A stretch of 63,930 bases of DNA, the filler included, from Atractiella rhizophila (Eukaryota), in NCBI GenBank assembly GCA_021432655.1. It is 4 parts of 4 records of this genome, joined end to end, with 100 filler letters (N's around TTAATTAATTAA, not from the genome) between each part and the next. Parts side by side here need not be neighbours in the genome. Positions count along the whole stretch, not along the records: positions 1 to 15,953 come from MU271918.1; 3 more parts are not named here. One strand, written 5' to 3'. This document shows, piece by piece, positions 1 through 63,930 of this stretch. The translations under genes and the position numbers were made by a program. The notes below the pieces were generated by a model. The model ran no database searches and was not told where the DNA came from. It saw only the letters and a list, made by a program, of their open reading frames with translations. Numbering within the stretch: the stretch's first letter is position 1; each line of letters starts with the position of its first letter.

Positions 1-66
1 AAGATTGTAGGAGTGGAATATCATTTATTTTCACATTTACTATGGTATGAGCCTCGAAAGAAAATT

Positions 67-2208
67 TTACGGCTCCAATCTACTGGGGTCTCTCGGGAAC
101 AAACTTGTTCTTCTAATGTTACCCAGCTTCAGGAAGAGCATAGTGATCCTCTCCAGTCCTATATCATCAACACGTCATGCATTAGCGCCAACGCAAATTG
201 TGAAGTGAACTAGACCGTACCGAATCCAGCACCGGCATGGGGGGGAGCACCCAGCTCAAAAGCGTCCACGTAACCCTTCATCTGCTCCTTCGAGATCCCG
301 ACCTTCTTCATCTGCTCCACCAAAAGGTTCGGGTCGTGCACTCGCTGAGCGCCAGAACAGATCTCCTCCCCGCGCATGAAGATGTCGTACGAGTTCGAAA
401 GTAAGGGATTGGACGGGTCGGGCATGGTGTAGAAGGGGCGGATGGCGGAGGGAAACTTGTCGATTATGTAGTAGTCCGTTCCGTATTTCTCTTTCACAAT
501 CACCCCGAGAGCCTTCTCCTGCTCCGTGCTATCCAAACCATGTCAGCATAAGTAGTGAACTTTCTGCGAACACACTTCATGTCGTCGTAGTCCCCAATCT
601 GGTAACCCTTCTCCCTCAACAACGCTATGGCATCCTTAAACTCCAACCTCAGCGTCTCCTCAAGCCACGTAAACTTCTCGTGTGGGAACTGCTTTGCGAC
701 CACCTCAATCTCCTTAGCGTACTCCCTTTGTAGCCCGACGAAGATAGATTTGAGGAGGTTGTCAAGAAGGTCAAGACACTCGTGATAGTGTGTTTGGAAG
801 GACATCTCCAGATCGAGACCCGTAAATTCCGTGAGGTGACGATGCGTGTTTGAGTTCTCAGCTCTGAAGACTGCCCGATTTGTCACAACATGAAAGGAGG
901 ATAGAAGGCAAGAAGCGAACCAGGGCCAATTTCGAACACTCGTTCCATGCCACCTGCAATGCACATCTGCTTGGCAAGCTGTGGTGACTGGGCGAGGAAA
1001 GCCTTCCCTGTGCTTCAAGAGTCAGTTTTGTCATAGGACCAAGAAAGTTAGCACACCGTCGAAATATTTGACCTCGAATACGCTTGCACCGCTCTCGGTA
1101 GCAGCTGCCTGAAGTTTCGGCGTGTGGATCTCGACGAAACCATTCTGCCTCAAGAACTGCTGGAAAAGCCATGTCACGCCAGAGGTGATGCGGAAGATGG
1201 CTTGGTTCGTAGGGCTCCGAAGATCAAAGACTCGATTCTCAAGCTGAGTGTGTTGCGTGACACGAACGAATTTGCTGTCGTCCTGTACTCCATATAGTTG
1301 AGCAAGCGAGGAAGATCAAGCGTACGAGGGAAAAGCACCTTCTCAAAGTCGGTTTCAGGGCGGATGGAGTCTTCGAGCACAAAGGGGAGTTGTGCTGGTG
1401 CCTCGCGCTCGATGAAAAACTGCACAAATCAGAATAGTGTACATGTCATCGGAATAATGGCACACTTTGTCGACAATGATCTCCCGGTTCCCAACGGTAC
1501 AGCTGTTGATTTCAATCTTCGGAATCTGGACCGTCCCCTCGACATAGACGATGGACTCGATCGCTGTCGAATCCGCAAATTTAAGCATGTGCTTTGAGAC
1601 GGTCTCAGGAGTCAGTGTAAGGATCGCTTGAACCGTTGAAAGACCCTGGCGCAAGGTGAAGAATTTCATCTTGGCTCCTTGGAAGCAAAGTTTGTTAAAT
1701 ATGCTCGATTTAGGTGAAAACAGAGCGAACCTTGCGACCGCAGATTCTGAACGTAGGCACGTAGATGTACTCTATCTCCATCTTTGGTTGTCTCCGGAAG
1801 CTCTGAGATATTATTTCGAGACTGAGCTGCTCAGATCCATCAGTGATTGGCCACGCTCGACAGTGGAACACGTACACAGCTTCTCTGTGCTTTGGTTCAG
1901 AGGCAGTCGTCCGTAATTTTGTGAGGCGTAATCCTTCACGCTCTCAGCCCAAGCATTCTGCATAACTAAGTAGGAGCTCACAACATCAGCAGCCTCTCTA
2001 GCAGCCTTCTCAGCTGCTTCCTTGGCCTCACGCTCAGCCTTCTTTCTCGCCTTCTCCTCCTCTTTCGCTCTCTTCTTTAGCTCATTCTTTGACAGTGGCT
2101 GACCATCTTCCCTGCACTCCACATCACATCGGTAACTGAGCTTGCATAACCTGACACATACCCTAGAATGGGAGTTGCAGCTGGTTGGGCTTGCGCTGCT
2201 GCAGACAT
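67..2208 (-). CDS. DPS1: Cytosolic aspartyl-tRNA synthetase (multi-exon)
   Basis: Exon translations: N-terminal K/E-rich helix ([21 protein letters not shown]), OB-fold ([13 protein letters not shown]), motif 2 ([23 protein letters not shown]), [29 protein letters not shown], motif 3 (PPHAGAG..GLER), C-terminal [14 protein letters not shown] at 2208, stop at 67-69, many short GT-AG introns. Confidence 0.96.
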
Positions 2209-2877
2209 AATGGATCGCGCTTGAAACGAGCTGGAAAGGGAAAACCTCGCAGATCTGTATGTGGTAGCAAAACGGCAGGCTGGGGAAACGCGTTTTATAA
2301 TGGTACAAGTCGAATCAGCCAAGATACGACGGTAGAGCATGCAAGTCAGTTCGACTGGGAAGATTTTGACGGGCCACAGGGTAGGGTTAGGGCCATTTGA
2401 AGTGTAATGCGTTCACCTTCACCTCCTGTTTCTCTCCCGTTTTGGTTGTATGAGCATTTTCACGGAAATTTAGGATTTCAACTCGCTAGGCGTGAATTTG
2501 AAGCCATTCCGAAAATGTCAAGCATTTGAAGGTGTGTGCTCTGAATATCTCAGGGACTGCAATGTGATGCCCGTATTCACAATTTGAATGCAAGTTCTTG
2601 ACTCTCCTTTCTTCTACTCAAGCTGGCCACATCTCTCTGCCACGAGCAAGGCGATTGTTCTATGACGCTACTCCACGGCGACGCCGCGCCTTTCAAATTC
2701 CAAGTTGTACAGTCGATCTGAAACATGAGATGAACTGCCACGGGGACAATGTGCTACTGGATAGCCAGATGAATCGGTTCCAACAAAACCGAAAGAGTGT
2801 AATGCGTGCATAGTTAAGTCAGTGAAACAGATCCAATGAAGCCATCATGATAATTCAGTTTCTAGTGTGACTGTATT

Positions 2878-4347
2878 TTAACTCCGCCTTGCTCCCCCTT
2901 TTTTCAACCAATCTTGGTATGGAACCAGCATTCTGTCCTTCGTCCCTTCCCCACGTTCAAACCACAGATCCACGGTTTGACCTCGTGCATAAAAGATCTC
3001 TCTAATGCTTTCCATGAAAGGTCCTGGTCCTCTAGAACCATAACCGTCAACTGAAACCAAGCCTAAAACAAGCTTTTCCAAACCGCAGGCGAATTTCGGC
3101 GCAGTTTTCTCGCTCGTTAGCAAGTCGAGCTCAGGTTGTACTCGATGATCGTCCCATGTACAATAATGGAGTGTCAGGTGAAAATATTTCAAGGAAGGAG
3201 CCAACAACTTGAAAAAGAATACGGGTCCGGGTGTATCGGTCCACATGGTGTTGATTTCGAGTGAAAGGAGACTGCGACATGACTGGATGATGTCTTGCAA
3301 GATGCGACAAAGGAGTTCTTGATTCCAAAGCCAGTCCTCATCTCCTTCATCATAAATCCAAAAAAAGTTTCCAAACCCGTCATATTCTGCCCATTTGAAG
3401 CTCAGCTCCTTCAATTGCTCCCCAAACTTCAGAAATGGCGCTGACCATATCTTCTCGTCGTTCGTGTCTCGTGCAGTCTCGCCGATGATGCGCGTATCGA
3501 GAAAATGAAGCCTCGAGAGGAAAGGAGAAAGTGAAAGGATGTCTTGAAGATCTGTCGGTGCAATTCGAGATTGGTAAAGCTTGAGACAGGTCAGAGTCTC
3601 CGTGAGGAATCGATTGTTTGCGGTGTTGAGACGAGAAACAATCTGTGGTGAGCGAAAAGATCCAGGTGTGCTGATGGAGGAAACTTGACGGAAAACAATC
3701 GTTGGGCAATGTGAGTGATCGAGCATTCCAAACACTGAGTTGATAATAAGGGCATCACGCACTGAAACTGTCCCAAATTCTAGAAGTTCGAGTTTCGGCG
3801 TTTTCGATGGGCAAAATAAATCACAGATCGACGGATCCAGATAGACTGCAGGGGGCATTGATACCATTCGAATACCTCGAAGCGAGTCGCTGCAGAGTTG
3901 GATAATGTCTGTAATCCCCTTCCTCCAATTTTCTATTTGTTTTCTACACTTGCTCCTGTTGTCTAGCTGCGCGCTGTTCAAGTTCTTTGCTTTCAATTCA
4001 CAATCTACCCTTTGCCGTTCGTATCGGCTCTCTTGGATAAACCTTTCGTCAAAGTCCGAGGCTCGTGGAACGAAAAGTATTTCACGAACATAGTGGGCAA
4101 GACTTGGTTTTGCGAGAAGGGTTGCGTGAAGTGTGCTGAGCTGGAAAGTGCTTTGAATGAACGGCTTCTTAAAAATGAGGGATTGACAAGCGGAAGCAAA
4201 TAGAGGCGATAGAATAGAGAGAGAAGATATCCAAGTGACAGAGTTGAGAGATCCGTGGCGCTTTGAGCGCCGCATATCAATTGAAGCGAGCACCAAAATG
4301 TGAACCATAATTTCGAGAGGAAGGTCATGGATTGGGCAAGTCTTCAT
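2878..4347 (-). CDS. F-box-like/LRR-like hypothetical protein, 489 aa
   Basis: Uninterrupted ORF. N-terminal IHDLPLEIMVHIL resembles an F-box start, followed by Leu-rich LxxLxL segments. Confidence 0.65.
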   Translation of the reverse strand: MKTCPIHDLPLEIMVHILVLASIDMRRSKRHGSLNSVTWISSLSILSPLFASACQSLIFKKPFIQSTFQLSTLHATLLAKPSLAHYVREILFVPRASDFDERFIQESRYERQRVDCELKAKNLNSAQLDNRSKCRKQIENWRKGITDIIQLCSDSLRGIRMVSMPPAVYLDPSICDLFCPSKTPKLELLEFGTVSVRDALIINSVFGMLDHSHCPTIVFRQVSSISTPGSFRSPQIVSRLNTANNRFLTETLTCLKLYQSRIAPTDLQDILSLSPFLSRLHFLDTRIIGETARDTNDEKIWSAPFLKFGEQLKELSFKWAEYDGFGNFFWIYDEGDEDWLWNQELLCRILQDIIQSCRSLLSLEINTMWTDTPGPVFFFKLLAPSLKYFHLTLHYCTWDDHRVQPELDLLTSEKTAPKFACGLEKLVLGLVSVDGYGSRGPGPFMESIREIFYARGQTVDLWFERGEGTKDRMLVPYQDWLKKGGARRS

Positions 4348-5344
4348 ACTAGTGGTTCAGCAGATAATCAGCTCATTGGGTTTGGCTGTGAATTAGGACT
4401 AGGACTCACTGTGGTGGGACTATCCTAGGCTTGAAATCAGACCTTCTCAGGGGAGGGCCAAACTTGGTCATGGTTTCGAGGTCAGGGGCGGCAAATAACA
4501 AATTCTCGTCTTTTCAATGTGGAAAGAGGTGGAATCAAGTTATTTAAGGAGGAAGAAATCCGCAGCAAGTTCCCGAGTCATTCGATCATTAAAATGCAGG
4601 ATTAATATTATTAATAATGCCTGCATCATGCGTCTAGATGCACGATCTGTCTCCCAACAAAACAAGCAAATGCGCTAACGAAGGCCAAGCTACAGATACA
4701 TGACTTCCTCTTGAAGTCATAGCAGTTATGGGGCATGCGGATTGTGACTGAGTTCGGGAGTCCTAAAAGCCCAGGGAGCAAGTTGCAGCGACAATGATAG
4801 CCTCAACAGGTTTCCTGGAAGAGATTGAAGCCCTGAGGCAAATCTCCTCACGAGAGGATGCGCCTCGATCTTTCACCATCAACTAGTCTCAACCATAAGA
4901 AAACGCTTTAACACGCTCCTACTGCCCTCGAGCCTGAGAATTGCGAAAGACAACCTGATGGCACGAGTTCTTGATAGCGTGAGATACAGAAAGGACTATC
5001 GTAAAAAAATTATGCCGCAGCACAATATTTTTGATCAGGTTGGCGATATCAAACGTATATCAGGTGTTCGCAGTCAAGCAGAATGCGAGACACTCATCAT
5101 CGAGTAATAAGCGTAATTATGGCATGAAAAATGGTTAGCAGGATCCCTACCTTTGACTCAAAAGAACATCACACTTCGCGACCTAGTACTCAGCACCATC
5201 AGCCTTAATAAGCGCACCACATAGCACCCCTACATCCACTCGCACAGCTCTGCCGCTCACTCAGCGCTCCATCTCGCCGACTTAGGCTTATCCGCTCGTC
5301 CCCCTTAAACCACTTCTCTTCTGTATAAATCTACAGCCGTCCGG

Positions 5345-5952
5345 TCATATCATCCCAAATCGTCGCAATATTTTAACCAAGAGAGATTGTCTCAAAAGAG
5401 TTCGTTCAGCAAATATTCGCCCATTGTGAAAAGAACGAGTGGGACGAGTTCTGCACGTATCTCGACCCGGATGTACGCTGGTGAATAAATGATGATAAAG
5501 AAGATGACTACACCCACACTGGAATATATGTTGGTATCAAACATCAGTCTCTATTCTAGCTCTTGGTGCAAACGAAACTGTCGGGACAGAACGTGGCAAG
5601 CTGGAAGGAAAAGTCGGCGTGCCATCGTGGGCAAGATTGAAGGATGGGGTGAATACGATGAAATCTCAAGCTTGAACGTGAGCCTTTCCTCATCTTGATG
5701 CGAATATGTGGCTGAGGATCGTCTCAGGTGTTCGGCAACCTTTCTATCGCGGAATGCGTAGGAAACGCAACACAAAAGAACGGACAGCGTTACAAAAATA
5801 CGCGCCTCTCTTGCTCATTGAGGAGCGTGGACTGATGGGTTGGCGACGCAGATTCGCTTGGTTCTTGATGAGGAGACGGGAAAGGTGAAGGAAATTACGG
5901 AGTATATGAATACTGATCATGTGACAGATTGATGAGGAGTAATGAACCTTGA
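5345..5952 (+). pseudogene. SnoaL/NTF2-like protein, apparently disrupted
   Basis: Fragments IVSKEFVQQIFAHCEKNEWDEFCTYLDPDVRW, IAECVGNATQKNGQRYKN, FAWFL and DEETGKVKEITEYMNTDHV fit a SnoaL-like fold. TATAAAT at ~5324. No clean ATG; frame break between FAWFL and DEETGK. Boundaries approximate. Confidence 0.55.
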
Positions 5953-6295
5953 AATCTTCTGTAGGACCTGTGGTGTCGAAGACGACTTGTAGAAAGTTAT
6001 ACAATTTAAGGGGGAGACTGAACAATCGCTCTTAAGTGGTGCGTAATGGAAATATATATCATAGGACGCCTTGCATGCCAAAGTTAGCCAATAGCAACTA
6101 TCGCTGCGTATTATTATTCACAAAAGTCACTCAACTCTACAGTTGAGTTGGAGATACCAGTTCTATGTTCAAGAGTGTTAACATTACAGACAGATGAAAG
6201 AAGTGCCTTTCAACATTCATAGAAACTACACAATCGTCAAGTTGACCTATCAAGTTCTTCTCACTCCATGTCACGAAGTGAATGACTACGATTGC

Positions 6296-7674
6296 GTCTG
6301 AAGTTAACCGTGGAAACTCTTTCGGCAGGTGACCTGATGGTTACACGCAGGAACTCTATTTTGCCGTCAGGTCTCCTGCTTACCACCAACATGCAGGTTT
6401 GGACTTAGCATTTTTCCTTTGGCGAAGGGTCGTGAGGTTGTAGGGTTAGGGTAGTTTTTGGGCACCCAAACGACATCGACGATCCAATCCAACGAATATG
6501 CCACAATCTTACTCACACATCCCTCTCCAAGTCATACACCCACCTCATAATGCCTCTCAGGTACTCCGATGTGTCTGCTGTGAAATCCGCTTCGTAATGG
6601 ACCAATACTGGCGAAAGTGAATGAAGAAAGATATGGGGTTTTGTGCCAAGCAGGAGAAGATGCTCAACGACAGAGTGAGGTGGGAAACCGCTGAAGGTGC
6701 GTCGTATGCTCGTTAGTGGTAGGGAGGAACAGGAAAATTGGGTGGCACACAGCATCGAAAACAGTGGTGTGGCGACAATGCTTCGACTTGCATCATTTCT
6801 GGTGAGGAGAATTCCGATGAGACCAACAAGTTAGTATAGGGTTCCTTCTATGAATGTTCAAAAGACAGCTTTGTTTTGCCTTCTAATATATTGGGGGACA
6901 GCAAGACAACCAGCCTACCTTGAACGCTCAAATGCAAGGTCCTCCACATCAACAGTGTGATAGCTTGAAGAAGCATGCCCGTGTTATTGCTACTTAATGA
7001 TGTGGAAGAGAGGCTCGATTACGCTCTTGGAGGGGAAAGATCGTGGCAGTTCCGAAGGTTAATGTAAGTATCTTCTTTGTTTGTTCTCTTCTTGGTTCCA
7101 AATTGCACCGGAGACTGATGAGATGGAACTTTGTTAGGTATCTTTTACATGCTCAGAAGGTATGCTTTTCCTTTGCTTGAGTGATTTCTGGCCATGCTAA
7201 TTGCTTATGAGTCAGGGAAATAAATTAGTATGTTCGCAAGTATGATTCGTGAGTAATCTCTATCGCATCGGATGAAGCTGGTTCATGAGTCAACCAAGGA
7301 ATAATTTTGGGTCTGATAAGGATGAGTTACCACAATTATATGACACTAAATAGTACAATGCATTCGTAATCCCAACATAATCCTCACAGGTGTCCCAGTG
7401 CATTTAAGAGGTGTAAAGAAACCGGGGAAGGGAGGAGCTGTAACCAGTGCAGGAGTTTACCATCAGGTACGCGCAGGTCCCCTGCCACCAGCCATCAGGT
7501 TCTTGCAATATAGCTGATGGCTGGCAGCAGGCCACCTGACGATTGGACAAATCGCCGCAATCAGGTCGCCTGATGGAATTTCAGCAGGTAGCATGCTCGT
7601 AACCGGAAGGTCGCCTGCTGATTTTAGCGGCAGGCCACCTTCCGAAAAGCTTTCTTCGGTGAGTTGCTTCAGTG
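6296..7674. mobile_element. Degenerate non-autonomous TIR DNA transposon, possibly CACTA/CMC-like
   Basis: Imperfect inverted ends: left CTGAAG..TTCGGCAGGTGACCTG versus right reverse complement CACTGAAG..TTCGGAAGGTGGCCTG. Seven subterminal CAGG-N3-CCTG palindromes or near-matches at 6326, 6368, 7474, 7528, 7562, 7607, 7631. No transposase recognised. Confidence 0.55.
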
Positions 7675-8483
7675 ACGGTCGACATGGTTAAGACAGCAGT
7701 ATTGTCGGCAGAATTCGGAATAAAAAACAAGACTGGCTGATAGAAAGTATTTCACAGGCATTGTGCTTGCAAAGAGAGTGTGAACATGCTTGCATATCAC
7801 CACAGCTGAAGGAGAGAACCCGAAAACTCTCACCAAAGAGCCTTTCTCAGGCTCGATGTTTGCCTCACTAGCACCCAGAAGCCTCCAATTTATCTCCCTG
7901 TCAAGTTCTCAGGCTGATCGGGTATCTAGTGGCATCCCGCTTGCGACGGAGCCGATGCGGTCGGCTTGACCTTCGGCGAAATTTTGGCACTTTCGACTTC
8001 AACCCTTGTCAAGTTTGGTTTGGAGTTTGGGACATTTTGGGATGATTCTGGCAGGATTAGGGGAAAGTGGGAAGCCGCCCGCTCGCAAGTGAACTGGCTG
8101 AGTGGCTGCGCAAACAACAACGACTGATTGTGAGATTTGGGACAGGATTTGGAGCAGAATGGGACTTTTGGGACTGTTTCGTTCTCATTCGCTAGGCGCG
8201 CTGAGATCGACCCGACGTGGTGAGCATTTCTGTGGTCAAGTACAGGTACTCGCTGAAGCAGCTTGAGAGGCAGCATTCCGACGCAGACTGGGACTTGCAT
8301 GGCAACACTTTTTCTTTGCAGCTCGCCAGTTTGGGCTAGGTTGTCTTCTGGCATAGGCGGAATGGAAGTCTTAGACAAGAGTGTATGCTTAGGCTCGTTC
8401 CTTCCATTGTGAGTGATTTAGCTAATTCCGTCTCGCCCTGACCTGAGCGGACTTGTGGGTCAGGAAGATGTCCTGGAACCCTT

Positions 8484-8973
8484 TGTTAGGGCTAACACTA
8501 TGTGCGGTCGCCGATAGGCGATGCGTCTGTAGTGGAGGTAAACCTAAGAGAATGATATGGCGTGAGAAGACTAACCTGTAGTGGAGGTAAACCTAAGAGA
8601 ATACTCTGAGGTCACCCCCACTACATCTCGATGTATATATACATAAGTAAAGGCACTGCCATAAACTGTAACATAGGTTACTTGAAACGTGTAAGATAGC
8701 TAGATCAGGAAAGTAATAAAGGGAATACTCGGAAATAAGATATACTGGGTAGTACTAGTGAGAAAGGACAATAAGGCGAAAATGGAGACGGTGCAGACCG
8801 GCGAAATGTATAAGGTCCGCTGAGCGGCGATTCGTGTGAGGAATGGAAAAGCGGCGAACAGCGCAGACCCCTGCAGAGCGGCGATGGGTAGGTACGTGAT
8901 CACATGACACGGTAAGATGGGTCACGTGACTTCGGATGGTGCATTTCGGTAATGCGTGGGGGCAAGCCTGACA
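8484..8973 (-). repeat. 3' LTR, 490 bp
   Basis: Ends TGTTAGG...CCTGACA (TG..CA, 6/7 inverted match). Directly preceded on the minus strand by a G-rich tract. The second LTR is not in view, so identity and TSD (candidate CCCTT, 8479-8483) cannot be confirmed. Confidence 0.8.
8527..8602. repeat. 27-bp perfect direct repeat inside the LTR
   Basis: CTGTAGTGGAGGTAAACCTAAGAGAAT at 8527-8553 and 8576-8602. Confidence 0.95.
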
Positions 8974-8990
8974 ACACCCCCCAAATTCTT
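8974..8990 (-). other. Polypurine tract (PPT)
   Basis: Minus strand AAGAATTTGGGGGGTGT directly abuts the LTR start TGTCAGG. Confidence 0.7.
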
Positions 8991-9098
8991 GACTGGCGTG
9001 CTTGAGTCACGGAATTTTTAGGTTAAGGTTTGCGGTTAGTTGGGGCGAAGATTTTTCCCAGTTCTTCCACCATCTCCCGCTCTTCTTTTCGTGTAAAA

Positions 9099-10614
9099 AT
9101 GTCAACCGACGCACAACTCTTCGACTTTGTCCTGGCGAACAAGGATAGAAAGGAGAGCACAGTTTACTGGGATGTGGAGAAAGCGAAAGAGGTGAATTTC
9201 GGGCGATTTGCCGATGTGTTGGAGTGGGGGAAAAGGTGTTATCCTCTGTATGTCACATTTTGTGATGAAGTACAAGCAGAGGTAGGATTTCTTGTCTTGG
9301 ATGGTATGGTTGGGTGTATGTGGTGACCCGTCGGCGGTGGGAAAGGTGCGAACGGTTTATGAGTCTGCGAAAGGGTTTGGTGATGGGCGCGTTTTGTCGT
9401 TCCCGCTGCGGATGTCTGTGGAAGACATGCAGGTCTTGCGGGATGATCTTCGGCTTTGGGTGGAACAAGCAGCGCTCGTCGAGGAAGAAGCGGCGAAATT
9501 CGGGTTTCAGCCCTCTGAATCGGCGAATGGGGACCCCGTTTTGCGAAGGAAAGAACGAGAACTTTTCTTGTTTGACACGAAAAAGCGTCTGGCGAAAGAG
9601 GAGGAGGAACGAAAACGAGCGGCGCTCGAAAATAAGCGCCGAACGGCTGAGGAAAATTTACGCGCTCAAAAATCGATCTCAGCGGCGAAGGGGTCCGAGG
9701 TTGGGGTTGTGAGGGCGTTGTCTGACCATCTGGTGACTGCTACTACTTTTGTTTTGCCTGCTGCATTGGGGGACCGAAATCCGTTCGCCGGTGCGCCAGT
9801 CGCCGAATTTGTAGTGCGCGACGGGAAAGTTCGAATAGGCGACAAGGAATTGGACGCATCGAAATACAGATACTTTTGGCCAGGTACTCGCGATGCCTAT
9901 TCTCATGCTGCTGCGAACATCAACTTGGGCGAATTGGACCTTGAATTGGTTATCACGACTCCTCGGGCGAATGCCCGTATTCTTCCCACGTTGGCAAGCA
10001 TCGGGACGCAACGATGTAGTAACTGTACCGGAAAAATTCGAGCGGCGCCTGTCAAATCGGCGAAAAAGAAGGCCAAGGCCGACAACGACTCTCAGGTGTG
10101 CGACTTTTCTGCTGGGCACGTCGCGACCGCATTCGGACGGGTTTGTTCGCGTTGTCACAGTTCGCGAAAGAGGTGCGAGGTTTTGCCTCTGGGATATTTG
10201 CGAGAGCTATCGATGTTAGTCGTGATGTCGACTGCGTTCCACCCTAAACGCATCGGCGATGGGAAAAAACGTCCCTCCGCTGTCGCTGAGAGCAACTACG
10301 AGAACCTATCGGACGTCGACGAAGACTCTCCTGCGCATTCGATGCTTAGCGCCGCTCGGTTGTACTCCGAAGCGTTCAGCATGAACTTCGCGCAAACGAT
10401 GCTCGCGGCCGCCAGGTTGAATGCTCAAGCAGCGGCGGATGCTCTTAAGGCCGCCGAGTTGCAAATGGAATTGTATAGAAGGAGGCAGGATGATCGTGCT
10501 GCGGAGGATGGGGCTAGCGAGGGTTCTGTGCTGGAAGGTGTGGTAGCCGATGTGACTGGTAGGGTGAGTCTACCTGTTTTCGGCGATCCGTCTGACTATC
10601 TAGATGTTGTTTAG
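9099..10614 (+). CDS. Retrotransposon-borne antisense protein (~483 aa) with coiled coils and a Zn2Cys6-like six-cysteine cluster
   Basis: AAAATG start at 9099. Exon 1 (9099-9281, MSTDAQ..VQAE), putative 64-nt phase-0 intron 9282-9345 (GTAGGA..GGTGAC..AAG), exon 2 (9346-10614) in frame. C-x2-C-x24-C-x14-C-x2-C-x6-C at 10015-10176. Confidence 0.75.
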
Positions 10615-11221
10615 GCATCGTAGGGCACCTAACTCTTCGCCAGTTGTACAAAAGTCGTCGCATCGGCGAAATCGAGTTTCGACTCGGCGACTTAAAACCT
10701 TCGTTGGCTCAGGAGGCCTATGACAATTCCAATTATGACGTGTATTCTGTTTCTGCTTCGAGTAGTAGTGATAGTGAGGAATCCATTCGGAGCGGCGATT
10801 TTGAACTTTGAAATATATGTTTTGTGTCTCCGTATTAGCGGCGAATAGCCAAGCGGCGACAAGGGTAAACCGTGTCATGGTGGCATAAGGTATTGTGGTG
10901 AGTGGGGAGAACAGTGGCAAAGTGGGTGATGCAGGACTCACACTCCCCTGTCTAGGGGAGGACCCTCAGGCGTTCCTCCCACTAGCTACCCAAGCTTATT
11001 ATGGAGCTCGCAACCAAAATAGGCCTGGGCCACGCGTTCGTGGACACAACGCGCAGTATAACATGTCGGCGATTTGCGTGCTCGTCGCCGGTCTGTCTCC
11101 TTTGTGGAAGAATGTGTTGTCGAGCGAACAAGGATGGGGAAGCAAAAGGTAAAAGCAAAAAATAGGAAACAATAATCATCAAAACCAAAACAGAGTGGAG
11201 GATGAGGGGAAGTCGTTGTGT

Positions 11222-11661
11222 ACCTCGCAATTGAGGGATTTTTGAAGTTTGACCGGTATTGTTTTGGTGCAGTAAGCAACCGTTTGTGAAAATGGGGTGA
11301 GTAACTCACCGACAAACCGGTCGCCGATCTGTCCGTTAAGGAACAGACCGGCGCCTCGCTTAGACCTATGTTCAACAGTGTAACTAGGGATTCACCCAGC
11401 GAGGCGTATAGAGGAGTAGGACCTCTTAAAGTGATGGGGAGGGGACCTCGTGATTGAGGGCAATTTTCGTAAATGCGACATTGGTGATGGTGCGAGAACG
11501 CAATGAGCATTCGTCCTTGACGGGCAACGAATGGACTCACCAACGACCAAGTCGCCGACTTGTCCGTTGAGGAACAAGTCGGCGCCTTGCCTCGACCTAA
11601 GTATCAAAGACTAGGATTTCACCCGGCAAGGCATATAGGGGTGTTGGACCCCTTAAAGTGA
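11222..11661. repeat. Two diverged tandem copies (~11222-11434 and ~11445-11661) of a multi-stem structured element directly 3' of pol
   Basis: Same order of stems in both copies with compensatory changes, e.g. GCCTCGCT/AGCGAGGC versus GCCTTGCC/GGCAAGGC, and AGAGG/CCTCT versus AGGGG/CCCCT. Confidence 0.8.
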
Positions 11662-14600
11662 GGAAGGCCCTTCAGCACGTTTTCGTCGAAGGTTACGAAA
11701 ACGCGCATTTGGGCGATTTTTGGCGGAGTTCGGTATGGGGTCGGGACGAACTGCGAGAGGGTGTGCAGTGTGATAGTCTTTTATAGCATCTTGTGAATTT
11801 TCTAGTTCTGTGATGTTGATCCACTCGTCCTCAGATGGTGAATACCCTTTATATTGAACGCGATATGTGAAAGCTTTCTTTCGGGTACCGAACCACTTCC
11901 CATCTACTATTTTTTCTACTTCCCATTCCTCAATTCCATTCACCAATTCCGGAGGTGGTTTAGGTAACTGGATTCTGCCAGGGATGTCGTCTCTGTTGAC
12001 TTTTCGTATTAGGCCCACATGGAACACTGGGTGTATCTTCCATGAGGGTGGTAACTCGAGTTTGAGGTTGAGAGGACCCAAAACTTGCAGAACTCGAAAA
12101 GGGCCATGCCATTTGTCGTCCAACTTTTTCACCGGCCTCGTCGACTTGATGTTTTTCGCACTCAACCAGACGAAATCGCCGACGTGGTATTCGGGCGCCG
12201 GTGCGCGTTTCCTGTCATAATGTTTTGCCATGAGGTCTGCTGCTTGCTCGAGTGCTGCTCGTGCTTCTCGGTCGGCGATTTTCATCTTCTCGACGAATTG
12301 TGCTGCTGCTGGAACGTCTTCGTCGGAGATGGGTTCAAAGGCCATGCGTGGATGTTGGCCACAATCGAGCGAAAATGGAGTTACGCCCGTCGCCGAACTG
12401 ACGCGATTGTTGAGCGCAAATTCTGCGTTGGGAAGTCCTTCCACCCAATTATCTTGAAGGTGATTGCAGAAAATGCGCAAATATTGTTCAACCTCTTGGT
12501 TCATGCGTTCAGTCTGACCATCACTTTGCGGGTGATAGGCTGTCGATGGTGAACCTTTGATACCTAATAGGCGAAAAAGCGCGGATGTGAATTTGGACAC
12601 GAACTCTTTGCCTCGATCGAAAATTGCGACATCGAAAAGTCCATGCAACTTCCATACGTGATCGCGAAAGAGTCTTGCAAGGCCTTCTGCATCCATCGTC
12701 GAATGGGTGGGGATGAGATAGGTGCGTTTTGAGAGTCTGTCTACTATGACGAAAATCGTGTCGAACCCCCCAGATTCTGGGAGTGGTCCAACCAAATCCA
12801 TGCTGACAATTTGCCAGCGACGTGTGGGAATGTCATTTGGTTGCAAAAACCCGACAGGTGGGGAAGGAAAGTTTTTCGTTCTGTGGCAAGTGTGACAGGC
12901 GCCGACATAGCGGCGAACGTAGTGCGCTAAACCTGGCCACCAATAGTACCTTTTTACTAGAGCTGTCGTCGATTTTACGCCTGGATGACCGGCGATTTGC
13001 GAATCATGTAGGTCTTGCAAAATCGAGCGGCGAATTTCATCGTCGCGGGGGACGTAGAGTTTTCCGCGAAAGTAGACAGCACCATCGACTTCTTGCCACT
13101 CCCGCCGGCGAATTGCGTTGACTGGTTCGTCAAGGATCTCTCTCAAGGCTTTGACTACTTGTTCTTCTCGTTCAGGTACCTTTTTCACGCGTTCCAGTAT
13201 ACTCAACTCCGACATTTGTCTAGTGAGCGCAACCGCGCTCCCAGTCGCGTTGATCGTGATACGATCCGTGTTGAAAAAGCGTTCTGGGAGTAACACTACA
13301 TCAAAGTTGTCGCAAGTCGTCGGTTTGTGATCCGGTCGCCGACTGAGCGCATCTGGTTTTGCGGAGTTCCGCCCAGGACGGTGTAAAAGTGTGAAGTTGA
13401 AAAATGCAAGTTCAGTGATCCAGCGTGCCTGTCGGCGATTCAACTTCTGCGGCATTCTGAAATACTCAAGGTTTTTGTGATCGGTCAAGATCAGAAATGG
13501 CTCATCAGTACCCTGTAGAAGGTGTCTCCATTCTTGCAGTCCCCGCATAATCGCGAGCATTTCTTTGTCGTAGGTGTCATAGTTCCTCTGGGCAGCGTCA
13601 AGCGATTTTGATACGAAACCGAGAGGATGAAACTTCCCATCTGGTTTCATTTGTGACAAAACGGCGCCTGTCGCGAAATTTGACGCGTCGACTTCGAGTA
13701 AAAATCGTCCTATTTGTTCGGGATGTGCCAAAACGGGCGCCGAAATCATGAGCTGTTTCAAAGCGGCGAACGAACGTCGTTCATCCACCCCCCAGACCCA
13801 GGAAATCTCTTTTTTGGTTAGTTCATATAAAGGTCTTGCGATGTGACTAAATCTGTCGCAAAAGCGGCGATAGAAATTAGCGAAACCAAGGAACATTTGG
13901 ACTTCCTTCATGTTTTTCGGTTCCGGCCAATCCATCACTCCTGCAACCTTTACTGGATCCGGTTCGATCCCTCTGCTGGTAATGATCAATCCTAGATACG
14001 CTACTTCGCTTTGACACCAGACACATTTCTGTAAGTTAACATAAAGCCCATTTTCGCGCAAAATTTGACAAACTTCTCGAACGCGTTCCCAGTGTTCTTC
14101 TTCAGTTTCTGTCGCAATTAGGATGTCGTCAATGTATATGAAGATGAACGCAGCGGCGATCATCGCGCGGAAAATAGAGTTCAGGAAAGCTTGGAAAGTC
14201 GCCGGTGAGTTGCAGAGCCCGAAATACATTACCAATGGTTCGAAAAGTCCTCGATTTGTGCGAAACGCCGCTTTGTGTTCGTCTCCTTCTTTGATACGAA
14301 CGTTGTTGAACCCTTTCCTCAGATCAATCTTGCTGAAAAACTTCTTACCAGAAACCATGGAAAAGAGGTCAGCTTGAATGGGGAGTGGGGTCTTATCTTT
14401 GACTGTGGCTTCGTTCAGCTTTCGATAATCGAAAAGAGGACGAAGTTCGGAGGAGTCTTTTTTGTGCGTGAAAAAAACAGAAGCTCCATGTTCACCTGTG
14501 CTAGGACGTATACGACCCGCGGTCAGTTCGGCGTCAATGAATTGGTCGAGCGCCGCTTGTTTGTCTTTTTTCAGGGGGTAGACCGGGCCCGCATATGGTC

Positions 14601-15446
14601 GTGATTCGGGTATGAGGTTGATCGCGTGATCCCAAGGACGTCGGGGAGGAAGAGAAGTTTTGAATTTTTCGTCGTCGAAAATGTCCGCAAAATCGGCGAT
14701 TTGCGTTGGTATTTCGACGACACTTCTTGGTCTCATCGCCGCTGCGTCCTTCGCCAGTTTCTGCGATTTTGTCATAGCGGCTAGTATCAAGGTCGACGAT
14801 GGCGGGAAGTGTTCGCGAGTGGTAGACACGTCATCTGCATTGCAACTGGTAGGGCAACGAGAGAACTCAACTTTCCCTGAGTCCCAGTTGATCTCTGGGT
14901 TATGGTGTCTTAGCCAGTCGTGGCCCAGAATCATGTCGACAGTCCCTAAGTCTGCTACAGCGAATTGCCAAACCTCATGGTGAGCGGCGATCGAAATGGG
15001 CAAGTAAGTGACAGAATGGATGGATCCACCTTGATTGAGAGATCCGTCGATGTTATAAACAGGTACTGGGGAAGGAAGTTGAGTGACAGGTAGGTTGTAC
15101 GCAGAAACGAGTTTTGGAGAAATAAAAGAAGTAGTTGCGCCGCTGTCGACGAGCGCCGATGTGGCCTGTCGGCGATGGGAATGTGGATGGTGGAATGCGG
15201 TTCTGAGCTTCGTCTTCGAACTGACAAGAGATGCTGTTGTCGAGCGTAAGTGGACTTTGTCGTACATTTTCGCGACTTCTGCGCATCTTTGCCTCCAGGA
15301 GGGAAAACGCAATTTCGGGAATGGGGAGTCTTGCTCAGACGGGGGGAATACTGTGCTGGGCGGCATTTTGTTGGAAGTGATTTTAGATGACGTAAATGAA
15401 TTGCAAGTCGGCGATGGGGACACTTCTTCCACCCACCACCGTCCTA
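11653..15446 (-). CDS. pol: Gypsy Pol polyprotein: protease, RT, RNase H, integrase, chromodomain
   Basis: Open 1259-aa frame with ALVDSGAT (protease), YIDD (RT), EVDAS..NYDTYDKEMLA..TDHKNL (RNase H), H..H..CHTC plus the SMDLV/FDRG/QTER catalytic core and GPF (integrase), and EEWEVEKIVD..YKGYSPSEDEW (chromodomain). Confidence 0.97.
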
Positions 15447-15453
15447 AAAATCC
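15410..15453 (-). other. -1 ribosomal frameshift signal (gag-pol)
   Basis: Slippery G GAT TTT (15453-15447) just before the gag TAG. pol is in the -1 frame. Stem GGTGGTGGG/CCCATCGCC starts ~6 nt downstream. Confidence 0.75.
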
Positions 15454-15953
15454 TCCTCAAGATCTTTCGATTGGGTAACACTCGTTTTCGGCGACTGGTC
15501 AGCGAATTGTCGTTCTTGGTGCATCATTTTTGAATCAAAATATTCTCCTTGAGCTCGGAGATATTGCTCCTTGTTCATAATCGTTCTACACTCCCTTTCC
15601 CGGTGTCCTATCTTTTGGCATCGTCTGCAACGGGGAGGTCTAGACTTTGTCGCGTCGACTTCCATGTCATCGGGATCTTTGGCCCTATGAGCGTGTGGAG
15701 CGGCGTTGGGTGACGGATCGGCGACCGGTGACAAGGCGGCGCTCGGTCGATACGATACGGGCGTTCTGTTCTCTCTGTGCTTTGAGGATTTTGAGCTGTC
15801 CCTTTTTGCAGAAAACGTATTTTGTGGTCCGTCTTTCGCCGATGGGATGTTTCGAAAGAAGGTTGAATGAGCAGATTCTTCCGCATCAATTCGCCGAGAT
15901 TTTTCTTTCCAGTCTTCCAGCGATTTTGGGAACTCTCCTTGGGTTACTTTGAG
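15444..15953 (-). CDS. gag: Gag C-terminal part (truncated by gap)
   Basis: DPDDMEVD motif, then the CCHC knuckle CRRCQKIGHREREC, ending EEDF*. Confidence 0.88.
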   Translation of the reverse strand, partial: LKVTQGEFPKSLEDWKEKSRRIDAEESAHSTFFRNIPSAKDGPQNTFSAKRDSSKSSKHRENRTPVSYRPSAALSPVADPSPNAAPHAHRAKDPDDMEVDATKSRPPRCRRCQKIGHRERECRTIMNKEQYLRAQGEYFDSKMMHQERQFADQSPKTSVTQSKDLEEDF

Positions 15954-16033
15954 NNNNNNNNNNNNNNNNNNNNNNNNNNNNNNNNNNNNNNNNNNNNTTA
16001 ATTAATTAANNNNNNNNNNNNNNNNNNNNNNNN

Positions 16034-16396
16034 NNNNNNNNNNNNNNNNNNNNAGCAGGGTGTGGGGAGGATTGGAGGCGGGGAGGGAGGAGAGGAGGGA
16101 CTCGGCTGCAGAGGTGTTCGAGTTGTAATTTAGCAGGATTGTCGCTCCTTGGGCGGCGAGGGTGCGTGAAATCTATGAACCATTGTCAAGTCTCGCAGAA
16201 GCAAGGGCAATAATGGGCTTACAGCTGCTCCAATCCCCCTGAAGGATGATGTTGATTCAGTCGATACTAACATGACTCGTGGAAATTGCTTACCTCGATC
16301 CACCGGTTACTGTGTAATACAATTAGAGATAGATTTTGAGTAAAGCTAGAAGGAAGACCTACCAAGCGCAATCTTGCCAGCGAGTACAGTGGACAT
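16034..16396 (-). CDS. Short-chain dehydrogenase/reductase, 5' part (rest in gap)
   Basis: Spliced reading [41 protein letters not shown] gives the TGxxxGIG motif, split across two 16-nt exons. Confidence 0.85.
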
Positions 16397-16951
16397 TTCG
16401 GTGTTGTCAACTTCAGAATGGTCGTTGTGAGAGTGCTAAGTCCTGTTGAGGTGTTTGAACACGTTGACCATTAATTCCTTCGTCTCAATTCTTGCATTCC
16501 CTTCAACTTCCACCTCTCTTTTATATCTTTTGAGGACCTATCGCTTTGCGTCGGAGTCCCCGATACCACCGATTCTCAGCCTTCCAGCGAGTGTCGCACG
16601 TCACAAAGCCATCGTCAAGTAATACCGATTGCATGCTTTCCCTATCGTACGCCCGGTGTGTCCTATTGCGACTTCCCGCGAGCCCCTTCTCCTTCCTTCA
16701 AGCCTTAACATCTTTGGTTAGTTGCATGTGAAGCCCAGGGTGAGTACGTCATAGCCTGGAAAAAATGCCTATTTGGGTTTGCACCAGGACACCGGCCTTT
16801 GCCACAACAGACAACCGGAGCATTCGGAGCAACAAAAAAACGTGCCCAATTTAGAGAACAGCATCACGTCGACCAACACTTTTTGCGGCCAGGCTCTGCC
16901 TGCTGCTCTGCCTGGCTCATCACCACCACAAAACAGATATCTGTACACGAA

Positions 16952-19900
16952 ATGGTCGCAGCGCCTTCCCCCGTGCAGGCAACAAGACCACTCCCATCGA
17001 ACCAGCCGCCGAAAAGGAGGTCAAGCAGCCTCTTGGTAGCGAGGCATGGCACAACTGGCACTCATAACACTCATCCCGGTATCTCTCATCAAGGACTCGG
17101 GTTCGCAAGGACAATTACGGGAGGAACTCATGGAGGAGTGAAGAGGAAGGGGGTTTTGGGCTTTTGGGACGCTTGTCTTAAACATCTTAATTTTTATCGG
17201 TATGCCTACTTCCCCTTTCTGTGTGATCACCAATTTTATTCATGTTACGAATAGTGTACATTTGATCGCCTTCACCATCACTCCACTCCTCGCAGCGACC
17301 ATCTTCTACCTTGTCGATACTGAGCGGAAATGGGACTTCGTCGACTGTTTATTCAGTATGTTCCCCACAATCATCTCCTTCACGTCATGTTGCAGCGCTG
17401 AAGCGTGAAGAATAGTGTGTGTCTCAGCCGTTACAGTGACGGGGTTGACCACCATCGAGCTCTCCTTGATCACGCGTGTGCAACAGGCCATCCTCTACGT
17501 ATTTATTTCAATTCCATCTTCAATCTCCGAGCAACTAAACGAGTCAATAGGTGTTGATGGGTCTCGGATCAACTGTCAGCATCTCCTCTCTTCGTATTGC
17601 ACCAGTGGTATTGATGACAGGGTTCACAGTCCGGCGTTTCCATCGTCTTCATCATCATTCGACGGTATCGTATCTCCCTCTCACTGCACGGCATGACCTG
17701 ATGGAACATTGACAAGGAATTATTTCCGCCGTCGGTTTGCCCACATCATCCAATCGAACGCCGTGATCCGGAAACGGATCGTGGACCTTGAGATTGCAGA
17801 GGTTGTGCCCCACCTCCTACAAACCCTAGAGCTAACGTGTGTATGGGCGGTCGGGGTATAGGACATACAACGGAGTCGAAAACCATGGTACAAGCGACCA
17901 TTCCAAGTCAACTCTCACCATCCGAGTCCAGCCAGCTCTTCTGCCGCCTCTTCAGCTTCAGAAGCTAACGGCGGAAGGAGGAAACAGCTGAAAAAGGACC
18001 TCATTCGAAAGCTGGACATCCCGGTGTTGGTGAATAGGATGAACGTCGGTGGGGTGTTGAGCGAGATGCAGACGGACGCGGAGGAGAAACAGGACGAGAA
18101 GAGGAAGGCGGAAGGCGAGGCAGTGGAGGTGGGTACCAGTGATGGAAGTGAAAAAGAGAAACGAGAGAGCGGGGAAAATGAAAGTGGAGAGAAGAAGTTA
18201 GAGAAAAGGTCTTTGCATCCGAGTCGCACGCTCTCGTTTGTTTCCCCCTCTTGCATCTTTGCGGAGTCTTACAAGTGAAGCGTAGGATTCAAATTGCGGA
18301 AGAGCCAAAAGGACTTCAGCTAGACTTCCCGAGGCCCTCCCCAGTTGCTCAACATCTGTCAAGCTTTCTCGATTCTCCTCGAGCTCAAGTTCCACACGAA
18401 TCGCCTCAGGCGCTGACTGATTCTCCAAAGATCTTATTCCATCCCGCCCTCCACTCTCCACACGAGCACGACCTTCCGACACCGAACAGAAGGCGAACGA
18501 ACTCAGACCCTCTCTTACGCTCCTCCTCATTACATCCCTCCATCTCCATCTCACAGCTGCACCCGCTCCACCCCAAAGTAGGTCCAGACGCGGAGACCCT
18601 CCGTTTTTTGCGCACGCGCACGGTCGCAGCTGATGGAGAAGATGAGATCGAGGACCACATCTCCGAGCTTCAACCCAACCTAGTCGGGAGGATGGGGAGG
18701 CGTGGACTGGGCGGAGTGGGTGGAGTAGAAGGGGGTCGGGGCATGCCGCGCACACAGACCGTCGAATTTTCATTACCCCAGCGGCCGCTTGGAGGCGGAG
18801 GGTTGCGACAACGACAATTTACGGGAGCAGGTGCTGGAGGGGGAACTGGGCCGAGGAGGAATAGCACGCTCCCTCCCGCTTCTAATGTCGGTCAGGTGGG
18901 AAGCACGGGAAGGCGTCCGAGCGTTTCTACGGGTGGGCTGGAGAGGAATTATACGCTCAGTCATGATCCTAATTCGGCCATGCATCGAGATTTTGGTGGT
19001 TTCCCAAATCCTGTGATAGCCGCTGTCGGATTCGTTCATCGTCATGTCATACCGAAGACGGTGGAGAGGAAGCTCACCATGCCCAAGACAACGACGCTGC
19101 TCAGTGCTGCCAATGGGGAGATAGGACCTCATGTACAGCTCCCGAATGGAGAGACGAAGGAGGTTAATTACATATCGTTTGACGCGCTGGTAGGAAGGAA
19201 TAGCAAGTTCTATGATCTAACCGATGAGCAGGAAGAGGAGTGAGTGCTGTTCCTCTTCTCTGCTGTCTCAGACACCTTTGTTAACGAACGCCTAGGTTGG
19301 GAGGGGTAGAATATCGCGTAATTAGATCTCCACAAGATTGCAACGTGTGCTGACAGCATTTGTAGGCGTTATCTGTTCTCCTCAAAATCGTAGCTTGTTA
19401 TTGGATTGGTTGTCAACTGCTATCTGTTGTCATCGTCGCGCCATACTTCTCAGCCGCGAGTCAATATGACGATGTCTTCAAGGCAAATCGCGTCAATGCA
19501 GTGTGGTTTACGTTTTTTTCAGACCTCAACTGCCTTCACGTACGCCGTTCCTTCCCTGTTATGGGCTCTGCTAACTTCGCGCAGGAATTGTGGGATGTCC
19601 CTTGTCGGTAGGCATTTTGCACACCCCCAATGCCCTGCCTGAAGCGGGGCCATAGACACGAGCTTGACGCAGTTCCAAGAGGCGTATCCACTTTTGATCA
19701 TGACAATATTCCTTATTCTGGCTGGCAACACCGCCTTCCCGATCTTCCTTCGTCTGACCATGTATGCATCTCCGTTTTACCATGAACCACTTACGGACTA
19801 AGGTTGTTCTCACGACCGCAGCTGGACACTTTCCAAACTATTCCGCAAAGGGACGAAAAACAGAGAAACACTCCAGTTCCTTCTTGAACACCCCCGACGC

Positions 19901-21346
19901 TGCTTCATATACCTTTTCCCTGCTCAGTAAGGAATTTTCACCCTCCTCGAATGAACTACGAAGCTAATCGAAACTGATCAGTCAAACATATTTCCTCATA
20001 TTCGTACTCTTTGTGCTTAATTGCACCGATTGGATAGCCTTCTTGGTGCTGGACCTTGGTAATCCAGTCATTCAAGATATACCTGTCGGTCCGGTACGTT
20101 TTTGCGTTCAGTGGCAACATGGCGCCTAAGTCTGGTTGCAGCGAATCCTTGACGGACTCGTCCAAGCTTCAGCCGTACGAAGCGCAGGCTTTAACATTAT
20201 CAATCTTGGAGCGTCCGCACCTGCATTGCAGGTATTGTATGTGATCATGATGTGAGTTCCACTATGCACTAGTATCTTTCTGTTGCTAATCGATGGAGTT
20301 AGGTACATTGCTGGTGAGCTTTTCATATACTCAACAAGCCACGCCTGACTATCTATGACAGTCTATCCCATTGCCTTATCTATCAGGTACCTTCAATCTA
20401 TCTCTTATCATGACAGAGTGACCGACTTAACAGAGCAACGAACGTGTATGAAGAGAAGTCTATGGGTGTTTACCACGAGGAGGAAAACGAAACGACCTAT
20501 GAAGCCAACTTCTACCAACGGCCCGGCAAGGCGACTTCTTACATCGCCCATCACGCTCGGAAGCAACTCGTGAGCCCAATTTCATCCTATCATTTTTGGA
20601 CACTGACGGAAGACGTCAGAGTTTTGATCTGTGGTGGCTTTTTGCTGCACTGTGGCTGATCGCAATCGTCGAGGTGCGATTTTCTTGATGAGTGAGAAAG
20701 CTCGCTGACTGTGAAACCAGAGAGACGAGATCGAGGACCCTACCAGCAACCAATATTTCAATTGTGAGTATTTTATCGCGATCCCAGACTATTTTTAATT
20801 GAGGATTCTAGTGTTTACAATAATGGTGAGTCTTTGGAGCATGAAGAGAAACAAAGGCTCATCACGATACAGTTTGACCTCATCAGTGCATATGGAACTG
20901 TTGGGCTGTCTCTTGGACTGCCCTTCCGCAACACATCTCTAGCAGGAGCTTTCAGACCATTATCCAAACTCATCCTCTGTGCCGTGATGATGTAAGACTT
21001 TAATTTCACCATTGCCAGCTCCTCAGCTAACAGTCGTTAAAGTCGAGGGCGACATCGCGGACTCCCTGTCGCAGTGGATCGTGCCGTCGTCCTACCGTGG
21101 GAGCTGGAACATCGTGGAGTAACGACCAACGACGACATGCCCGCTACCAACTCTTTCACCGCAGTCAACACCGGTGTCTCCAACCTTGACGAAGAGCCAC
21201 CGTCAGAAGAACCCCAAGGCCTTTCAGCCGAACCGATGACGAGACTGTCCACAGTCGAAGAGGCCATCAGCCCTCGCACTACGAGGACCAGCCCTCCAAA
21301 TTCACCTTTTCCGAGTCCCAGTCCGATGAAAACCAAGCAGGCATGA
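16952..21346 (+). CDS. Trk-family potassium transporter (multi-exon; start approximate)
   Basis: LNFYR, TVTGL, LGGVEYR, NCGMSL, LAGNTAFPIFLR, HPRRCFIYLF, YPIALSIR, VYEEKSMGVY, SAYGTVGLSLG, RGRHRGLPVAVDRAV. Confidence 0.93.
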
Positions 21347-22004
21347 CTTGATTTACGCACTAATGTTTGATCCTTTAGTCCTCACGATACATAGATGCAT
21401 TCCGTTCCCCATTTTGAGGCTCCACATTGTACAAAGTACCGATTCGAAGTGACACTGAGGGCAAATTGGTGGTAGTTGACTTAGATTTCTTAATGCAGGC
21501 AATCCTCTCCACGTTCGATAGTTCAGAAATAATGGTTGCGTTAATTGATTGCGATGCTGGAACTAAACCAAAAGAGAAGAGAAAATCCAGAGTGTCCTTG
21601 TGATTGAAAGTGAAAAGACGATCCGAGTATAAAATCTACTACAGGTATCATTACTAGATCATTATCGTAGGTAGACGTTACTGAAAAGTAGGTAGTAACA
21701 AGTGGGTATATCGTGAATATCATAGGATGGTAAATATTTAAAGCTTTCCGAGACTCAACAGGCAGTGCATTCAGTTGTCAAACTTCAAACGTTCAAACAC
21801 AAAATGGCAAGGCAAGAAAGGGGATTCACAGAACGCAAAGACGCAATCTCAATCTCGAAACCAATCAAACTCGAGGCTGAACAGATTCTGAAACTGAGAA
21901 GCAGACAGGTCGAACTCTAATAACCAAAATTTAAAACTGACTTCATATCCAATCCCAGCACCACCTGATTGTTTTTTTTTTCACAAGGACGACGACAAGA
22001 CAAG

Positions 22005-22365
22005 TCAATGTCAACGTTCGAGGAACCCTTTCCGTTCCTCATCCCTGGGACCAGCGACAGCAAAAGCTTCCTGGCCCCTTTGCTTCTTCACGAGCTTCTC
22101 CAGTCCTCTGACGGCTGCTTCAAGCTCCTTATCTCAAATCGACTTTCCTCGTTGTCAGCCTATTGAGTGTGATCTGAGGGCCGTCAACGTTAACGTTCGA
22201 GGAACCCTCTTCCGTTCCTCGCCCGCGGACCAGCGAAAGTTCCCTGGCCTCTCTGCTTCTTGACAAGATCCTCCAATCCCCTAACAGCTGCTCCCAGCTC
22301 CCTATCACGAATCGACTTTCCCTCATAACCCTTCTCCTTCAACCTATCGAGGGTGATCTGAATCT
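22005..22365 (-). repeat. Tandem duplication (~180 bp) of the 3' end of the RING-finger gene
   Basis: Both copies encode QITL.RL...AAVRGLE.LVKKQRGQ..FA..GPR....GFLER*; the distal copy has indels. Confidence 0.85.
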
Positions 22366-24845
22366 CGTTCATAGAATAGAACGACGGGTTCCTAAACATC
22401 TCGATCGCCCTCTCGACCAGTTCTCCGGGCGCACTCTCGTCATCGTCCGCCACGCTCGACGCTGAGTCCGACGATATCGAGAACGGGTTTCCATGTCCTG
22501 CAGCTCCTTATCCTTCGACTTGTAGAACGAGATCTCCGGTGAGAGGATCTCCGTCGGCGGGGGAGCGTTCAGAGGGGACGACGGGCGCTTCAAAGGTGTC
22601 GTTTTGCTCCTCGCCGGCGTCACATTCTCTCTCGTCGGTGCCTTCGCCGGCGTCGTACTGCTCCTGGGGGGCTGCTGCTTGGCGGAGGTCCTGATGTCAG
22701 CCATTGAAGGACGGACAGGGGTTGTGGATCCCGACTTGGGGGTGGTGTGACCAGATTTGGTGGGAGAGGTGTTCCTCGACGCCTGTTTCTTCTGCATCAT
22801 CTCGAAATACCTCCTCCTCTTCTCCGCCACCTCCCTCGCCACCTTCGCCGGGTCCTCCTCTTCGCTTTCTCTCCCATTCCTCCCCCGACTCCCGTATGGC
22901 GCCGGATCCACGGATTCGTAGTCCGAACGCATCGTCGTCGAGCGCGAATGTGAGCGAGAATGCGAATGCGAATGAGACTGCGGCTGTGAGTCCTCGTACG
23001 AGCTCGGTTCCTGCCAGGCGGGATAGTCCTCAAAAACCATCTCGTTCTTCGCCGGTTCATTGAACTCATAGCCGCCCATGTTGACGACTTTCTGAGGGGA
23101 CGTGCTCCTCTTATTCCTCGCACTCATCCCCATCCCTACACCCTGAGCTGTGGTGGCGTACCTGGCGCTCCCATTCCTCGGCAACTGCAACTGAAACGGG
23201 CTCAAACTCTCCTCTTCCTCCCTCACCTCTCCCCTAGCGCCAGCAGCAGCCTCCTCCAACTTAGCCGCATCCGACAACCTCGAAAACAAGCTCTTAGACT
23301 GTCCCCCCGGTTTTCCGCTCATAACGATCGGCGCGCCTGTCCTGCTCCTCCCGCTCTGCACTTTCGAATTCATACTCGAAGACGACGGGGGCGAGGCACC
23401 ATTAGGCAGGGGAACATTAGCGTACGGTCTGAGCTGGTCGAGCGCTGCTGCCTGCTTCAAATGCTGTTGATGCTTCTGCTGCTGCTGCTTAGCAAACAAG
23501 CTCCCGGCAGCAGCGACGGCGGCGGAAGGAGGGGCGATGGGTTCTTGAGTGCGCATGGACGCGATCCGGGACACGATCATGTCCACCTGCGTAGGGGTGA
23601 CCTGCCCTCCGCTCGAGTTCGCGCTCGCACTCGCGGTTGAGGTCCGGCTTCCGGATGGCGGGGAGGGAGCGCGAGATGGCACGACGGGGACGTTCGAGTA
23701 GGGGTAGCGCGCTGTGCTTGCACCTGAGGCGCCAGTGGAGGAGGAGCGGGAGCGGGAGAGGAAGTTGCCGGAGAGAGGTGGCGAGACGCCTTTCCCCGCG
23801 GAAGGTGGGGTGGTACGACTGCTGCTGAGTGCGGACGGAGGGGTTGTCCGGGAGGATGAGGTGATGGATGCTGGTGTGGAAAAGTATTGGTGGGTCGGGG
23901 AGACGGTGTATGACGAAGAGGACGATGCGCTCTTGGTCGGACTGATGGAGGAGGCGGACTGAGTGCCATACGCCGGTCGACCCCAGTTAGATCCCCGGTT
24001 CATCGTTGTTGAGGTAGAATTTGACCGAGTGGAGGAGAACCAGCCTCCGCTTGAACTTGCGCTTCGTGTCAAGGATGGATTAGAACTGATGGCGGATGTA
24101 GAGTCGGCCCTCGGCCTGGCTCCCCATGAGGACCCCCGCTGATGTTGCGCCGGAGGTTGATTTTGGGTTTGATTTTGGGTTTGTGCGGAGGAAGCGAGAG
24201 AGTTGAGTCGTGAGGCTAGCTGGGAGGAGGACACGCCGTTGGACTGAGCGGATGGGTAGGGTTGGCGCGATGAGGAGGCGACGGGAGCCTTCGATCCGCC
24301 AGCTTTGAGTTGTAAGTTGAAAGGAACGGAGTCCATCGTCAGTGGCATGTTGCTGTTCGATTCGAGTAGGTTCAGTCGAATCACGATTGAGTCACGAAAT
24401 GAAATCGTCAGATGGTTGCGATAGGAAGGAAGGAAGAGACGAACCAAGTGGGACAGACGGCGTCTTGTCCAGATTCTGATAATCGTGCCCAGAGGCAAGT
24501 TTCGTGAAACAAGTCACCGCACGCGAGTTTGATGACGGGTACGATCCTGTTGCTCGACTTTGAGAGGGCCTCTCCGCACAAGGGACACTCTGTGAGCGCC
24601 ATCAGCGATCGATGTCCAGATCTTGGGGAGGTGGAGATGGATGGGGATCCGGATGACGCATGGGGATGGATGGACAGGGATGACGTACGGTACGCGTTTG
24701 GACTTCGCAGGTTGAGCCTCTGCGCCCTCACCTGGGATCTGTTCAGCGCCTGCTGGCTGTTCTGGGCGGAGGAGGATGCGTGCGAGGGGTACGAGGCAGC
24801 TGGTGTGGGCGACGATGCGCGCTTGAAAGAGGAAAAGATGCCCAT
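22190..24845 (-). CDS. RING-finger protein with a long Ser/Pro-rich disordered region; one apparent frameshift
   Basis: CPLC..C.DLFHETC..CPT(C) RING-like motif, an intron near 24445, a long low-complexity exon, and a frame switch near 22505 into GNPFSISSDSASSVADDDES..GFLER*. Confidence 0.7.
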
Positions 24846-25260
24846 GCTCCCTTCTTCGCCTTGGAATAAACGCTGAAAATTCTGCTCAGACTCGGGGCTG
24901 GAATCACGCTGAGTATTATGCGAATGACGACGTAAGGCGAAGAAGGAGATGCGAAAAAAAAGATGTGGTCGCTGACGCTGGGAGCGGTCAAAGGGAGTGG
25001 CTGTGCAAGATAAGATTTTTTTTCACCCAAATTTTCGACTTGCGGCCTTCGAACCAACCAAAAATCTGAGTCGATCTGAGATCCACACACGTTGACTTGG
25101 GCGCCGTTTTATTCTCCAGCTTCTCTCTTGCTTATCTATCTCTCTTTTTATTATCTAATTATCTGCCCTCCGACACACCAGCCTCGCCGTCTTCCAATCG
25201 CAACCAAAGCCTTTATGCACCCTTTTATGCTAGAGGAGGGTGGCAAACTTGTTCCCGAAG

Positions 25261-25451
25261 GTGCTAGAAGGACGAAAGAGGGAAAGAACGAGGGTGCGTC
25301 AGCATGTAGGATGATGTGCGTCGGGCAAAGAGGGCAGCATCACTGCTGCATTACAAGTGCTAGAAGGACGAAAGAGGGAAAGAACGAGGGTGCGTCAGCA
25401 TGTAGGATGATGTGCGTCGGGCAAAGAGGGCAGCATCACTGCTGCATTACA
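25261..25451. repeat. Perfect tandem duplication, 95-bp unit (period 96)
   Basis: GTGCTAGAAGG..GCTGCATTACA at 25261-25355 and 25357-25451. Confidence 0.95.
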
Positions 25452-27553
25452 GTTCTAATACCCTCTGAAATAGGCTGCAGCCCCTTCCCTGCCGAATGCG
25501 AGGCTGAGAGCTGAAGTATTCGAGTCCTGCGGCGAAAGCTAAAAGACATACCTTCATCAAATGTTAGTCAGAGCTTGACTTTACGCCGTGAAGGCCGCGG
25601 TTCAGCGATGACCTTAGCCAGGACGTTGTAGGGATATCTGAATCCTTTCAGGATTGTGAAAGCCGAAAGATTTAGAGCCCTTACCGAATCTCCTGAAGCT
25701 ATTTCTCAATTCATTCCGCGAGACATATCATTTGAGGACACCTTAGACTGCTTGCTGTGACCACTTTCCTCGGCCACCTTTGGATCTTCAACCGTCCTGA
25801 ACGCATTCCTGTCTTGTCTAATTATAATTCCCACACGAATTCTGAATTCATCAAAGAACCTCGGTTGAAGGGATGGACTTGGAGAGTCCCTCACAGCATT
25901 TCCGGATCGTCCAGCGAACCTGTAATACGAATAACATAGATGAACATTCTTCATACTTTATGGGTCATTTTCTTTTGTCGCAGTCTTGCTTCCGTGACCT
26001 CGTTTCTCTCCCTCACACACAACCACCATCTTCTCTGAGCTTGCCTGTATTGAGGTATAGCTAGTGCTGTGTGTGAGGTGAGTACTCGTTAATTTCTACC
26101 TTTATTGTGCTTTGCTCATCGGGCACTTGTTTAAGGTCACATTTCATCTCCCTTTCCGAGTTCGAGGTATTTTATCGTTCTAGAACACTCAAAGAGGGTG
26201 TGTTATTTCCTTTTCACCCTCTTCTCGCTTATTCATGTCCGTTCTCTTTCGTAGGGCTGTGCCAACAGCCTTGTCCGCTCTCTGTTAGCCCTTGCGGACT
26301 CTTTGGGTGTTTTAGGTACGCATACTTCATTGTTACTTATGCTTCTATGTTCCTTTTCTTATACTATGCAAACCGTGTTTTAGAACCCATTATTTCGAAC
26401 TCACCGCCGCTAAACGAGCCTTGCCAGCTCTCACTTAGTCGCGTTATAGAACCTCACAGGTAGTGCTCGGGCATGGATCATCGAGGAGCTCCAACTTCAT
26501 CCTCTAATGAATGTCGTGCACCCATATGTTGGAGGAAGCTATGTGATTCAAAAGTTCTGTAAATTGGTTCATGGTTCATGCCTAACGCTGTCACAACAAG
26601 CCTCTATTTCAACCCTACAGTAAGTTACAAAGCTCTGGTCACGTGGCTGCGACATGAAATGTTCCTCAACGTGCAACTGCAAAGCCTCCTGTCGCGAATC
26701 CTCCACCGAGTTATCTTCTGTATATCCATATCGTTAGTGAATTGTTACTTTGAGGTTCATCCCTGGACGGTTGGGTGCGTTATTTGAACTCTGGTCAAAA
26801 CCATCAACAGGAATCAGGACCTACGTCTCTCAATGGTATGAACCCCCTGAGAACGGTGTATTTAATGCCGCTGCTCTAGTTCAACATGCAGACGCAAAAA
26901 CACCAGAGGTAGACGTGGAAACGCTAAAAACTAGCAAAGATGTACAAACCATGACTCATGTTTAGCAAAGATGCATATATCATTGCAGATATGTGAAGAT
27001 CCCCTAGACCATATTAATATAGCACGTAACCACAAGCCGTTACTTCCATATACTTCCATGCACAAAGGGGATGGTATTCCTCAAGTGCGCGTCGACACAA
27101 CAACGCCGCAACTTTCATTCGAGCGGGTAAAGAAGAGGATATGATGACAGGGCGACACGACGCGCCGCATAAACTGTATGAGCATTACCAATCACTATTA
27201 CGAGAACTCCCAATTCTTAGGCAAGTCTCAAGCTGAAGCAGCGCTGAAGTCTGGTGTTTTCTGCCCCAGAGCTCCACTTTGAATCAGGATCATGTCATGC
27301 CGATTTCGGAATGGGGCAACAGTCTCCGAAGAGGGTAGGCAGAGCTGACCATCTTGACCAGTAGGAGCGTAAAATGTATGTCTTTTTTTCTCTTCCTCAG
27401 TGGTCATTTCGGCCCTTGGAACGAAAAGATGACGAGGGATTGATCGGAACAGGTCCACCCGTTTCCGAACCTCTTAGCCCATATAAGGAGCGTCCCCTCC
27501 TTCAAAGGGAACTATTTTCTGTCAAAAACATTAAATCCACACTCGAAGTCGAT

Positions 27554-28809
27554 ATGCCCATGCACAAAGCGGCCATCGTCCCGTCACTCAAGGGGGGATT
27601 CATCGTCCAAGACCTTGAAGATTCCGTACCGAAGAAGGGACAAGTACTGATCAAAGCCGTCGCTTGCGCCTTGAACCCTGTGGATGCATTCAGACACGAC
27701 ACTGGTGCGATGTGCCCCGCTTACCCTATCGTCCTCGGGAGTGATGTCGCAGGAATCGTAGAGGAGCTGGGAGAGGGTGTGAGCAGGTTCAAGAAGGGCG
27801 ACAGAGTGTAAGTGACACCTTCGTCAATGTGCCCCGGTGTGGATAGATGGCTGATACGCAGCGATAGGATGGCTGGCGTGATGGATGGTTGTTTCAGGCA
27901 ATATGTGGTCTTGAATGAAGATGTCATTTTCAAGGTAGGTAAAAATCGCCAAAACTATAATATCATGAAACGTAGATTGATTATTCGTTAGGTTCCCGAC
28001 AACGTCAGTTTCGAAGAAGCCGCCACGATGCCCTGCTGCTTGGGGACGGCGATGATAGGGTTATTTGACAACGCGCCGCAGGGAATCGGTCTCAACCCTT
28101 CCTTCACGTTCAAACAGCCTTCTCATACAGGTGAAAAGGCGCTCGTTATTCGCGGGAGTTCATCCGTAGGCCAATTCGGTGCGTCATTACACACTCTTGC
28201 TTCTTCACTCTTCGTTCGTCCGCTCGATGGGACTAATGGCTGCGGCGCAAAGGAATTCAGCTGCTTAGATGGCTGGGATTCACTGAGATTGCCGCGTACG
28301 CATCTGAAAAACATTCCGCTCACCTCCTCTCTCTCGGAGCCACGAAGGTGCTCGACCATTCCAAAGTTACACTGGGAGATCTCCGAAAGACAATTTCAAA
28401 CTTTGACGTCGTCTTGGATGGTCTCTCCACTGCGGAATCGCAGGCTGCGAGCCTAGATTGTTTGAAGGAGGGAGGGAAGGTGGTGAACGTGATGTTGCGA
28501 TTCCCTGAAGGGATTGAAGAGCGTTTGAAGGCCGAGAACAAAGTCGGAGCGAAGGTTTATGGTCTTTTTGACAGGAGCACAATAACCGAAGGCTGCTCAT
28601 GATGGAGTCCCCAGGCTGATGCAAGAGAGGTTGTTGGTCGTATGTCTTCTTTCTTCATCACTGAATCTGGGAGGTGATGCAGTTATTTATAGGGAAATCG
28701 ATACGAAATTTTGCCGGGAGGCTTGTCAGGAATAGAGGCAGGTATTGGTCGCATAAGGAATAAAGAAGTTAGCGGTATAAAGCTAGTAGCTCGACCTTTC
28801 GACGAGTAG
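27554..28809 (+). CDS. Zinc-binding dehydrogenase/enoyl reductase-like protein (MDR family), frameshifted near 28590 as assembled
   Basis: ALNPVD, GSDVAGIVEELGEGVSRFKKGDRV, SFEEAATMP, GSSSVG, C-terminal VSGIKLV. TATA at ~27482. One extra A relative to the copy at 31409. Confidence 0.85.
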
Positions 28810-31408
28810 GAACCACATCCTGATCAAATTTATTCATCCAAGTATTGAGAAATGTGAGCGAGATGAACATGTGGAGATAAGTTCTTTGAGGGCGAACCAC
28901 CATTCCATGGACAGTTGTTTGAGTGGCCATTCACGAGCACATGCAGAAAAGCAAGCGATTTGTTATTGTTATACTGTTACAGGTGTTACAGACTCAAAAG
29001 AACTCTGAGCCTATCATGCTTCGGCTGCAGGACTCACACAACGTTCACGTCAGAGGTGCTCGCGGTTGCTTGAGCTTATCTATAATTATCCAATGAACCG
29101 CTGAGCTTTCGAGTTTTCTGGAACAGGTTGCTGCTATACCCTCCGCAAAATCTTGTGGCTCGCAACATCTTCTTCTGTCTTGGTCAATGGTCGGACGAAC
29201 TCACTGTTACTCCTTGAGGATGGTATCAATCGTGAGCTCTCTGATCAGGGAGTCATGTCGTGGGGAAGAGCTGCTCATCTTCGTATCGGGAAACGGGCGA
29301 GTTCTATGAAAACTTGGATGCCTTTTCGAGGAGACCAACAACCTTGGATGAATGTTCGTCCACAAAACTTCCTTCACGTAAGAAGGTCATGAACCTAAGC
29401 TGTTGTCCTGCCGAATTTGTCATTCTCTGAAGCTTCGTAACATTAGAAAGCGGCATCGAGGATATCGTTGCCTACCGATTTGATCAAGTTAGGTCCCACC
29501 TTTTCAGATCCCATAAACCACAATATAATAGTGTGAGATCTTACTCAATCATGGCAATGGATAAGTGGTGGACGCTGGAGCTAGAACGTGAAGCGGGTAA
29601 GGACGGAAGAAGGCAATCAAGACTGCATGAAGCAAAAGAGCTTTCTGAGGCCGACAGACATGGCCAGACAATGACAATAGACGTCTGTTGTCCGAACAGT
29701 AAAGCATCACCTTTCCCTTTTCACAAGACTTGATTGGCTTCAAGTTGATTGACAACTCACGGTAGTTTCGGGGGATCGCTAGCACTACTGAAGCTGTGCC
29801 GCTCGATAAGAGGGTGCGAGCTTGAAAGTGGATGCTGGATGCTGTGGAAACTACTGTGGGATATTCTGGGCCTTTGGACCAGCGAGTGGCGGTAGAAGGT
29901 TTTGAAAGTTTGTGAAGAAGGCCCGGGGTGGCCGATGACCGTGAACCAGCACAACGTACATCTTTCGAACATTCCCATCTACCAAAGCTTCGTGTAGAAC
30001 CAATGTATCCTTCATTCCCAGGGATGGATCGTGCATAGCTCCAAGCTTCAACGAGTTCGAGAACTAATCCGTGTCATGGATCCGGGCTCAGGAGAGGCAC
30101 TGTACCAGGAAGGGAATCGGAGCTGCTGAGTGAGGTGGAAGGTGAACGTCTCTAAGAGTACTGTCTTTCAATCCTCTTATTCATTGGAGTTTCTCTTGCT
30201 TGCTCGTGGGATCCGATGTCTGTCCTCCTCGGCTCGCCAGAGACCCACTTGGAGATTCTGCAGTATCTGAGTGACGGTCTCTTGAAACGATCAGAGAATT
30301 GTGGAGGCGAAAGTGTGGAGTTGAGGCTCGGCTGACTGATCCAATCCATTTCCCCAGCTCTGTTACCAGCGCAGCAAGAATGCTTGCTCGGGAACCATCC
30401 CTTCTCACCCGTATTGCGTTACGTTGCGCTCGTCAACAGAGATCGAGAGGAGCACGAACACCTCCAAAAAAGCCTGCAACGAATACGCAACGCCAAAAAA
30501 GGTTCACTGCATGCCAAACCCGATCATTCTCAAACTTCAACTCATTCAGCCATTCTGGCATCTGAAAAACAAATCTGAAATTTGGAAGCTTTCCACGAGC
30601 CAAGGCTTTGTCGGGTTCAATCAGCCTTACTTCCAATTCAGAAAAGCTCGAAACCAACTCGAACTGTCCGAGGCTCCAAAATGGTTGAATTTGGGCGTTT
30701 GTTATTTGCGGAGATGGTTTCGATGGTATCACGCATGCTGATTTCATTCAAGGACTGTGGCTGCGGCAGTCCATAAGTGGAATCTACGAGGAGNNNNNNN
30801 NNNNNNNNNNNNNNNNNNNNNNNNNNNNNNNNNNNNNNNNNNNNNNNNNNNNNNNNNNNNNNNNNNNNNNNNNNNNNNNNNNNNNNNNNNNNNNNNNNNN
30901 NNNNNNNNNNNNNNNNNNNNNNNNNNNNNNNNNNNNNNNNNNNNNNNNNNNNNNNNNNNNNNNNNNNNNNNNNNNNNNNNNNNNNNNNNNNNNNNNNNNN
31001 NNNNNNNNNNNNNNNNNNNNNNNNNNNNNNNNNNNNNNNNNNNNNNNNNNNNNNNNNNNNNNNNNNNNNNNNNNNNNNNNNNNNNNNNNNNNNNNNNNNN
31101 NNNNNNNNNNNNNNNNNNNNNNNNNNNNNNNNNNNNNNNNNNNNNNNNNNNNNNNNNNNNNNNNNNNNNNNNNNNNNNNNNNNNNNNNNNNNNNNNNNNN
31201 NNNNNNNNNNNNNNNNNNNNNNNNNNNNNNNNNNNNNNNNNNNNNNNNNNNNNNNNNNNNNNNNNNNNNNNNNNNNNNNNNNNNNNNNNNNNNNNNNNNN
31301 NNNNNNNNNNNNNNNNNNNNNNNNNNNNNNNNNNNNNNNNNNNNNNNNNNNNNNNNNNNNNNNNNNNNNNNNNNNNNNNNNNNNNNNNNNNNNNNNNNNN
31401 NNNNNNNN

Positions 31409-31955
31409 TCGTTCGTCCGCTCGATGGGACTAATGGCTGCGGCGCAAAGGAATTCAGCTGCTTAGATGGCTGGGATTCACTGAGATTGCCGCGTACGCAT
31501 CTGAAAAACATTCCGCTCACCTCCTCTCTCTCGGAGCCACGAAGGTGCTCGACCATTCCAAAGTTACACTGGGAGATCTCCGAAAGACAATTTCAAACTT
31601 TGACGTCGTCTTGGATGGTCTCTCCACTGCGGAATCGCAGGCTGCGAGCCTAGATTGTTTGAAGGAGGGAGGGAAGGTGGTGAACGTGATGTTGCGATTC
31701 CCTGAAGGGATTGAAGAGCGTTTGAAGGCCGAGAACAAAGTCGGAGCGAAGGTTTATGGTCTTTTTGATAGGAGCACAATAACCGAGGCTGCTCATGATG
31801 GAGTCCCCAGGCTGATGCAAGAGAGGTTGTTGGTCGTATGTCTTCTTTCTTCATCACTGAATCTGGGAGGTGATGCAGTTATTTATAGGGAAATCGATAC
31901 GAAATTTTGCCGGGAGGCTTGTCAGGAATAGAGGCAGGTATTGGTCGCATAAGGA
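31409..31955 (+). repeat. Near-identical copy of 28212-28759 (3' half of the MDR gene), flanked by gaps
   Basis: Differences seen: one SNP (28572 C versus 31769 T) and a 1-nt indel. Confidence 0.9.
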
Positions 31956-32055
31956 NNNNNNNNNNNNNNNNNNNNNNNNNNNNNNNNNNNNNNNNNNNNT
32001 TAATTAATTAANNNNNNNNNNNNNNNNNNNNNNNNNNNNNNNNNNNNNNNNNNNN

Positions 32056-38162
<6,107 letters not shown>

Positions 38163-38630
38163 AAGAGGGATTACGGAATGCGCGTGGAGGAAATTGAAAG
38201 GAGAAAATTAGACTCTCAACATTGGAAACCCAATGGATAGAGATGGATCAAATAACTGTATCCTTATTCCATTTAGAGATTACCAGACTCTTATTTTCAA
38301 GTATTTCGTCGCCTGCAATGTGCGCTCCTAACCTGGCCGTGTAACAAATGACGCCAGGATAACCCATATGCCTCCCCCAAGTTTTGTTTTCTCTTCTTTC
38401 CGGACTCCCCGGACTCGATTCAGTGCCAGTAACCGTCACATCCACGTCATGTCGCAGGAGTATTCTGTAACACAGTAGCTGGGTATGCCCACTCTTCCCA
38501 TTCAACCCTTCCTTGCTTTACTAGAAAGAAGTCACTGCACCGCAAAGCACTTCAAGCTGTGAGCAGACCGTTTCTACAAGTGAACTCGATGCTAATTTAC
38601 TTGCTTACAGGTTATATACGTTAATCCCCG

Positions 38631-39925
38631 TCATGTACATTGTTGGTCCCAGTTATTACCAGTCTCTCTGTGCGACTCAATCTCGTGACTAAATCCTCAA
38701 ACCTCTCCTTCTCAGCATCTCGCATTTCTTCCACCCATTGCCCTTCGAAACCGTTGGAAAGCTTCTATTGTTCAGTTCAGTCTTTTCCTGACGGCGTAGC
38801 AGAGCATACCAAGAGAACGCTCAACGCTTCCCTCGTCCTGATTCCTACTTCTTTCGCTTGTATCAAACGCATCCTGGTCATCCTAACGCCGTCGTAGGCT
38901 AGTCTAGCTCTTTCAACCGCCCGCCTGCCACCACAGCATTGTCAACTATACCGTACCAACTGATGGGGGCTAGACTTACGCAATTCTTTCACCCTTCCAG
39001 TCTTGCTGGACTTGTGAATCCACCAACTTCGAGTCACTTAACCCAACCAACGCCTCGAAACCTGCCTTCGCGGCTAACTCACTCGTCTTTATCAGATCTT
39101 CCAACCGGCGCTCGAGTCGAGGTACATGCGAAACTAGTTTTCTCATTGTGTATTTCCAATTACTGCTCTCTAGCTAAACCTCTTGGCATGTCAGGTCGTC
39201 CTCGCCATGATGAACAAGGAATCATATACCCCTCGTCGAATGTCTTTCACTGCTTGCAAGGCACCAGCCCTGATCTCCATTATTCCAACCTGTAAGGTAC
39301 GGACGGAGTCGCCGTAGTCATCAAACTTGGAAGCGAGTTTATCATCGTGTTTGGAAGAAAGTCGAAGGGTAGTGCTAAGGAGGTATATATCAGACGCCTT
39401 GACCACTTCCACCGCATCTGATGAAGGAGACGAGATATCGAGGACAGTATCAAGGATAAGGTGGGTTGAGTCCACTTGATCGAGAATCGTGGAGAGCCCG
39501 ATATCATGATGCGTGCTGAAGCTGGAAGAGTTGGAAGGAAAGAAAGCTGAAAGAAGCAACGAGAAAAACAACCCCAGAACCACAGTCACTTTCCATGGTA
39601 CACTCTTTTGGCTGGTGTTGCGCGCAGCTATCCTCGACCTCCTGCCCATTTCTTCCCTCCATGATTCGTCGCCGTCTTCTTCTCCCTCGTCAATGCTGGG
39701 GGAATATCTCGTCATGTCCACAGGGGACGTGCGGCCAATCACGTAGTCTGTATCTGGACTCTCCGAGCTGCTGAAGTCCTCCGCAATAGAGTAGCTAGGT
39801 GGATCAAGAGGGCCTAGGGGCGTGGCCGTCATGCTTCCTGATACTGAAGGATAGAAACTTGAGCCATCGCTCAAAGGTGTAGATGGCAGAGGGATGTTGC
39901 AAGGATCTACTAATTCTGAATCCAT
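38631..39925 (-). CDS. Hypothetical single-TM, coiled-coil protein (3' end approximate)
   Basis: 244-aa first exon with a disordered N-terminus, TM segment VTVVLGLFFSLLLSAFF and a helical region; further exons downstream. Confidence 0.6.
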
Positions 39926-40137
39926 GGTCCTTGATGCAATAGTCGCGATGAGTGGCTTTTATGATGCGCCATTGACCTTTGAGAACAAGGGAACAAGGGT
40001 AGGAACAAGGTTGTTTGATGCTGCTCGCGATCTTCGGGCGCCTGATCGTTCAACTTTTTGCGAGAGCCTCATGCAACACTCATGGTCTGCAGCTTTCTTT
40101 TCACAAAAGATAGTCTCGTTATGCGTGTTTTGTATCG

Positions 40138-41857
40138 TTACATTGGAGCGCATAGAAAGAGAAGCATAGGAGATAGCATAGACCATAGTTTTAGAAGGTC
40201 AAGTAGGGAAAGCCAGTATTTATCCCCCTACACTCAGTGCCTTGCTACTGCCCTCCCCAAGTCCGCTTTGCCCAAGAGCGGGATTCTGCCCCAGCTCGCT
40301 CCTAAACCTTTGGGGATCGTGTACCTTGTCGAGAGCGTTCTGAAACTTCACCTACGGCACAGACTTTAGATATTGTTCAGTAATAGTCAGGTCAACAAGT
40401 CTTACCATGCTGTGGCGTAAAAGTTCTCGTTCTGCTTGTGTTGGTAAACCGTGATCTGCCAAATGGAAAGCTACCAGCCCGCGCTGCACCAATGCTGTCA
40501 GTATGACTCCTCAGTACCGAGAAAAGCACTTTAAAGCTATCTGTGTTCTTTGAATGCTATCGAAAACGGTTAGAAGTCGGCATGAATGAAGGGTGGTGGT
40601 GGAGGAGCCTACTGCCAACAAGAGCATCCTAACAGTTTCTAGGTGCCTCAGAGCAACAACGACGTCATGGAGCGCGTCTTTCACAAGTTCGAATTCTCGT
40701 CTGTTCACTTTTTTAAACCAGGTAAGATGCAACGAAAACAACACACTGCAAGCGCATAAACTCTTGAGTCTTGATTTTCCACCATTTGTCTCCCCTGGCA
40801 TAAGCGTCCCTCAGGTATCCTTTCACAGTTGCCATTTCCTGCCCAAGTTCCTTCCCCAATTCGCTTACAGAGAGGATGACTGGGAGTGCGATGTCGATGT
40901 CGTCCACGAGCTCAGAGAGGGAGCGATCGACGGTTGCAAACATCAGCTCCATATTTCGAGTAAGCGAAGGGAGAGGGTCCATGTGAGCCGGAGAGTGAAA
41001 AAGAGAGATAGACGAGAGTGCGCGATTGAAAAAACTCGGCGCAGGATCCAGAGACTTTTGGTGGATGTGGTCGATGACTAGCTCGATGCGCCGATACTGC
41101 ACAATTTTCAGTGCCACCTCCTGGAATTAGGAACAGAACTTACCTCTTGAATAATCCAGCTGAAGGAATTGACGCCTTTACTGTTAATGGCAATCAATGT
41201 ATCTTTCACTTCTCTCAACCCATTCCCAAACTCCATTATTCCTTCTCCCAAGGGCTCATGACCTTCGAAGTTGCTCGTGCCTTTGATAGCAGCCCCATTC
41301 TCCCACATGTCAATAGAATGTAGACCCATGTTCTGAGGGTCCGAGAGCGCGACGAAGGAATGAAAGAGATCGCCAGTTTGGTGTGAATGCTCCGCTGCAA
41401 GTTTCGTAATCTGGCTAAGAGCAGGTATTGGAGAGCAAGCACCCAGGTAAAGGGAGCACCGAATGGCGCTAAAGGAAGTAGCGAGGCTAGAGGTGTTCAA
41501 AGCGGCCACCCAATTCCCGACTGAAGTAATCGATTGCAACGCCTGAAAAGGGTGCATGACGATTTGGTAAGCGACGTGGATGAAGAGGCAAATTGTACAA
41601 GCCGCCAGAAGAATCGGCAGTATTGGGAGAAAGAAGGTGAGAATAAAGCGTAGGCAGGCGACGAAAGGTGTGAAGATTTTATCGAAGATGAAGAAGATGA
41701 TCTCAAAGAAACTACCACGAACGGTTGAGACATCTTCCCATCCATCGCGATCGCGGTTCGTGGGATGTCGAGCTTTCCGGTTCGCATTGGAGGATTCTCG
41801 CAACTTCCTATATCGTCTCTTCGGGAGCATAGTCCTCGAAGGGTGAGGAGGAAACAT
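40138..41857 (-). CDS. Hypothetical TM/coiled-coil protein, probable distant paralog of the adjacent gene (3' end approximate)
   Basis: 249-aa first exon with a hydrophobic hairpin, then LSDPQNMGLHSIDMW..LREVKDTLIAINSKG; downstream exon ORF at 40713-41117. Confidence 0.65.
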
Positions 41858-43215
41858 GGCAAGTCTCTTTCCCTTTGACCGAGGAGGGCCAGAATTTTCC
41901 CCGCTTGGTCCAGTTTCAATCTGTTCTAAAGTGAGCAGGACGACTCAGAGTAGGAGAGCATACCAGGGTGAAGTCTTCCATCCTGCCTGAGGTAGTTGTG
42001 GCGATCCTGGGGGAAAGAATCTGAATCTAGATAGAGCAGGCTCATAATATGTGCTCCCTTGAGCCCTTACACACCCTTGCCAAAGGCAAGGAATGTTTGC
42101 AGCGTCTGTATGCAATGGTCGTGGGGGCAACGTGGTCTCAGGATACTTTGTCCCTTGTTGGTCTCTTGTTAGTTTGTTCAACCTGGAAGTTTGCATTTTA
42201 AAAATGCTTCGCCCTCAAGATTGTATTGAGGTTGGTGAAACGAGAAAGGCAGTAGAAAGCCTGGATGCTCTAACATTGAGACTCACTATATCGATAGTTC
42301 CGACAGTCTATCGTCGAAAAACTTCAAGATGGATGCCAAAAAAAGGAAGGATAAGAACTGAGCCATGTTTCATTTTCATTTCAACCTGGATATAAATTGT
42401 TCAGTCACCCACAATTCAGGATGATGAGGCGTCATGATTCTCCTTTAACTGAACTAACAGGAATATTCATGGTTGACCACTTGCTTCGGATACTGTGCCC
42501 AACCCTCTGTAATAACACAAGGTACAATAAAACCTGCGGATTATTCTCTTGTCAATTGCAAAAGAACCTAATTCGGTCAACAATGTTAGTAGTTTGGCCG
42601 CCAAGTCACGCATTGTGTGCTGGGTGAAAAACGTGAAGGCTGAGAGATCTCGAGGTCGCAATTGAAAGAAGAGATACCGTTGTTAGGCCGTCGAGACCCA
42701 AACCATGCAACCATTCACTCCGACTACAACGCAATGGGCTAGAGCTGAGAAACTAATTCTCCCTTTCCTTCACAGTCGGACAGAAACACACATGTTAAGC
42801 TGAGCATGTGCAGGTTAAGGCGTGCACGATAAATGAGCAGAACGAGAGCTTCAGTTGAGGCCGTTAAGACATCTAATTCACCAAAGTATTGACACTCATT
42901 TCTAGAACTAATGTCCACCTTGGTCAACTCGTGATATTTCTCAGAAAAATGCTCAGGAGAGGAGTAGCATGAAGATGGAAGCAAATCATTGCACCCTCAA
43001 TGAAGAACAGAATACGAACGCAAATGATATAAAGTCATCAGCCGCCAGTCTGACACCTAACCGCTCTCACAGGCTCCACCAGACACTGTGCCTCCCAGGG
43101 CTCGAGGAGCACAAACACTCCATCCCCCGCTTCATCCCCAACTTCACTAGAGCTGTATAGGCTTCTCTTCACAATGATGCATGTTGCTTCTCGTCGTTCG
43201 TAGTTCCACTTGACA

Positions 43216-43498
43216 TAACACTTTATTTGTTTGTCTGTTTGTTCTGTTACTTGTTCTTCGCACATTGTTCTGTGGATCACGTGCTCATCTCATCCAAATT
43301 GAGAATTGCAATTTTTTGGCCGCCAAACGGTACGCTGAATTGCCTGATTAGGGTCCAATTCACGTCCAATTCACCCCAGCCAGGATTTCGAATTTGGGAG
43401 TTGCCAAACAGGCTCTAACACTTTATTTGTTTGTCTGTTTGTTCTGTTACTTGTCTCCGCACTTTGTTCTGTGGATCACGTGCTCATCTCATCCAAAT
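43216..43498. repeat. ~84-bp direct repeat, two copies 200 bp apart
   Basis: TAACACTTTATTTGTTTGTCTG..GGATCACGTGCTCATCTCATCCAAAT at 43216-43299 and 43416-43498. Confidence 0.9.
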
Positions 43499-43990
43499 GC
43501 AATGAGTCTTCTTGGAGAAGATGGAAGGGATGAAGCTCGGAGTGGACTCGCCTGTATAGGAGCGAGACGAGGAGGTGAGAATTTGGGTTGGAGGTAGGTT
43601 GAGATAGAGTTCAGCCACCCCTGGCAAAACGACCTTCAAAGTGACCCCACGAAGAAAGGCTAAATTATGCAGGCAATCATATCGTAAGTATACTGAACAT
43701 TCATGCAACATTCGTGTTCAATTAATGCAGCTCACATCAAATGGCATTGTTTCTTCTTTGTAACAAGCTCTGTCAACGCCACGTGGTTATCATTTCAGCT
43801 TTATCGATTGCGTTGCCACCGATGTCGAATCGAAATCCGTCTCATCCGCTCCACCTAAGTACGCTCGACGCTGATTACTATCGCGATCGCTGGTGAGGCT
43901 TACGCCATCCTATTCTATATCAACACTTTTCCATTTCCGTCCAACGTCCAACATCTTCAAGTCGACTCGATTACGATAGCAGTCCCAACG

Positions 43991-44838
43991 ATGGATTCCA
44001 TCAGTTCCTCCTCTTCGGCTGCCTCTTCCAGCGATACGAGTCCCGTATCCAGCTTGTCTCCCTCGCGAGCCTCCTCCCGTACCTCTCTGTCCTCCCCAAC
44101 CTCCCTTGAATCGTCCGCAAATCTCCCTTCGTCTTCCCTATCACTTTCCTATGCATCCTCGATTCTCGCCAGGGAGATTGGAGCATTACAAAAGCTGCAT
44201 AACTCGTTGTCAGACGAAGAGTCAGAGCAAGGAAAAGCTTTTGTTGATGTTGTTCGGCGGATATCGTCAGTGGGAAGGGGAGGAATGGGTGCGAAAGTGG
44301 TGTGCACTGGAGTTGGGAAGAGTTTGATTGTTGCACGGAAGGCGGCAGGAATCCTATGTAGCTTCGGTGTGTGCTTCTTTCGTTTACCGGTACTGTAAGC
44401 GATCATAAATCAAAGGTTAATACATTCGTATTTGTTCAAGGCGTACCCTCAGTCACGCTCCATCCGACAGAAGCAATGCACGGCGACCTCGGTCTCCTAA
44501 GCTCACACGACGTGCTCCTCCTCTTCTCACACTCTGGAACGACACGAGAACTCCTCTCCTTCCTCCCTTACGTTCCGCCATCGATACAAAAAGTGCTCAT
44601 CACCTCCTCTCCACGCTCTATCCTCGCTCAAAACAGCGACGTCGTACTCACCATCCCTCCTGAAGAGGCAGATGAAGAGGTTCCCGCTCCAACGGCTAGT
44701 ATGCTTTGTATGGGAGCTCTCGTGGATGCGATCGCTTTGACTGTTTTGAGGGAGAGAGAGGGAGCGGATGGGGCGGGACGGAGGAAGTTTGGAGAGCTCC
44801 ATCCTGGTGGAAGGCTCGGGGAGCTGTGTAGGGATTGA
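43991..44838 (+). CDS. SIS-domain sugar-phosphate isomerase, KpsF/GutQ-like, no CBS domains
   Basis: GVGKS..ARK, HPTEAMHGDLG, SHSGTTREL, APTAS, HPGGRLG; one intron 44367-44440. Confidence 0.88.
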
Positions 44839-45239
44839 ACCGTCTCCGTTGGTTTCTTTGTTTCAACTCGGATTGTACCACTTCCATTTTGGGAGGAGAA
44901 ATATTGTAGACAGCATCGTTGTCTTGATACACTGTGATTTCTGGAAGCGGGATGAATATTCTAGTGAAGCCACTACACGTTTTTATTGCTTTTGCAGATC
45001 CTTGCAATGAAAGAATACATGTGATATCATTCACAGACACGAAACTCGCTTTGTTACTGAATAATGCGGGAATACGCACAAGGATTGGTTCGAGTTGTTC
45101 TTGATCGAGGCGTCCGGACAGAGATTCTTGAGCTTCGCGAGGAAGCAGACCAGGACAGACATATCATCACGCTTTCAAGTTGTTGCTTGTTCTCTCATTC
45201 GAGCTACAAAAGTGTTCAAGTCCTCGTCTAAACTGAAAA

Positions 45240-47572
45240 ATGGACGCAACTGTTTCTTCGCGATCAAAGTCCATCTATCCAGAATGGGTATTTGACCACT
45301 CGATCCGTTTTTACAACAACCTTGGTCGTGAGCGCTGCACAGCTCAATCCGTCTGGAGCCCTCTTTCAGAGTTTGATCTACCGGCGATACAGTCCCGAGT
45401 AACGCTTGAGTTCTCCAACTCCTTCTATGAAGGATTACCTGGACGTTTCGTCAAAATCCACATGTGCTTCTATGAGGGTCAATGTTTTGCACTCGAAAAG
45501 GCTATTGAAGATTCTAAATCTCAGTTAAACGACTATCAGATTGTGCTCGTGTTACCTGGGAGCGACCCAACTGTTGTCGACTTTGGACCGCAGACGGTAT
45601 CCCCCCAGGCTAGAGACTGTCAGGTCCATGTCTACCTTACTCCTTCCGATCGCGATGCAGCTATTGTCTTCGGGTTTTGCGAGAGTTTTCACCTTCAATA
45701 CCAGGCAAATCTGCCCTCAGGAGTGCCTGCCAGCCGGCACTTTCTCATTGATTCAATGGCGCGCGATCGAGTTGTGTCCATGAAACTCTTGTCACAACCC
45801 GGTGTGGATTGGATGCCATCTTCTGCTCGAGGTTGGTAACTATCTGATCTCCAGAATAACTCTGACTAACAAACTGCTACCCTTATGTCATTGTCCATTC
45901 AAGGTATGCCCACTAGTTCTACATGGAACATTGTCTGACAACTGTCTTCTGCAGGTCATCTTACACTCAGATTCGCCACCATGGTCCCTTCACCTATTTC
46001 ATATCTCTCTTCAGATTTATTAGCATCAATCTTCATCCGCCTGGCTGTCGATGGCCATCACAACACTCTCGTTCTGCGCGGTGTGTGTAAACTCTGGGAT
46101 GAAAGCATCAGGCGAATTATTGGACCGATCACAAGAGTGCCAGTGTCCATCTTAGACAATATTCTAGACCTCGCAACGTCCCTGGAGAGGGAGGAAGGGC
46201 AACTTTGGGATCCTATCGATTTGTCGCAGGAATGTTAAATGGCTAGGATGGATCATTTTGGTAGTAGATCTGTGTGTAGGCGCTGGAAAGACCGTCTGAC
46301 AACCATTCTTCTGGCTACGAGAAGCCGACAAGAAACGAATACGTTTCGGCCGCTCGTCCTGTTCTCACCGACATCCCACCACGAATATCGCTCCGCACCC
46401 AGTACGATATAAATCTGTAGAAAGTACAAGAGTGTAGATCGTACAGTGCGGAGTTTGCACCGGAGAGAAAGCCGTGCCAAAACCCTTTTGGCATCTTTGC
46501 GCAGTTCCTACAGATCTGGCTTCACCTTCATTCTCGCCAACTCCGTCATGATCTGTAAGATGACTGCCGTCAAAGAACTACATAATGGCACGCTTCTCCT
46601 CGTCATAGCTGCTCTCCCCCAGTCTTTTAAATTTCGCCTTCGTGATGTCCCCTCAATCTCTCCCTCCAGCCTCTCAGAACACACACACTTTCTTATCCAA
46701 CGAGTGGATTCTGTATGAGCAGGGCTGATGTCTGTACAGTATGGAACCATGGGCTCTTGAAGGTTTGCACTTGCCCTCCTGTTGCAGTTATTTCTAATCT
46801 CATCCTCATCTTTAGATTCTCCGTGCCTTGCCTGACATCAAGAAGAGGGAGGATATCCTCCAGCTGTGGCTTGTTTCGCAGCTTCCTCCCTCCCCGTTGG
46901 CTGTTTCCTCCTCCTCTCCGTCCTACCATCCTCTACTAGTACTCCATTTTCTGCTCGCCATGCGTCCCTCCTCTCCTCCACGCCAATGTCTTCCTCCATC
47001 ACCAGGTTCAGCTCCCCTCCTACAGTTCCTCCTACCTTCGGTAACCCGGAGTCTTCCCCCACCCCTCCGATGTCTCCTCTCACTCATGCGGCGTCTATTC
47101 TGTTCTTTCGGAGGACAAGAAACCGGTCATCTGCCAGTCGCCACCTGCAGCGAAAACACCATGAGCTGGAGAAGCAGCTGTCATTGACCTGGATGCGGAG
47201 GACACTATGGACATGTTCATTACACACCTAACCACCTTGAACTGCTTTTCTCTGCTCTGTGAGGGGAGACCTGTGATAAAATTCTATGACAAGACTAAGG
47301 TGTGTACTCTTTTATACAAGGTAAAGAATTGGGTTGAGTATTTATGATAGGGTCACCGTAAGAACCTGTGGCCAGAGCACTGGAATGATTGCTTTATGGG
47401 TTGTTTGAAATGGAAGAAGTGGGATCCTGACTATGCCCATCTATTTACGAATATACCCTTAGATGTCGACATGAAACGTGATGAGAGCTCAACATATGAG
47501 CGAGACATTTTGTCTTATGAGCGCAAACATGGTCGCCACATCACTGTTTCTTCTACCTTCGAAGAGCTATAA
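45240..47572 (+). CDS. Hypothetical multi-exon gene(s) with tandem F-box-like motifs; model uncertain
   Basis: ISYLSSDLLASIF..LRGVCKLWD and ITRVPVSILDNIL..SVCRRWKD; upstream 199-aa ORF at 45240-45839. Confidence 0.45.
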
Positions 47573-48049
47573 AAACTTGCAGAGAGGAGAGTGAATGAAG
47601 TAAGAAGGGATCAAGGAAGTGTAGAGAGTGGAGCTAAGCGAGTGGGAGCTGATAGCAATAAGGGAATGTGTCAGTTTTATTCTGCTGATGGAAACCATCT
47701 GGCCACTGTTTTAAAGAATAAAATGGAAATTGTTCATGGCCGCAAGCCAGCCAGAGCAGCTTCAAGCAGTTTGAAGCATGCAGTGAAGATGTATGTTCAT
47801 CTTCAGAAGCCTCATAAGCCTCCACCGGAAAAGGGAGATACTCGTTGGATGGCTGACGATGTTAGTAAAGCAAAGCAAAGGAACCTCCACTGCGGCTCCT
47901 ACTTCCTGGGCATCTGGAATGCTTCTGCTCACGGTCATGAAGAGGCACGNNNNNNNNNNNNNNNNNNNNNNNNNNNNNNNNNNNNNNNNNNNNTTAATTA
48001 ATTAANNNNNNNNNNNNNNNNNNNNNNNNNNNNNNNNNNNNNNNNNNNN

Positions 48050-48493
48050 TTTCCCATTTCGGATTGGGAGAGGATCAACTACTACCACGGTATCTCACCC
48101 GACCCTCCTGAACTTCTCTATCGCTCGGATCTGCAAACAAATCCATTCCCCATCCCTGAAAGTAGCTCCTCCTACATCCCCACCAAGACCGTCCACGGAG
48201 TTTTTGGCACGCCGCTCAAGGCTATTTGGGATGATGTCTGTCCTCAAATCTTCGACCTCATAGAAGCTAGGGAAATTCGTTGCTCGGCAATCAAGACAGC
48301 ACGGTTCTCTACCGACAACGAGGACGGGACGACGAGTCGTGGTCCTGTTGTTATTTGGATTGCGGTTTATCCCAATTCAACCACCGCTGCGATGGCACAC
48401 GACGCTTCCCAAGCCATTCTCGCTCTTCTTCGGGATAAGGAAATTGAGGGAGTGGTGGTAGAGTGGTACGAGGGAGTTGTGCAGAGATTGTAG
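48050..48493 (+). CDS. Hypothetical protein, 3' part (not in the ORF track because it starts in the gap)
   Basis: Open frame FPISDWERINYYHGISPDPPELLYRSDL..GPVVIWIAVYPNSTTAAMAHDASQAILALL..VEWYEGVVQRL*. Confidence 0.7.
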   Translation, partial: FPISDWERINYYHGISPDPPELLYRSDLQTNPFPIPESSSSYIPTKTVHGVFGTPLKAIWDDVCPQIFDLIEAREIRCSAIKTARFSTDNEDGTTSRGPVVIWIAVYPNSTTAAMAHDASQAILALLRDKEIEGVVVEWYEGVVQRL

Positions 48494-49435
48494 GTCTCTC
48501 TCACGCTTGCACGGGTCTATTACTCTCTCGAACCCGTCGTGGCTCTCTATCATTTTGTATCGTTTTGTTGTTGGATGATTGATTCTCGGCTGCGTTCCTG
48601 AATGTATCCCAACCACGCTTTATCACTAAACAAATGACATGCTCAATAAATATTCTCCGTTGTAATACATCCTAGCCTCTTCAATTCATTAAAAACGAAG
48701 TCATGGAACAGACCTTCCGCATTGTAATATGCTTCACTCGTCACGTTAGTTGACTATCAGATCATCAGATTCCAAGGGGTGGATATTGCAGTGCTGTGGA
48801 TTTCAACTTTTTTCCACGGCGCCAGTAACGTCTTACTGGCAGCCACCATGGAAACGTGTCCTGTCATTACATTGCTCTATGTATTTAATCGTTGGTTTCT
48901 ATGCAAATTGGTTCAGCTACATCAGCGTAATGGTTCCTTTTACTTGACACAGACAGGCAAACAAGAGCGCGTTCAACGCACGTGACTTCGATCACGACAA
49001 AAAGACAAAAAGGCAAGGTATCCTTCTTATATCCTCTTGGTCCCTCCCACGCCTGCAGCTTTTGGCCACCAGCTCATTGTATCAAGGTAACTCAACAGGT
49101 CAGTTCGGCTTCACTCTCGACGGGCGAGAAGGCGGAGCGGGAGGGAGACTTCCCGTTCAGGATCGTTATCCCATCTGGTCCCGGACGTTGTGAGATTCCT
49201 TTAGGGCTGGCAGTTAAAAGTCACTCACTCTCGCCCTGTATCAGTACCACCCGCTCCGATTCGCTTCAGCCTCTGGTTATTCAAGACGGTTATTGACGAT
49301 TGTATCGCTGTCTGGTTGGGTCTACAGGTACTTTTTATATCACCGTAAGGTACGCTTTCTCGTAATTTGTATTGAGGGACAAGGGATAGACAAATGTTTG
49401 GTTTTGTGGTGGTCATAGGAAGAAGAACAAACACG

Positions 49436-52400
49436 ATGAAGATTTACTCACCTTCCAATACACGGACCAACGACCCTTTCCACCCGCACATCTCCTCTTC
49501 CGCGACAACGTCACCCCTCGCTTTCAATATTGGACTATCCACGCCCCTTCCGCCGAAGCCGTACCGAACTAGGATAAGGAAGCCTTCACAAACTCCTTCG
49601 CCACTGTCGGAGGATTCGGTTCCTGGGTTAAGAATGGCTGCCCAGACTCAAAGTGAGGAGGAGGTAGAGGATGTGTTTGGGAGTTCGCCCATTGGATTGC
49701 TAGGAAGGGGTGAAGGGAGGAATACATCCATCCAGTCCGAATCTGGCGTCGCAACTATTCCGTTCCAGGCTACACGTGCCAGGAATACATATATATCTGT
49801 CCAGGCACCGACTGCACGCCTTGCTTCTGCGTTTACCTTCGGTTCTTCGCCCCCTACGAGATCGTCACAGGGACCTGCTGACAGATCTGAAGAGGACGCG
49901 CGAGCGGCGACACCTGGAGAAGAGATAGCGCAGGCGTCCGACTCTCGCTTTGGACTTCCCACTCCTCCCTCGAGCCCAGATTTGAAGGGAAGGAAATTGA
50001 GGCCGCTCCCTTCGAGATCTTCAATGGCGGCACATGTGCAAAAGACACCCAGCGGCAAGGATAAAGGCGGGAGTGGGAAGGGCACTGGTGAGAAGACTCC
50101 TGCATCCGCTTACGTTTCTGGGCTCCATACTCCTCCGTCCACCCCAACGAGGACGTCGAATCTCTCTTCTAGATCTGAGACGCCGGATAATGCTCAAACG
50201 GCGCACACAGATGGGAAGGATGTGAGGAAGCCTGAGGAAAGGAGCCCCGCTGTAGCGATCAACACTCCGCCGTCCACTCCCATTACCGCGTCAAATCCCC
50301 CTCCAAGACCCTCAAAGCAGCCGAACAGACAGGACCCTGAATCTGCCTCGACATCGGCTGGGCCAACGTCTACGAATGCTAACGAATTTGGATCCGCTTT
50401 ACCTATTCCTCCTCCAACGCGGACAAACGGTACAATTTCGAATGCTGATGGTAATACTTTCAAGTTCGTCTTCCCTACCAACCCCCTGCCCACAAAGCCC
50501 TCCAAGGCAGCTCCCGCAGACTCGAGCAGGAAGGAAAGTGAAAAGGTGGAAGCGAATGGGGGAGGTGGGAAAGGGAGACAGAGACCTTTCGACTTCACTA
50601 CTGCATCGAATGTGCCGACAACAACGAACACAAAGACGACGCCGTTGGGGAAGTATTCGTTCAACATTGGCTCTTCAACAGCCCCTCCTCGATCTTCGAA
50701 TGGACCTGAAAAGCCCGCGCCGAAAGTTGATCTGAGGTCTACTTTCATGAATACTCCGCCCAACAACGGCGCAGAGAAGATCCCTGCCCCCGCCCCCGGT
50801 GTCAAAACTACTTCACCTTATCCTCAAACGAATAACTCTCGGTTCACTTCGAACATCCCTTCCACTGGTGCTCCTCCTGCTGCCCAATCTTATCCCCAGA
50901 CGAACAACTCCCGTTTCACCTCCAATGTTCCTACGACTCCTCCTCCGGCCGCTCAGTATCCTCAGAACAACAACTCTCGCTTCACGTCCAACATTCCTGC
51001 CGGATCGTCGAAACCTCCGCCATCAGAGAGATGCAGACGGCCTCCTCCTCGAGCGAAGCCAAGCTATGTTAGTTCTTCGGATAATAGCTCAGCAACGTCT
51101 TCGGACTCAGACTCAGATAGCGAGGGTCCCACTTTCCGTGGCTGGCGTAAAGCATCGTCTAATAATACTCCGCCTCGCAACCCTTCCTCTTCCCGTCCCC
51201 CTCCTTACAGTCCGCCTCCGTCATATTCCTCTGCGCGCCCCTCCGCCTCTGACAGAGCTTCTCCACCACGTGGCAAGCCGTCTAGGGATGTTTTCACAGA
51301 TGAGCAATTGATTGCACATGCTGAATCTGGTTATTGCGCAGGAGTTGGGACGTCCACGAATCGGATGTGCGGTAACCGTTCGACCACGGGGTATTGTCGT
51401 CATCATGGAGACCAAAGATACACGCCGCAGGGACAGAGATTGAATGCTTATTTTCAAAATACCTCGTCGAACACGAGCAGACGGCAGTTTCGCACTCATT
51501 TCGAGCCCCCAAAGTCAGGGAATGAAGAAGCGATTTCTCGCTCAGATAATGAAGCAATTGCTCACGCGGAGCTCGGATACTGTGCGGGAATGACGCGGAA
51601 GAACAATCTGTGCATGAACACAGCACAGCCATGGAAAGGATCGAAGTATTGCCATCTTCATGGTGACCAAGCAAATAGCTCTCGCGGACAGAAACTTTGG
51701 AAGTATTGGGACGAAAAGAAGAGGAAGAGTGAGGAGGAGAGGAAAGAGCGAGAGAGGAAGAGGAAAGAGGAAGATGCGCGCAAGAAACGTGCAGAGGAGG
51801 AGAAGGAGTATGAGAGGAGAAGGAAAGCGAGGGAGGAGTGGGCGAGGAAGTGGGAGGAGGCTAGAAGGAAGGAGGAGGAACAAGAACGACGGGCTGAGCA
51901 AGAGAAGGAAAGATTCTGGCAAAAGTTTGAGGAGGATCAACAGAGGGGAAAGAAAGAGCAAGAGCGGCAAAGGTACGCCATCCTTTTGGGCCAAACAAGG
52001 TTACTCAAACCTATGTACAGCTTCCGTTCCACAACCTCTGCCCCACGACCTGCTTCCAAGTCTAACTTCTCAGTCAATCTGGTCGAATTCTACACCCAGT
52101 CCATCTCGGCACCTCTCAACGTTTCACTTCCTTTCTCGAAAGTGACATGGCCAGCGTTAGATACCGGTCGCCCGATTTCCCCGTCAGATATCACTGATGA
52201 AGCTGTACGCGCTTTCTTTGAACGAGTCAAGAAGTGCATCCAGGACGAACAAGTGAAGACAAGAGATGCCACGAAGAAGGCGAAACTGGCGAAAATGGTC
52301 ACTCAGCTTGCTAAAGAAACCATTAGGAAGTTCCATCAGGACCGTCTCGAATCTTTGGCAGCCAAAGTAGATGGGGTGGAGAAGGACGAGCTCAAGAGGG

Positions 52401-52441
52401 TGTTGATTGTCATTAGTCGGGTTAGCACGGAGTTCAAGTGA
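49436..52441 (+). CDS. ~1000-aa intronless protein: disordered N-terminus, two CCCH-like motifs, charged coiled coil, C-terminal WP..FHxD helical domain
   Basis: ORF track 49394-52441 (first in-frame ATG 49394; the start given here, 49436, is a guess). Motifs IAHAE.GYCAG..C..YC..HGDQ twice, and VTWP..RKFHQDR. Confidence 0.75.
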   Translation: MKIYSPSNTRTNDPFHPHISSSATTSPLAFNIGLSTPLPPKPYRTRIRKPSQTPSPLSEDSVPGLRMAAQTQSEEEVEDVFGSSPIGLLGRGEGRNTSIQSESGVATIPFQATRARNTYISVQAPTARLASAFTFGSSPPTRSSQGPADRSEEDARAATPGEEIAQASDSRFGLPTPPSSPDLKGRKLRPLPSRSSMAAHVQKTPSGKDKGGSGKGTGEKTPASAYVSGLHTPPSTPTRTSNLSSRSETPDNAQTAHTDGKDVRKPEERSPAVAINTPPSTPITASNPPPRPSKQPNRQDPESASTSAGPTSTNANEFGSALPIPPPTRTNGTISNADGNTFKFVFPTNPLPTKPSKAAPADSSRKESEKVEANGGGGKGRQRPFDFTTASNVPTTTNTKTTPLGKYSFNIGSSTAPPRSSNGPEKPAPKVDLRSTFMNTPPNNGAEKIPAPAPGVKTTSPYPQTNNSRFTSNIPSTGAPPAAQSYPQTNNSRFTSNVPTTPPPAAQYPQNNNSRFTSNIPAGSSKPPPSERCRRPPPRAKPSYVSSSDNSSATSSDSDSDSEGPTFRGWRKASSNNTPPRNPSSSRPPPYSPPPSYSSARPSASDRASPPRGKPSRDVFTDEQLIAHAESGYCAGVGTSTNRMCGNRSTTGYCRHHGDQRYTPQGQRLNAYFQNTSSNTSRRQFRTHFEPPKSGNEEAISRSDNEAIAHAELGYCAGMTRKNNLCMNTAQPWKGSKYCHLHGDQANSSRGQKLWKYWDEKKRKSEEERKERERKRKEEDARKKRAEEEKEYERRRKAREEWARKWEEARRKEEEQERRAEQEKERFWQKFEEDQQRGKKEQERQRYAILLGQTRLLKPMYSFRSTTSAPRPASKSNFSVNLVEFYTQSISAPLNVSLPFSKVTWPALDTGRPISPSDITDEAVRAFFERVKKCIQDEQVKTRDATKKAKLAKMVTQLAKETIRKFHQDRLESLAAKVDGVEKDELKRVLIVISRVSTEFK
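50819..50998 (+). repeat. Three coding repeats YPQ(T/N)NNSRFTSN(I/V)P
   Basis: Copies at ~50819, 50891 and 50957 with synonymous differences. Confidence 0.9.
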
Positions 52442-52861
52442 TGGTCAATTGGTTTTTCGCTTGATTGTATTTGTCTACGAACGATCGCTGGCTAACGTAA
52501 GAATGAAATATCCTTTACCAGATATGCAACGTACTCTTTCCATGCACCTGCACGACTTCATTCGACCTGAACGGCGCATTCATACTTCTGACAACGAATC
52601 TGAATTTGGTTATTTGCGCATGTTGTCTCGGAAGAAGGTTACTTTGCGCACTTTGCCACTACGAAACCCAAGGTCCTGCTCAACGAACTGCTTTGCGCTG
52701 ATGCAGTGCGTATTCGCCTGACATTCTATCGTGAGCGCTGACTAGCAGGAGAATAGGCATTATACACAAAGAGCCCCCTAGTTCATGCAATGGGAGCTCT
52801 ATTTTGCCCATAAGCCACTCACTAGTATCACACGGTACCCCTTCTACTAGGCTGAAGGGAG

Positions 52862-54487
52862 ATGCAAAGCCATCCATTTGGATCAACATCAGCCTATGGC
52901 ACACCTTCGGCAACACCCTCTGCTCCCACTCCTTCTCCGCCAACTTCTAGACCTTCCACTTCCCGCATTCCAGACATCAGGAGTTTTATCTTCCTGGATG
53001 CGGCCATAATCGCACATGCTGAAAAGGGAAAATGTAGTGGAATTCTTGGACCTGGTCAACTTTGTCGTGTAAAAGCAGCGGCTGGTGATTACTGCCCTTT
53101 GCATCGATCGGAAGGAGAGACCACACAGGGGGAAAGGTTGAAGGATTATTGGGCTGCGAGGCGAAAACGTGAAGAAGCTGTTCGGAAAGCTCAAGAAACG
53201 AACCTTGCGGAGCAGGAGCAGGCGCGCATTCGAGGAGAAAAAGTGGCTGAAGCGCGAGAGAAACTACAAAAGCAGAGAATAATAGAACGGCGCGCCTGGA
53301 TAGAAAATGATAGGATTCAGAGGGAGAGAGTACTTGTCGAAAGGATACAGAAGATACAGGCTGAGAAGGAGAGAGCGAAGAGGACGAGAGAAACGAAGGT
53401 CCCAAAAGGGGAGCCAGACAATGTGATGGATGATTCGTCTGCTCCTCATTGCAGCCCACCACCACGTTCGAAACCTCGCTCCTCGAGCAATGTCTCGAAC
53501 TTCGACCCTCCTCTGTTTAAAACTGGAGAGTTTGAAGCTCCACCACCGTACCAAGGGGATACACATAGCTCATCCAAGTCAACCCTAGACGAATTTTTAC
53601 AACAACTGGAGGAAGCGATGCAACAATTGCAACACGAGTTTTCTTCGTACTGCGAAGGTTTGTCTTCTGTTCCCAAGGAGGGAAAAACAAGGAAGAGAGA
53701 GGACTCTCGCTCCAACGACCCCTGTTCCGACAGCGAGATGAGGGCACAAGCCGCACAAGGCAGGGGAAAATCAAGCTCCAGCCGACAGCCAGGAATGAAG
53801 TATAACCCAGATCCAACAGAGAAGGAATCAACAGCCCATCCAGCAGCAGAACCATCAAAGCCACCAGCCTTTTCAACGCAACCTAATACGCAGGCTTCGT
53901 CATTTCCACATGACCCTTCGCCACTACCACCACACCCTTCCAATACCCAACCAACGCCATCCCTAACCGGGCAACCCAAACCACCAACCAAGCCCTCCTA
54001 TTCTGAAGCAGCTGCAATGGCTCGGACAACACCAGCAGAACCACCGACACCAGCACCTCTACGCAAGCCGCCGCGTCCATCACTTGCGCTTCAAAAAGAG
54101 GAGACTTTCCGCAGTTGGCTCGCCCGTTATACCCTGATATTACGAGAACCTCTCGTTCGGGAAGGAGAGACGACACTTCGAGTGCACAACATTCCATGGC
54201 CTATCAAAAAAGTCTACAAGAGCCAAAAGAATGTGTCTCTTAAAGACATAACAGTTGATTCCGTAACCGAGTTCCTTCAAAAGGTCAAGAAAAGTATGAA
54301 AGAGGAGGAGTTCAAGCAGTTCCTCAAGAAACTGCTACTGTCTTTCCATGAGGATAAGACAAAGATCCTCATGGACACTGTTAGTGATGCTCCCCTGAAG
54401 GATATGAAGGAGGCTCTAGGAATTGTTACGAGAGTCACGATTGATTTCAAGAGTGAAGGACCAAAACCCCCAACGTTATGGTTCTAG
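52862..54487 (+). CDS. 541-aa intronless paralog of the preceding gene
   Basis: IAHAEKGKCSG..C..YCPLH motif, coiled coil, NIPWP..LSFHEDK C-terminal domain. Confidence 0.75.
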   Translation: MQSHPFGSTSAYGTPSATPSAPTPSPPTSRPSTSRIPDIRSFIFLDAAIIAHAEKGKCSGILGPGQLCRVKAAAGDYCPLHRSEGETTQGERLKDYWAARRKREEAVRKAQETNLAEQEQARIRGEKVAEAREKLQKQRIIERRAWIENDRIQRERVLVERIQKIQAEKERAKRTRETKVPKGEPDNVMDDSSAPHCSPPPRSKPRSSSNVSNFDPPLFKTGEFEAPPPYQGDTHSSSKSTLDEFLQQLEEAMQQLQHEFSSYCEGLSSVPKEGKTRKREDSRSNDPCSDSEMRAQAAQGRGKSSSSRQPGMKYNPDPTEKESTAHPAAEPSKPPAFSTQPNTQASSFPHDPSPLPPHPSNTQPTPSLTGQPKPPTKPSYSEAAAMARTTPAEPPTPAPLRKPPRPSLALQKEETFRSWLARYTLILREPLVREGETTLRVHNIPWPIKKVYKSQKNVSLKDITVDSVTEFLQKVKKSMKEEEFKQFLKKLLLSFHEDKTKILMDTVSDAPLKDMKEALGIVTRVTIDFKSEGPKPPTLWF

Positions 54488-57400
54488 AATATACTCCCTA
54501 CATTTTGTACGTTACGAGCTACTAATGTTCTGTTGTATTTAAGGCCAGGCAAACACGATAAGGACGATAAAGATATTTCATTCGAGCTCAGCTCTAGTTC
54601 AAGCTGGTGAAAGTGGATTCTCTGCATCCTACACTGATATTCACTAAGCTAACACGGAAGGCATTTTCATTCGAAAGCTTGTCTTCATCATTTGAGGACG
54701 ATCATGTGCCTCGCCGATCTGCTGTGACCGTTCTTCTACAGGAATTACTAGTACTCGCAAATTCAAGTCGCAAGAAGTGCCTACCCCTGCCCCTGAACGC
54801 TCTTATAAGCACGCTACGAAGTTTCCTACATTTGTTCCCTTGAGTCTGTGGCTGCTCGCTGAGGTCCCTTTCGCAGGGTAGAGTTCAAAGTCATGGACAG
54901 GTAAGTCACTAAAACATGGCTGGTAGTAACCGGAGCCAGCTCCAGCTCACGAAGTGGAAAGATTCCCTTCATTGCTATTGGCATGTCGACAATGGATAAG
55001 ACATCTAATTTCCAAGCGATAATGCGGATAAAGTTATTGCCCATCAAGGGAACCTGGACGCAACACAGAGTAGGTACAACAAGCACTTCTGACCAGATCC
55101 CAGAATCATTCCATGTATTCACCCACCTTTCCTCCCGGTTTCGAGATATCACTCGCAACACTTTGTGACAATACGACGGTAGTCGCAGTGAGCTCAAAGC
55201 CAGCAGGAATACTGGACACCGAATTCGACTGTACATGAAGGATGAGATATTGGAACAAGGAACTTGGACAGTAGGAAATTGCGTACGTTGTAGTTCGTAG
55301 ACGGGGGATATGCAATCGTCCCTTGATATGTCCCTTGCCCATGTCGATTGGAAGTCCCACTGGTATGGCCAACAGACCCACTTGACCCCTTTTTCTGGAA
55401 AGCAGGATCTGAGAGAACAGCTTCGTAAAGGGTCAGGACGGCAATCACGTAGACTTTCTGTAGTCATCCATATCCAGATCTAAGTACCTGCTAAAAGGCG
55501 ACAGGAGCGGAATTCCTACCGGCGTCCAGAAAGAGACGGCATAATGATAGCCCAGCTCCTCTTGTGCATAGAACCACACAAGATGCAAGAGATTCAGTAC
55601 TGCTGGCGCCAACCCTGTTTGCAGTGAGAGCGTCATCCACTATGAGGTGTAAGCTGTAATCAACTCCAAGCCCGAGAAGCATACCTTGTCGACCAAATCG
55701 ACCGTTTGATGAGATGAAGCGGCCTTCCGTTGGTAGGCGAGGTGGAAAGAAAACACACTGCCAGACCAACTAGTTAGTTTGCGCCAGGATGCTCTGAATT
55801 ATACGTACGCAGAAAGCAGAATGCTAAGTCGTAGTGAGCAAGGTGTGAAAAGCCCTTTTGGAAAACGCAAGGGACTCACTCTGCTGCTGTGGAACCTCCG
55901 AGCCATAAAGCCAGTGTAATACTAAGCGCTCCATCAGGTTGACACATCAGACAGAAATCAAAGCTCACTCAATCTTCTCCAATTCAGGAAACTTGATATT
56001 GATGATGATGAATGATTCGACGATTGAAGCCGCCAACTACCTCAACTTTAAGCCACGAGGACGTCAGGTCAAAGAACATCCTCTTACACTAGTCAACGAC
56101 AAGGCGGCTATGAGAATGAGGAGCCTGTTTGATTGTTCAGTTGTACACATCAAAGGTGCAAGAGGTGAACGAACCCATAGGTGACAACCATGATTACTCG
56201 TGCCTTGTCGCGAAAGTAGTCCCTGGCGTTTCCAACCAGTTTCAGTGTTCTAGTCATCGTTATTAGTTGGTGGTTCAGTTCCCAAAAATGGATCGCTCGC
56301 ATACCGACGAATGAACGCGATATGAGTTAGGGAAGCTATTGTGGCATCCACAGAAGCGTAAAAGAATGCGGATTTGGGATATTTGCCGCTCAGGTAGGCA
56401 ACCTATCGGGTGGTGACGCTCAGTACCGCCAGCCATATCAGTGGTTAGAAGGAAGGCATACCCCATTGACAGCGCAACCCTGGATCAATGTACTGAGATA
56501 ATGACTTTTTGCGACGCTGTTGCGAAGGTTTCATTGGTGCAAAATGTTGTAAAGAGGAAACGTACGTATCCGTAATATTTGCAAGGAAGAGAAGAATTAA
56601 GAGTGTCCATGTCAATTTGCTCGTCCTCGAAACCTCTGTCTGATTTCCCCGAGACAGCAAACGAAAGACGCGCTTACTACTCCATAGCCTCAGTTTCGGT
56701 AACGCGTGTCGAGCGATGGACTCACAACTGGACAAGAGAGACGCCCAAAAGCAAGAAGGCTATCAGTCCGCCGATAAAACTCGGTCGAATCTGTTCCACC
56801 CATAACTTGTCGGTGAAAGGCACAAACTCAGGTGAGGCTGGCGAAGCCATCTCAGCTGAGAGTTCGACCTTTCTAGAAGGCTACTCAAAGTTGTTATGGC
56901 ACGACTGGAATGGTTGGTGGGAGCGAAACTGGCTGGACTGTCCTGCGGTGCGCCTTTTCAACGAGACGATTGTCCCACACTGGTTCGTGTTTTCGTGTTG
57001 GTCGAGTCCTTATCAACTGCGATCATGACCCTATGGATCTCCCAGAGCCACTCAGTTTGGATCATCCTTAGGCAGAGCCTAACATCACCTCGCGAAGGAG
57101 CTCGGATCAGCCGAAGAGAACCCTGACATGTTGAAATCGAAATCGGAATCTCAACTCCGCGTGGGCGTACAGACAGTAAGCCACGCCTAAACTCAATATA
57201 TTTTTGTGTCCTGACACATTCAGAGCCACAGAGACTTCAGCTTCTGAAAGTCCTGCTTGACCCGACGACGCTGTGACGACGTTTCAGCTTCGCTTTGCAC
57301 CAGGTTCGGTGAATAATCCGTTCACACGGGATCAAGGTGATAAGTCGGACGAGACCCCGCACGCATTTGGCGATGAATGAGAGTGACCCAAAGATGAGCT

Positions 57401-60400
57401 GGACATCTGTTGTCCGTCGAAACATCTTGGTAATGACATTGAATAGCGGCTTCCGACACCAGCTGGGACTGAATGGATTGAACTGAAATAAGAGTGGGAG
57501 CAAGGAAGGGGATGATCAACATTAAGAGAGACGAACAACATTGGATCAACCAATCGGTTGAGTAATTAGACTAGGCCAGTTCGTGGATGCCGTAATAATG
57601 AACGGTCTCCAAGCCTGGAAAGAACGCTCGACGGTTGAAGTCGCCTCGGGAACGGGACGATTGAAGTGGAAAAGTCGAACGCGCTTCCAGTCGCCTTGCA
57701 CAAGACAGCACTATTCTAAGAATTGAGGAAATTGCAAAGAAATTGCTCCATGGAGGCGCTGGGGAGTGCTCGGAGCTGAGTTGCGAAGAATGAGACACCA
57801 CATTCCAGCTGCAGCTGAGAAGACGATCATGGAGCTGCTGAGAGGATGGAAACAGTCGGAAACAAGAGGAACAAACAAACGTCGGGTGGAAGACTCAGTT
57901 GAAGCAGCTCCCGCACTCTTTGCTAGGAACTCAGAACGAAAAAAGGAAGGGGTTGGAAGGGAGCCCAAGAACGCAGCGGTACGAACCGGATGGTCTGAAT
58001 GAACGCTTTCATCGGAACCATCCAACTCAAAATCCTCTTCAAGAGCCATGGCTACAGATGAGAAATGGATAGCTACCTATTTAATGCAAAGCACATCTAG
58101 CTCACTGCGTTCCCGGTCATCAACGTCTCGTGAGACCCAACCGTGTAACCGCGTCAAGTTGGAAGTGCAGAGCATTCTGATAATGAGGAAGGGGGCTGCT
58201 CTACGAGGTTGGAGTCAGTCAAACGAATTTGTACAACACAAGAAGCTGGTTCGCGTTGGTGGCGGATCTTGGATCTTGTAAGGCCTGTGTCACTATCCGG
58301 TTTAGTTTGAAACTACGGAGTGATCTTCGCACGACAAAAGACAACAGTGCAAGAGGCTGACATTGTCAGGAATCGATAGATGCTATAAGCTGAGCAACGT
58401 AATAAGCTAAGTTGTTCTGTGTCGAATCCTGAGGAGGAGGAGGGAGAGCGCCTAAAGTGGTTTTATGTCACGTGATGTGGTTCAAAGGTATGTTGGATGG
58501 ATGAGATATAGATATTGGTTCACGTTTTTGTCCACTGTGCCCCTTTTAGTAATAGCTTTGGCGATTGGACGGCGAATCTTGAATCGGAATACACTCTTGC
58601 TAAGCAGGCACCTCTGTTTGTGCCAACTCCAATTCCTATGAAGGCATTGGTCTGATACGTACAGGCAATTGTCTGGCGATTATTCTCTCCTCCTTCTAGT
58701 CCTTGTCCGCTTCCTTTACAGGATCTTGACAAAGTCCTCTCCAAAAGATTACAAATTAGAGTATTGTTTAGCTTCAATGCACTATGTTGAACACTCAATT
58801 CCTTGACAGTCTTCTTGAAAGGCTTTGACTTGATGGGCAGTTGGTGTCAATAACCAAAGAACCACCCTATTTGTGATCCATTGCGGAGTACGAAATCACA
58901 TTGAGGCATGTTGTCGGTTCTGAGGAGTTTCAACAAAAGCATTAATCGCAGTTGTTTGGGGACCCGTTATTACAGCTGCTCCAAGCACAAAAAATCAAGG
59001 TGTGTCAAATGACTTTCTAAGTATTGCTAAGCAAGTAGCCCTCTGCGGCGCCATACTCTCCCTTTCAAAAGGAGAAGAGGAGCCGCCAGTTCTAAGCCAT
59101 TCTTCTATTCTCACTGCGACCTTAATCCTACCAATATCCTCGTACAAAATGGCAATATAACTGGATAAGTCTCCATTATGTTCCAAGTTATTCGCCGGTA
59201 GGGATCACATCCCATAGAATAATTGATTGGAAGTGGAGCGGTTACTATCCGGAATAGGTGCAATATGCCAGCATTCGTAATTGGGGTGTAGCGCACCTAA
59301 GTAGGCAGTGCGAGACTTATCTGCTAGATGCCGTAGCTCCATACCCAGAGATGTGAACCTACATTTATGGATTTGGGAACTACCAGGGTTTGGAAGTTGT
59401 TTCCTTTTTAACATCCAAATCTTTTGCCAGTCTTCCACTAGTTCTAAGAGGACGAGGCAAAAGTATGCCTATTCAGAGCAAACAACTAGCCATCGCACTG
59501 CGGTCTACTCTGCCTCGTCCACGTTTCTCGTTCGTTCTAACAGAACGTTCGCCAGAACCTTAAGTTTCTCGCTGTACCCATCTTGTTTCACAGCTATCAG
59601 ACTTAAAACTTTAGACTTACTAGAAGTTGGTCCGATCTTTCACATGCCCTGTTTAAGCTAGGGTTTCTGTGTTTATATAAGTTTATTGCACACACTTTCG
59701 CTCTTCGAAATGTAGTAGCCGTACAAGGTTTTAAAAAAACTTTCAGAGTCCGGAGGAAACCCGGAGGGTAGGAAATTAGACTCGTAAAGCGACTAACTCA
59801 CTCCATTAGTAATGCTTCCTGTNNNNNNNNNNNNNNNNNNNNNNNNNNNNNNNNNNNNNNNNNNNNNNNNNNNNNNNNNNNNNNNNNNNNNNNNNNNNNN
59901 NNNNNNNNNNNNNNNNNNNNNNNNNNNNNNNNNNNNNNNNNNNNNNNNNNNNNNNNNNNNNNNNNNNNNNNNNNNNNNNNNNNNNNNNNNNNNNNNNNNN
60001 NNNNNNNNNNNNNNNNNNNNNNNNNNNNNNNNNNNNNNNNNNNNNNNNNNNNNNNNNNNNNNNNNNNNNNNNNNNNNNNNNNNNNNNNNNNNNNNNNNNN
60101 NNNNNNNNNNNNNNNNNNNNNNNNNNNNNNNNNNNNNNNNNNNNNNNNNNNNNNNNNNNNNNNNNNNNNNNNNNNNNNNNNNNNNNNNNNNNNNNNNNNN
60201 NNNNNNNNNNNNNNNNNNNNNNNNNNNNNNNNNNNNNNNNNNNNNNNNNNNNNNNNNNNNNNNNNNNNNNNNNNNNNNNNNNNNNNNNNNNNNNNNNNNN
60301 NNNNNNNNNNNNNNNNNNNNNNNNNNNNNNNNNNNNNNNNNNNNNNNNNNNNNNNNNNNNNNNNNNNNNNNNNNNNNNNNNNNNNNNNNNNNNNNNNNNN

Positions 60401-61953
60401 NNNNNNNNNNNNNNNNNNNNNNNNNNNNNNNNNNNNNNNNNNNNNNNNNNNNNNNNNNNNNNNNNNNNNNNNNNNNNNNNNNNNNNNNNNNNNNNNNNNN
60501 NNNNNNNNNNNNNNNNNNNNNNNNNNNNNNNNNNNNNNNNNNNNNNNNNNNNNNNNNNNNNNNNNNNNNNNNNNNNNNNNNNNNNNNNNNNNNNNNNNNN
60601 NNNNNNNNTGAACGAGAACACCGTTCCAGCGGTGTTGCTGCTCGTGCTTTCTCTACTAACGGAAAGTTGAACTCCATCGTCAGGGTCTTAGGCTATGTGG
60701 AATGTTTTCAGTTCATTTTTCTTCTAGAGAGTAAATGGACATACAAAATGGAAACGCAGACTACTACTTGAGCCCGAAATGATAATGAAGATTGGTTGTC
60801 GATACGATGGTGAGGGGATATCGAACAAGAAGAACGGAACAAAGGATGGGGCCGCAAAGGCAAGGGCGACAACAGTGAGGATGCCTTTGTTCCTAAAGCA
60901 TTGTTCCCTGTCCTGGGAGCGGAAGGAAATGCTTTGGCATTCTGCATTTTCTAGCATAGGAAGGAAGGAGAGAAGATGGAACTCGTCGGAAAGAACTGCC
61001 AACACTGACTCGAAGCATGGGAGCATGGAGAAGAGAAGAACGAAGAGCTTGTCAAGCTCTAAGACATCTATTCCTTATCCCAAACATCAACATGAAGTTG
61101 CTAGTAAACTTCACCAGTGCATGAAGCATAGCTTGCCTTGAATAGATTCAATATGCAATGAAGCCCCGAAATGATAAGCGACGGAAATCTGTAGGATGGG
61201 ATTTGGCCTTCCCCAAATGACCCTGGCGTCTAAACTTGCGCTTTGTGATCTTGTATCTGCCAGTAACGTTGAACCAATGAGACCTGGATGTATTGCCTGT
61301 GTTCTTGAAAATACAACAATACACGTGACAACAAGGACAGTCCGCAACAATTCATTTCAATTCAATTCTGAACATTGGAATTGGAATGTCGTGGAACCGA
61401 TGACCCATGGTGACAAATATCTTGGCTCTCGGTAGTCTCCAGCCATCACTCCCACTCCAACAGTCTTTCCTTTTTGTTACTCGTTCTGAGTGCACACTGT
61501 CTCACACATAACCCGCTGTTTATACCAGCATACCCTCATGGAGTCACAGAAACATTTTACCTTGAGTGGCCTCAGCCAGTGCTTACTCATTATCTTCCTT
61601 CTAGAAATGTACATAGGCGGAAGGATCGGTTTCGCTCTCCTTCATGAAGCTAAAGCTTCAGTAATACGTACGTTGCCAACTGTCTTTGCAGACAATGCTC
61701 AGAATCTAAATGTAGAGGAGAATCCAAAGCCTCTGGTGGCCGAATGGACATTCATGATCCGGCTCTACGTGTTCCACGACTTCTTACGAGTCTGCGCAGG
61801 CATTTCAAGGTATGCTACCCAGTTTTTTACTTTACTTCATCTTGAATAGGATGTTCTGCAAGCATATACTTTCTATTTCACCCCAAACGGCGCAATCCCA
61901 GCGTTCCCCCTTTTATCTTCGCCTTCCAATTCTTTACCTCCTTCCTAGCAACT

Positions 61954-63083
61954 TTGACAGCTTTCCACTACCTTCGCACCGTCTCTTCCATACCTACAAG
62001 TGAGGAAGCATGTCCTTGGATGGCTGATATCCGAGAAGACGAAAGACCAAATTTTTACTCAAGTATGGACGAGTGGTGCAAGGCGGATTGGTGGCTCTAT
62101 AGACATCTTGCTGGTTACGCTCTCACCGGCATCCTTGGACTGGATCTCAGTAAGTCGTCCTCAAAATCCTCACTTATCATAACAAAACTGACAATGTCGA
62201 CGGTCCAGGTGGAACAATCCTCATATATGCTTGGTCATCCGCGCTGAAGAGAATGGATCGCCTTCAAGTTGAGACGGAGAAGTTGAGGGAAGAACGTGCT
62301 TGGAAACGAGAGGAGCAAAGGGTTCTGGGAAACGACTGCGCGAGATGGTCGTGTGGCATAATTGGCTTGATAGCTGCCGGACTGGTACATGTCATGTCAA
62401 TCGATTATGGTGAGCTTTACCTTTACCCTGCTGCTCTCCATTCAATGTTTCTTGCGAACGTTCATCATGTTTTTGAGACGTACAGGTATGCTCAAGGAAG
62501 AATTGGACGTTGTACGGTCAATGAGAATACCGAGCTCTTCATATTGCGCGCTCCTCGTCCTTTTGTCAGTTCTCTCTCTGCTCGTGCATGCTTTAGCCTC
62601 AAATGGCAAATGACACAACAGGATCCTGCTCTCCCTCTTTCCACGTTACCCGCCACTCGCACCCATTCTTTTTGCTTTCTCCTTCCTCATCCATCTAGCC
62701 GTCACTTACGTCTTCCTCTCCCGAAAAGACGTTTATCTAACGTCTACCCGTCTGCCTTGGCTAAAGAGCTCCTGCTTGCACTTACAGAAGGATGACTTAC
62801 CGCTTGGGTGGGAAAACGCGAAACATTATTGCACGTTCTTTCAGGAGGAGATCGAGGACGCCTTCCCGCTGTTCAAGGTGCTTTGGCTGGCGCTGAGTGC
62901 TGGTACGCCTGTTTTCTGAGTGCAAACTTGGCTGTGCTGACATGATGGACGCGTAGGGATCTTTGTCTTTATCGCTGTTTGGTGTTTCAACCTTTACATC
63001 CAGGCAAAGAGACGCGAAACTGAGCTTGACTCTGAAAATATCTTAGCAGCGGACGCAGCAAAAGGGTCAATACTTCCCAAATA
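61954..63083 (+). CDS. Possible multi-exon membrane protein; structure unresolved
   Basis: Open frames with hydrophobic segments (61954-62247, 62253-62795) separated by GTAAGT/GTGAGC/GTACGC..AG intron-like gaps. No family recognised. Confidence 0.3.
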
Positions 63084-63930
63084 ATGTGTCCGAGCTGCTG
63101 TAGTCAGGTGTCGCCAAAGACGGAACTTCACATTATGTTGTTATTTAAGGTAGCAGGATTTGATGTTCCACAGCAGTTGATATAGCATAGAGAAGAATGA
63201 GAAATTGTTTAGGACAGAGACACATGACCAGCACAGTTCTGGACAGTGCGCACAATCAATTCATTTTGACTGAAGAACCCGAAGAAGTTGGGAAGTTCTT
63301 GCTGCACACACATGGGCAGGTAAAATACCAACCAACCCACTCAAGCCAGGAGCCGTGGCCATAAACACCTTCCTGCAAAACCTTTCACTTTGGGTTTTAT
63401 AATTATATCCCCTTCCCTGCGGAGGCTATCGACCAGAGACCAGAGTATCTAGCTGCTGACAACCAGCCTCCATTCTGGAAGGTCCAAATGGAGCTACGGA
63501 AACGGAAACGCTTTACCTTGAATAGCCTTAGCCGGGCTTACCTTTATTCAATAGAGGGTCACTGAAGTTTGACGTGTTCAGAGAGGAAAAACTGATTTGC
63601 TCTCATCACATTCACAATGGTTTCCTGAAAAAGGTGCTCGGTATATCCAGTAATGCTTTCGAGGTTTCCTAGGAACAAAGGAACGATGAAGGGTTTGTCC
63701 AGCGAGTGGGTTTTTGGGATCGTCCTAAATCGTACTGCGTAGGTATAGTTTGTACATTCGCCACAACTTCCATAGTCCAAATTGGGACGACATTTCCATC
63801 AATAAAACCCATCTATGGCATTCCCACTATCACACGCCGCTCAACTTTCGCTCCTAATATGTACAATTCTATGAAAAATGTTGAGGACAAAACTGGGCGA
63901 CTGCGAACTTCCCACTCCTCCTCCAATCTG

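Follow-up and report, generated by a model that had tools for sequence, protein, structure and literature searches.

A retrotransposon of the fungus Atractiella rhizophila carries the hexamer CGGCGA (or its complement TCGCCG) throughout its length, with the LTR, untranslated parts, gag, pol and an antisense gene all containing it. The hexamer is the core of an imperfect palindrome of about 15 bp, worth roughly 13 bits, and within coding regions its sites arise through synonymous codon choice. Our preferred, still tentative reading is that the site is a selected, family-specific cis-element, serving as a multivalent binding site for a factor that recognizes double-stranded DNA. The element lies in a window of 63,930 nucleotides (the whole stretch of DNA analysed, made up of four joined parts of the assembly), and all positions are counted from the first letter of that window.

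The element and its parts

The stretch 8484..15953 is, to judge from its sequence, an A. rhizophila Ty3/Gypsy chromovirus (Metaviridae) lying on the minus strand. The copy is young and apparently intact, except that a contig break has removed its 5' end, the sequence stopping at 15953 with the assembly joiner (N44-TTAATTAATTAA-N44). Of the LTRs only one falls within the window, and of gag only the 169 C-terminal codons, the remainder, including the positions of the 5' LTR and PBS, lying beyond the contig end. A search for an LTR pair within the window found none because the contig ends. The features are as follows.

8484..15953: dispersed site C-N-N-A-K-CGGCGA-H-N-N-G, 44 copies, with CGGCGA on the plus strand in 31 and on the minus strand in 13
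8484..8973, minus strand: 3' LTR, 490 bp, the plus strand reading TGTTAG...GACA
8799..8884: array of four CGGCGA sites in the U3 of the LTR, spaced 26, 27 and 27 bp
8974..8982, minus strand: polypurine tract (GGGGGGTGT in the minus-strand reading), directly upstream of the 3' LTR, read from the sequence
9099..9281, plus strand: exon 1 of the antisense gene, 61 codons, MSTDAQLFDF..., from tblastn and alignment
9282..9345, plus strand: predicted intron of the antisense gene, 64 nt, GT...AG
9346..10614, plus strand: exon 2 of the antisense gene, 422 codons plus stop
10615..11652: spacer from the antisense gene to pol, 9 motif sites (8.67 per kb)
11313..11362, minus strand: hairpin B, in spacer unit B, -28.8 kcal/mol, z = -4.04
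11544..11594, minus strand: hairpin A, in spacer unit A, -30.1 kcal/mol, z = -4.44
11653..15366, minus strand: pol, 1237 aa, with protease, RT, RNase H, integrase (H2C2, rve, SH3) and chromodomain
15444..15953, minus strand: gag, C-terminal 169 codons, stop at 15444-15446, frame open to the contig end

At the 8484 boundary, 25-27 contigs per sequencing run switch to unrelated sequence, and the 8973 boundary is marked by loose ends and one joint in the sequencing-run contigs. The LTR ends in TG...CA and contains a TATA-like box at its sense position 333 (window 8641); the four-site array is upstream of both this box (by 160-240 bp) and the antisense ATG (by 215-300 bp). Pfam matches in pol are RVP_2 (70-170), RVT_1 (301-462), RT_RNaseH (554-654), Integrase_H2C2 (776-832) and rve (849-946), followed at the integrase C-terminus by Chromo PF00385 (1148-1199, E = 6.2e-08, above the gathering score). 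Upstream of pol, gag has a CCHC zinc knuckle (CRRCQKIGHREREC) at 15588-15629. The pol stop is 2,679 bp from the LTR, and this add-on module of 2.7 kb carries the spliced antisense gene together with a spacer in which a tandem duplication of about 227 nt (11205-11434 and 11435-11662) repeats the 3' end of pol. The CpG o/e of the element is 1.20, that is, there is no CpG depletion. Rfam gave 0 matches in the element at E <= 0.1, and 0 tRNA genes, as potential partners of a PBS, were found in the window.

A dispersed palindromic site

CGGCGA/TCGCCG has 69 matches in the window, of which 44 start within 8484-15953 (31 on the plus strand and 13 on the minus strand) and 5 fall in 1-8483. Its density is 5.9 per kb over the element as a whole and 4.6-8.7 per kb in each of five parts of it, against 0.25-0.59 per kb in the four stretches that make up the rest of the window. 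An earlier reading made from the sequence only had counted by hand about 44 copies in the element and about 5 in 1-8483, and the exact counts agree with both; its expectation of about 3.6 copies at equal base frequencies is also arithmetically correct. The element-wide enrichment that it proposed survives stricter null models. Dinucleotide-preserving shuffles of the element (n = 1000) yielded 5.15 +/- 2.22 copies and at most 13, and Markov models of order 1, 2 and 3 predict 2.8, 3.9 and 11.8 copies of CGGCGA on the plus strand, where 31 are observed. Codon-preserving shuffles, which leave codon-pair usage unpreserved, gave 3.10 +/- 1.63 sites for pol, which has 17 (reached in 0 of 2000 shuffles), and 2.50 +/- 1.41 for the 9301-10614 ORF, which has 8 (1 of 2000). 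CGGCGA has the highest z (16.9) among all 4096 strand-specific hexamers, most of the next-ranked ones overlap it, and in host chunks of the same size the top-hexamer z is only 5.3-7.6.

The 17 sites of pol use several reading frames and encode different peptides, and the non-coding parts of the element hold 6.1-8.7 sites per kb. No tandem-repeat structure was found beneath the sites, the four LTR sites being the sole regular array. The codon choice that creates the motif is visible in [IFVL]-Ala-Gnn tripeptides, 6 of 12 of which are encoded xTC-GCC-G (0.94 expected), and in Arg-Arg dipeptides, where 6 of 12 are encoded CGC-CGN, every one following a T-ending codon. None of the 38 inter-copy differences listed in the element falls in a motif core, only 1.3 being expected; the list covers 40 of about 1000 variant places, 38 of these inside the element.

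The site is symmetric about the third base of the core (TCG-G-CGA), and its flanks differ from those of the 25 chance sites elsewhere in the window: C at -5 occurs in 29 of 44 element sites against 3 of 25, A at -2 in 29 against 6, and G at +4 in 27 against 4, while G at +1 is absent from 44 of 44 against 18 of 25. The near-palindrome and the separate enrichment of both orientations (31 and 13, against about 2.8 and 2.5 expected) fit a dimer on double-stranded DNA.

The orientations are present at 13 sense to 31 antisense over the element (p = 0.0096), at 12:5 in pol and at 6:2 in the oppositely oriented antisense gene. Since the direction is the same in pol and in the opposed gene, the polarity follows the whole element and not the local gene. 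Such a steady strand polarity is counter to expectation for a symmetric site in double-stranded DNA. The same direction was seen in the loaded relatives chosen for examination, CGGAG being rarer than CTCCG on the sense strand in 17 of 17.

This polarity would suit a motif acting on single-stranded nucleic acid, which we regard as possible but rather improbable. The motif could be a multivalent word for the Gag nucleocapsid, with its CCHC knuckle, leading to family-specific packaging of genomic RNA or to chaperoning of cDNA; alternatively, since UCGCCGA is the exact complement of UCGGCGA, it could mediate contacts of RNA with RNA. As gag is present in every compared family, no extra gene would be needed. 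Moreover, each of two hairpins in the spacer has a motif-bearing arm that pairs with a complementary one: in hairpin A the 3' arm with GTCGGCGAC pairs with the GCGCCGAC arm, and hairpin B, when aligned with A, proves to preserve this fold by two compensatory pair changes and a single wobble change. However, the less frequent orientation also shows strong enrichment, the symmetric flanks give a 15-nt footprint larger than the contacts of retroviral nucleocapsids, and in one relative (L002) the polarity of the word CGGAA is not significant (48:38). Neither do the flanks of the dispersed sites covary (11 of 44 against 11.8 expected, and 11 of 44 against 11.5); hairpins at the dispersed sites are ruled out, because their variable flank positions change without covariation.

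The antisense gene and its protein

The antisense gene has two exons encoding 483 aa, is oriented opposite to gag-pol and adjoins the 3' LTR. Its predicted splicing, its multiple copies and the synonymous nature of its listed differences indicate that it is a real accessory gene; the antisense coding proposed earlier is thus retained, with the two-exon structure replacing the single ORF of 437 aa then assumed. Exon 1 was recovered by tblastn with the family members P0001, P0002 and P0006 (90-97% identity at 9093/9099-9203/9284), and we infer the intron at 9282..9345 from the reading frame and from how the gene is modelled in other copies. Within exon 2 a central block is conserved, a patch of basic residues reads KKKAK, and six Cys lie at residues 224-277 of the exon. 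All of the 6 inter-copy differences listed in the gene are synonymous, and it looks constrained by purifying selection.

The protein family has 7 members in A. rhizophila. P0008-P0010 were rejected as members, since their matches are confined to the C-terminal part, itself aberrant, of the P0006 gene model. No relatives outside this one species were found among 1.84 billion representatives, and 382 pattern matches in metagenome contigs included none that could be confirmed; the protein is, by these searches, an orphan. It matched no Pfam family, with no DNA-binding domain and no bZIP detected; DUF6720 (E 0.015-0.054) and DUF2039 (0.045) were dismissed, both being below their Pfam cut-offs. A profile search of the PDB gave nothing below E = 0.26, the best matches being irrelevant proteins, and an AlphaFold model gave no confident fold (mean pLDDT 40.3, pTM 0.26), with long helices predicted. 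In the ESM Atlas the best score was 0.82, with a DUF3716 cluster at 0.78, both as leads only; P0003 gave no usable match there.

Zn2Cys6 domains have the spacing C-x2-C-x6-C-x5-12-C-x2-C-x6-8-C. The cysteines of the antisense protein follow C-x2-C-x24-C-x14-C-x2-C-x6-C (gaps 2, 24, 14, 2, 6), so that only the second half fits, the x24 and x14 of the first half departing from it. Zn_clus PF00172 was not matched by the whole ORF at E <= 0.1 nor by the 123-aa Cys segment at E <= 10, and the Zn2Cys6-like character ascribed to the protein by the sequence-only reading is therefore not upheld. All six Cys are present in the models of only 2 of 8 family sequences (that of the window and P0001).

That reading had proposed a self-regulating element, and its motif enrichment, its gene and, in addition, an upstream four-site array stand, but its Zn2Cys6 identity does not and the protein lacks outside relatives and a confident fold. 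We consider it unlikely that the protein from the antisense gene recognizes the dispersed site and thereby activates or shields the copies of its own element, as a self-addressed regulator on the lines of VANC in VANDAL transposons or of antisense and accessory regulators in complex retroviruses. The gene's apparent constraint, its 7 family members and its place beside the 3' LTR, with the array upstream of its ATG, would all suit such a role; the six-Cys cluster and the KKKAK patch are present, the long predicted helices could dimerize in keeping with a palindromic site, and no other element in the comparison has a site as elaborate as that of the CGGCGA family (z 16.9, about 13 bits). Against this stand the failure to match Zn_clus or any other DNA-binding family even at E <= 10, the empty PDB search, the divergent cysteine spacing and the presence of all six Cys in so few of the family models. 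The summed contig depth of pol is about 4-6 times that of the antisense gene, although depth is not equal to copy number, and one contig joint skips 8974-11702; both hint at sibling elements devoid of the module. Finally, the link between protein and motif is doubtful because relatives lacking the gene carry similar loads of words of their own.

Related elements, known systems and the possible reader of the site

The relatives comprise 78 related loci in metagenome contigs, many of them probably from few genomes, and their words were chosen post hoc as top scorers. CGGCGA is enriched in 0 of the 78 loci (maximum z 2.6). Most are unexceptional, with a median top-hexamer z of 7.2 against the 5.3-7.6 of host chunks. 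Some relatives without the extra gene, however, have comparably dense words of their own (CGGAR) that are robust to codon shuffles. In L002, which is circularly collapsed and measures about 5.75 kb, too little to accommodate a gene of 1.5 kb, CGGAA occurs 86 times, and KCGGAA occurs 34 times in the pol of this unit, against 7.0 +/- 2.3 in codon shuffles (0 of 1000). For CGGAG/CTCCG the observed and shuffled counts are 47 and 11.2 in L003, 28 and 9.0 in L004, 20 and 7.8 in L006, and 11 and 3.6 in L056 (0 of 1000 in each). All 16 relatives with a determinable structure are compact, and in 7 loci besides L002 the distance from pol to the LTR is 84-650 bp, leaving no room for an extra gene. Whether relatives lacking the gene show the same motif load had been named beforehand as a test: the load is comparable, the word is different.

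Different families carry different words (CGGCGA, CGGAG, CGGAA, TCCGGA), all of which contain both CGG and a CpG. The words of the relatives are short with weak flanks, and may represent a different phenomenon from the CGGCGA site. The words fade in relatives that are depleted of CpG; TGGAA and TCTGG, which rank highest in L051, are the expected CpG-to-TpG derivatives.

Words over-represented genome-wide, in coding and non-coding DNA and in several reading frames, are known from bacterial uptake sequences (DUS/USS) and Chi, which accumulate because a reading machine (DNA uptake or RecBCD) favours carriers of more copies. The CGGCGA site resembles them in this spread, but their setting is a cellular genome with a known reader and here it is a 7.5-kb retroelement. 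Gal4-type Zn2Cys6 factors bind CGG half-sites, and CGG is shared by all words found; the CGGCGA site, however, is not a CGG-Nx-CCG pair and the antisense protein is not detectably Zn2Cys6.

A close parallel from transposable elements is the VANC anti-silencing system of Arabidopsis VANDALs, in which, according to the parts of PMC5735166 drawn on here, VANC binding to the motifs was shown by ChIP and EMSA. As in the Atractiella element, a short motif is strongly enriched in a single TE family but scarce in its relatives, the motifs vary between related families, and the TE encodes an accessory protein. The same parts of that source describe motifs (YAGTATTAY) that are mainly non-coding, same-orientation tandem repeats growing by repeat expansion, and whose density, not single sites, is thought to count (PMC5735166), a further likeness that we draw. 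VANDALs are DNA transposons, whereas the Atractiella element is a retrotransposon whose sites are mostly dispersed singly in coding sequence (25 of 44 in pol or the 9301-10614 ORF), made by point changes and present in both orientations; VANC binding has been measured, whereas the Atractiella protein is known from sequence alone.

Antisense genes themselves have precedents. In the plant Ty3/Gypsy elements Retand, Grande and RIRE2, antisense ORFs lie between pol and the 3' LTR, mostly with TRP28 (PF04195) and with a suspected regulatory function, as reported in the parts of PMC11963269 drawn on here. They share with our element the long pol-to-3'-LTR region, the antisense ORF and tandem repeats, but belong to non-chromovirus lineages (PMC11963269), whereas ours is a fungal chromovirus whose antisense protein has no TRP28 or other Pfam match; an element-wide motif is not among the features described in those parts. 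HTLV-1 HBZ, the antisense gene of a complex retrovirus (treated in the same parts of PMC11963269), is likewise an accessory gene opposite to gag-pol, adjoining the 3' LTR and with an intron, which in Atractiella is predicted. The Atractiella protein differs in having no detected bZIP or known domain, in its fungal host and in being a sequence prediction.

A broader proposal would combine these likenesses. Fungal chromoviruses would carry short CGG-type sites, coding regions included, as element-wide address words marking the copies of a family, introduced by synonymous choice and read by a dedicated reader; in Atractiella the spliced orphan protein would act as a dimer on about 44 sites, driving the LTR and keeping copies active, as an independently evolved retrotransposon counterpart of the VANC system. 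We hold this for quite unlikely. A by-product without function, whether of biased mutation, of CpG survival that varies with context or of hidden preferences among codon pairs, is highly improbable: the CpG in all words, their fading in CpG-depleted relatives and the codon-pair usage unpreserved by the shuffles would agree with it, but the element itself is not CpG-depleted, the enrichment extends to non-coding parts and several reading frames and is not accounted for by dinucleotide or order-3 models, specific flanks reach 5 bases from the core, and the words differ among families.

Under the preferred reading of the site as a selected cis-element, a sequence-specific, probably dimeric factor would act on the double-stranded DNA of the element. 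The four-site array of U3 would serve as an upstream activating sequence, acting from the 5' LTR on the sense promoter and from the 3' LTR on the divergent antisense gene, and sites in the body would add small cumulative benefits, for example copies kept open and transcribed. Since related chromoviruses lacking the antisense gene have equally dense words of their own, the reader is more likely to be a CGG-reading factor of the host, or one of the core proteins of the element, than the antisense protein, and the CGG common to all words makes a host Zn-cluster factor plausible.

Regulatory short sites in retrotransposons are usually sought in LTRs. In Atractiella a site of 13 bits recurs about 6 times per kb along 7.5 kb and is put into ORFs by codon choice, and sister families have other words in place of CGGCGA. 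No description of element-wide words in fungal LTR elements was found in the open-access literature searched, and a clade-wide written-in word seems to be undescribed so far. These ideas are open to direct testing, as there is a defined site, a natural array of four such sites and a candidate protein encoded by the element. Should a protein turn out to read the sites, they would represent a new route of self-recognition for a retroelement, be it for activation, anti-silencing or packaging, and would account for how co-resident families stay functionally separate.

Anatomy of the element

The window is made up of four pieces of about 16 kb separated by N44-TTAATTAATTAA-N44 blocks (15954-16053, 31956-32055 and 47950-48049), which look like contigs joined artificially; the end of the element at 15953 is artificial, since such a joiner lies there. 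Larger N blocks occur in AT-rich surroundings at 30794-31408 and 59823-60608. Protein matches assign the element to Atractiella rhizophila (Pucciniomycotina). It is a Ty3/Gypsy chromovirus: all the testable features of the group are present, and the 5' LTR and PBS lie beyond the contig end.

Features of the element, in minus-strand order
To 15953, minus strand: 3'-terminal 169 codons of gag, including a CCHC knuckle; stop at 15444-15446
Minus strand: pol, with protease, RT, RNase H, integrase and chromodomain
After pol in minus-strand order: spacer of about 1 kb, holding a tandem duplication of about 227 nt
Between spacer and polypurine tract: antisense gene (plus strand)
Between antisense gene and 3' LTR: polypurine tract
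8484-8973, minus strand: 3' LTR, 490 bp

The pol frame differs from that of gag and is already open before its first ATG (15366) is reached, suggesting that pol is probably expressed by frameshift and not from this ATG. Both LTR edges are marked by other contigs, of which 25-27 per run diverge at 8484, with loose ends and a joint at 8973. Four CGGCGA/TCGCCG sites, spaced 26-27 bp apart, sit in the U3; in the sense direction they precede a TATA-like box by 160-240 bp, and in the opposite direction they precede the antisense ATG by 215-300 bp. A CACGTG palindrome (8923-8928), also in U3, lies near this array. The R/U5-side half of the LTR contains a perfect 27-nt direct repeat (8527-8553 and 8576-8602, 49 nt between).

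Over the LTR part 8532-8797, summed contig depth, which does not equal copy number, was about 400-fold higher than in the unique flank and far above that of the U3 part 8798-9063, a pattern pointing to many solo LTRs or to an LTR segment common to other families. Joints connecting 11381 and 14448 with the LTR edge at 8484 may represent nested insertions or a shorter derivative, and one joint, from 8973 to 11703, bypasses the whole antisense module.

The motif and its longer site

The sequence-only reading had counted by hand about 44 copies of CGGCGA/TCGCCG in the element, and a pattern search returned the same figure: 69 in the window, 44 of them starting in 8484-15953 (31 CGGCGA on the plus and 13 on the minus strand). 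The excess claimed from that count persisted when the element was shuffled with dinucleotides preserved (5.15 ± 2.22, maximum 13, n=1000) and when codons were preserved in pol (17 observed against 3.10 ± 1.63; 0/2000 as high) and in the 9301-10614 antisense ORF (8 against 2.50 ± 1.41; 1/2000). Markov models of order 1, 2 and 3 predicted 2.8, 3.9 and 11.8 plus-strand copies against the 31 found. CGGCGA ranked first among the 4096 strand-specific hexamers of the element (z 16.9), and most of the next best overlap it; the top hexamer reached a z of only 5.3-7.6 in host chunks of equal size. Five parts of the element each had 4.6-8.7 copies per kb, against 0.25-0.59 per kb in the four other stretches of the window.

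Alignment of the 44 sites on their core, set against the 25 chance copies of the hexamer in the rest of the window, revealed preferences for C at -5 (29/44 against 3/25), A at -2 (29/44 against 6/25), G or T at -1 (38/44 against 10/25), a base other than G at +1 (44/44 against 18/25) and G at +4 (27/44 against 4/25). The full site, C-N-N-A-K-C-G-G-C-G-A-H-N-N-G, carries about 13 bits and reads as an imperfect palindrome whose centre is the third core base. Its variable flank positions do not covary, being complementary in 11/44 sites against 11.8 expected and in 11/44 against 11.5, so the dispersed sites do not look like conserved hairpins and this candidate was rejected.

Within pol, the sites fall in several reading frames and encode differing peptides (I-A-A/D/G, x-R-R and others), and it is codon choice that creates them: [IFVL]-Ala-Gnn tripeptides use xTC-GCC-G in 6/12 cases (0.94 expected), and Arg-Arg dipeptides use CGC-CGN in 6/12, each preceded by a T-ending codon.

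The antisense gene and the related chromoviruses

Antisense family members from other copies have an N-terminal extension whose match, 90-97% identical, lies at 9099-9281; a predicted GT...AG intron of 64 nt would bring the product to 483 aa. Six relatives, at 62-92% identity, were found, all in A. rhizophila. A profile search of 1.84 billion representatives returned only five proteins: two already known, one from another copy, and two that we rejected as family members, for they aligned only to unrelated sequence that one gene model had incorporated. This model, P0006, joins the N-terminal half of the antisense protein to sequence also found separately as P0008-P0010, probably another mobile element inserted in that copy. 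The best-supported differences between the window copy and the contigs were synonymous in 6/6 cases in the antisense gene and 14/26 in pol, a small sample, in which synonymous-only differences are what a constrained coding sequence gives.

The Zn2Cys6-like character first proposed for the protein did not hold: it is not detectably of this class, with no Zn_clus match even at E <= 10 and a cysteine spacing of x2, x24, x14, x2, x6. Only the window copy and P0001, another family member, have all six cysteines in the model. No Pfam family matched, the structure model was poor (pLDDT 40.3), and searches of PDB and Atlas gave no usable match.

With pol as query we found 90 related chromovirus loci (36-49% identity) on metagenome and IMG/VR contigs, many of which may come from a few genomes; 78 had at least 3 kb and few Ns and were analysed. 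Under the model of the sequence-only reading, motif load would follow the antisense gene. Relatives with resolvable structure have room for an extra gene in no case: seven with LTR pairs show a pol-to-LTR distance of 84-650 bp against 2,679 bp here, and nine, including L002, took the form of circularly collapsed units, about 5.4-6.05 kb in size. CGGCGA is enriched in 0/78 (maximum z 2.6), but some relatives carry a CG-containing word of their own at similar density, such as GCGGAA in L002 (34 against 3.8 expected), CCGGAG in L004 (25 against 3.7) and CTCCG or TCCGGA types in L003, L011, L056 and others. Word accumulation does not need the add-on gene.

Most relatives showed nothing unusual (median top z 7.2); in the 11 with a top z of at least 9, the word contained CG in five, was of low complexity (TATATA, GAAGAA) in five and was CCTGCA in one. 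Codon-preserving shuffles of the longest pol ORF (n=1000), for words picked after seeing the data and with large effect sizes, gave 0/1000 as high in L002 (34 against 7.0 ± 2.3), L003 (47 against 11.2 ± 3.0), L004 (28 against 9.0), L006 (20 against 7.8) and L056 (11 against 3.6); the observed count was matched in 1/1000 in L009 and in 10-18/1000 in L011, L017 and L082, whose ORFs are short. The dense codon-independent words of the former five and of other loci are KCGGAA, CGGAG/CTCCG and TCCGGA. In a tree of the 14 loci out of 91 (element included) whose RT-RNase H segment was clean, a single supported clade is characterised by the CGGAR load, with L008 and L015 as exceptions inside it. In L051, a CpG-depleted copy, TGGAA and TCTGG rank highest, the derivatives that CpG-to-TpG change is expected to give.

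Candidate readers of the sites

We infer that the sites are selected cis-elements whose benefit would sum over many copies, and that a sequence-specific factor would read them. A dimeric reader of double-stranded DNA is favoured by the 15-bp palindromic footprint, by the enrichment seen in both orientations and by the promoter-like array in U3. Our tentative preference is for a predicted DNA-level binding site, with a host CGG-reading factor or a core element protein as candidate reader.

A role in RNA or cDNA, as a Gag-NC packaging word or in RNA-RNA contacts, seems rather unlikely, and two observations speak for it. First, motif polarity (31:13, p = 0.0096) runs the same way in pol (12:5) as in the antisense gene (6:2), which is oppositely oriented, and likewise in 17/17 loaded relatives examined, all of which favour CTCCG on the sense strand. 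Second, the tandem duplication directly after pol (11205-11662, minus strand), whose first unit overlaps the pol stop, has in each unit a strong hairpin, with energies of -30.1 and -28.8 kcal/mol (z = -4.4 and -4.0). In both, a motif arm pairs with its complement around the conserved loop UUCCUYAACGGA, and the stems of the two units are distinguished by two compensatory pair changes. The hairpins may serve the genomic RNA as a structured cis-element.

That the antisense protein itself would read the sites is unlikely. The likeness to VANC drawn by the sequence-only reading stands in its logic: both systems pair a dense family-specific motif with a protein encoded by the TE. VANC motifs, however, sit in DNA transposons, mainly outside coding regions and as tandem arrays of one orientation, and VANC binding has been demonstrated (PMC5735166). 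Plant Retand, Grande and RIRE2 also have an antisense gene in the pol-to-LTR region, but they carry a TRP28 domain, which the Atractiella protein lacks, and they are not chromoviruses (PMC11963269). The motif excess outlasts every null model that we built, and a by-product without function is most improbable.

In the open-access papers searched, we found no account of such element-wide words for LTR elements of fungi. In its spread through coding sequence, the word resembles the uptake sequences and Chi of bacteria. This element family has built up one specific site at about 44 independent positions in spite of coding constraints, and sister families have accumulated other words in the same way.

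Follow-up and report, generated by a model that had tools for sequence, protein, structure and literature searches.

The stretch of DNA analysed here (referred to below as the window) comprises 63,930 nucleotides from Atractiella rhizophila and is made up of four pieces of about 16 kb each, linked by N44-TTAATTAATTAA-N44, with the linkers at 15954, 31956 and 47950. Before the first linker lies a chromovirus that runs on the minus strand and is truncated at 15953 by that linker. Between pol and this element's 3' LTR, in an interval of 2,679 nt, an antisense gene sits on the plus strand, opposite to pol and inside the edge of the LTR. The features of the element and of the antisense gene are collected in Table 1.

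Table 1. Features of the chromovirus and of the antisense gene, with positions counted from the first letter of the window
Feature	Position	Strand	Description
3' LTR	8484..8973	minus	490 nt; sense strand TGTCAG...CTAACA
Four CGGCGA sites in U3	8799..8884	plus	spacing 26-27 bp, unrelated sequence between
Polypurine-tract-like run	8974..8990	minus	sense strand AAGAATTTGGGGGGTGT; function suggested by position
Leader	8974..9098	plus	125 nt, LTR edge to ATG; without any ATG
Exon 1	9099..9281	plus	61 codons, MSTDAQLFDFVL...
Putative spliceosomal intron	9282..9345	plus	64 nt, GTAGGA...GTGAC...AAAG
Exon 2, conserved coding part	9346..10563	plus	406 codons
Six-cysteine cluster	10015..10176	plus	C-x2-C-x24-C-x14-C-x2-C-x6-C, Lys-rich loop
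Doubtful end	10564..10614	plus	last 16 codons and stop; possible second intron
Spacer, non-coding	10615..11652		separates the antisense gene from the pol stop
pol	11653..15456	minus	unbroken frame of 1267 codons; protease, RT, RNase H, integrase and chromodomain
gag, 3' part	15444..15953	minus	CCHC knuckle; cut by the linker at 15954

The chromovirus and its ends

The pol product gave Pfam matches to RVP_2 (100-200), RVT_1 (331-492), RT_RNaseH (584-684) and Integrase_H2C2 (806-862) and, in its C-terminal part, to rve (879-976), SH3_Tf2-1 (1093-1153) and Chromo (1178-1229). All of these matches exceed the Pfam cut-offs, and their order of protease, RT, RNase H, integrase and chromodomain fits a chromovirus, which bears out the label given to the element in a first-pass annotation of this DNA. 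The pol frame is -1 relative to that of gag. The spacer contains a direct repeat of 52 nt (11383-11434 and 11610-11661, 83%), and neither its 205-codon minus-strand frame nor the large neighbouring frames elsewhere in the window gave a Pfam match.

The 3' LTR called in the first-pass annotation was compared with the contigs of two genomic runs (X1 and X2, which represent one sample, possibly the same source as the window, and are not independent) aligned to 7500-15950 at a likeness of at least 85%. The contigs part into flanks that are unlike one another: 26 records of X1 and 23 of X2 do so precisely at 8484 (agreement 0.38-0.39), and 11 of X2 do so precisely at 8973 (agreement 0.45). Because the flanks at both positions are dissimilar, 8484 and 8973 are true ends of the element, and the sequence between them behaves as a genuine LTR. 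The borders agree with that call, as the plus strand opens with TGTTAG and closes with CTGACA, giving TG..CA ends, and a polypurine-tract-like sense-strand run TTTGGGGGGTG, with G6, directly adjoins the LTR. No partner LTR was found within the window, as the linker truncates the element after 15953 and leaves the remaining gag and the 5' LTR outside; the absence of a 5' LTR is therefore uninformative.

Structure and copies of the antisense gene

The long open frame that had been noticed opposite to gag-pol, inside the border of the polypurine tract and the LTR, was recovered in our analysis: the plus-strand frame at 9286-10614 is open for 442 codons, with a chance of about 1.6e-10 at the local composition. 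The further proposal, that an upstream exon of 61 residues joins this frame through a 64-nt GT..AG intron with a branch-like motif, holds at the level of the sequence. The ATG of exon 1 at 9099 is the first ATG of its frame and has an A at -3. The putative intron has GT..AG ends, a branch-like GTGAC 20 nt before its 3' end and a length typical of fungi, and its splice signals are moderate and not consensus (GTAGGA donor, AAG acceptor). Unless 9282-9345 is removed no frame reads through, as the frame of exon 1 stops at 9324-9326 and the frame of exon 2 opens only at 9286. Exact excision of the 64 nt is the only way to join both conserved frames, and joining 9281 to 9346 yields ...DEVQAE/VRTVYES... 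within a product of 483 residues. Exon 2 contains helices, a conserved core around KYRYFWPGT, the cysteine cluster and an Ala-rich helix. At the doubtful end of the frame a second intron possibly starts at 10564, where the consensus donor AGG/GTGAGT is followed by CTGAC and by AG at 10602-10603 and 10613-10614; the paralogous gene model P0004 departs from the frame at this end, just after ...TGR, and an insertion of 1-2 nt at 10576 is present in most of the contig depth.

Relatives of the antisense protein were sought in three ways, by a search through a word index of 5.8 billion proteins, by an exhaustive phmmer search of 1.84 billion cluster representatives and by a profile search. Combined, these searches identified seven hypothetical proteins of A. 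rhizophila, 62-92% identical to the antisense protein, and none of the three identified a relative outside this species. The exon-1 peptide with its ATG begins six of the seven paralogous models, at 89-97% identity, and the two exons are equally conserved. The 9281/9346 junction is common to P0004 and P0005, two of the six models with exon 1, all of them being gene predictions of unseen basis, and the remaining four have their junctions elsewhere, around sites of local damage. The model P0003 begins within the LTR, at a position that corresponds to 8782, and P0009 starts downstream of exon 1. Most of the models are broken or chimeric, and P0008 continues into a weak DUF4218 transposase-associated stretch.

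The genomic contigs add a diverged copy, about 87% identical, in which the LTR edge, the leader, exon 1, the 64 nt and exon 2 follow one another unbroken. Records spanning 8963-9888 and 8963-9433 keep the 64 nt with no skip, and a 9281/9346 joint is absent among 15 of the 20 contig joints. That a diverged genomic copy retains the putative intron is as expected if this intron is antisense to the RNA that serves as intermediate.

Summed depth, which adds up contigs and does not give copy numbers, was 108,000-259,000 over the LTR, 11,000-34,000 over pol, 3,000-5,600 over 9192-10883 and 450-3,000 over the left flank, with all 30 depth bins covered. The interval bearing the antisense gene is therefore repeated, less so than pol. 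Depth over the antisense gene is 3- to 10-fold below that of pol, and one contig joins 8973 directly to 11703; this drop and this joint indicate that many relatives of the element have no such module or have a very different one.

Differences between this copy and the others were counted in the best-supported 40 of 877. Nine of them lie inside the two exons; seven affect a third codon position, and eight leave the amino acid unchanged, being synonymous (7/8 for exon 2 by itself), and the corresponding count for pol among the best 40 of 877 is 10/21. The chance of 8/9 synonymous differences is about 1e-3 if roughly one in three substitutions is assumed to be synonymous, a figure that refers to only nine sites, a small sample picked by support. 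The count argues that selection has kept the frame open while the family diversified. The first-pass annotation had staked its reading on the frame being conserved in other copies; the seven paralogues and the synonymous bias of the differences speak for that conservation, and support the view that the antisense frame is a conserved, multi-copy coding sequence that has evolved under constraint on its protein. The depth over the interval, the unbroken diverged copy and the start of P0003 within the LTR show that it travels with the element.

Beyond A. rhizophila, we compared the element with 80 chromovirus loci from metagenomes that have 37-49% pol identity. A tblastn search with both exons found relatives of the antisense protein in 0/80 of these loci (matches at chance level, E of at least 1.7), and a metagenome scan with the protein profile gave 431 pattern matches and no relatives. 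In all eight of the related loci with detectable LTR pairs the distance from the pol match to the LTR is 84-749 nt, so that none exceeds 750 nt, compared with 2,679 nt here. The short intervals in these eight relatives make the module look like an addition in one lineage.

The encoded protein and the CGGCGA motif

Recounting the translation gave the same cysteine spacing as the first-pass annotation. All six cysteines are kept by P0003 alone among the paralogues, in an identical cluster, and the cluster is partly kept in P0006 and P0008. A Pfam search with the whole frame at E<=1 returned nothing except DUF6720 at 0.055, and a search with four parts of it at E<=10 returned only sub-threshold matches of the CxxC type, the best being DUF2039 (0.024) and Zn_ribbon_IS1595 (0.069). 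Transposase_28 (TRP28, PF04195) gave no match at E<=1 with the whole frame or at E<=10 with the four parts, and PF00172 (Zn_clus) gave none at E<=10, the isolated cysteine peptide included. Among PDB sequences there was no meaningful match to the antisense protein or to its cysteine region. In the ESM Atlas no score reached 0.9, the best being 0.82 and 0.85; clusters that in part carry DUF3716 (0.78 and 0.84) suggested that family as a weak candidate, which Pfam did not confirm.

Structure prediction with AlphaFold2 gave a mean pLDDT of 49.2 for exon 2 (alignment of 8 sequences). Helices are predicted at exon-2 residues 25-51, 64-114 and 329-389, with pLDDT 76-94 in the best stretches; two of them, 64-114 and 329-389, are long, in line with the coiled coil and the Ala-rich helix of the first-pass annotation, and these long helices could pair. 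The conserved core and the cysteine region reach pLDDT 26-40 in this model, and a mean of 34.8 when they are predicted alone. The 10015-10176 peptide, for which structure prediction had been proposed as a check, thus shows no confident fold (pLDDT of about 30).

The spacing rule of Gal4-type Zn2Cys6 clusters is C-x2-C-x6-C-x5-12-C-x2-C-x6-8-C. The antisense protein resembles these clusters in its six cysteines, in the canonical second half C-x2-C-x6-C, in the basic residues after the second cysteine and in helices that could dimerise. It differs in having a loop of x24 instead of x6, a linker of x14 instead of 5-12 and a cluster in the middle of the protein instead of at the N-terminus. With the spacing off, no PF00172 match, no PDB match and no confident fold, the Zn2Cys6 identity that had been tentatively assigned finds no support. 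A basic, helix-flanked zinc-binding module would be a reasonable description of the cysteine region, and the six cysteines probably bind zinc. Basic stretches resembling an NLS were also recognised by eye in the antisense protein.

A second property of the element is the abundance of the hexamer CGGCGA. The element, at 8484-15953, holds 44 sites, of which 31 are plus-strand and 13 minus-strand sites, and the whole window holds 69, compared with 23.3 +/- 4.7 and a maximum of 36 in dinucleotide shuffles of the whole window. The density is 5.9 per kb in the element versus 0.44 per kb in the remaining 56 kb, a difference of about 13-fold, and the 80 related loci have 0.11 per kb with a maximum of 0.66. 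No other hexamer of the element is as over-represented as CGGCGA, with 32 occurrences versus 2.8 expected (a count that includes one site beyond the linker). The flanks of the 44 sites are informative, with C at -5 in 29/44, A at -2 in 29/44, T or G at -1 in 38/44 and G at +9 in 27/44, which gives an extended motif of 15 nt, CNNAKCGGCGAHNNG, whose core is the palindrome TCGSCGA in about half of the sites. When codons were shuffled synonymously, pol had 3.24 +/- 1.71 sites with a maximum of 9 in 2000 shuffles, versus 18 observed, and exon 2 had 2.46 +/- 1.42 with a maximum of 7, versus 8 observed. In view of this excess, the motif is not a by-product of the protein sequence or of codon usage. 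A literature search for TCGGCGA/TCGCCGA as a binding site returned nothing relevant.

Interpretation and precedents

The best explanation of these observations is that an Atractiella-type chromovirus carries an accessory gene in antisense orientation ('aORF-3R') that is specific to its family. What characterises an aORF-3R, a long antisense frame between pol and the 3' LTR that is conserved in several copies, was found at this locus, and on the evidence of its frame, exons and copies we consider it probable, though well short of certain, that the gene is functional, borne by the element, spliced and coding. Transcription, separate from that of the genomic RNA, would start at the inner edge of the 3' LTR or just inside it and run inward, and the promoter itself may lie in the leader or in the LTR. 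The pre-mRNA would then lose the 64-nt intron, and the mRNA would encode a protein of about 480 residues with NLS-like stretches, long helices and the six-cysteine module. That only introns antisense to the reverse-transcribed RNA survive is the established logic of retrotransposition assays, and the putative intron would persist through retrotransposition only because it has this orientation.

The module could instead be a passenger, captured or formed de novo in one subfamily, with an open frame that reflects its youth and not a function. We consider this unlikely but worth weighing, as the protein is an orphan without a domain, truncated or chimeric forms make up most of the annotated paralogues, the module is missing from many of the element's relatives (as the depth drop and the 8973-to-11703 joint indicate) and it is absent from 8/8 related chromoviruses with LTR pairs. 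Against a passenger stand the synonymous skew of the differences (8/9 among the best 40 of 877), which is at least that of pol (10/21), and the presence of exon 1, the junction and exon 2 together in a copy that has diverged by about 13%.

A real gene of another structure, with no intron at 9282-9345, with a 5' exon in the LTR or with a second intron from 10564, or with some combination of these, strikes us as improbable. The 89-97% conservation of exon 1 as protein, with its ATG in 6/6 models, is hard to explain if exon 1 is untranslated, and only exact removal of the 64 nt joins both conserved frames. These points have to be set against an internal Met start such as MSVEDMQVL, as in P0009, an LTR 5' exon as in P0003, the merely moderate splice signals of 9282-9345, the other junctions in 4/6 of the exon-1 models and, at the far end, the consensus donor at 10564 together with the insertions at 10576 in most of the contig depth.

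We give very little credence to the idea that the antisense RNA itself is the functional product, through dsRNA or copy-number control, and that the open frame is incidental. A 442-codon frame with synonymous-biased divergence would be unexpected in a non-coding RNA, although an antisense transcript, overlapping the genomic RNA at its 3' end, would pair with that RNA, and the antisense RNAs of Ty1 are a precedent for copy-number control. For plant elements the possibility of such pairing is raised in the available part of a review (PMC7264820). An independent gene or other mobile element nested by chance in this chromovirus lineage is hardly credible at all: a depth below both neighbours, rearranged copies with opposite-strand joints between 10661 and 11707 and the likeness of the P0009 end to the opposite strand of the spacer would be consistent with nesting, but no terminal repeats or duplications surround the module, its depth is never above that of the LTR or pol, and the junction from the LTR edge to exon 1 is conserved in the diverged copy.

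An antisense accessory gene, which is our preferred reading, has several precedents. HTLV-1 HBZ is an antisense spliced gene expressed from the 3' LTR side of a vertebrate retrovirus, and its product is a nuclear regulator with a bZIP domain. The Atractiella gene is like HBZ in being antisense, spliced (here by prediction) and on the side of the 3' LTR, from which it would presumably be transcribed; the Atractiella protein differs in having no sequence likeness to the bZIP protein. Among fungal elements, the Boty/brtn element is reportedly the subject of Zhao et al. 2011 (Virology 417:248). HBZ is also mentioned in the available part of PMC11963269, and Boty/brtn in that of PMC8365987.

PMC7264820 and PMC11963269, in their accessible portions, describe antisense frames in the interval from pol to the 3' LTR for the plant elements Grande, RIRE2 and Retand and for PvRetro13. 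The first-pass annotation had cited only plant cases (Grande, RIRE2, Retand); the plant precedent stands, but it is not the whole range, as the accessible portion of PMC7264820 also reports such an antisense gene for a fungal element, Boty, of Botrytis and Sclerotinia. As far as these texts go, maize Grande gene23, rice RIRE2 and Silene Retand share with the Atractiella gene the position between pol and the 3' LTR, the antisense strand and the long interval, and the plant frames are further alike in occurring in several copies, in having repeats in the same interval and in a suspected nuclear or DNA-binding regulatory role. The host here is a basidiomycete and the element a chromovirus, whereas Retand is described, in the same excerpts, as a non-chromovirus. 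Retand encodes a TRP28 protein (PF04195), while the Atractiella protein has neither TRP28 nor another Pfam domain, and the searches found no sequence relatives of it beyond Atractiella. The present gene has a proposed intron, whereas the word 'intron' occurs 0 times in PMC7264820 and PMC11963269.

Boty-like elements combine gag, CCHC, PR, RT, IN and a chromodomain with brtn, according to the part of PMC4227169 available, and Boty is thus like the present element in being a fungal Gypsy element with these domains and an extra antisense gene. Its host is an ascomycete and not a basidiomycete, no Botrytis or Sclerotinia protein was among the homology matches, and no homology is detectable. In the sources covered by our literature search, as far as their text was available, neither a basidiomycete case nor a reference to introns in antisense genes of this kind turned up, and their only fungal case is brtn of Boty. 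Two surveys of fungal LTR elements (PMC3248453 and PMC2864245) use the word 'antisense' 0 times, and the search returned no paper pairing A. rhizophila with a retrotransposon. The layout of the Atractiella antisense gene is accordingly one already known, and the gene is a member unrelated to the known ones.

Accessory genes distinguish complex retroviruses from plain retrotransposons, and outside plants they are known in few LTR retrotransposons. Grande gene23, the TRP28 proteins of Retand and HTLV HBZ serve as analogies for a tentative and somewhat doubtful guess, that the antisense protein might be a nuclear nucleic-acid-binding regulator of the expression or replication of the element. Candidate readers of the CGGCGA sites are the antisense protein, the gag nucleocapsid on RNA and a host factor. 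That the element encodes its own sequence-specific DNA- or RNA-binding protein and is itself studded with the sites of that protein is a long shot, but the CGGCGA array provides a concrete hypothesis of a protein and its binding site that can be tested. If the antisense protein does bind these sites, the result would be a retrotransposon self-recognition system, which could activate its own transcription, control copy number, tether the cDNA or handle it in the nucleus, or shield the element from silencing.

The intact copy described here, from a root endophyte among the basidiomycetes, provides a tractable case for the function of antisense genes in such elements, and an antisense gene that is apparently spliced would be a natural example of the survival of introns only in antisense orientation. 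At the level of annotation, the seven A. rhizophila 'hypothetical proteins' retrieved in our searches are copies of a transposon gene.

CGGCGA motifs and repeats within the chromovirus

The minus-strand chromovirus (8484-15953) contains 44 occurrences of CGGCGA, the extended form of which is CNNAKCGGCGAHNNG, and these sites are distributed between the two strands in a ratio of 31:13. The frequency of the motif in the element is about 13-fold higher than in the remainder of the window and about 50-fold higher than in 80 related chromoviruses, and it is enriched above the level of synonymous-codon shuffles in pol as well as in the antisense gene. Example sites are listed in the table together with the repeats and palindromes of the element.

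The second copy of the 52-nt direct repeat overlaps the pol stop codon, and the minus-strand frames of both copies have the peptide GA(D/G)LFLNGQ(V/I)GD in common. The copy in the spacer between the antisense gene and pol looks like a duplication of the pol 3' end. The ATG of the antisense gene follows the palindromes GTGATCAC and TCACGTGA at a distance of approximately 170-200 nt.

Motif sites, repeats, palindromes and linkers, with positions in the window
Feature	Positions	Remarks
CGGCGA, example sites	8799, 8825, 8852, 8879	LTR
Direct repeat, 52 nt, 83%	11383-11434 and 11610-11661	copies 227 nt apart
Perfect direct repeat, 27 nt	8527-8553 and 8576-8602	R/U5 part of LTR
Palindromes GTGATCAC and TCACGTGA, G-box-like	8896-8903 and 8922-8929	near inner LTR edge
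Linkers, N44-TTAATTAATTAA-N44	15954-16053, 31956-32055, 47950-48049	window

Other copies of the element and a paralogue of the antisense product

Differences among the element copies are dominated by transitions; the counts from the contigs of genomic run X1 are A>G 132, C>T 169, G>A 149 and T>C 143, with every transversion type occurring 20-34 times. At the loose end at 10168 in run X2, one contig reads on into GGGTTAGGGTTAGGG..., and one copy of the element appears to be truncated inside the antisense gene and to carry a telomere-repeat cap. The Atractiella paralogue P0008 is a gene model in which a fragment of the antisense protein is fused to a stretch weakly matching DUF4218 (residues 284-358, E 3e-4, below the cut-off), a domain associated with DNA transposases. 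P0008 is probably a chimeric annotation that spans nested elements.

Make-up of the window

The linkers divide the window into four separate pieces of ~16 kb, and the reading of features across them is inadmissible. The chromovirus is cut at 15953, the edge of the first linker. Elsewhere in the window, a perfect tandem duplication of 95 nt is found at 25261-25451, and a repeat of 548 nt (99.6%) is present as copies at 28212-28759 and 31409-31955. The second of these copies is directly adjoined by a 615-N gap and may be an assembly artefact.

What the first reader, a model, noticed from the sequence alone, without database searches (positions are those of the whole stretch)
11222..11661. Duplicated, covarying multi-stem RNA-like element starting at the pol stop codon
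Seen: two ~215-nt diverged units share the same series of stems. These are a CCTC/GAGG hairpin; a long bulged stem (GACCGGT(A)TTGT/ACAAACCGGTC versus GCGAC(A)TTGGT/ACCAAGTCGC) enclosing smaller hairpins; GCCGATCTGT/ACAGACCGGC versus GCCGACTTGT/ACAAGTCGGC; GCCTCGCT/AGCGAGGC versus GCCTTGCC/GGCAAGGC around a CCTA..TAGG stem; and AGAGG/CCTCT versus AGGGG/CCCCT. Several differences are compensatory. Both units begin on the minus strand with TCACTTTAA, the last pol codons and stop. Inference: a selected RNA structure, possibly for export or packaging (by analogy with retroviral CTE/RTE or the RSV direct repeats), for protecting the long 3' UTR from NMD, or an unrecognised ribozyme. Wobble pairs do not settle the functional strand.
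Basis: partly seen in the sequence, partly recalled or inferred. Interest (0 to 1): 0.72.

Follow-up and report, generated by a model that had tools for sequence, protein, structure and literature searches.

The report
Pseudoknot RNA behind retrotransposon pol
Right behind the last gene of a fungal jumping gene sits a twice-repeated, knotted RNA fold followed by what looks like the front half of an intron with no proper end; evolution has kept it in two diverged families, so it is probably a working switch on the element's own RNA, perhaps deciding which copies are translated and which are packaged.

Summary
Confirmed. Two ~225-nt units follow the pol stop of a fungal Ty3/gypsy chromovirus with about 45 genomic copies. 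Among copies their cores vary about four times less than pol four-fold sites, stems covary, and G.U changes favour the sense (minus) strand. No Rfam family matches.

New here: (1) each core is probably an H-type pseudoknot with a hairpin in each loop. I predicted this helix first; a diverged second family then showed it with two two-sided changes. (2) A short subfamily lacks the antisense gene and long 3' region but keeps both units, which argues against long-UTR protection and an antisense role. (3) Each unit ends in a hairpin-masked splice-donor-like hexamer with a branch-like hexamer at the spacing of this genome's candidate introns, but YAC where the acceptor should be and no AG for 49-87 nt.

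Best reading (0.4): a gated, acceptor-less splice module that sorts translated RNA from packaged genome. Main rival (0.3): a CTE/MTE/DR-like export or packaging element whose splice-like letters are incidental. No RNA data; family B copies are decayed; nothing found outside this genome; the scan has noted this element many times.

The parts
11653..15456 (-). pol frame (protease, RT, RNase H, integrase, SH3, chromodomain) of a Ty3/gypsy chromovirus; stop TAA at 11655-11653
11446..11662 (-). Unit 1 (whole)
11656..11661 (-). Unit 1 pseudoknot strand a (UCACUU), also the last two pol codons
   Evidence: family B counterpart
11637..11653 (-). Unit 1 hairpin A, in pseudoknot loop 1
   Evidence: 5 pairs, one two-sided change between units
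11584..11632 (-). Unit 1 stem b (11632-11625 with 11591-11584), enclosing pseudoknot strand a' (GGGUGA, 11624-11619) and hairpin C (11615-11596)
11554..11583 (-). Unit 1 hairpin D, abutting stem b; UCAA in the loop is shared with family B
11475..11555 (-). Unit 1 arm E: donor-like G|GUGAGU (11540-11535) paired by a G.U-rich helix to branch-like GCUCAU (11508-11503, A at +37); CAC at 11492-11490 where an acceptor would stand; first AG 57 nt after the A
11446..11459 (-). Unit 1 hairpin F; holds the first AG after the branch-like site (as GAG, in the stem)
11223..11435 (-). Unit 2 (whole)
11353..11434 (-). Unit 2 pseudoknot core: a 11434-11429, hairpin A 11426-11410, stem b 11405-11398 with 11360-11353, a' 11397-11392, hairpin C 11388-11365
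11323..11352 (-). Unit 2 hairpin D
11251..11324 (-). Unit 2 arm E: donor-like G|GUGAGU (11309-11304), branch-like GCUUAC (11277-11272, A at +37), CAC 6 nt and UAC 17 nt after the A, first AG 49 nt after the A
11223..11236 (-). Unit 2 hairpin F
9099..10614 (+). Antisense accessory gene (predicted intron about 9283-9345), only in the long subfamily; codon positions 1/2/3 vary 0.050/0.031/0.183
8993..9008 (-). Branch-like hexamer and CAG just before the PPT: a possible distant acceptor
   Evidence: short subfamily; family B
8484..8985 (-). PPT (about 8975-8985) and 3' LTR (8974-8484)

Best explanation
Each unit is a control element on the sense RNA with two halves. The 5' half is a four-helix H-type pseudoknot (a:a' stacked on b, a hairpin in each loop) followed by hairpin D. 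The 3' half is the front of an intron: a donor, a branch site 36-39 nt on, a pyrimidine run, and YAC instead of YAG, with the donor folded against the branch region. While the donor is masked the RNA stays full length and serves as genome. When it is exposed (during transcription, or after a terminating pol ribosome has remodelled unit 1), U1 and U2 bind but cannot finish locally. The RNA is then held as a decoy complex, cut at the donor, or spliced to the CAG just before the PPT, giving an RNA that still codes gag-pol but has lost 3' signals; the pseudoknot would guard or organise that end. SHOWN by comparison: fold, selection, sense strand, independence from the antisense gene, and the presence, spacing and missing acceptor of the splice-like letters. 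INFERRED: that the pseudoknot forms in cells, spliceosome binding, gating, and every consequence.
For: Donor arm GGUGAG almost invariant while its partner arm varies (GCUCAU, GCUUAC, GCUUAU, ACUUAU): unit 2 helix 96.6% paired with the shared changes at pairs 16 and 21 on the 3' side only; unit 1 helix 96.9%. Family B has another canonical donor, G|GUAUGU (3 of 5 copies; GUAUAU in 2), which breaks two pairs with the unchanged GCUCAUUG, yet the branch-like A is at +36, and there the two motifs lie in an open loop of the centroid fold. Candidate host introns in the window are enriched over shuffles (11 vs 3.7, 4 vs 1.9, 4 vs 1.5, 5 vs 1.4); three read by eye have the A at +35 to +37 and YAG 11-13 nt later. 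The same donor-branch pattern hits 9 sites outside the element; 7 of 9 have YAG within 30 nt, against 0 of 36 unit matches in 24 of the 30 first loci. Precedents: RSV NRS decoy donor (PMC9143442, passages); first-step-only cleavage of fungal telomerase RNAs (PMC4299874, part 1 of 5 and passages).
Against: No RNA evidence of binding, cutting or splicing. Donor and branch consensus are naturally complementary, so a hairpin can mimic both, and GGUG can also pair with a conserved CACC. The 36 unit matches descend from two ancestors; with family B there are only three independent cases, in G-poor linkers where AG is rare anyway. Family B copies are decayed (81-83% alike): the branch hexamer is exact in 2 of 5, lacks its A in 1, and 1 has an AG three bases after the A. 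Two short-subfamily copies read ACUUAG and one copy of unit 2 has a YAG within 30 nt. The branch-like A before the PPT is missing in 5 of 16 short copies. The 9 outside sites are about as many as the reversed-pattern control (8), two are identical, and none is verified as an intron. Stalled spliceosomes trigger siRNAs in Cryptococcus (PMC6643885, passage), which would make such a module costly. No genomic copy joins the donor to the PPT; this fits exclusion from packaging and equally no splicing.
Confidence: 0.4

Rival explanations
1. A protein-binding export, packaging or dimerisation element of the genomic RNA, working like the MPMV CTE, RSV direct repeats or musD MTE; the splice-like letters are just one arm of a hairpin or a Gag/NXF1 site.
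For: Position between pol and the 3' LTR, about 450 nt, duplication, pseudoknot: all features of MTE and DR (PMC5767303 passages; PMC4588558 part 1 of 2; PMC9143442 passages). Kept in the long and short subfamilies and in family B. The 5' leader of a full copy is short and largely taken by a self-priming signal. GGUG occurs twice per unit.
Against: Does not by itself explain the switch between two canonical donors, the constant donor-to-branch distance or the AG-free zone. None of 79 metagenomic relatives, 1 viral-collection relative or the other families fetched from this genome has the element, so related elements export and package without it.
Confidence: 0.3
2. A mechanical block like viral xrRNAs: strand a threads the ring formed by a', hairpin C and stem b and stops Xrn1 (or scanning ribosomes), giving a stable 3' fragment.
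For: Pseudoknot whose 5' strand is the very 5' end of the fold, tandem copies directly after a stop codon (flavivirus layout recalled, not from a call); xrRNAs are pseudoknot rings (PMC11499389, passage). Helix a:a' supported across families.
Against: No Rfam xrRNA family matches. Loop 1 carries a hairpin, unlike described xrRNAs (recalled). No downstream sense frame was shown to be conserved, and short copies would give only a short fragment. Arm E is unexplained.
Confidence: 0.1
3. A shield against nonsense-mediated decay at the pol stop, like the RSV RSE.
For: Starts at the stop in family A and 10 nt after it in family B; the long subfamily has 2.7 kb behind the stop.
Against: Kept unchanged in 16 short copies and in family B; gag and pol are separate overlapping frames, so most ribosomes should stop at gag, as described for RSV (PMC9143442, passage); the RSE is CU-rich, these units are helix-rich.
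Confidence: 0.07
4. The structure works on the antisense RNA (3' end or terminator of the accessory-gene transcript).
For: Plus strand also folds well (z -5.0); one short-subfamily arm E and one family B core fold better on the antisense strand; 6 shared and 15 single variants fit plus only.
Against: 16 copies without the antisense gene keep both units. Majority pairs: 56 Watson-Crick, 2 G.U on minus, 0 G.U on plus; shared variants 12 minus-only against 6 plus-only; every variant in 8 or more copies fits minus. The arm E helix has 4 G.U pairs in each unit.
Confidence: 0.05
5. A self-cleaving ribozyme of an unknown class.
For: Compact pseudoknot with invariant unpaired bases; the 4-nt joiner before b' (UCNA) recalls HDV J4/2 (recalled).
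Against: No Rfam ribozyme at E<=10. By eye there is no room for HDV P3/L3 between b and a', and family B lacks the joiner. A constitutive cut would destroy the template for reverse transcription.
Confidence: 0.04

Closest known systems
musD transport element (MTE) and related export elements (IAP RTE, MPMV CTE, MLV PTE)
   Same: Structured cis element of about 400 nt near the 3' LTR of an LTR retroelement, with a pseudoknot (PMC5767303 passages; PMC4588558 part 1 of 2).
   Different: No sequence or Rfam similarity; fungal chromovirus; tandem units starting at the pol stop; export not tested; carries donor- and branch-like sites.
RSV/ALV direct repeats (DR)
   Same: Two copies in one lineage and one in a relative, 3' of the coding region (PMC9143442 passages); here two in family A, one in family B.
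   Different: DR is described as a hairpin like the CTE; this unit has six helical parts and a pseudoknot.
RSV negative regulator of splicing (NRS)
   Same: A decoy 5' splice site in a retroelement RNA that binds U1 without productive splicing (PMC9143442 passage).
   Different: NRS lies in gag and controls a known env splice; here the site is behind pol, has its own branch-like site, and no spliced RNA is known.
Spliceosomal-cleavage introns of fungal telomerase RNAs
   Same: Donor and branch site directly behind a structured RNA, with features that would block the second step (PMC4299874).
   Different: Those use a long branch-to-acceptor distance with a strong branch site, GUCAGU or an AU donor, and an Sm/LSm site guards the end; here the donor is canonical, the local acceptor is YAC, no Sm site was looked for, and the RNA is a coding retroelement transcript.
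Three-stem H-type pseudoknots (coronavirus frameshift element) and xrRNA rings
   Same: Strand order a-b-a'-hairpin-b' with no bases between b and a' (topology recalled, not from a call).
   Different: Extra hairpin in loop 1; no slippery site or second frame here; resistance not tested.

Membership tests
Any Rfam 15 family (ribozymes, xrRNAs, CTE/RTE, snoRNAs) | Covariance-model score at the gathering cut-off | tested here: not met
   best 21.3 bits against cut-off 97, E 0.27; family B, 0 matches at E<=10
HDV-like ribozymes | Nested double pseudoknot with P3/L3 and P1.1 | tested here: not met
   By eye: b is followed directly by a'; no descriptor search was run because the script machine was lost
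HDV-like ribozymes | Self-cleavage | not testable with these tools
   needs bench assay
CTE/MTE/DR export elements | Structured element between pol/env and the 3' LTR on the sense RNA | tested here: met
CTE/MTE/DR export elements | Confers export of unspliced RNA through NXF1/Mex67 | not testable with these tools
   needs reporter
RSV RSE-type NMD shield | Directly 3' of a stop codon | tested here: met
RSV RSE-type NMD shield | Tied to a long 3' UTR | tested here: not met
   kept in 16 short copies and family B
Ordinary short spliceosomal intron | Donor hexamer and branch-like hexamer at host spacing | tested here: met
   consensus letters recalled; host introns are unverified candidates
Ordinary short spliceosomal intron | YAG 10-20 nt after the branch A | tested here: not met
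   0 of 36 unit matches in L001-L030
Spliceosomal-cleavage 3' end (telomerase-RNA type) or NRS-type decoy | RNA ends or lariats at the donor; U1/U2 binding | not testable with these tools
   no RNA run could be listed
xrRNA | Pseudoknot enclosing the 5' strand | tested here: inconclusive
   helix a:a' supported; threading not modelled
xrRNA | Blocks Xrn1 | not testable with these tools
   needs bench assay
ENE triple-helix elements | U-rich internal loop (recalled) | tested here: not met
   internal loop of stem b is G-rich

The most novel reading that the evidence does not exclude
[quoted passage not shown] This would be spliceosomal cleavage serving a coding RNA and an LTR element's translation-versus-packaging choice; the 9 papers listed for 'spliceosomal cleavage' plus 'retrotransposon' (listing only) concern telomerase RNA or trypanosome mRNA.
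Probability: 0.13. Interest if true: 0.88.

Novelty: new variant of a known kind. Interest (0 to 1): 0.6.

Why it matters
Cis-acting RNA elements that steer retroelement RNA are well described for retroviruses and mouse LTR elements; ten literature searches (listings only, open-access library only) showed none for fungal chromoviruses or this genus. This one has natural controls: two units, a long and a short subfamily, and a diverged family with one unit. It gives a small (about 230 nt) testable object for the open question of how LTR elements split one transcript between translation and packaging, with exact predicted cut sites. Its reach is limited: it was found in one genome only, and this scan has already noted the duplicated fold at least eight times; what is added here is the pseudoknot, the strand, the second family, the short subfamily and the splice-like module.

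Tried and rejected
Rfam: nothing. RNA runs: none was listed; no evidence either way. Relatives elsewhere: 79 metagenomic loci (best 80 of 585 confirmed; pol 39-57% identical), 1 viral-collection locus and other chromovirus loci of this genome carry no unit by nhmmer or models R1/R2 (best outside score 14.2 bits; default filters); many of those shown run from pol almost directly into the PPT, and some contigs end before it. Pattern scans: 3 chance hits in viral contigs (best 5 bits), 0 in prokaryotic genomes. Readthrough: the pol frame closes 13 codons after the stop (read). Strand a as branch site plus AAG acceptor: only 5 nt apart and not kept in family B. Kiss between loops C and D: partner not clearly kept in family B; left open. 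RRE-like partner for the antisense protein: units persist without the gene; the protein has no relatives beyond 6-7 Atractiella-named or unnamed hits and only weak Atlas leads (0.85 or less). Spliced genomic copy at the PPT: none. LTR-to-unit-2 deletion copies lack the priming site, so they do not show what mobilisation needs. A single alignment of families A and B put a' one column out of register, so the cross-family comparison rests read side by side. Searches used mis-registered structure strings and were redone. Planned scripts (CpG-filtered strand count, HDV descriptor search, pseudoknot energy) were not run because the script machine was lost. Supplements of papers were not read.

Full report
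Setting. The finding lies directly behind a 1267-codon minus-strand frame with protease, RT, RNase H, integrase, SH3 and chromodomain: a Ty3/gypsy chromovirus. Its 3' LTR is 8974-8484. Between them this copy carries a plus-strand gene under purifying selection whose named database relatives are all labelled Atractiella rhizophila, so the host is a basidiomycete of that kind. The two-unit region has 42 matches in the genome (40 of 57 candidates scored); a 25-place motif has 90 matches against 2 for its reversed control.

The observation. The stems are there and are not chance: z -7.5 on the minus strand, -5.0 on plus. On 22 unit sequences 98.2% of cells pair and 6 of 35 pairs have two-sided changes (mostly unit 1 against unit 2, so few independent events). 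The cores vary 0.026-0.028 per site among 30 copies, against 0.107 at pol four-fold sites; the 3' half of unit 2 varies at 0.098 but keeps its pairs. In 42 copies the majority pairs are 56 Watson-Crick, 2 G.U on minus and none G.U on plus; shared variants are 12 minus-only, 6 plus-only, 3 neutral, 1 broken; single variants 10, 15, 4, 18; all variants in 8 or more copies fit minus. Arm E has an 8-pair helix with four G.U pairs in each unit. Against this, one arm E and one family B core fold better antisense. I put the sense strand at about 85%.

The pseudoknot. Two 6-nt stretches that nested folding leaves unpaired, UCACUU at the 5' end and GGGUGA in the internal loop of stem b, are identical in both units and nearly invariant, while neighbouring linker positions vary freely. 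I noted the pairing. Within family A it cannot covary (98.5% paired, no two-sided change), though the isolated 5' fragments fold it. Model R1, which does not contain these pairs, then found a diverged unit in a second family (23.8 bits, E 7e-5; 39.4 bits for a sister copy), whose pol end is 31-56% identical over short stretches. There the strands read UCCAUU and (G/A)AUGGA: 28 of 30 cells pair in 5 copies, stem b 100%, and a' is a 7-nt bulge. Against family A that is two two-sided changes and one G.U-to-A-U change in six pairs; by rough arithmetic about 1 in 20 by chance, from one comparison, with one of five copies at 4 of 6 pairs. The order a, hairpin A, b, a', hairpin C, b' is an H-type pseudoknot with a hairpin in each loop. 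In family B the pol stop lies 10 nt before a and there is one unit.

The short subfamily. In 16 copies the PPT and LTR follow about 140 nt behind unit 2, with no antisense gene, and both units are kept with their own compensating changes. Copies with long open pol frames occur in both subfamilies. So the units do not depend on the antisense gene or on a long 3' UTR.

The splice-like half. Arm E carries G|GUGAGU in both units and G|GUAUGU in family B, a branch-like GCUCAU or RCUUAY with its A at +36 to +39, a pyrimidine run, CAC or UAC ending 14-17 nt after the A, and no AG for 57, 49 and 87 nt. Donor and branch consensus letters are from my own knowledge. Candidate host introns have the same anatomy but end in YAG: enriched in the window, and 7 of 9 outside sites with the same pattern have YAG within 30 nt against 0 of 36 unit matches; two such sites read in full have GCTCAT with the A at +39 and +36 and YAG ending 16 nt later, a third ends in GAG. 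In family A the donor is paired with the branch region and the shared changes fall on the branch side; in family B that pairing is broken but both motifs and their distance remain. A CAG stands just before the PPT in 16 of 16 short copies, in the long copies (9 of 10 as TCAG; an eleventh row was mis-chosen and does not align) and in family B, so a distant acceptor exists, though its branch-like A is missing in 5 of 16 short copies. Weak points: three independent lineages only, G-poor linkers, decayed family B copies, natural complementarity of donor and branch consensus, unverified host introns, no RNA data (one search listed no run), and no spliced genomic copy.

How it most likely works. A gated, acceptor-less splice module behind a pseudoknot, sorting translated RNA from genome (0.4 in all: decoy about 0.15, splicing to the PPT acceptor about 0.12, first-step cleavage about 0.13). 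Precedents seen: RSV NRS, DR, CTE and RSE (PMC9143442, passages), telomerase-RNA cleavage (PMC4299874, part 1 of 5 and passages), stalled spliceosomes triggering siRNA (PMC6643885, passage; a cost to this model). The export or packaging reading (0.3) rests on position and on musD MTE (PMC5767303, passages; PMC4588558, part 1 of 2). An xrRNA-like block (0.1; PMC11499389, passages), NMD shield (0.07), antisense role (0.05) and ribozyme (0.04) are less likely. Antisense genes behind pol are known from plant Retand elements and Botrytis (PMC11963269 and 10.1101/2021.04.13.439636, passages); Cer1 uses its own export protein (PMC10309623, passages), but the short subfamily argues against a cis-linked partner here.

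Membership and novelty. No Rfam family. It works like a retroelement post-transcriptional element but is not shown to be a member of any. It was not found outside this genome in 79 metagenomic loci, 1 viral locus, 3 pattern hits or prokaryotic genomes; close fungal relatives were not available. Earlier notes of this scan describe the same duplicated fold in other copies; they are not independent support, and the lines shown mention neither the pseudoknot, the second family nor the donor-branch module. Verdict: real, selected, uncatalogued; new variant of a known kind; interest 0.6.

Noticed in passing
window 10931-11030: A third highly conserved stretch (0.024 per site), only in the long subfamily: two hairpins, one with the palindrome GAGCTC in its loop. 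It overlaps the end of a canonical-looking 58-nt intron on the plus strand (10898-10955) that is kept in many copies, so it may belong to the antisense gene's 3' UTR.
   Followed up: partly
L061:1660-1760 (G000:C29) and window about 8590-8615: The sequence just behind the 5' LTR is complementary to a stretch inside the LTR downstream of a TA run: a Tf1-like self-priming signal instead of a tRNA primer site (Tf1 comparison recalled).
   Followed up: no
L061:3060-3115: gag ends on a GGATTTT run overlapping the pol frame and followed by a GC-rich inverted repeat: likely -1 frameshift signal.
   Followed up: no
L014, L020, L026, L029, L030, L171: At least six copies have lost hairpin D (26-35 nt) between short direct repeats, as expected if the hairpin forms on a single-stranded template.
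   Followed up: no
L168:640-760 (G000:C294), G000:C6: Deletion copies in which an LTR is joined straight to hairpin C of unit 2, without priming site, gag or pol, but with the antisense gene.
   Followed up: partly
window 9283-9345 (+): The predicted first intron of the antisense gene ends in AAG rather than YAG.
   Followed up: no
window 30640-31650 and 59770-60770: Two AT-rich, low-complexity tracts (GC 0.27 and 0.18) that give stacks of spurious open frames.
   Followed up: no
window 2878-4356, 22369-24513, 49376-52441, 52856-54487, 18182-19243: Long open frames with no Pfam match.
   Followed up: no
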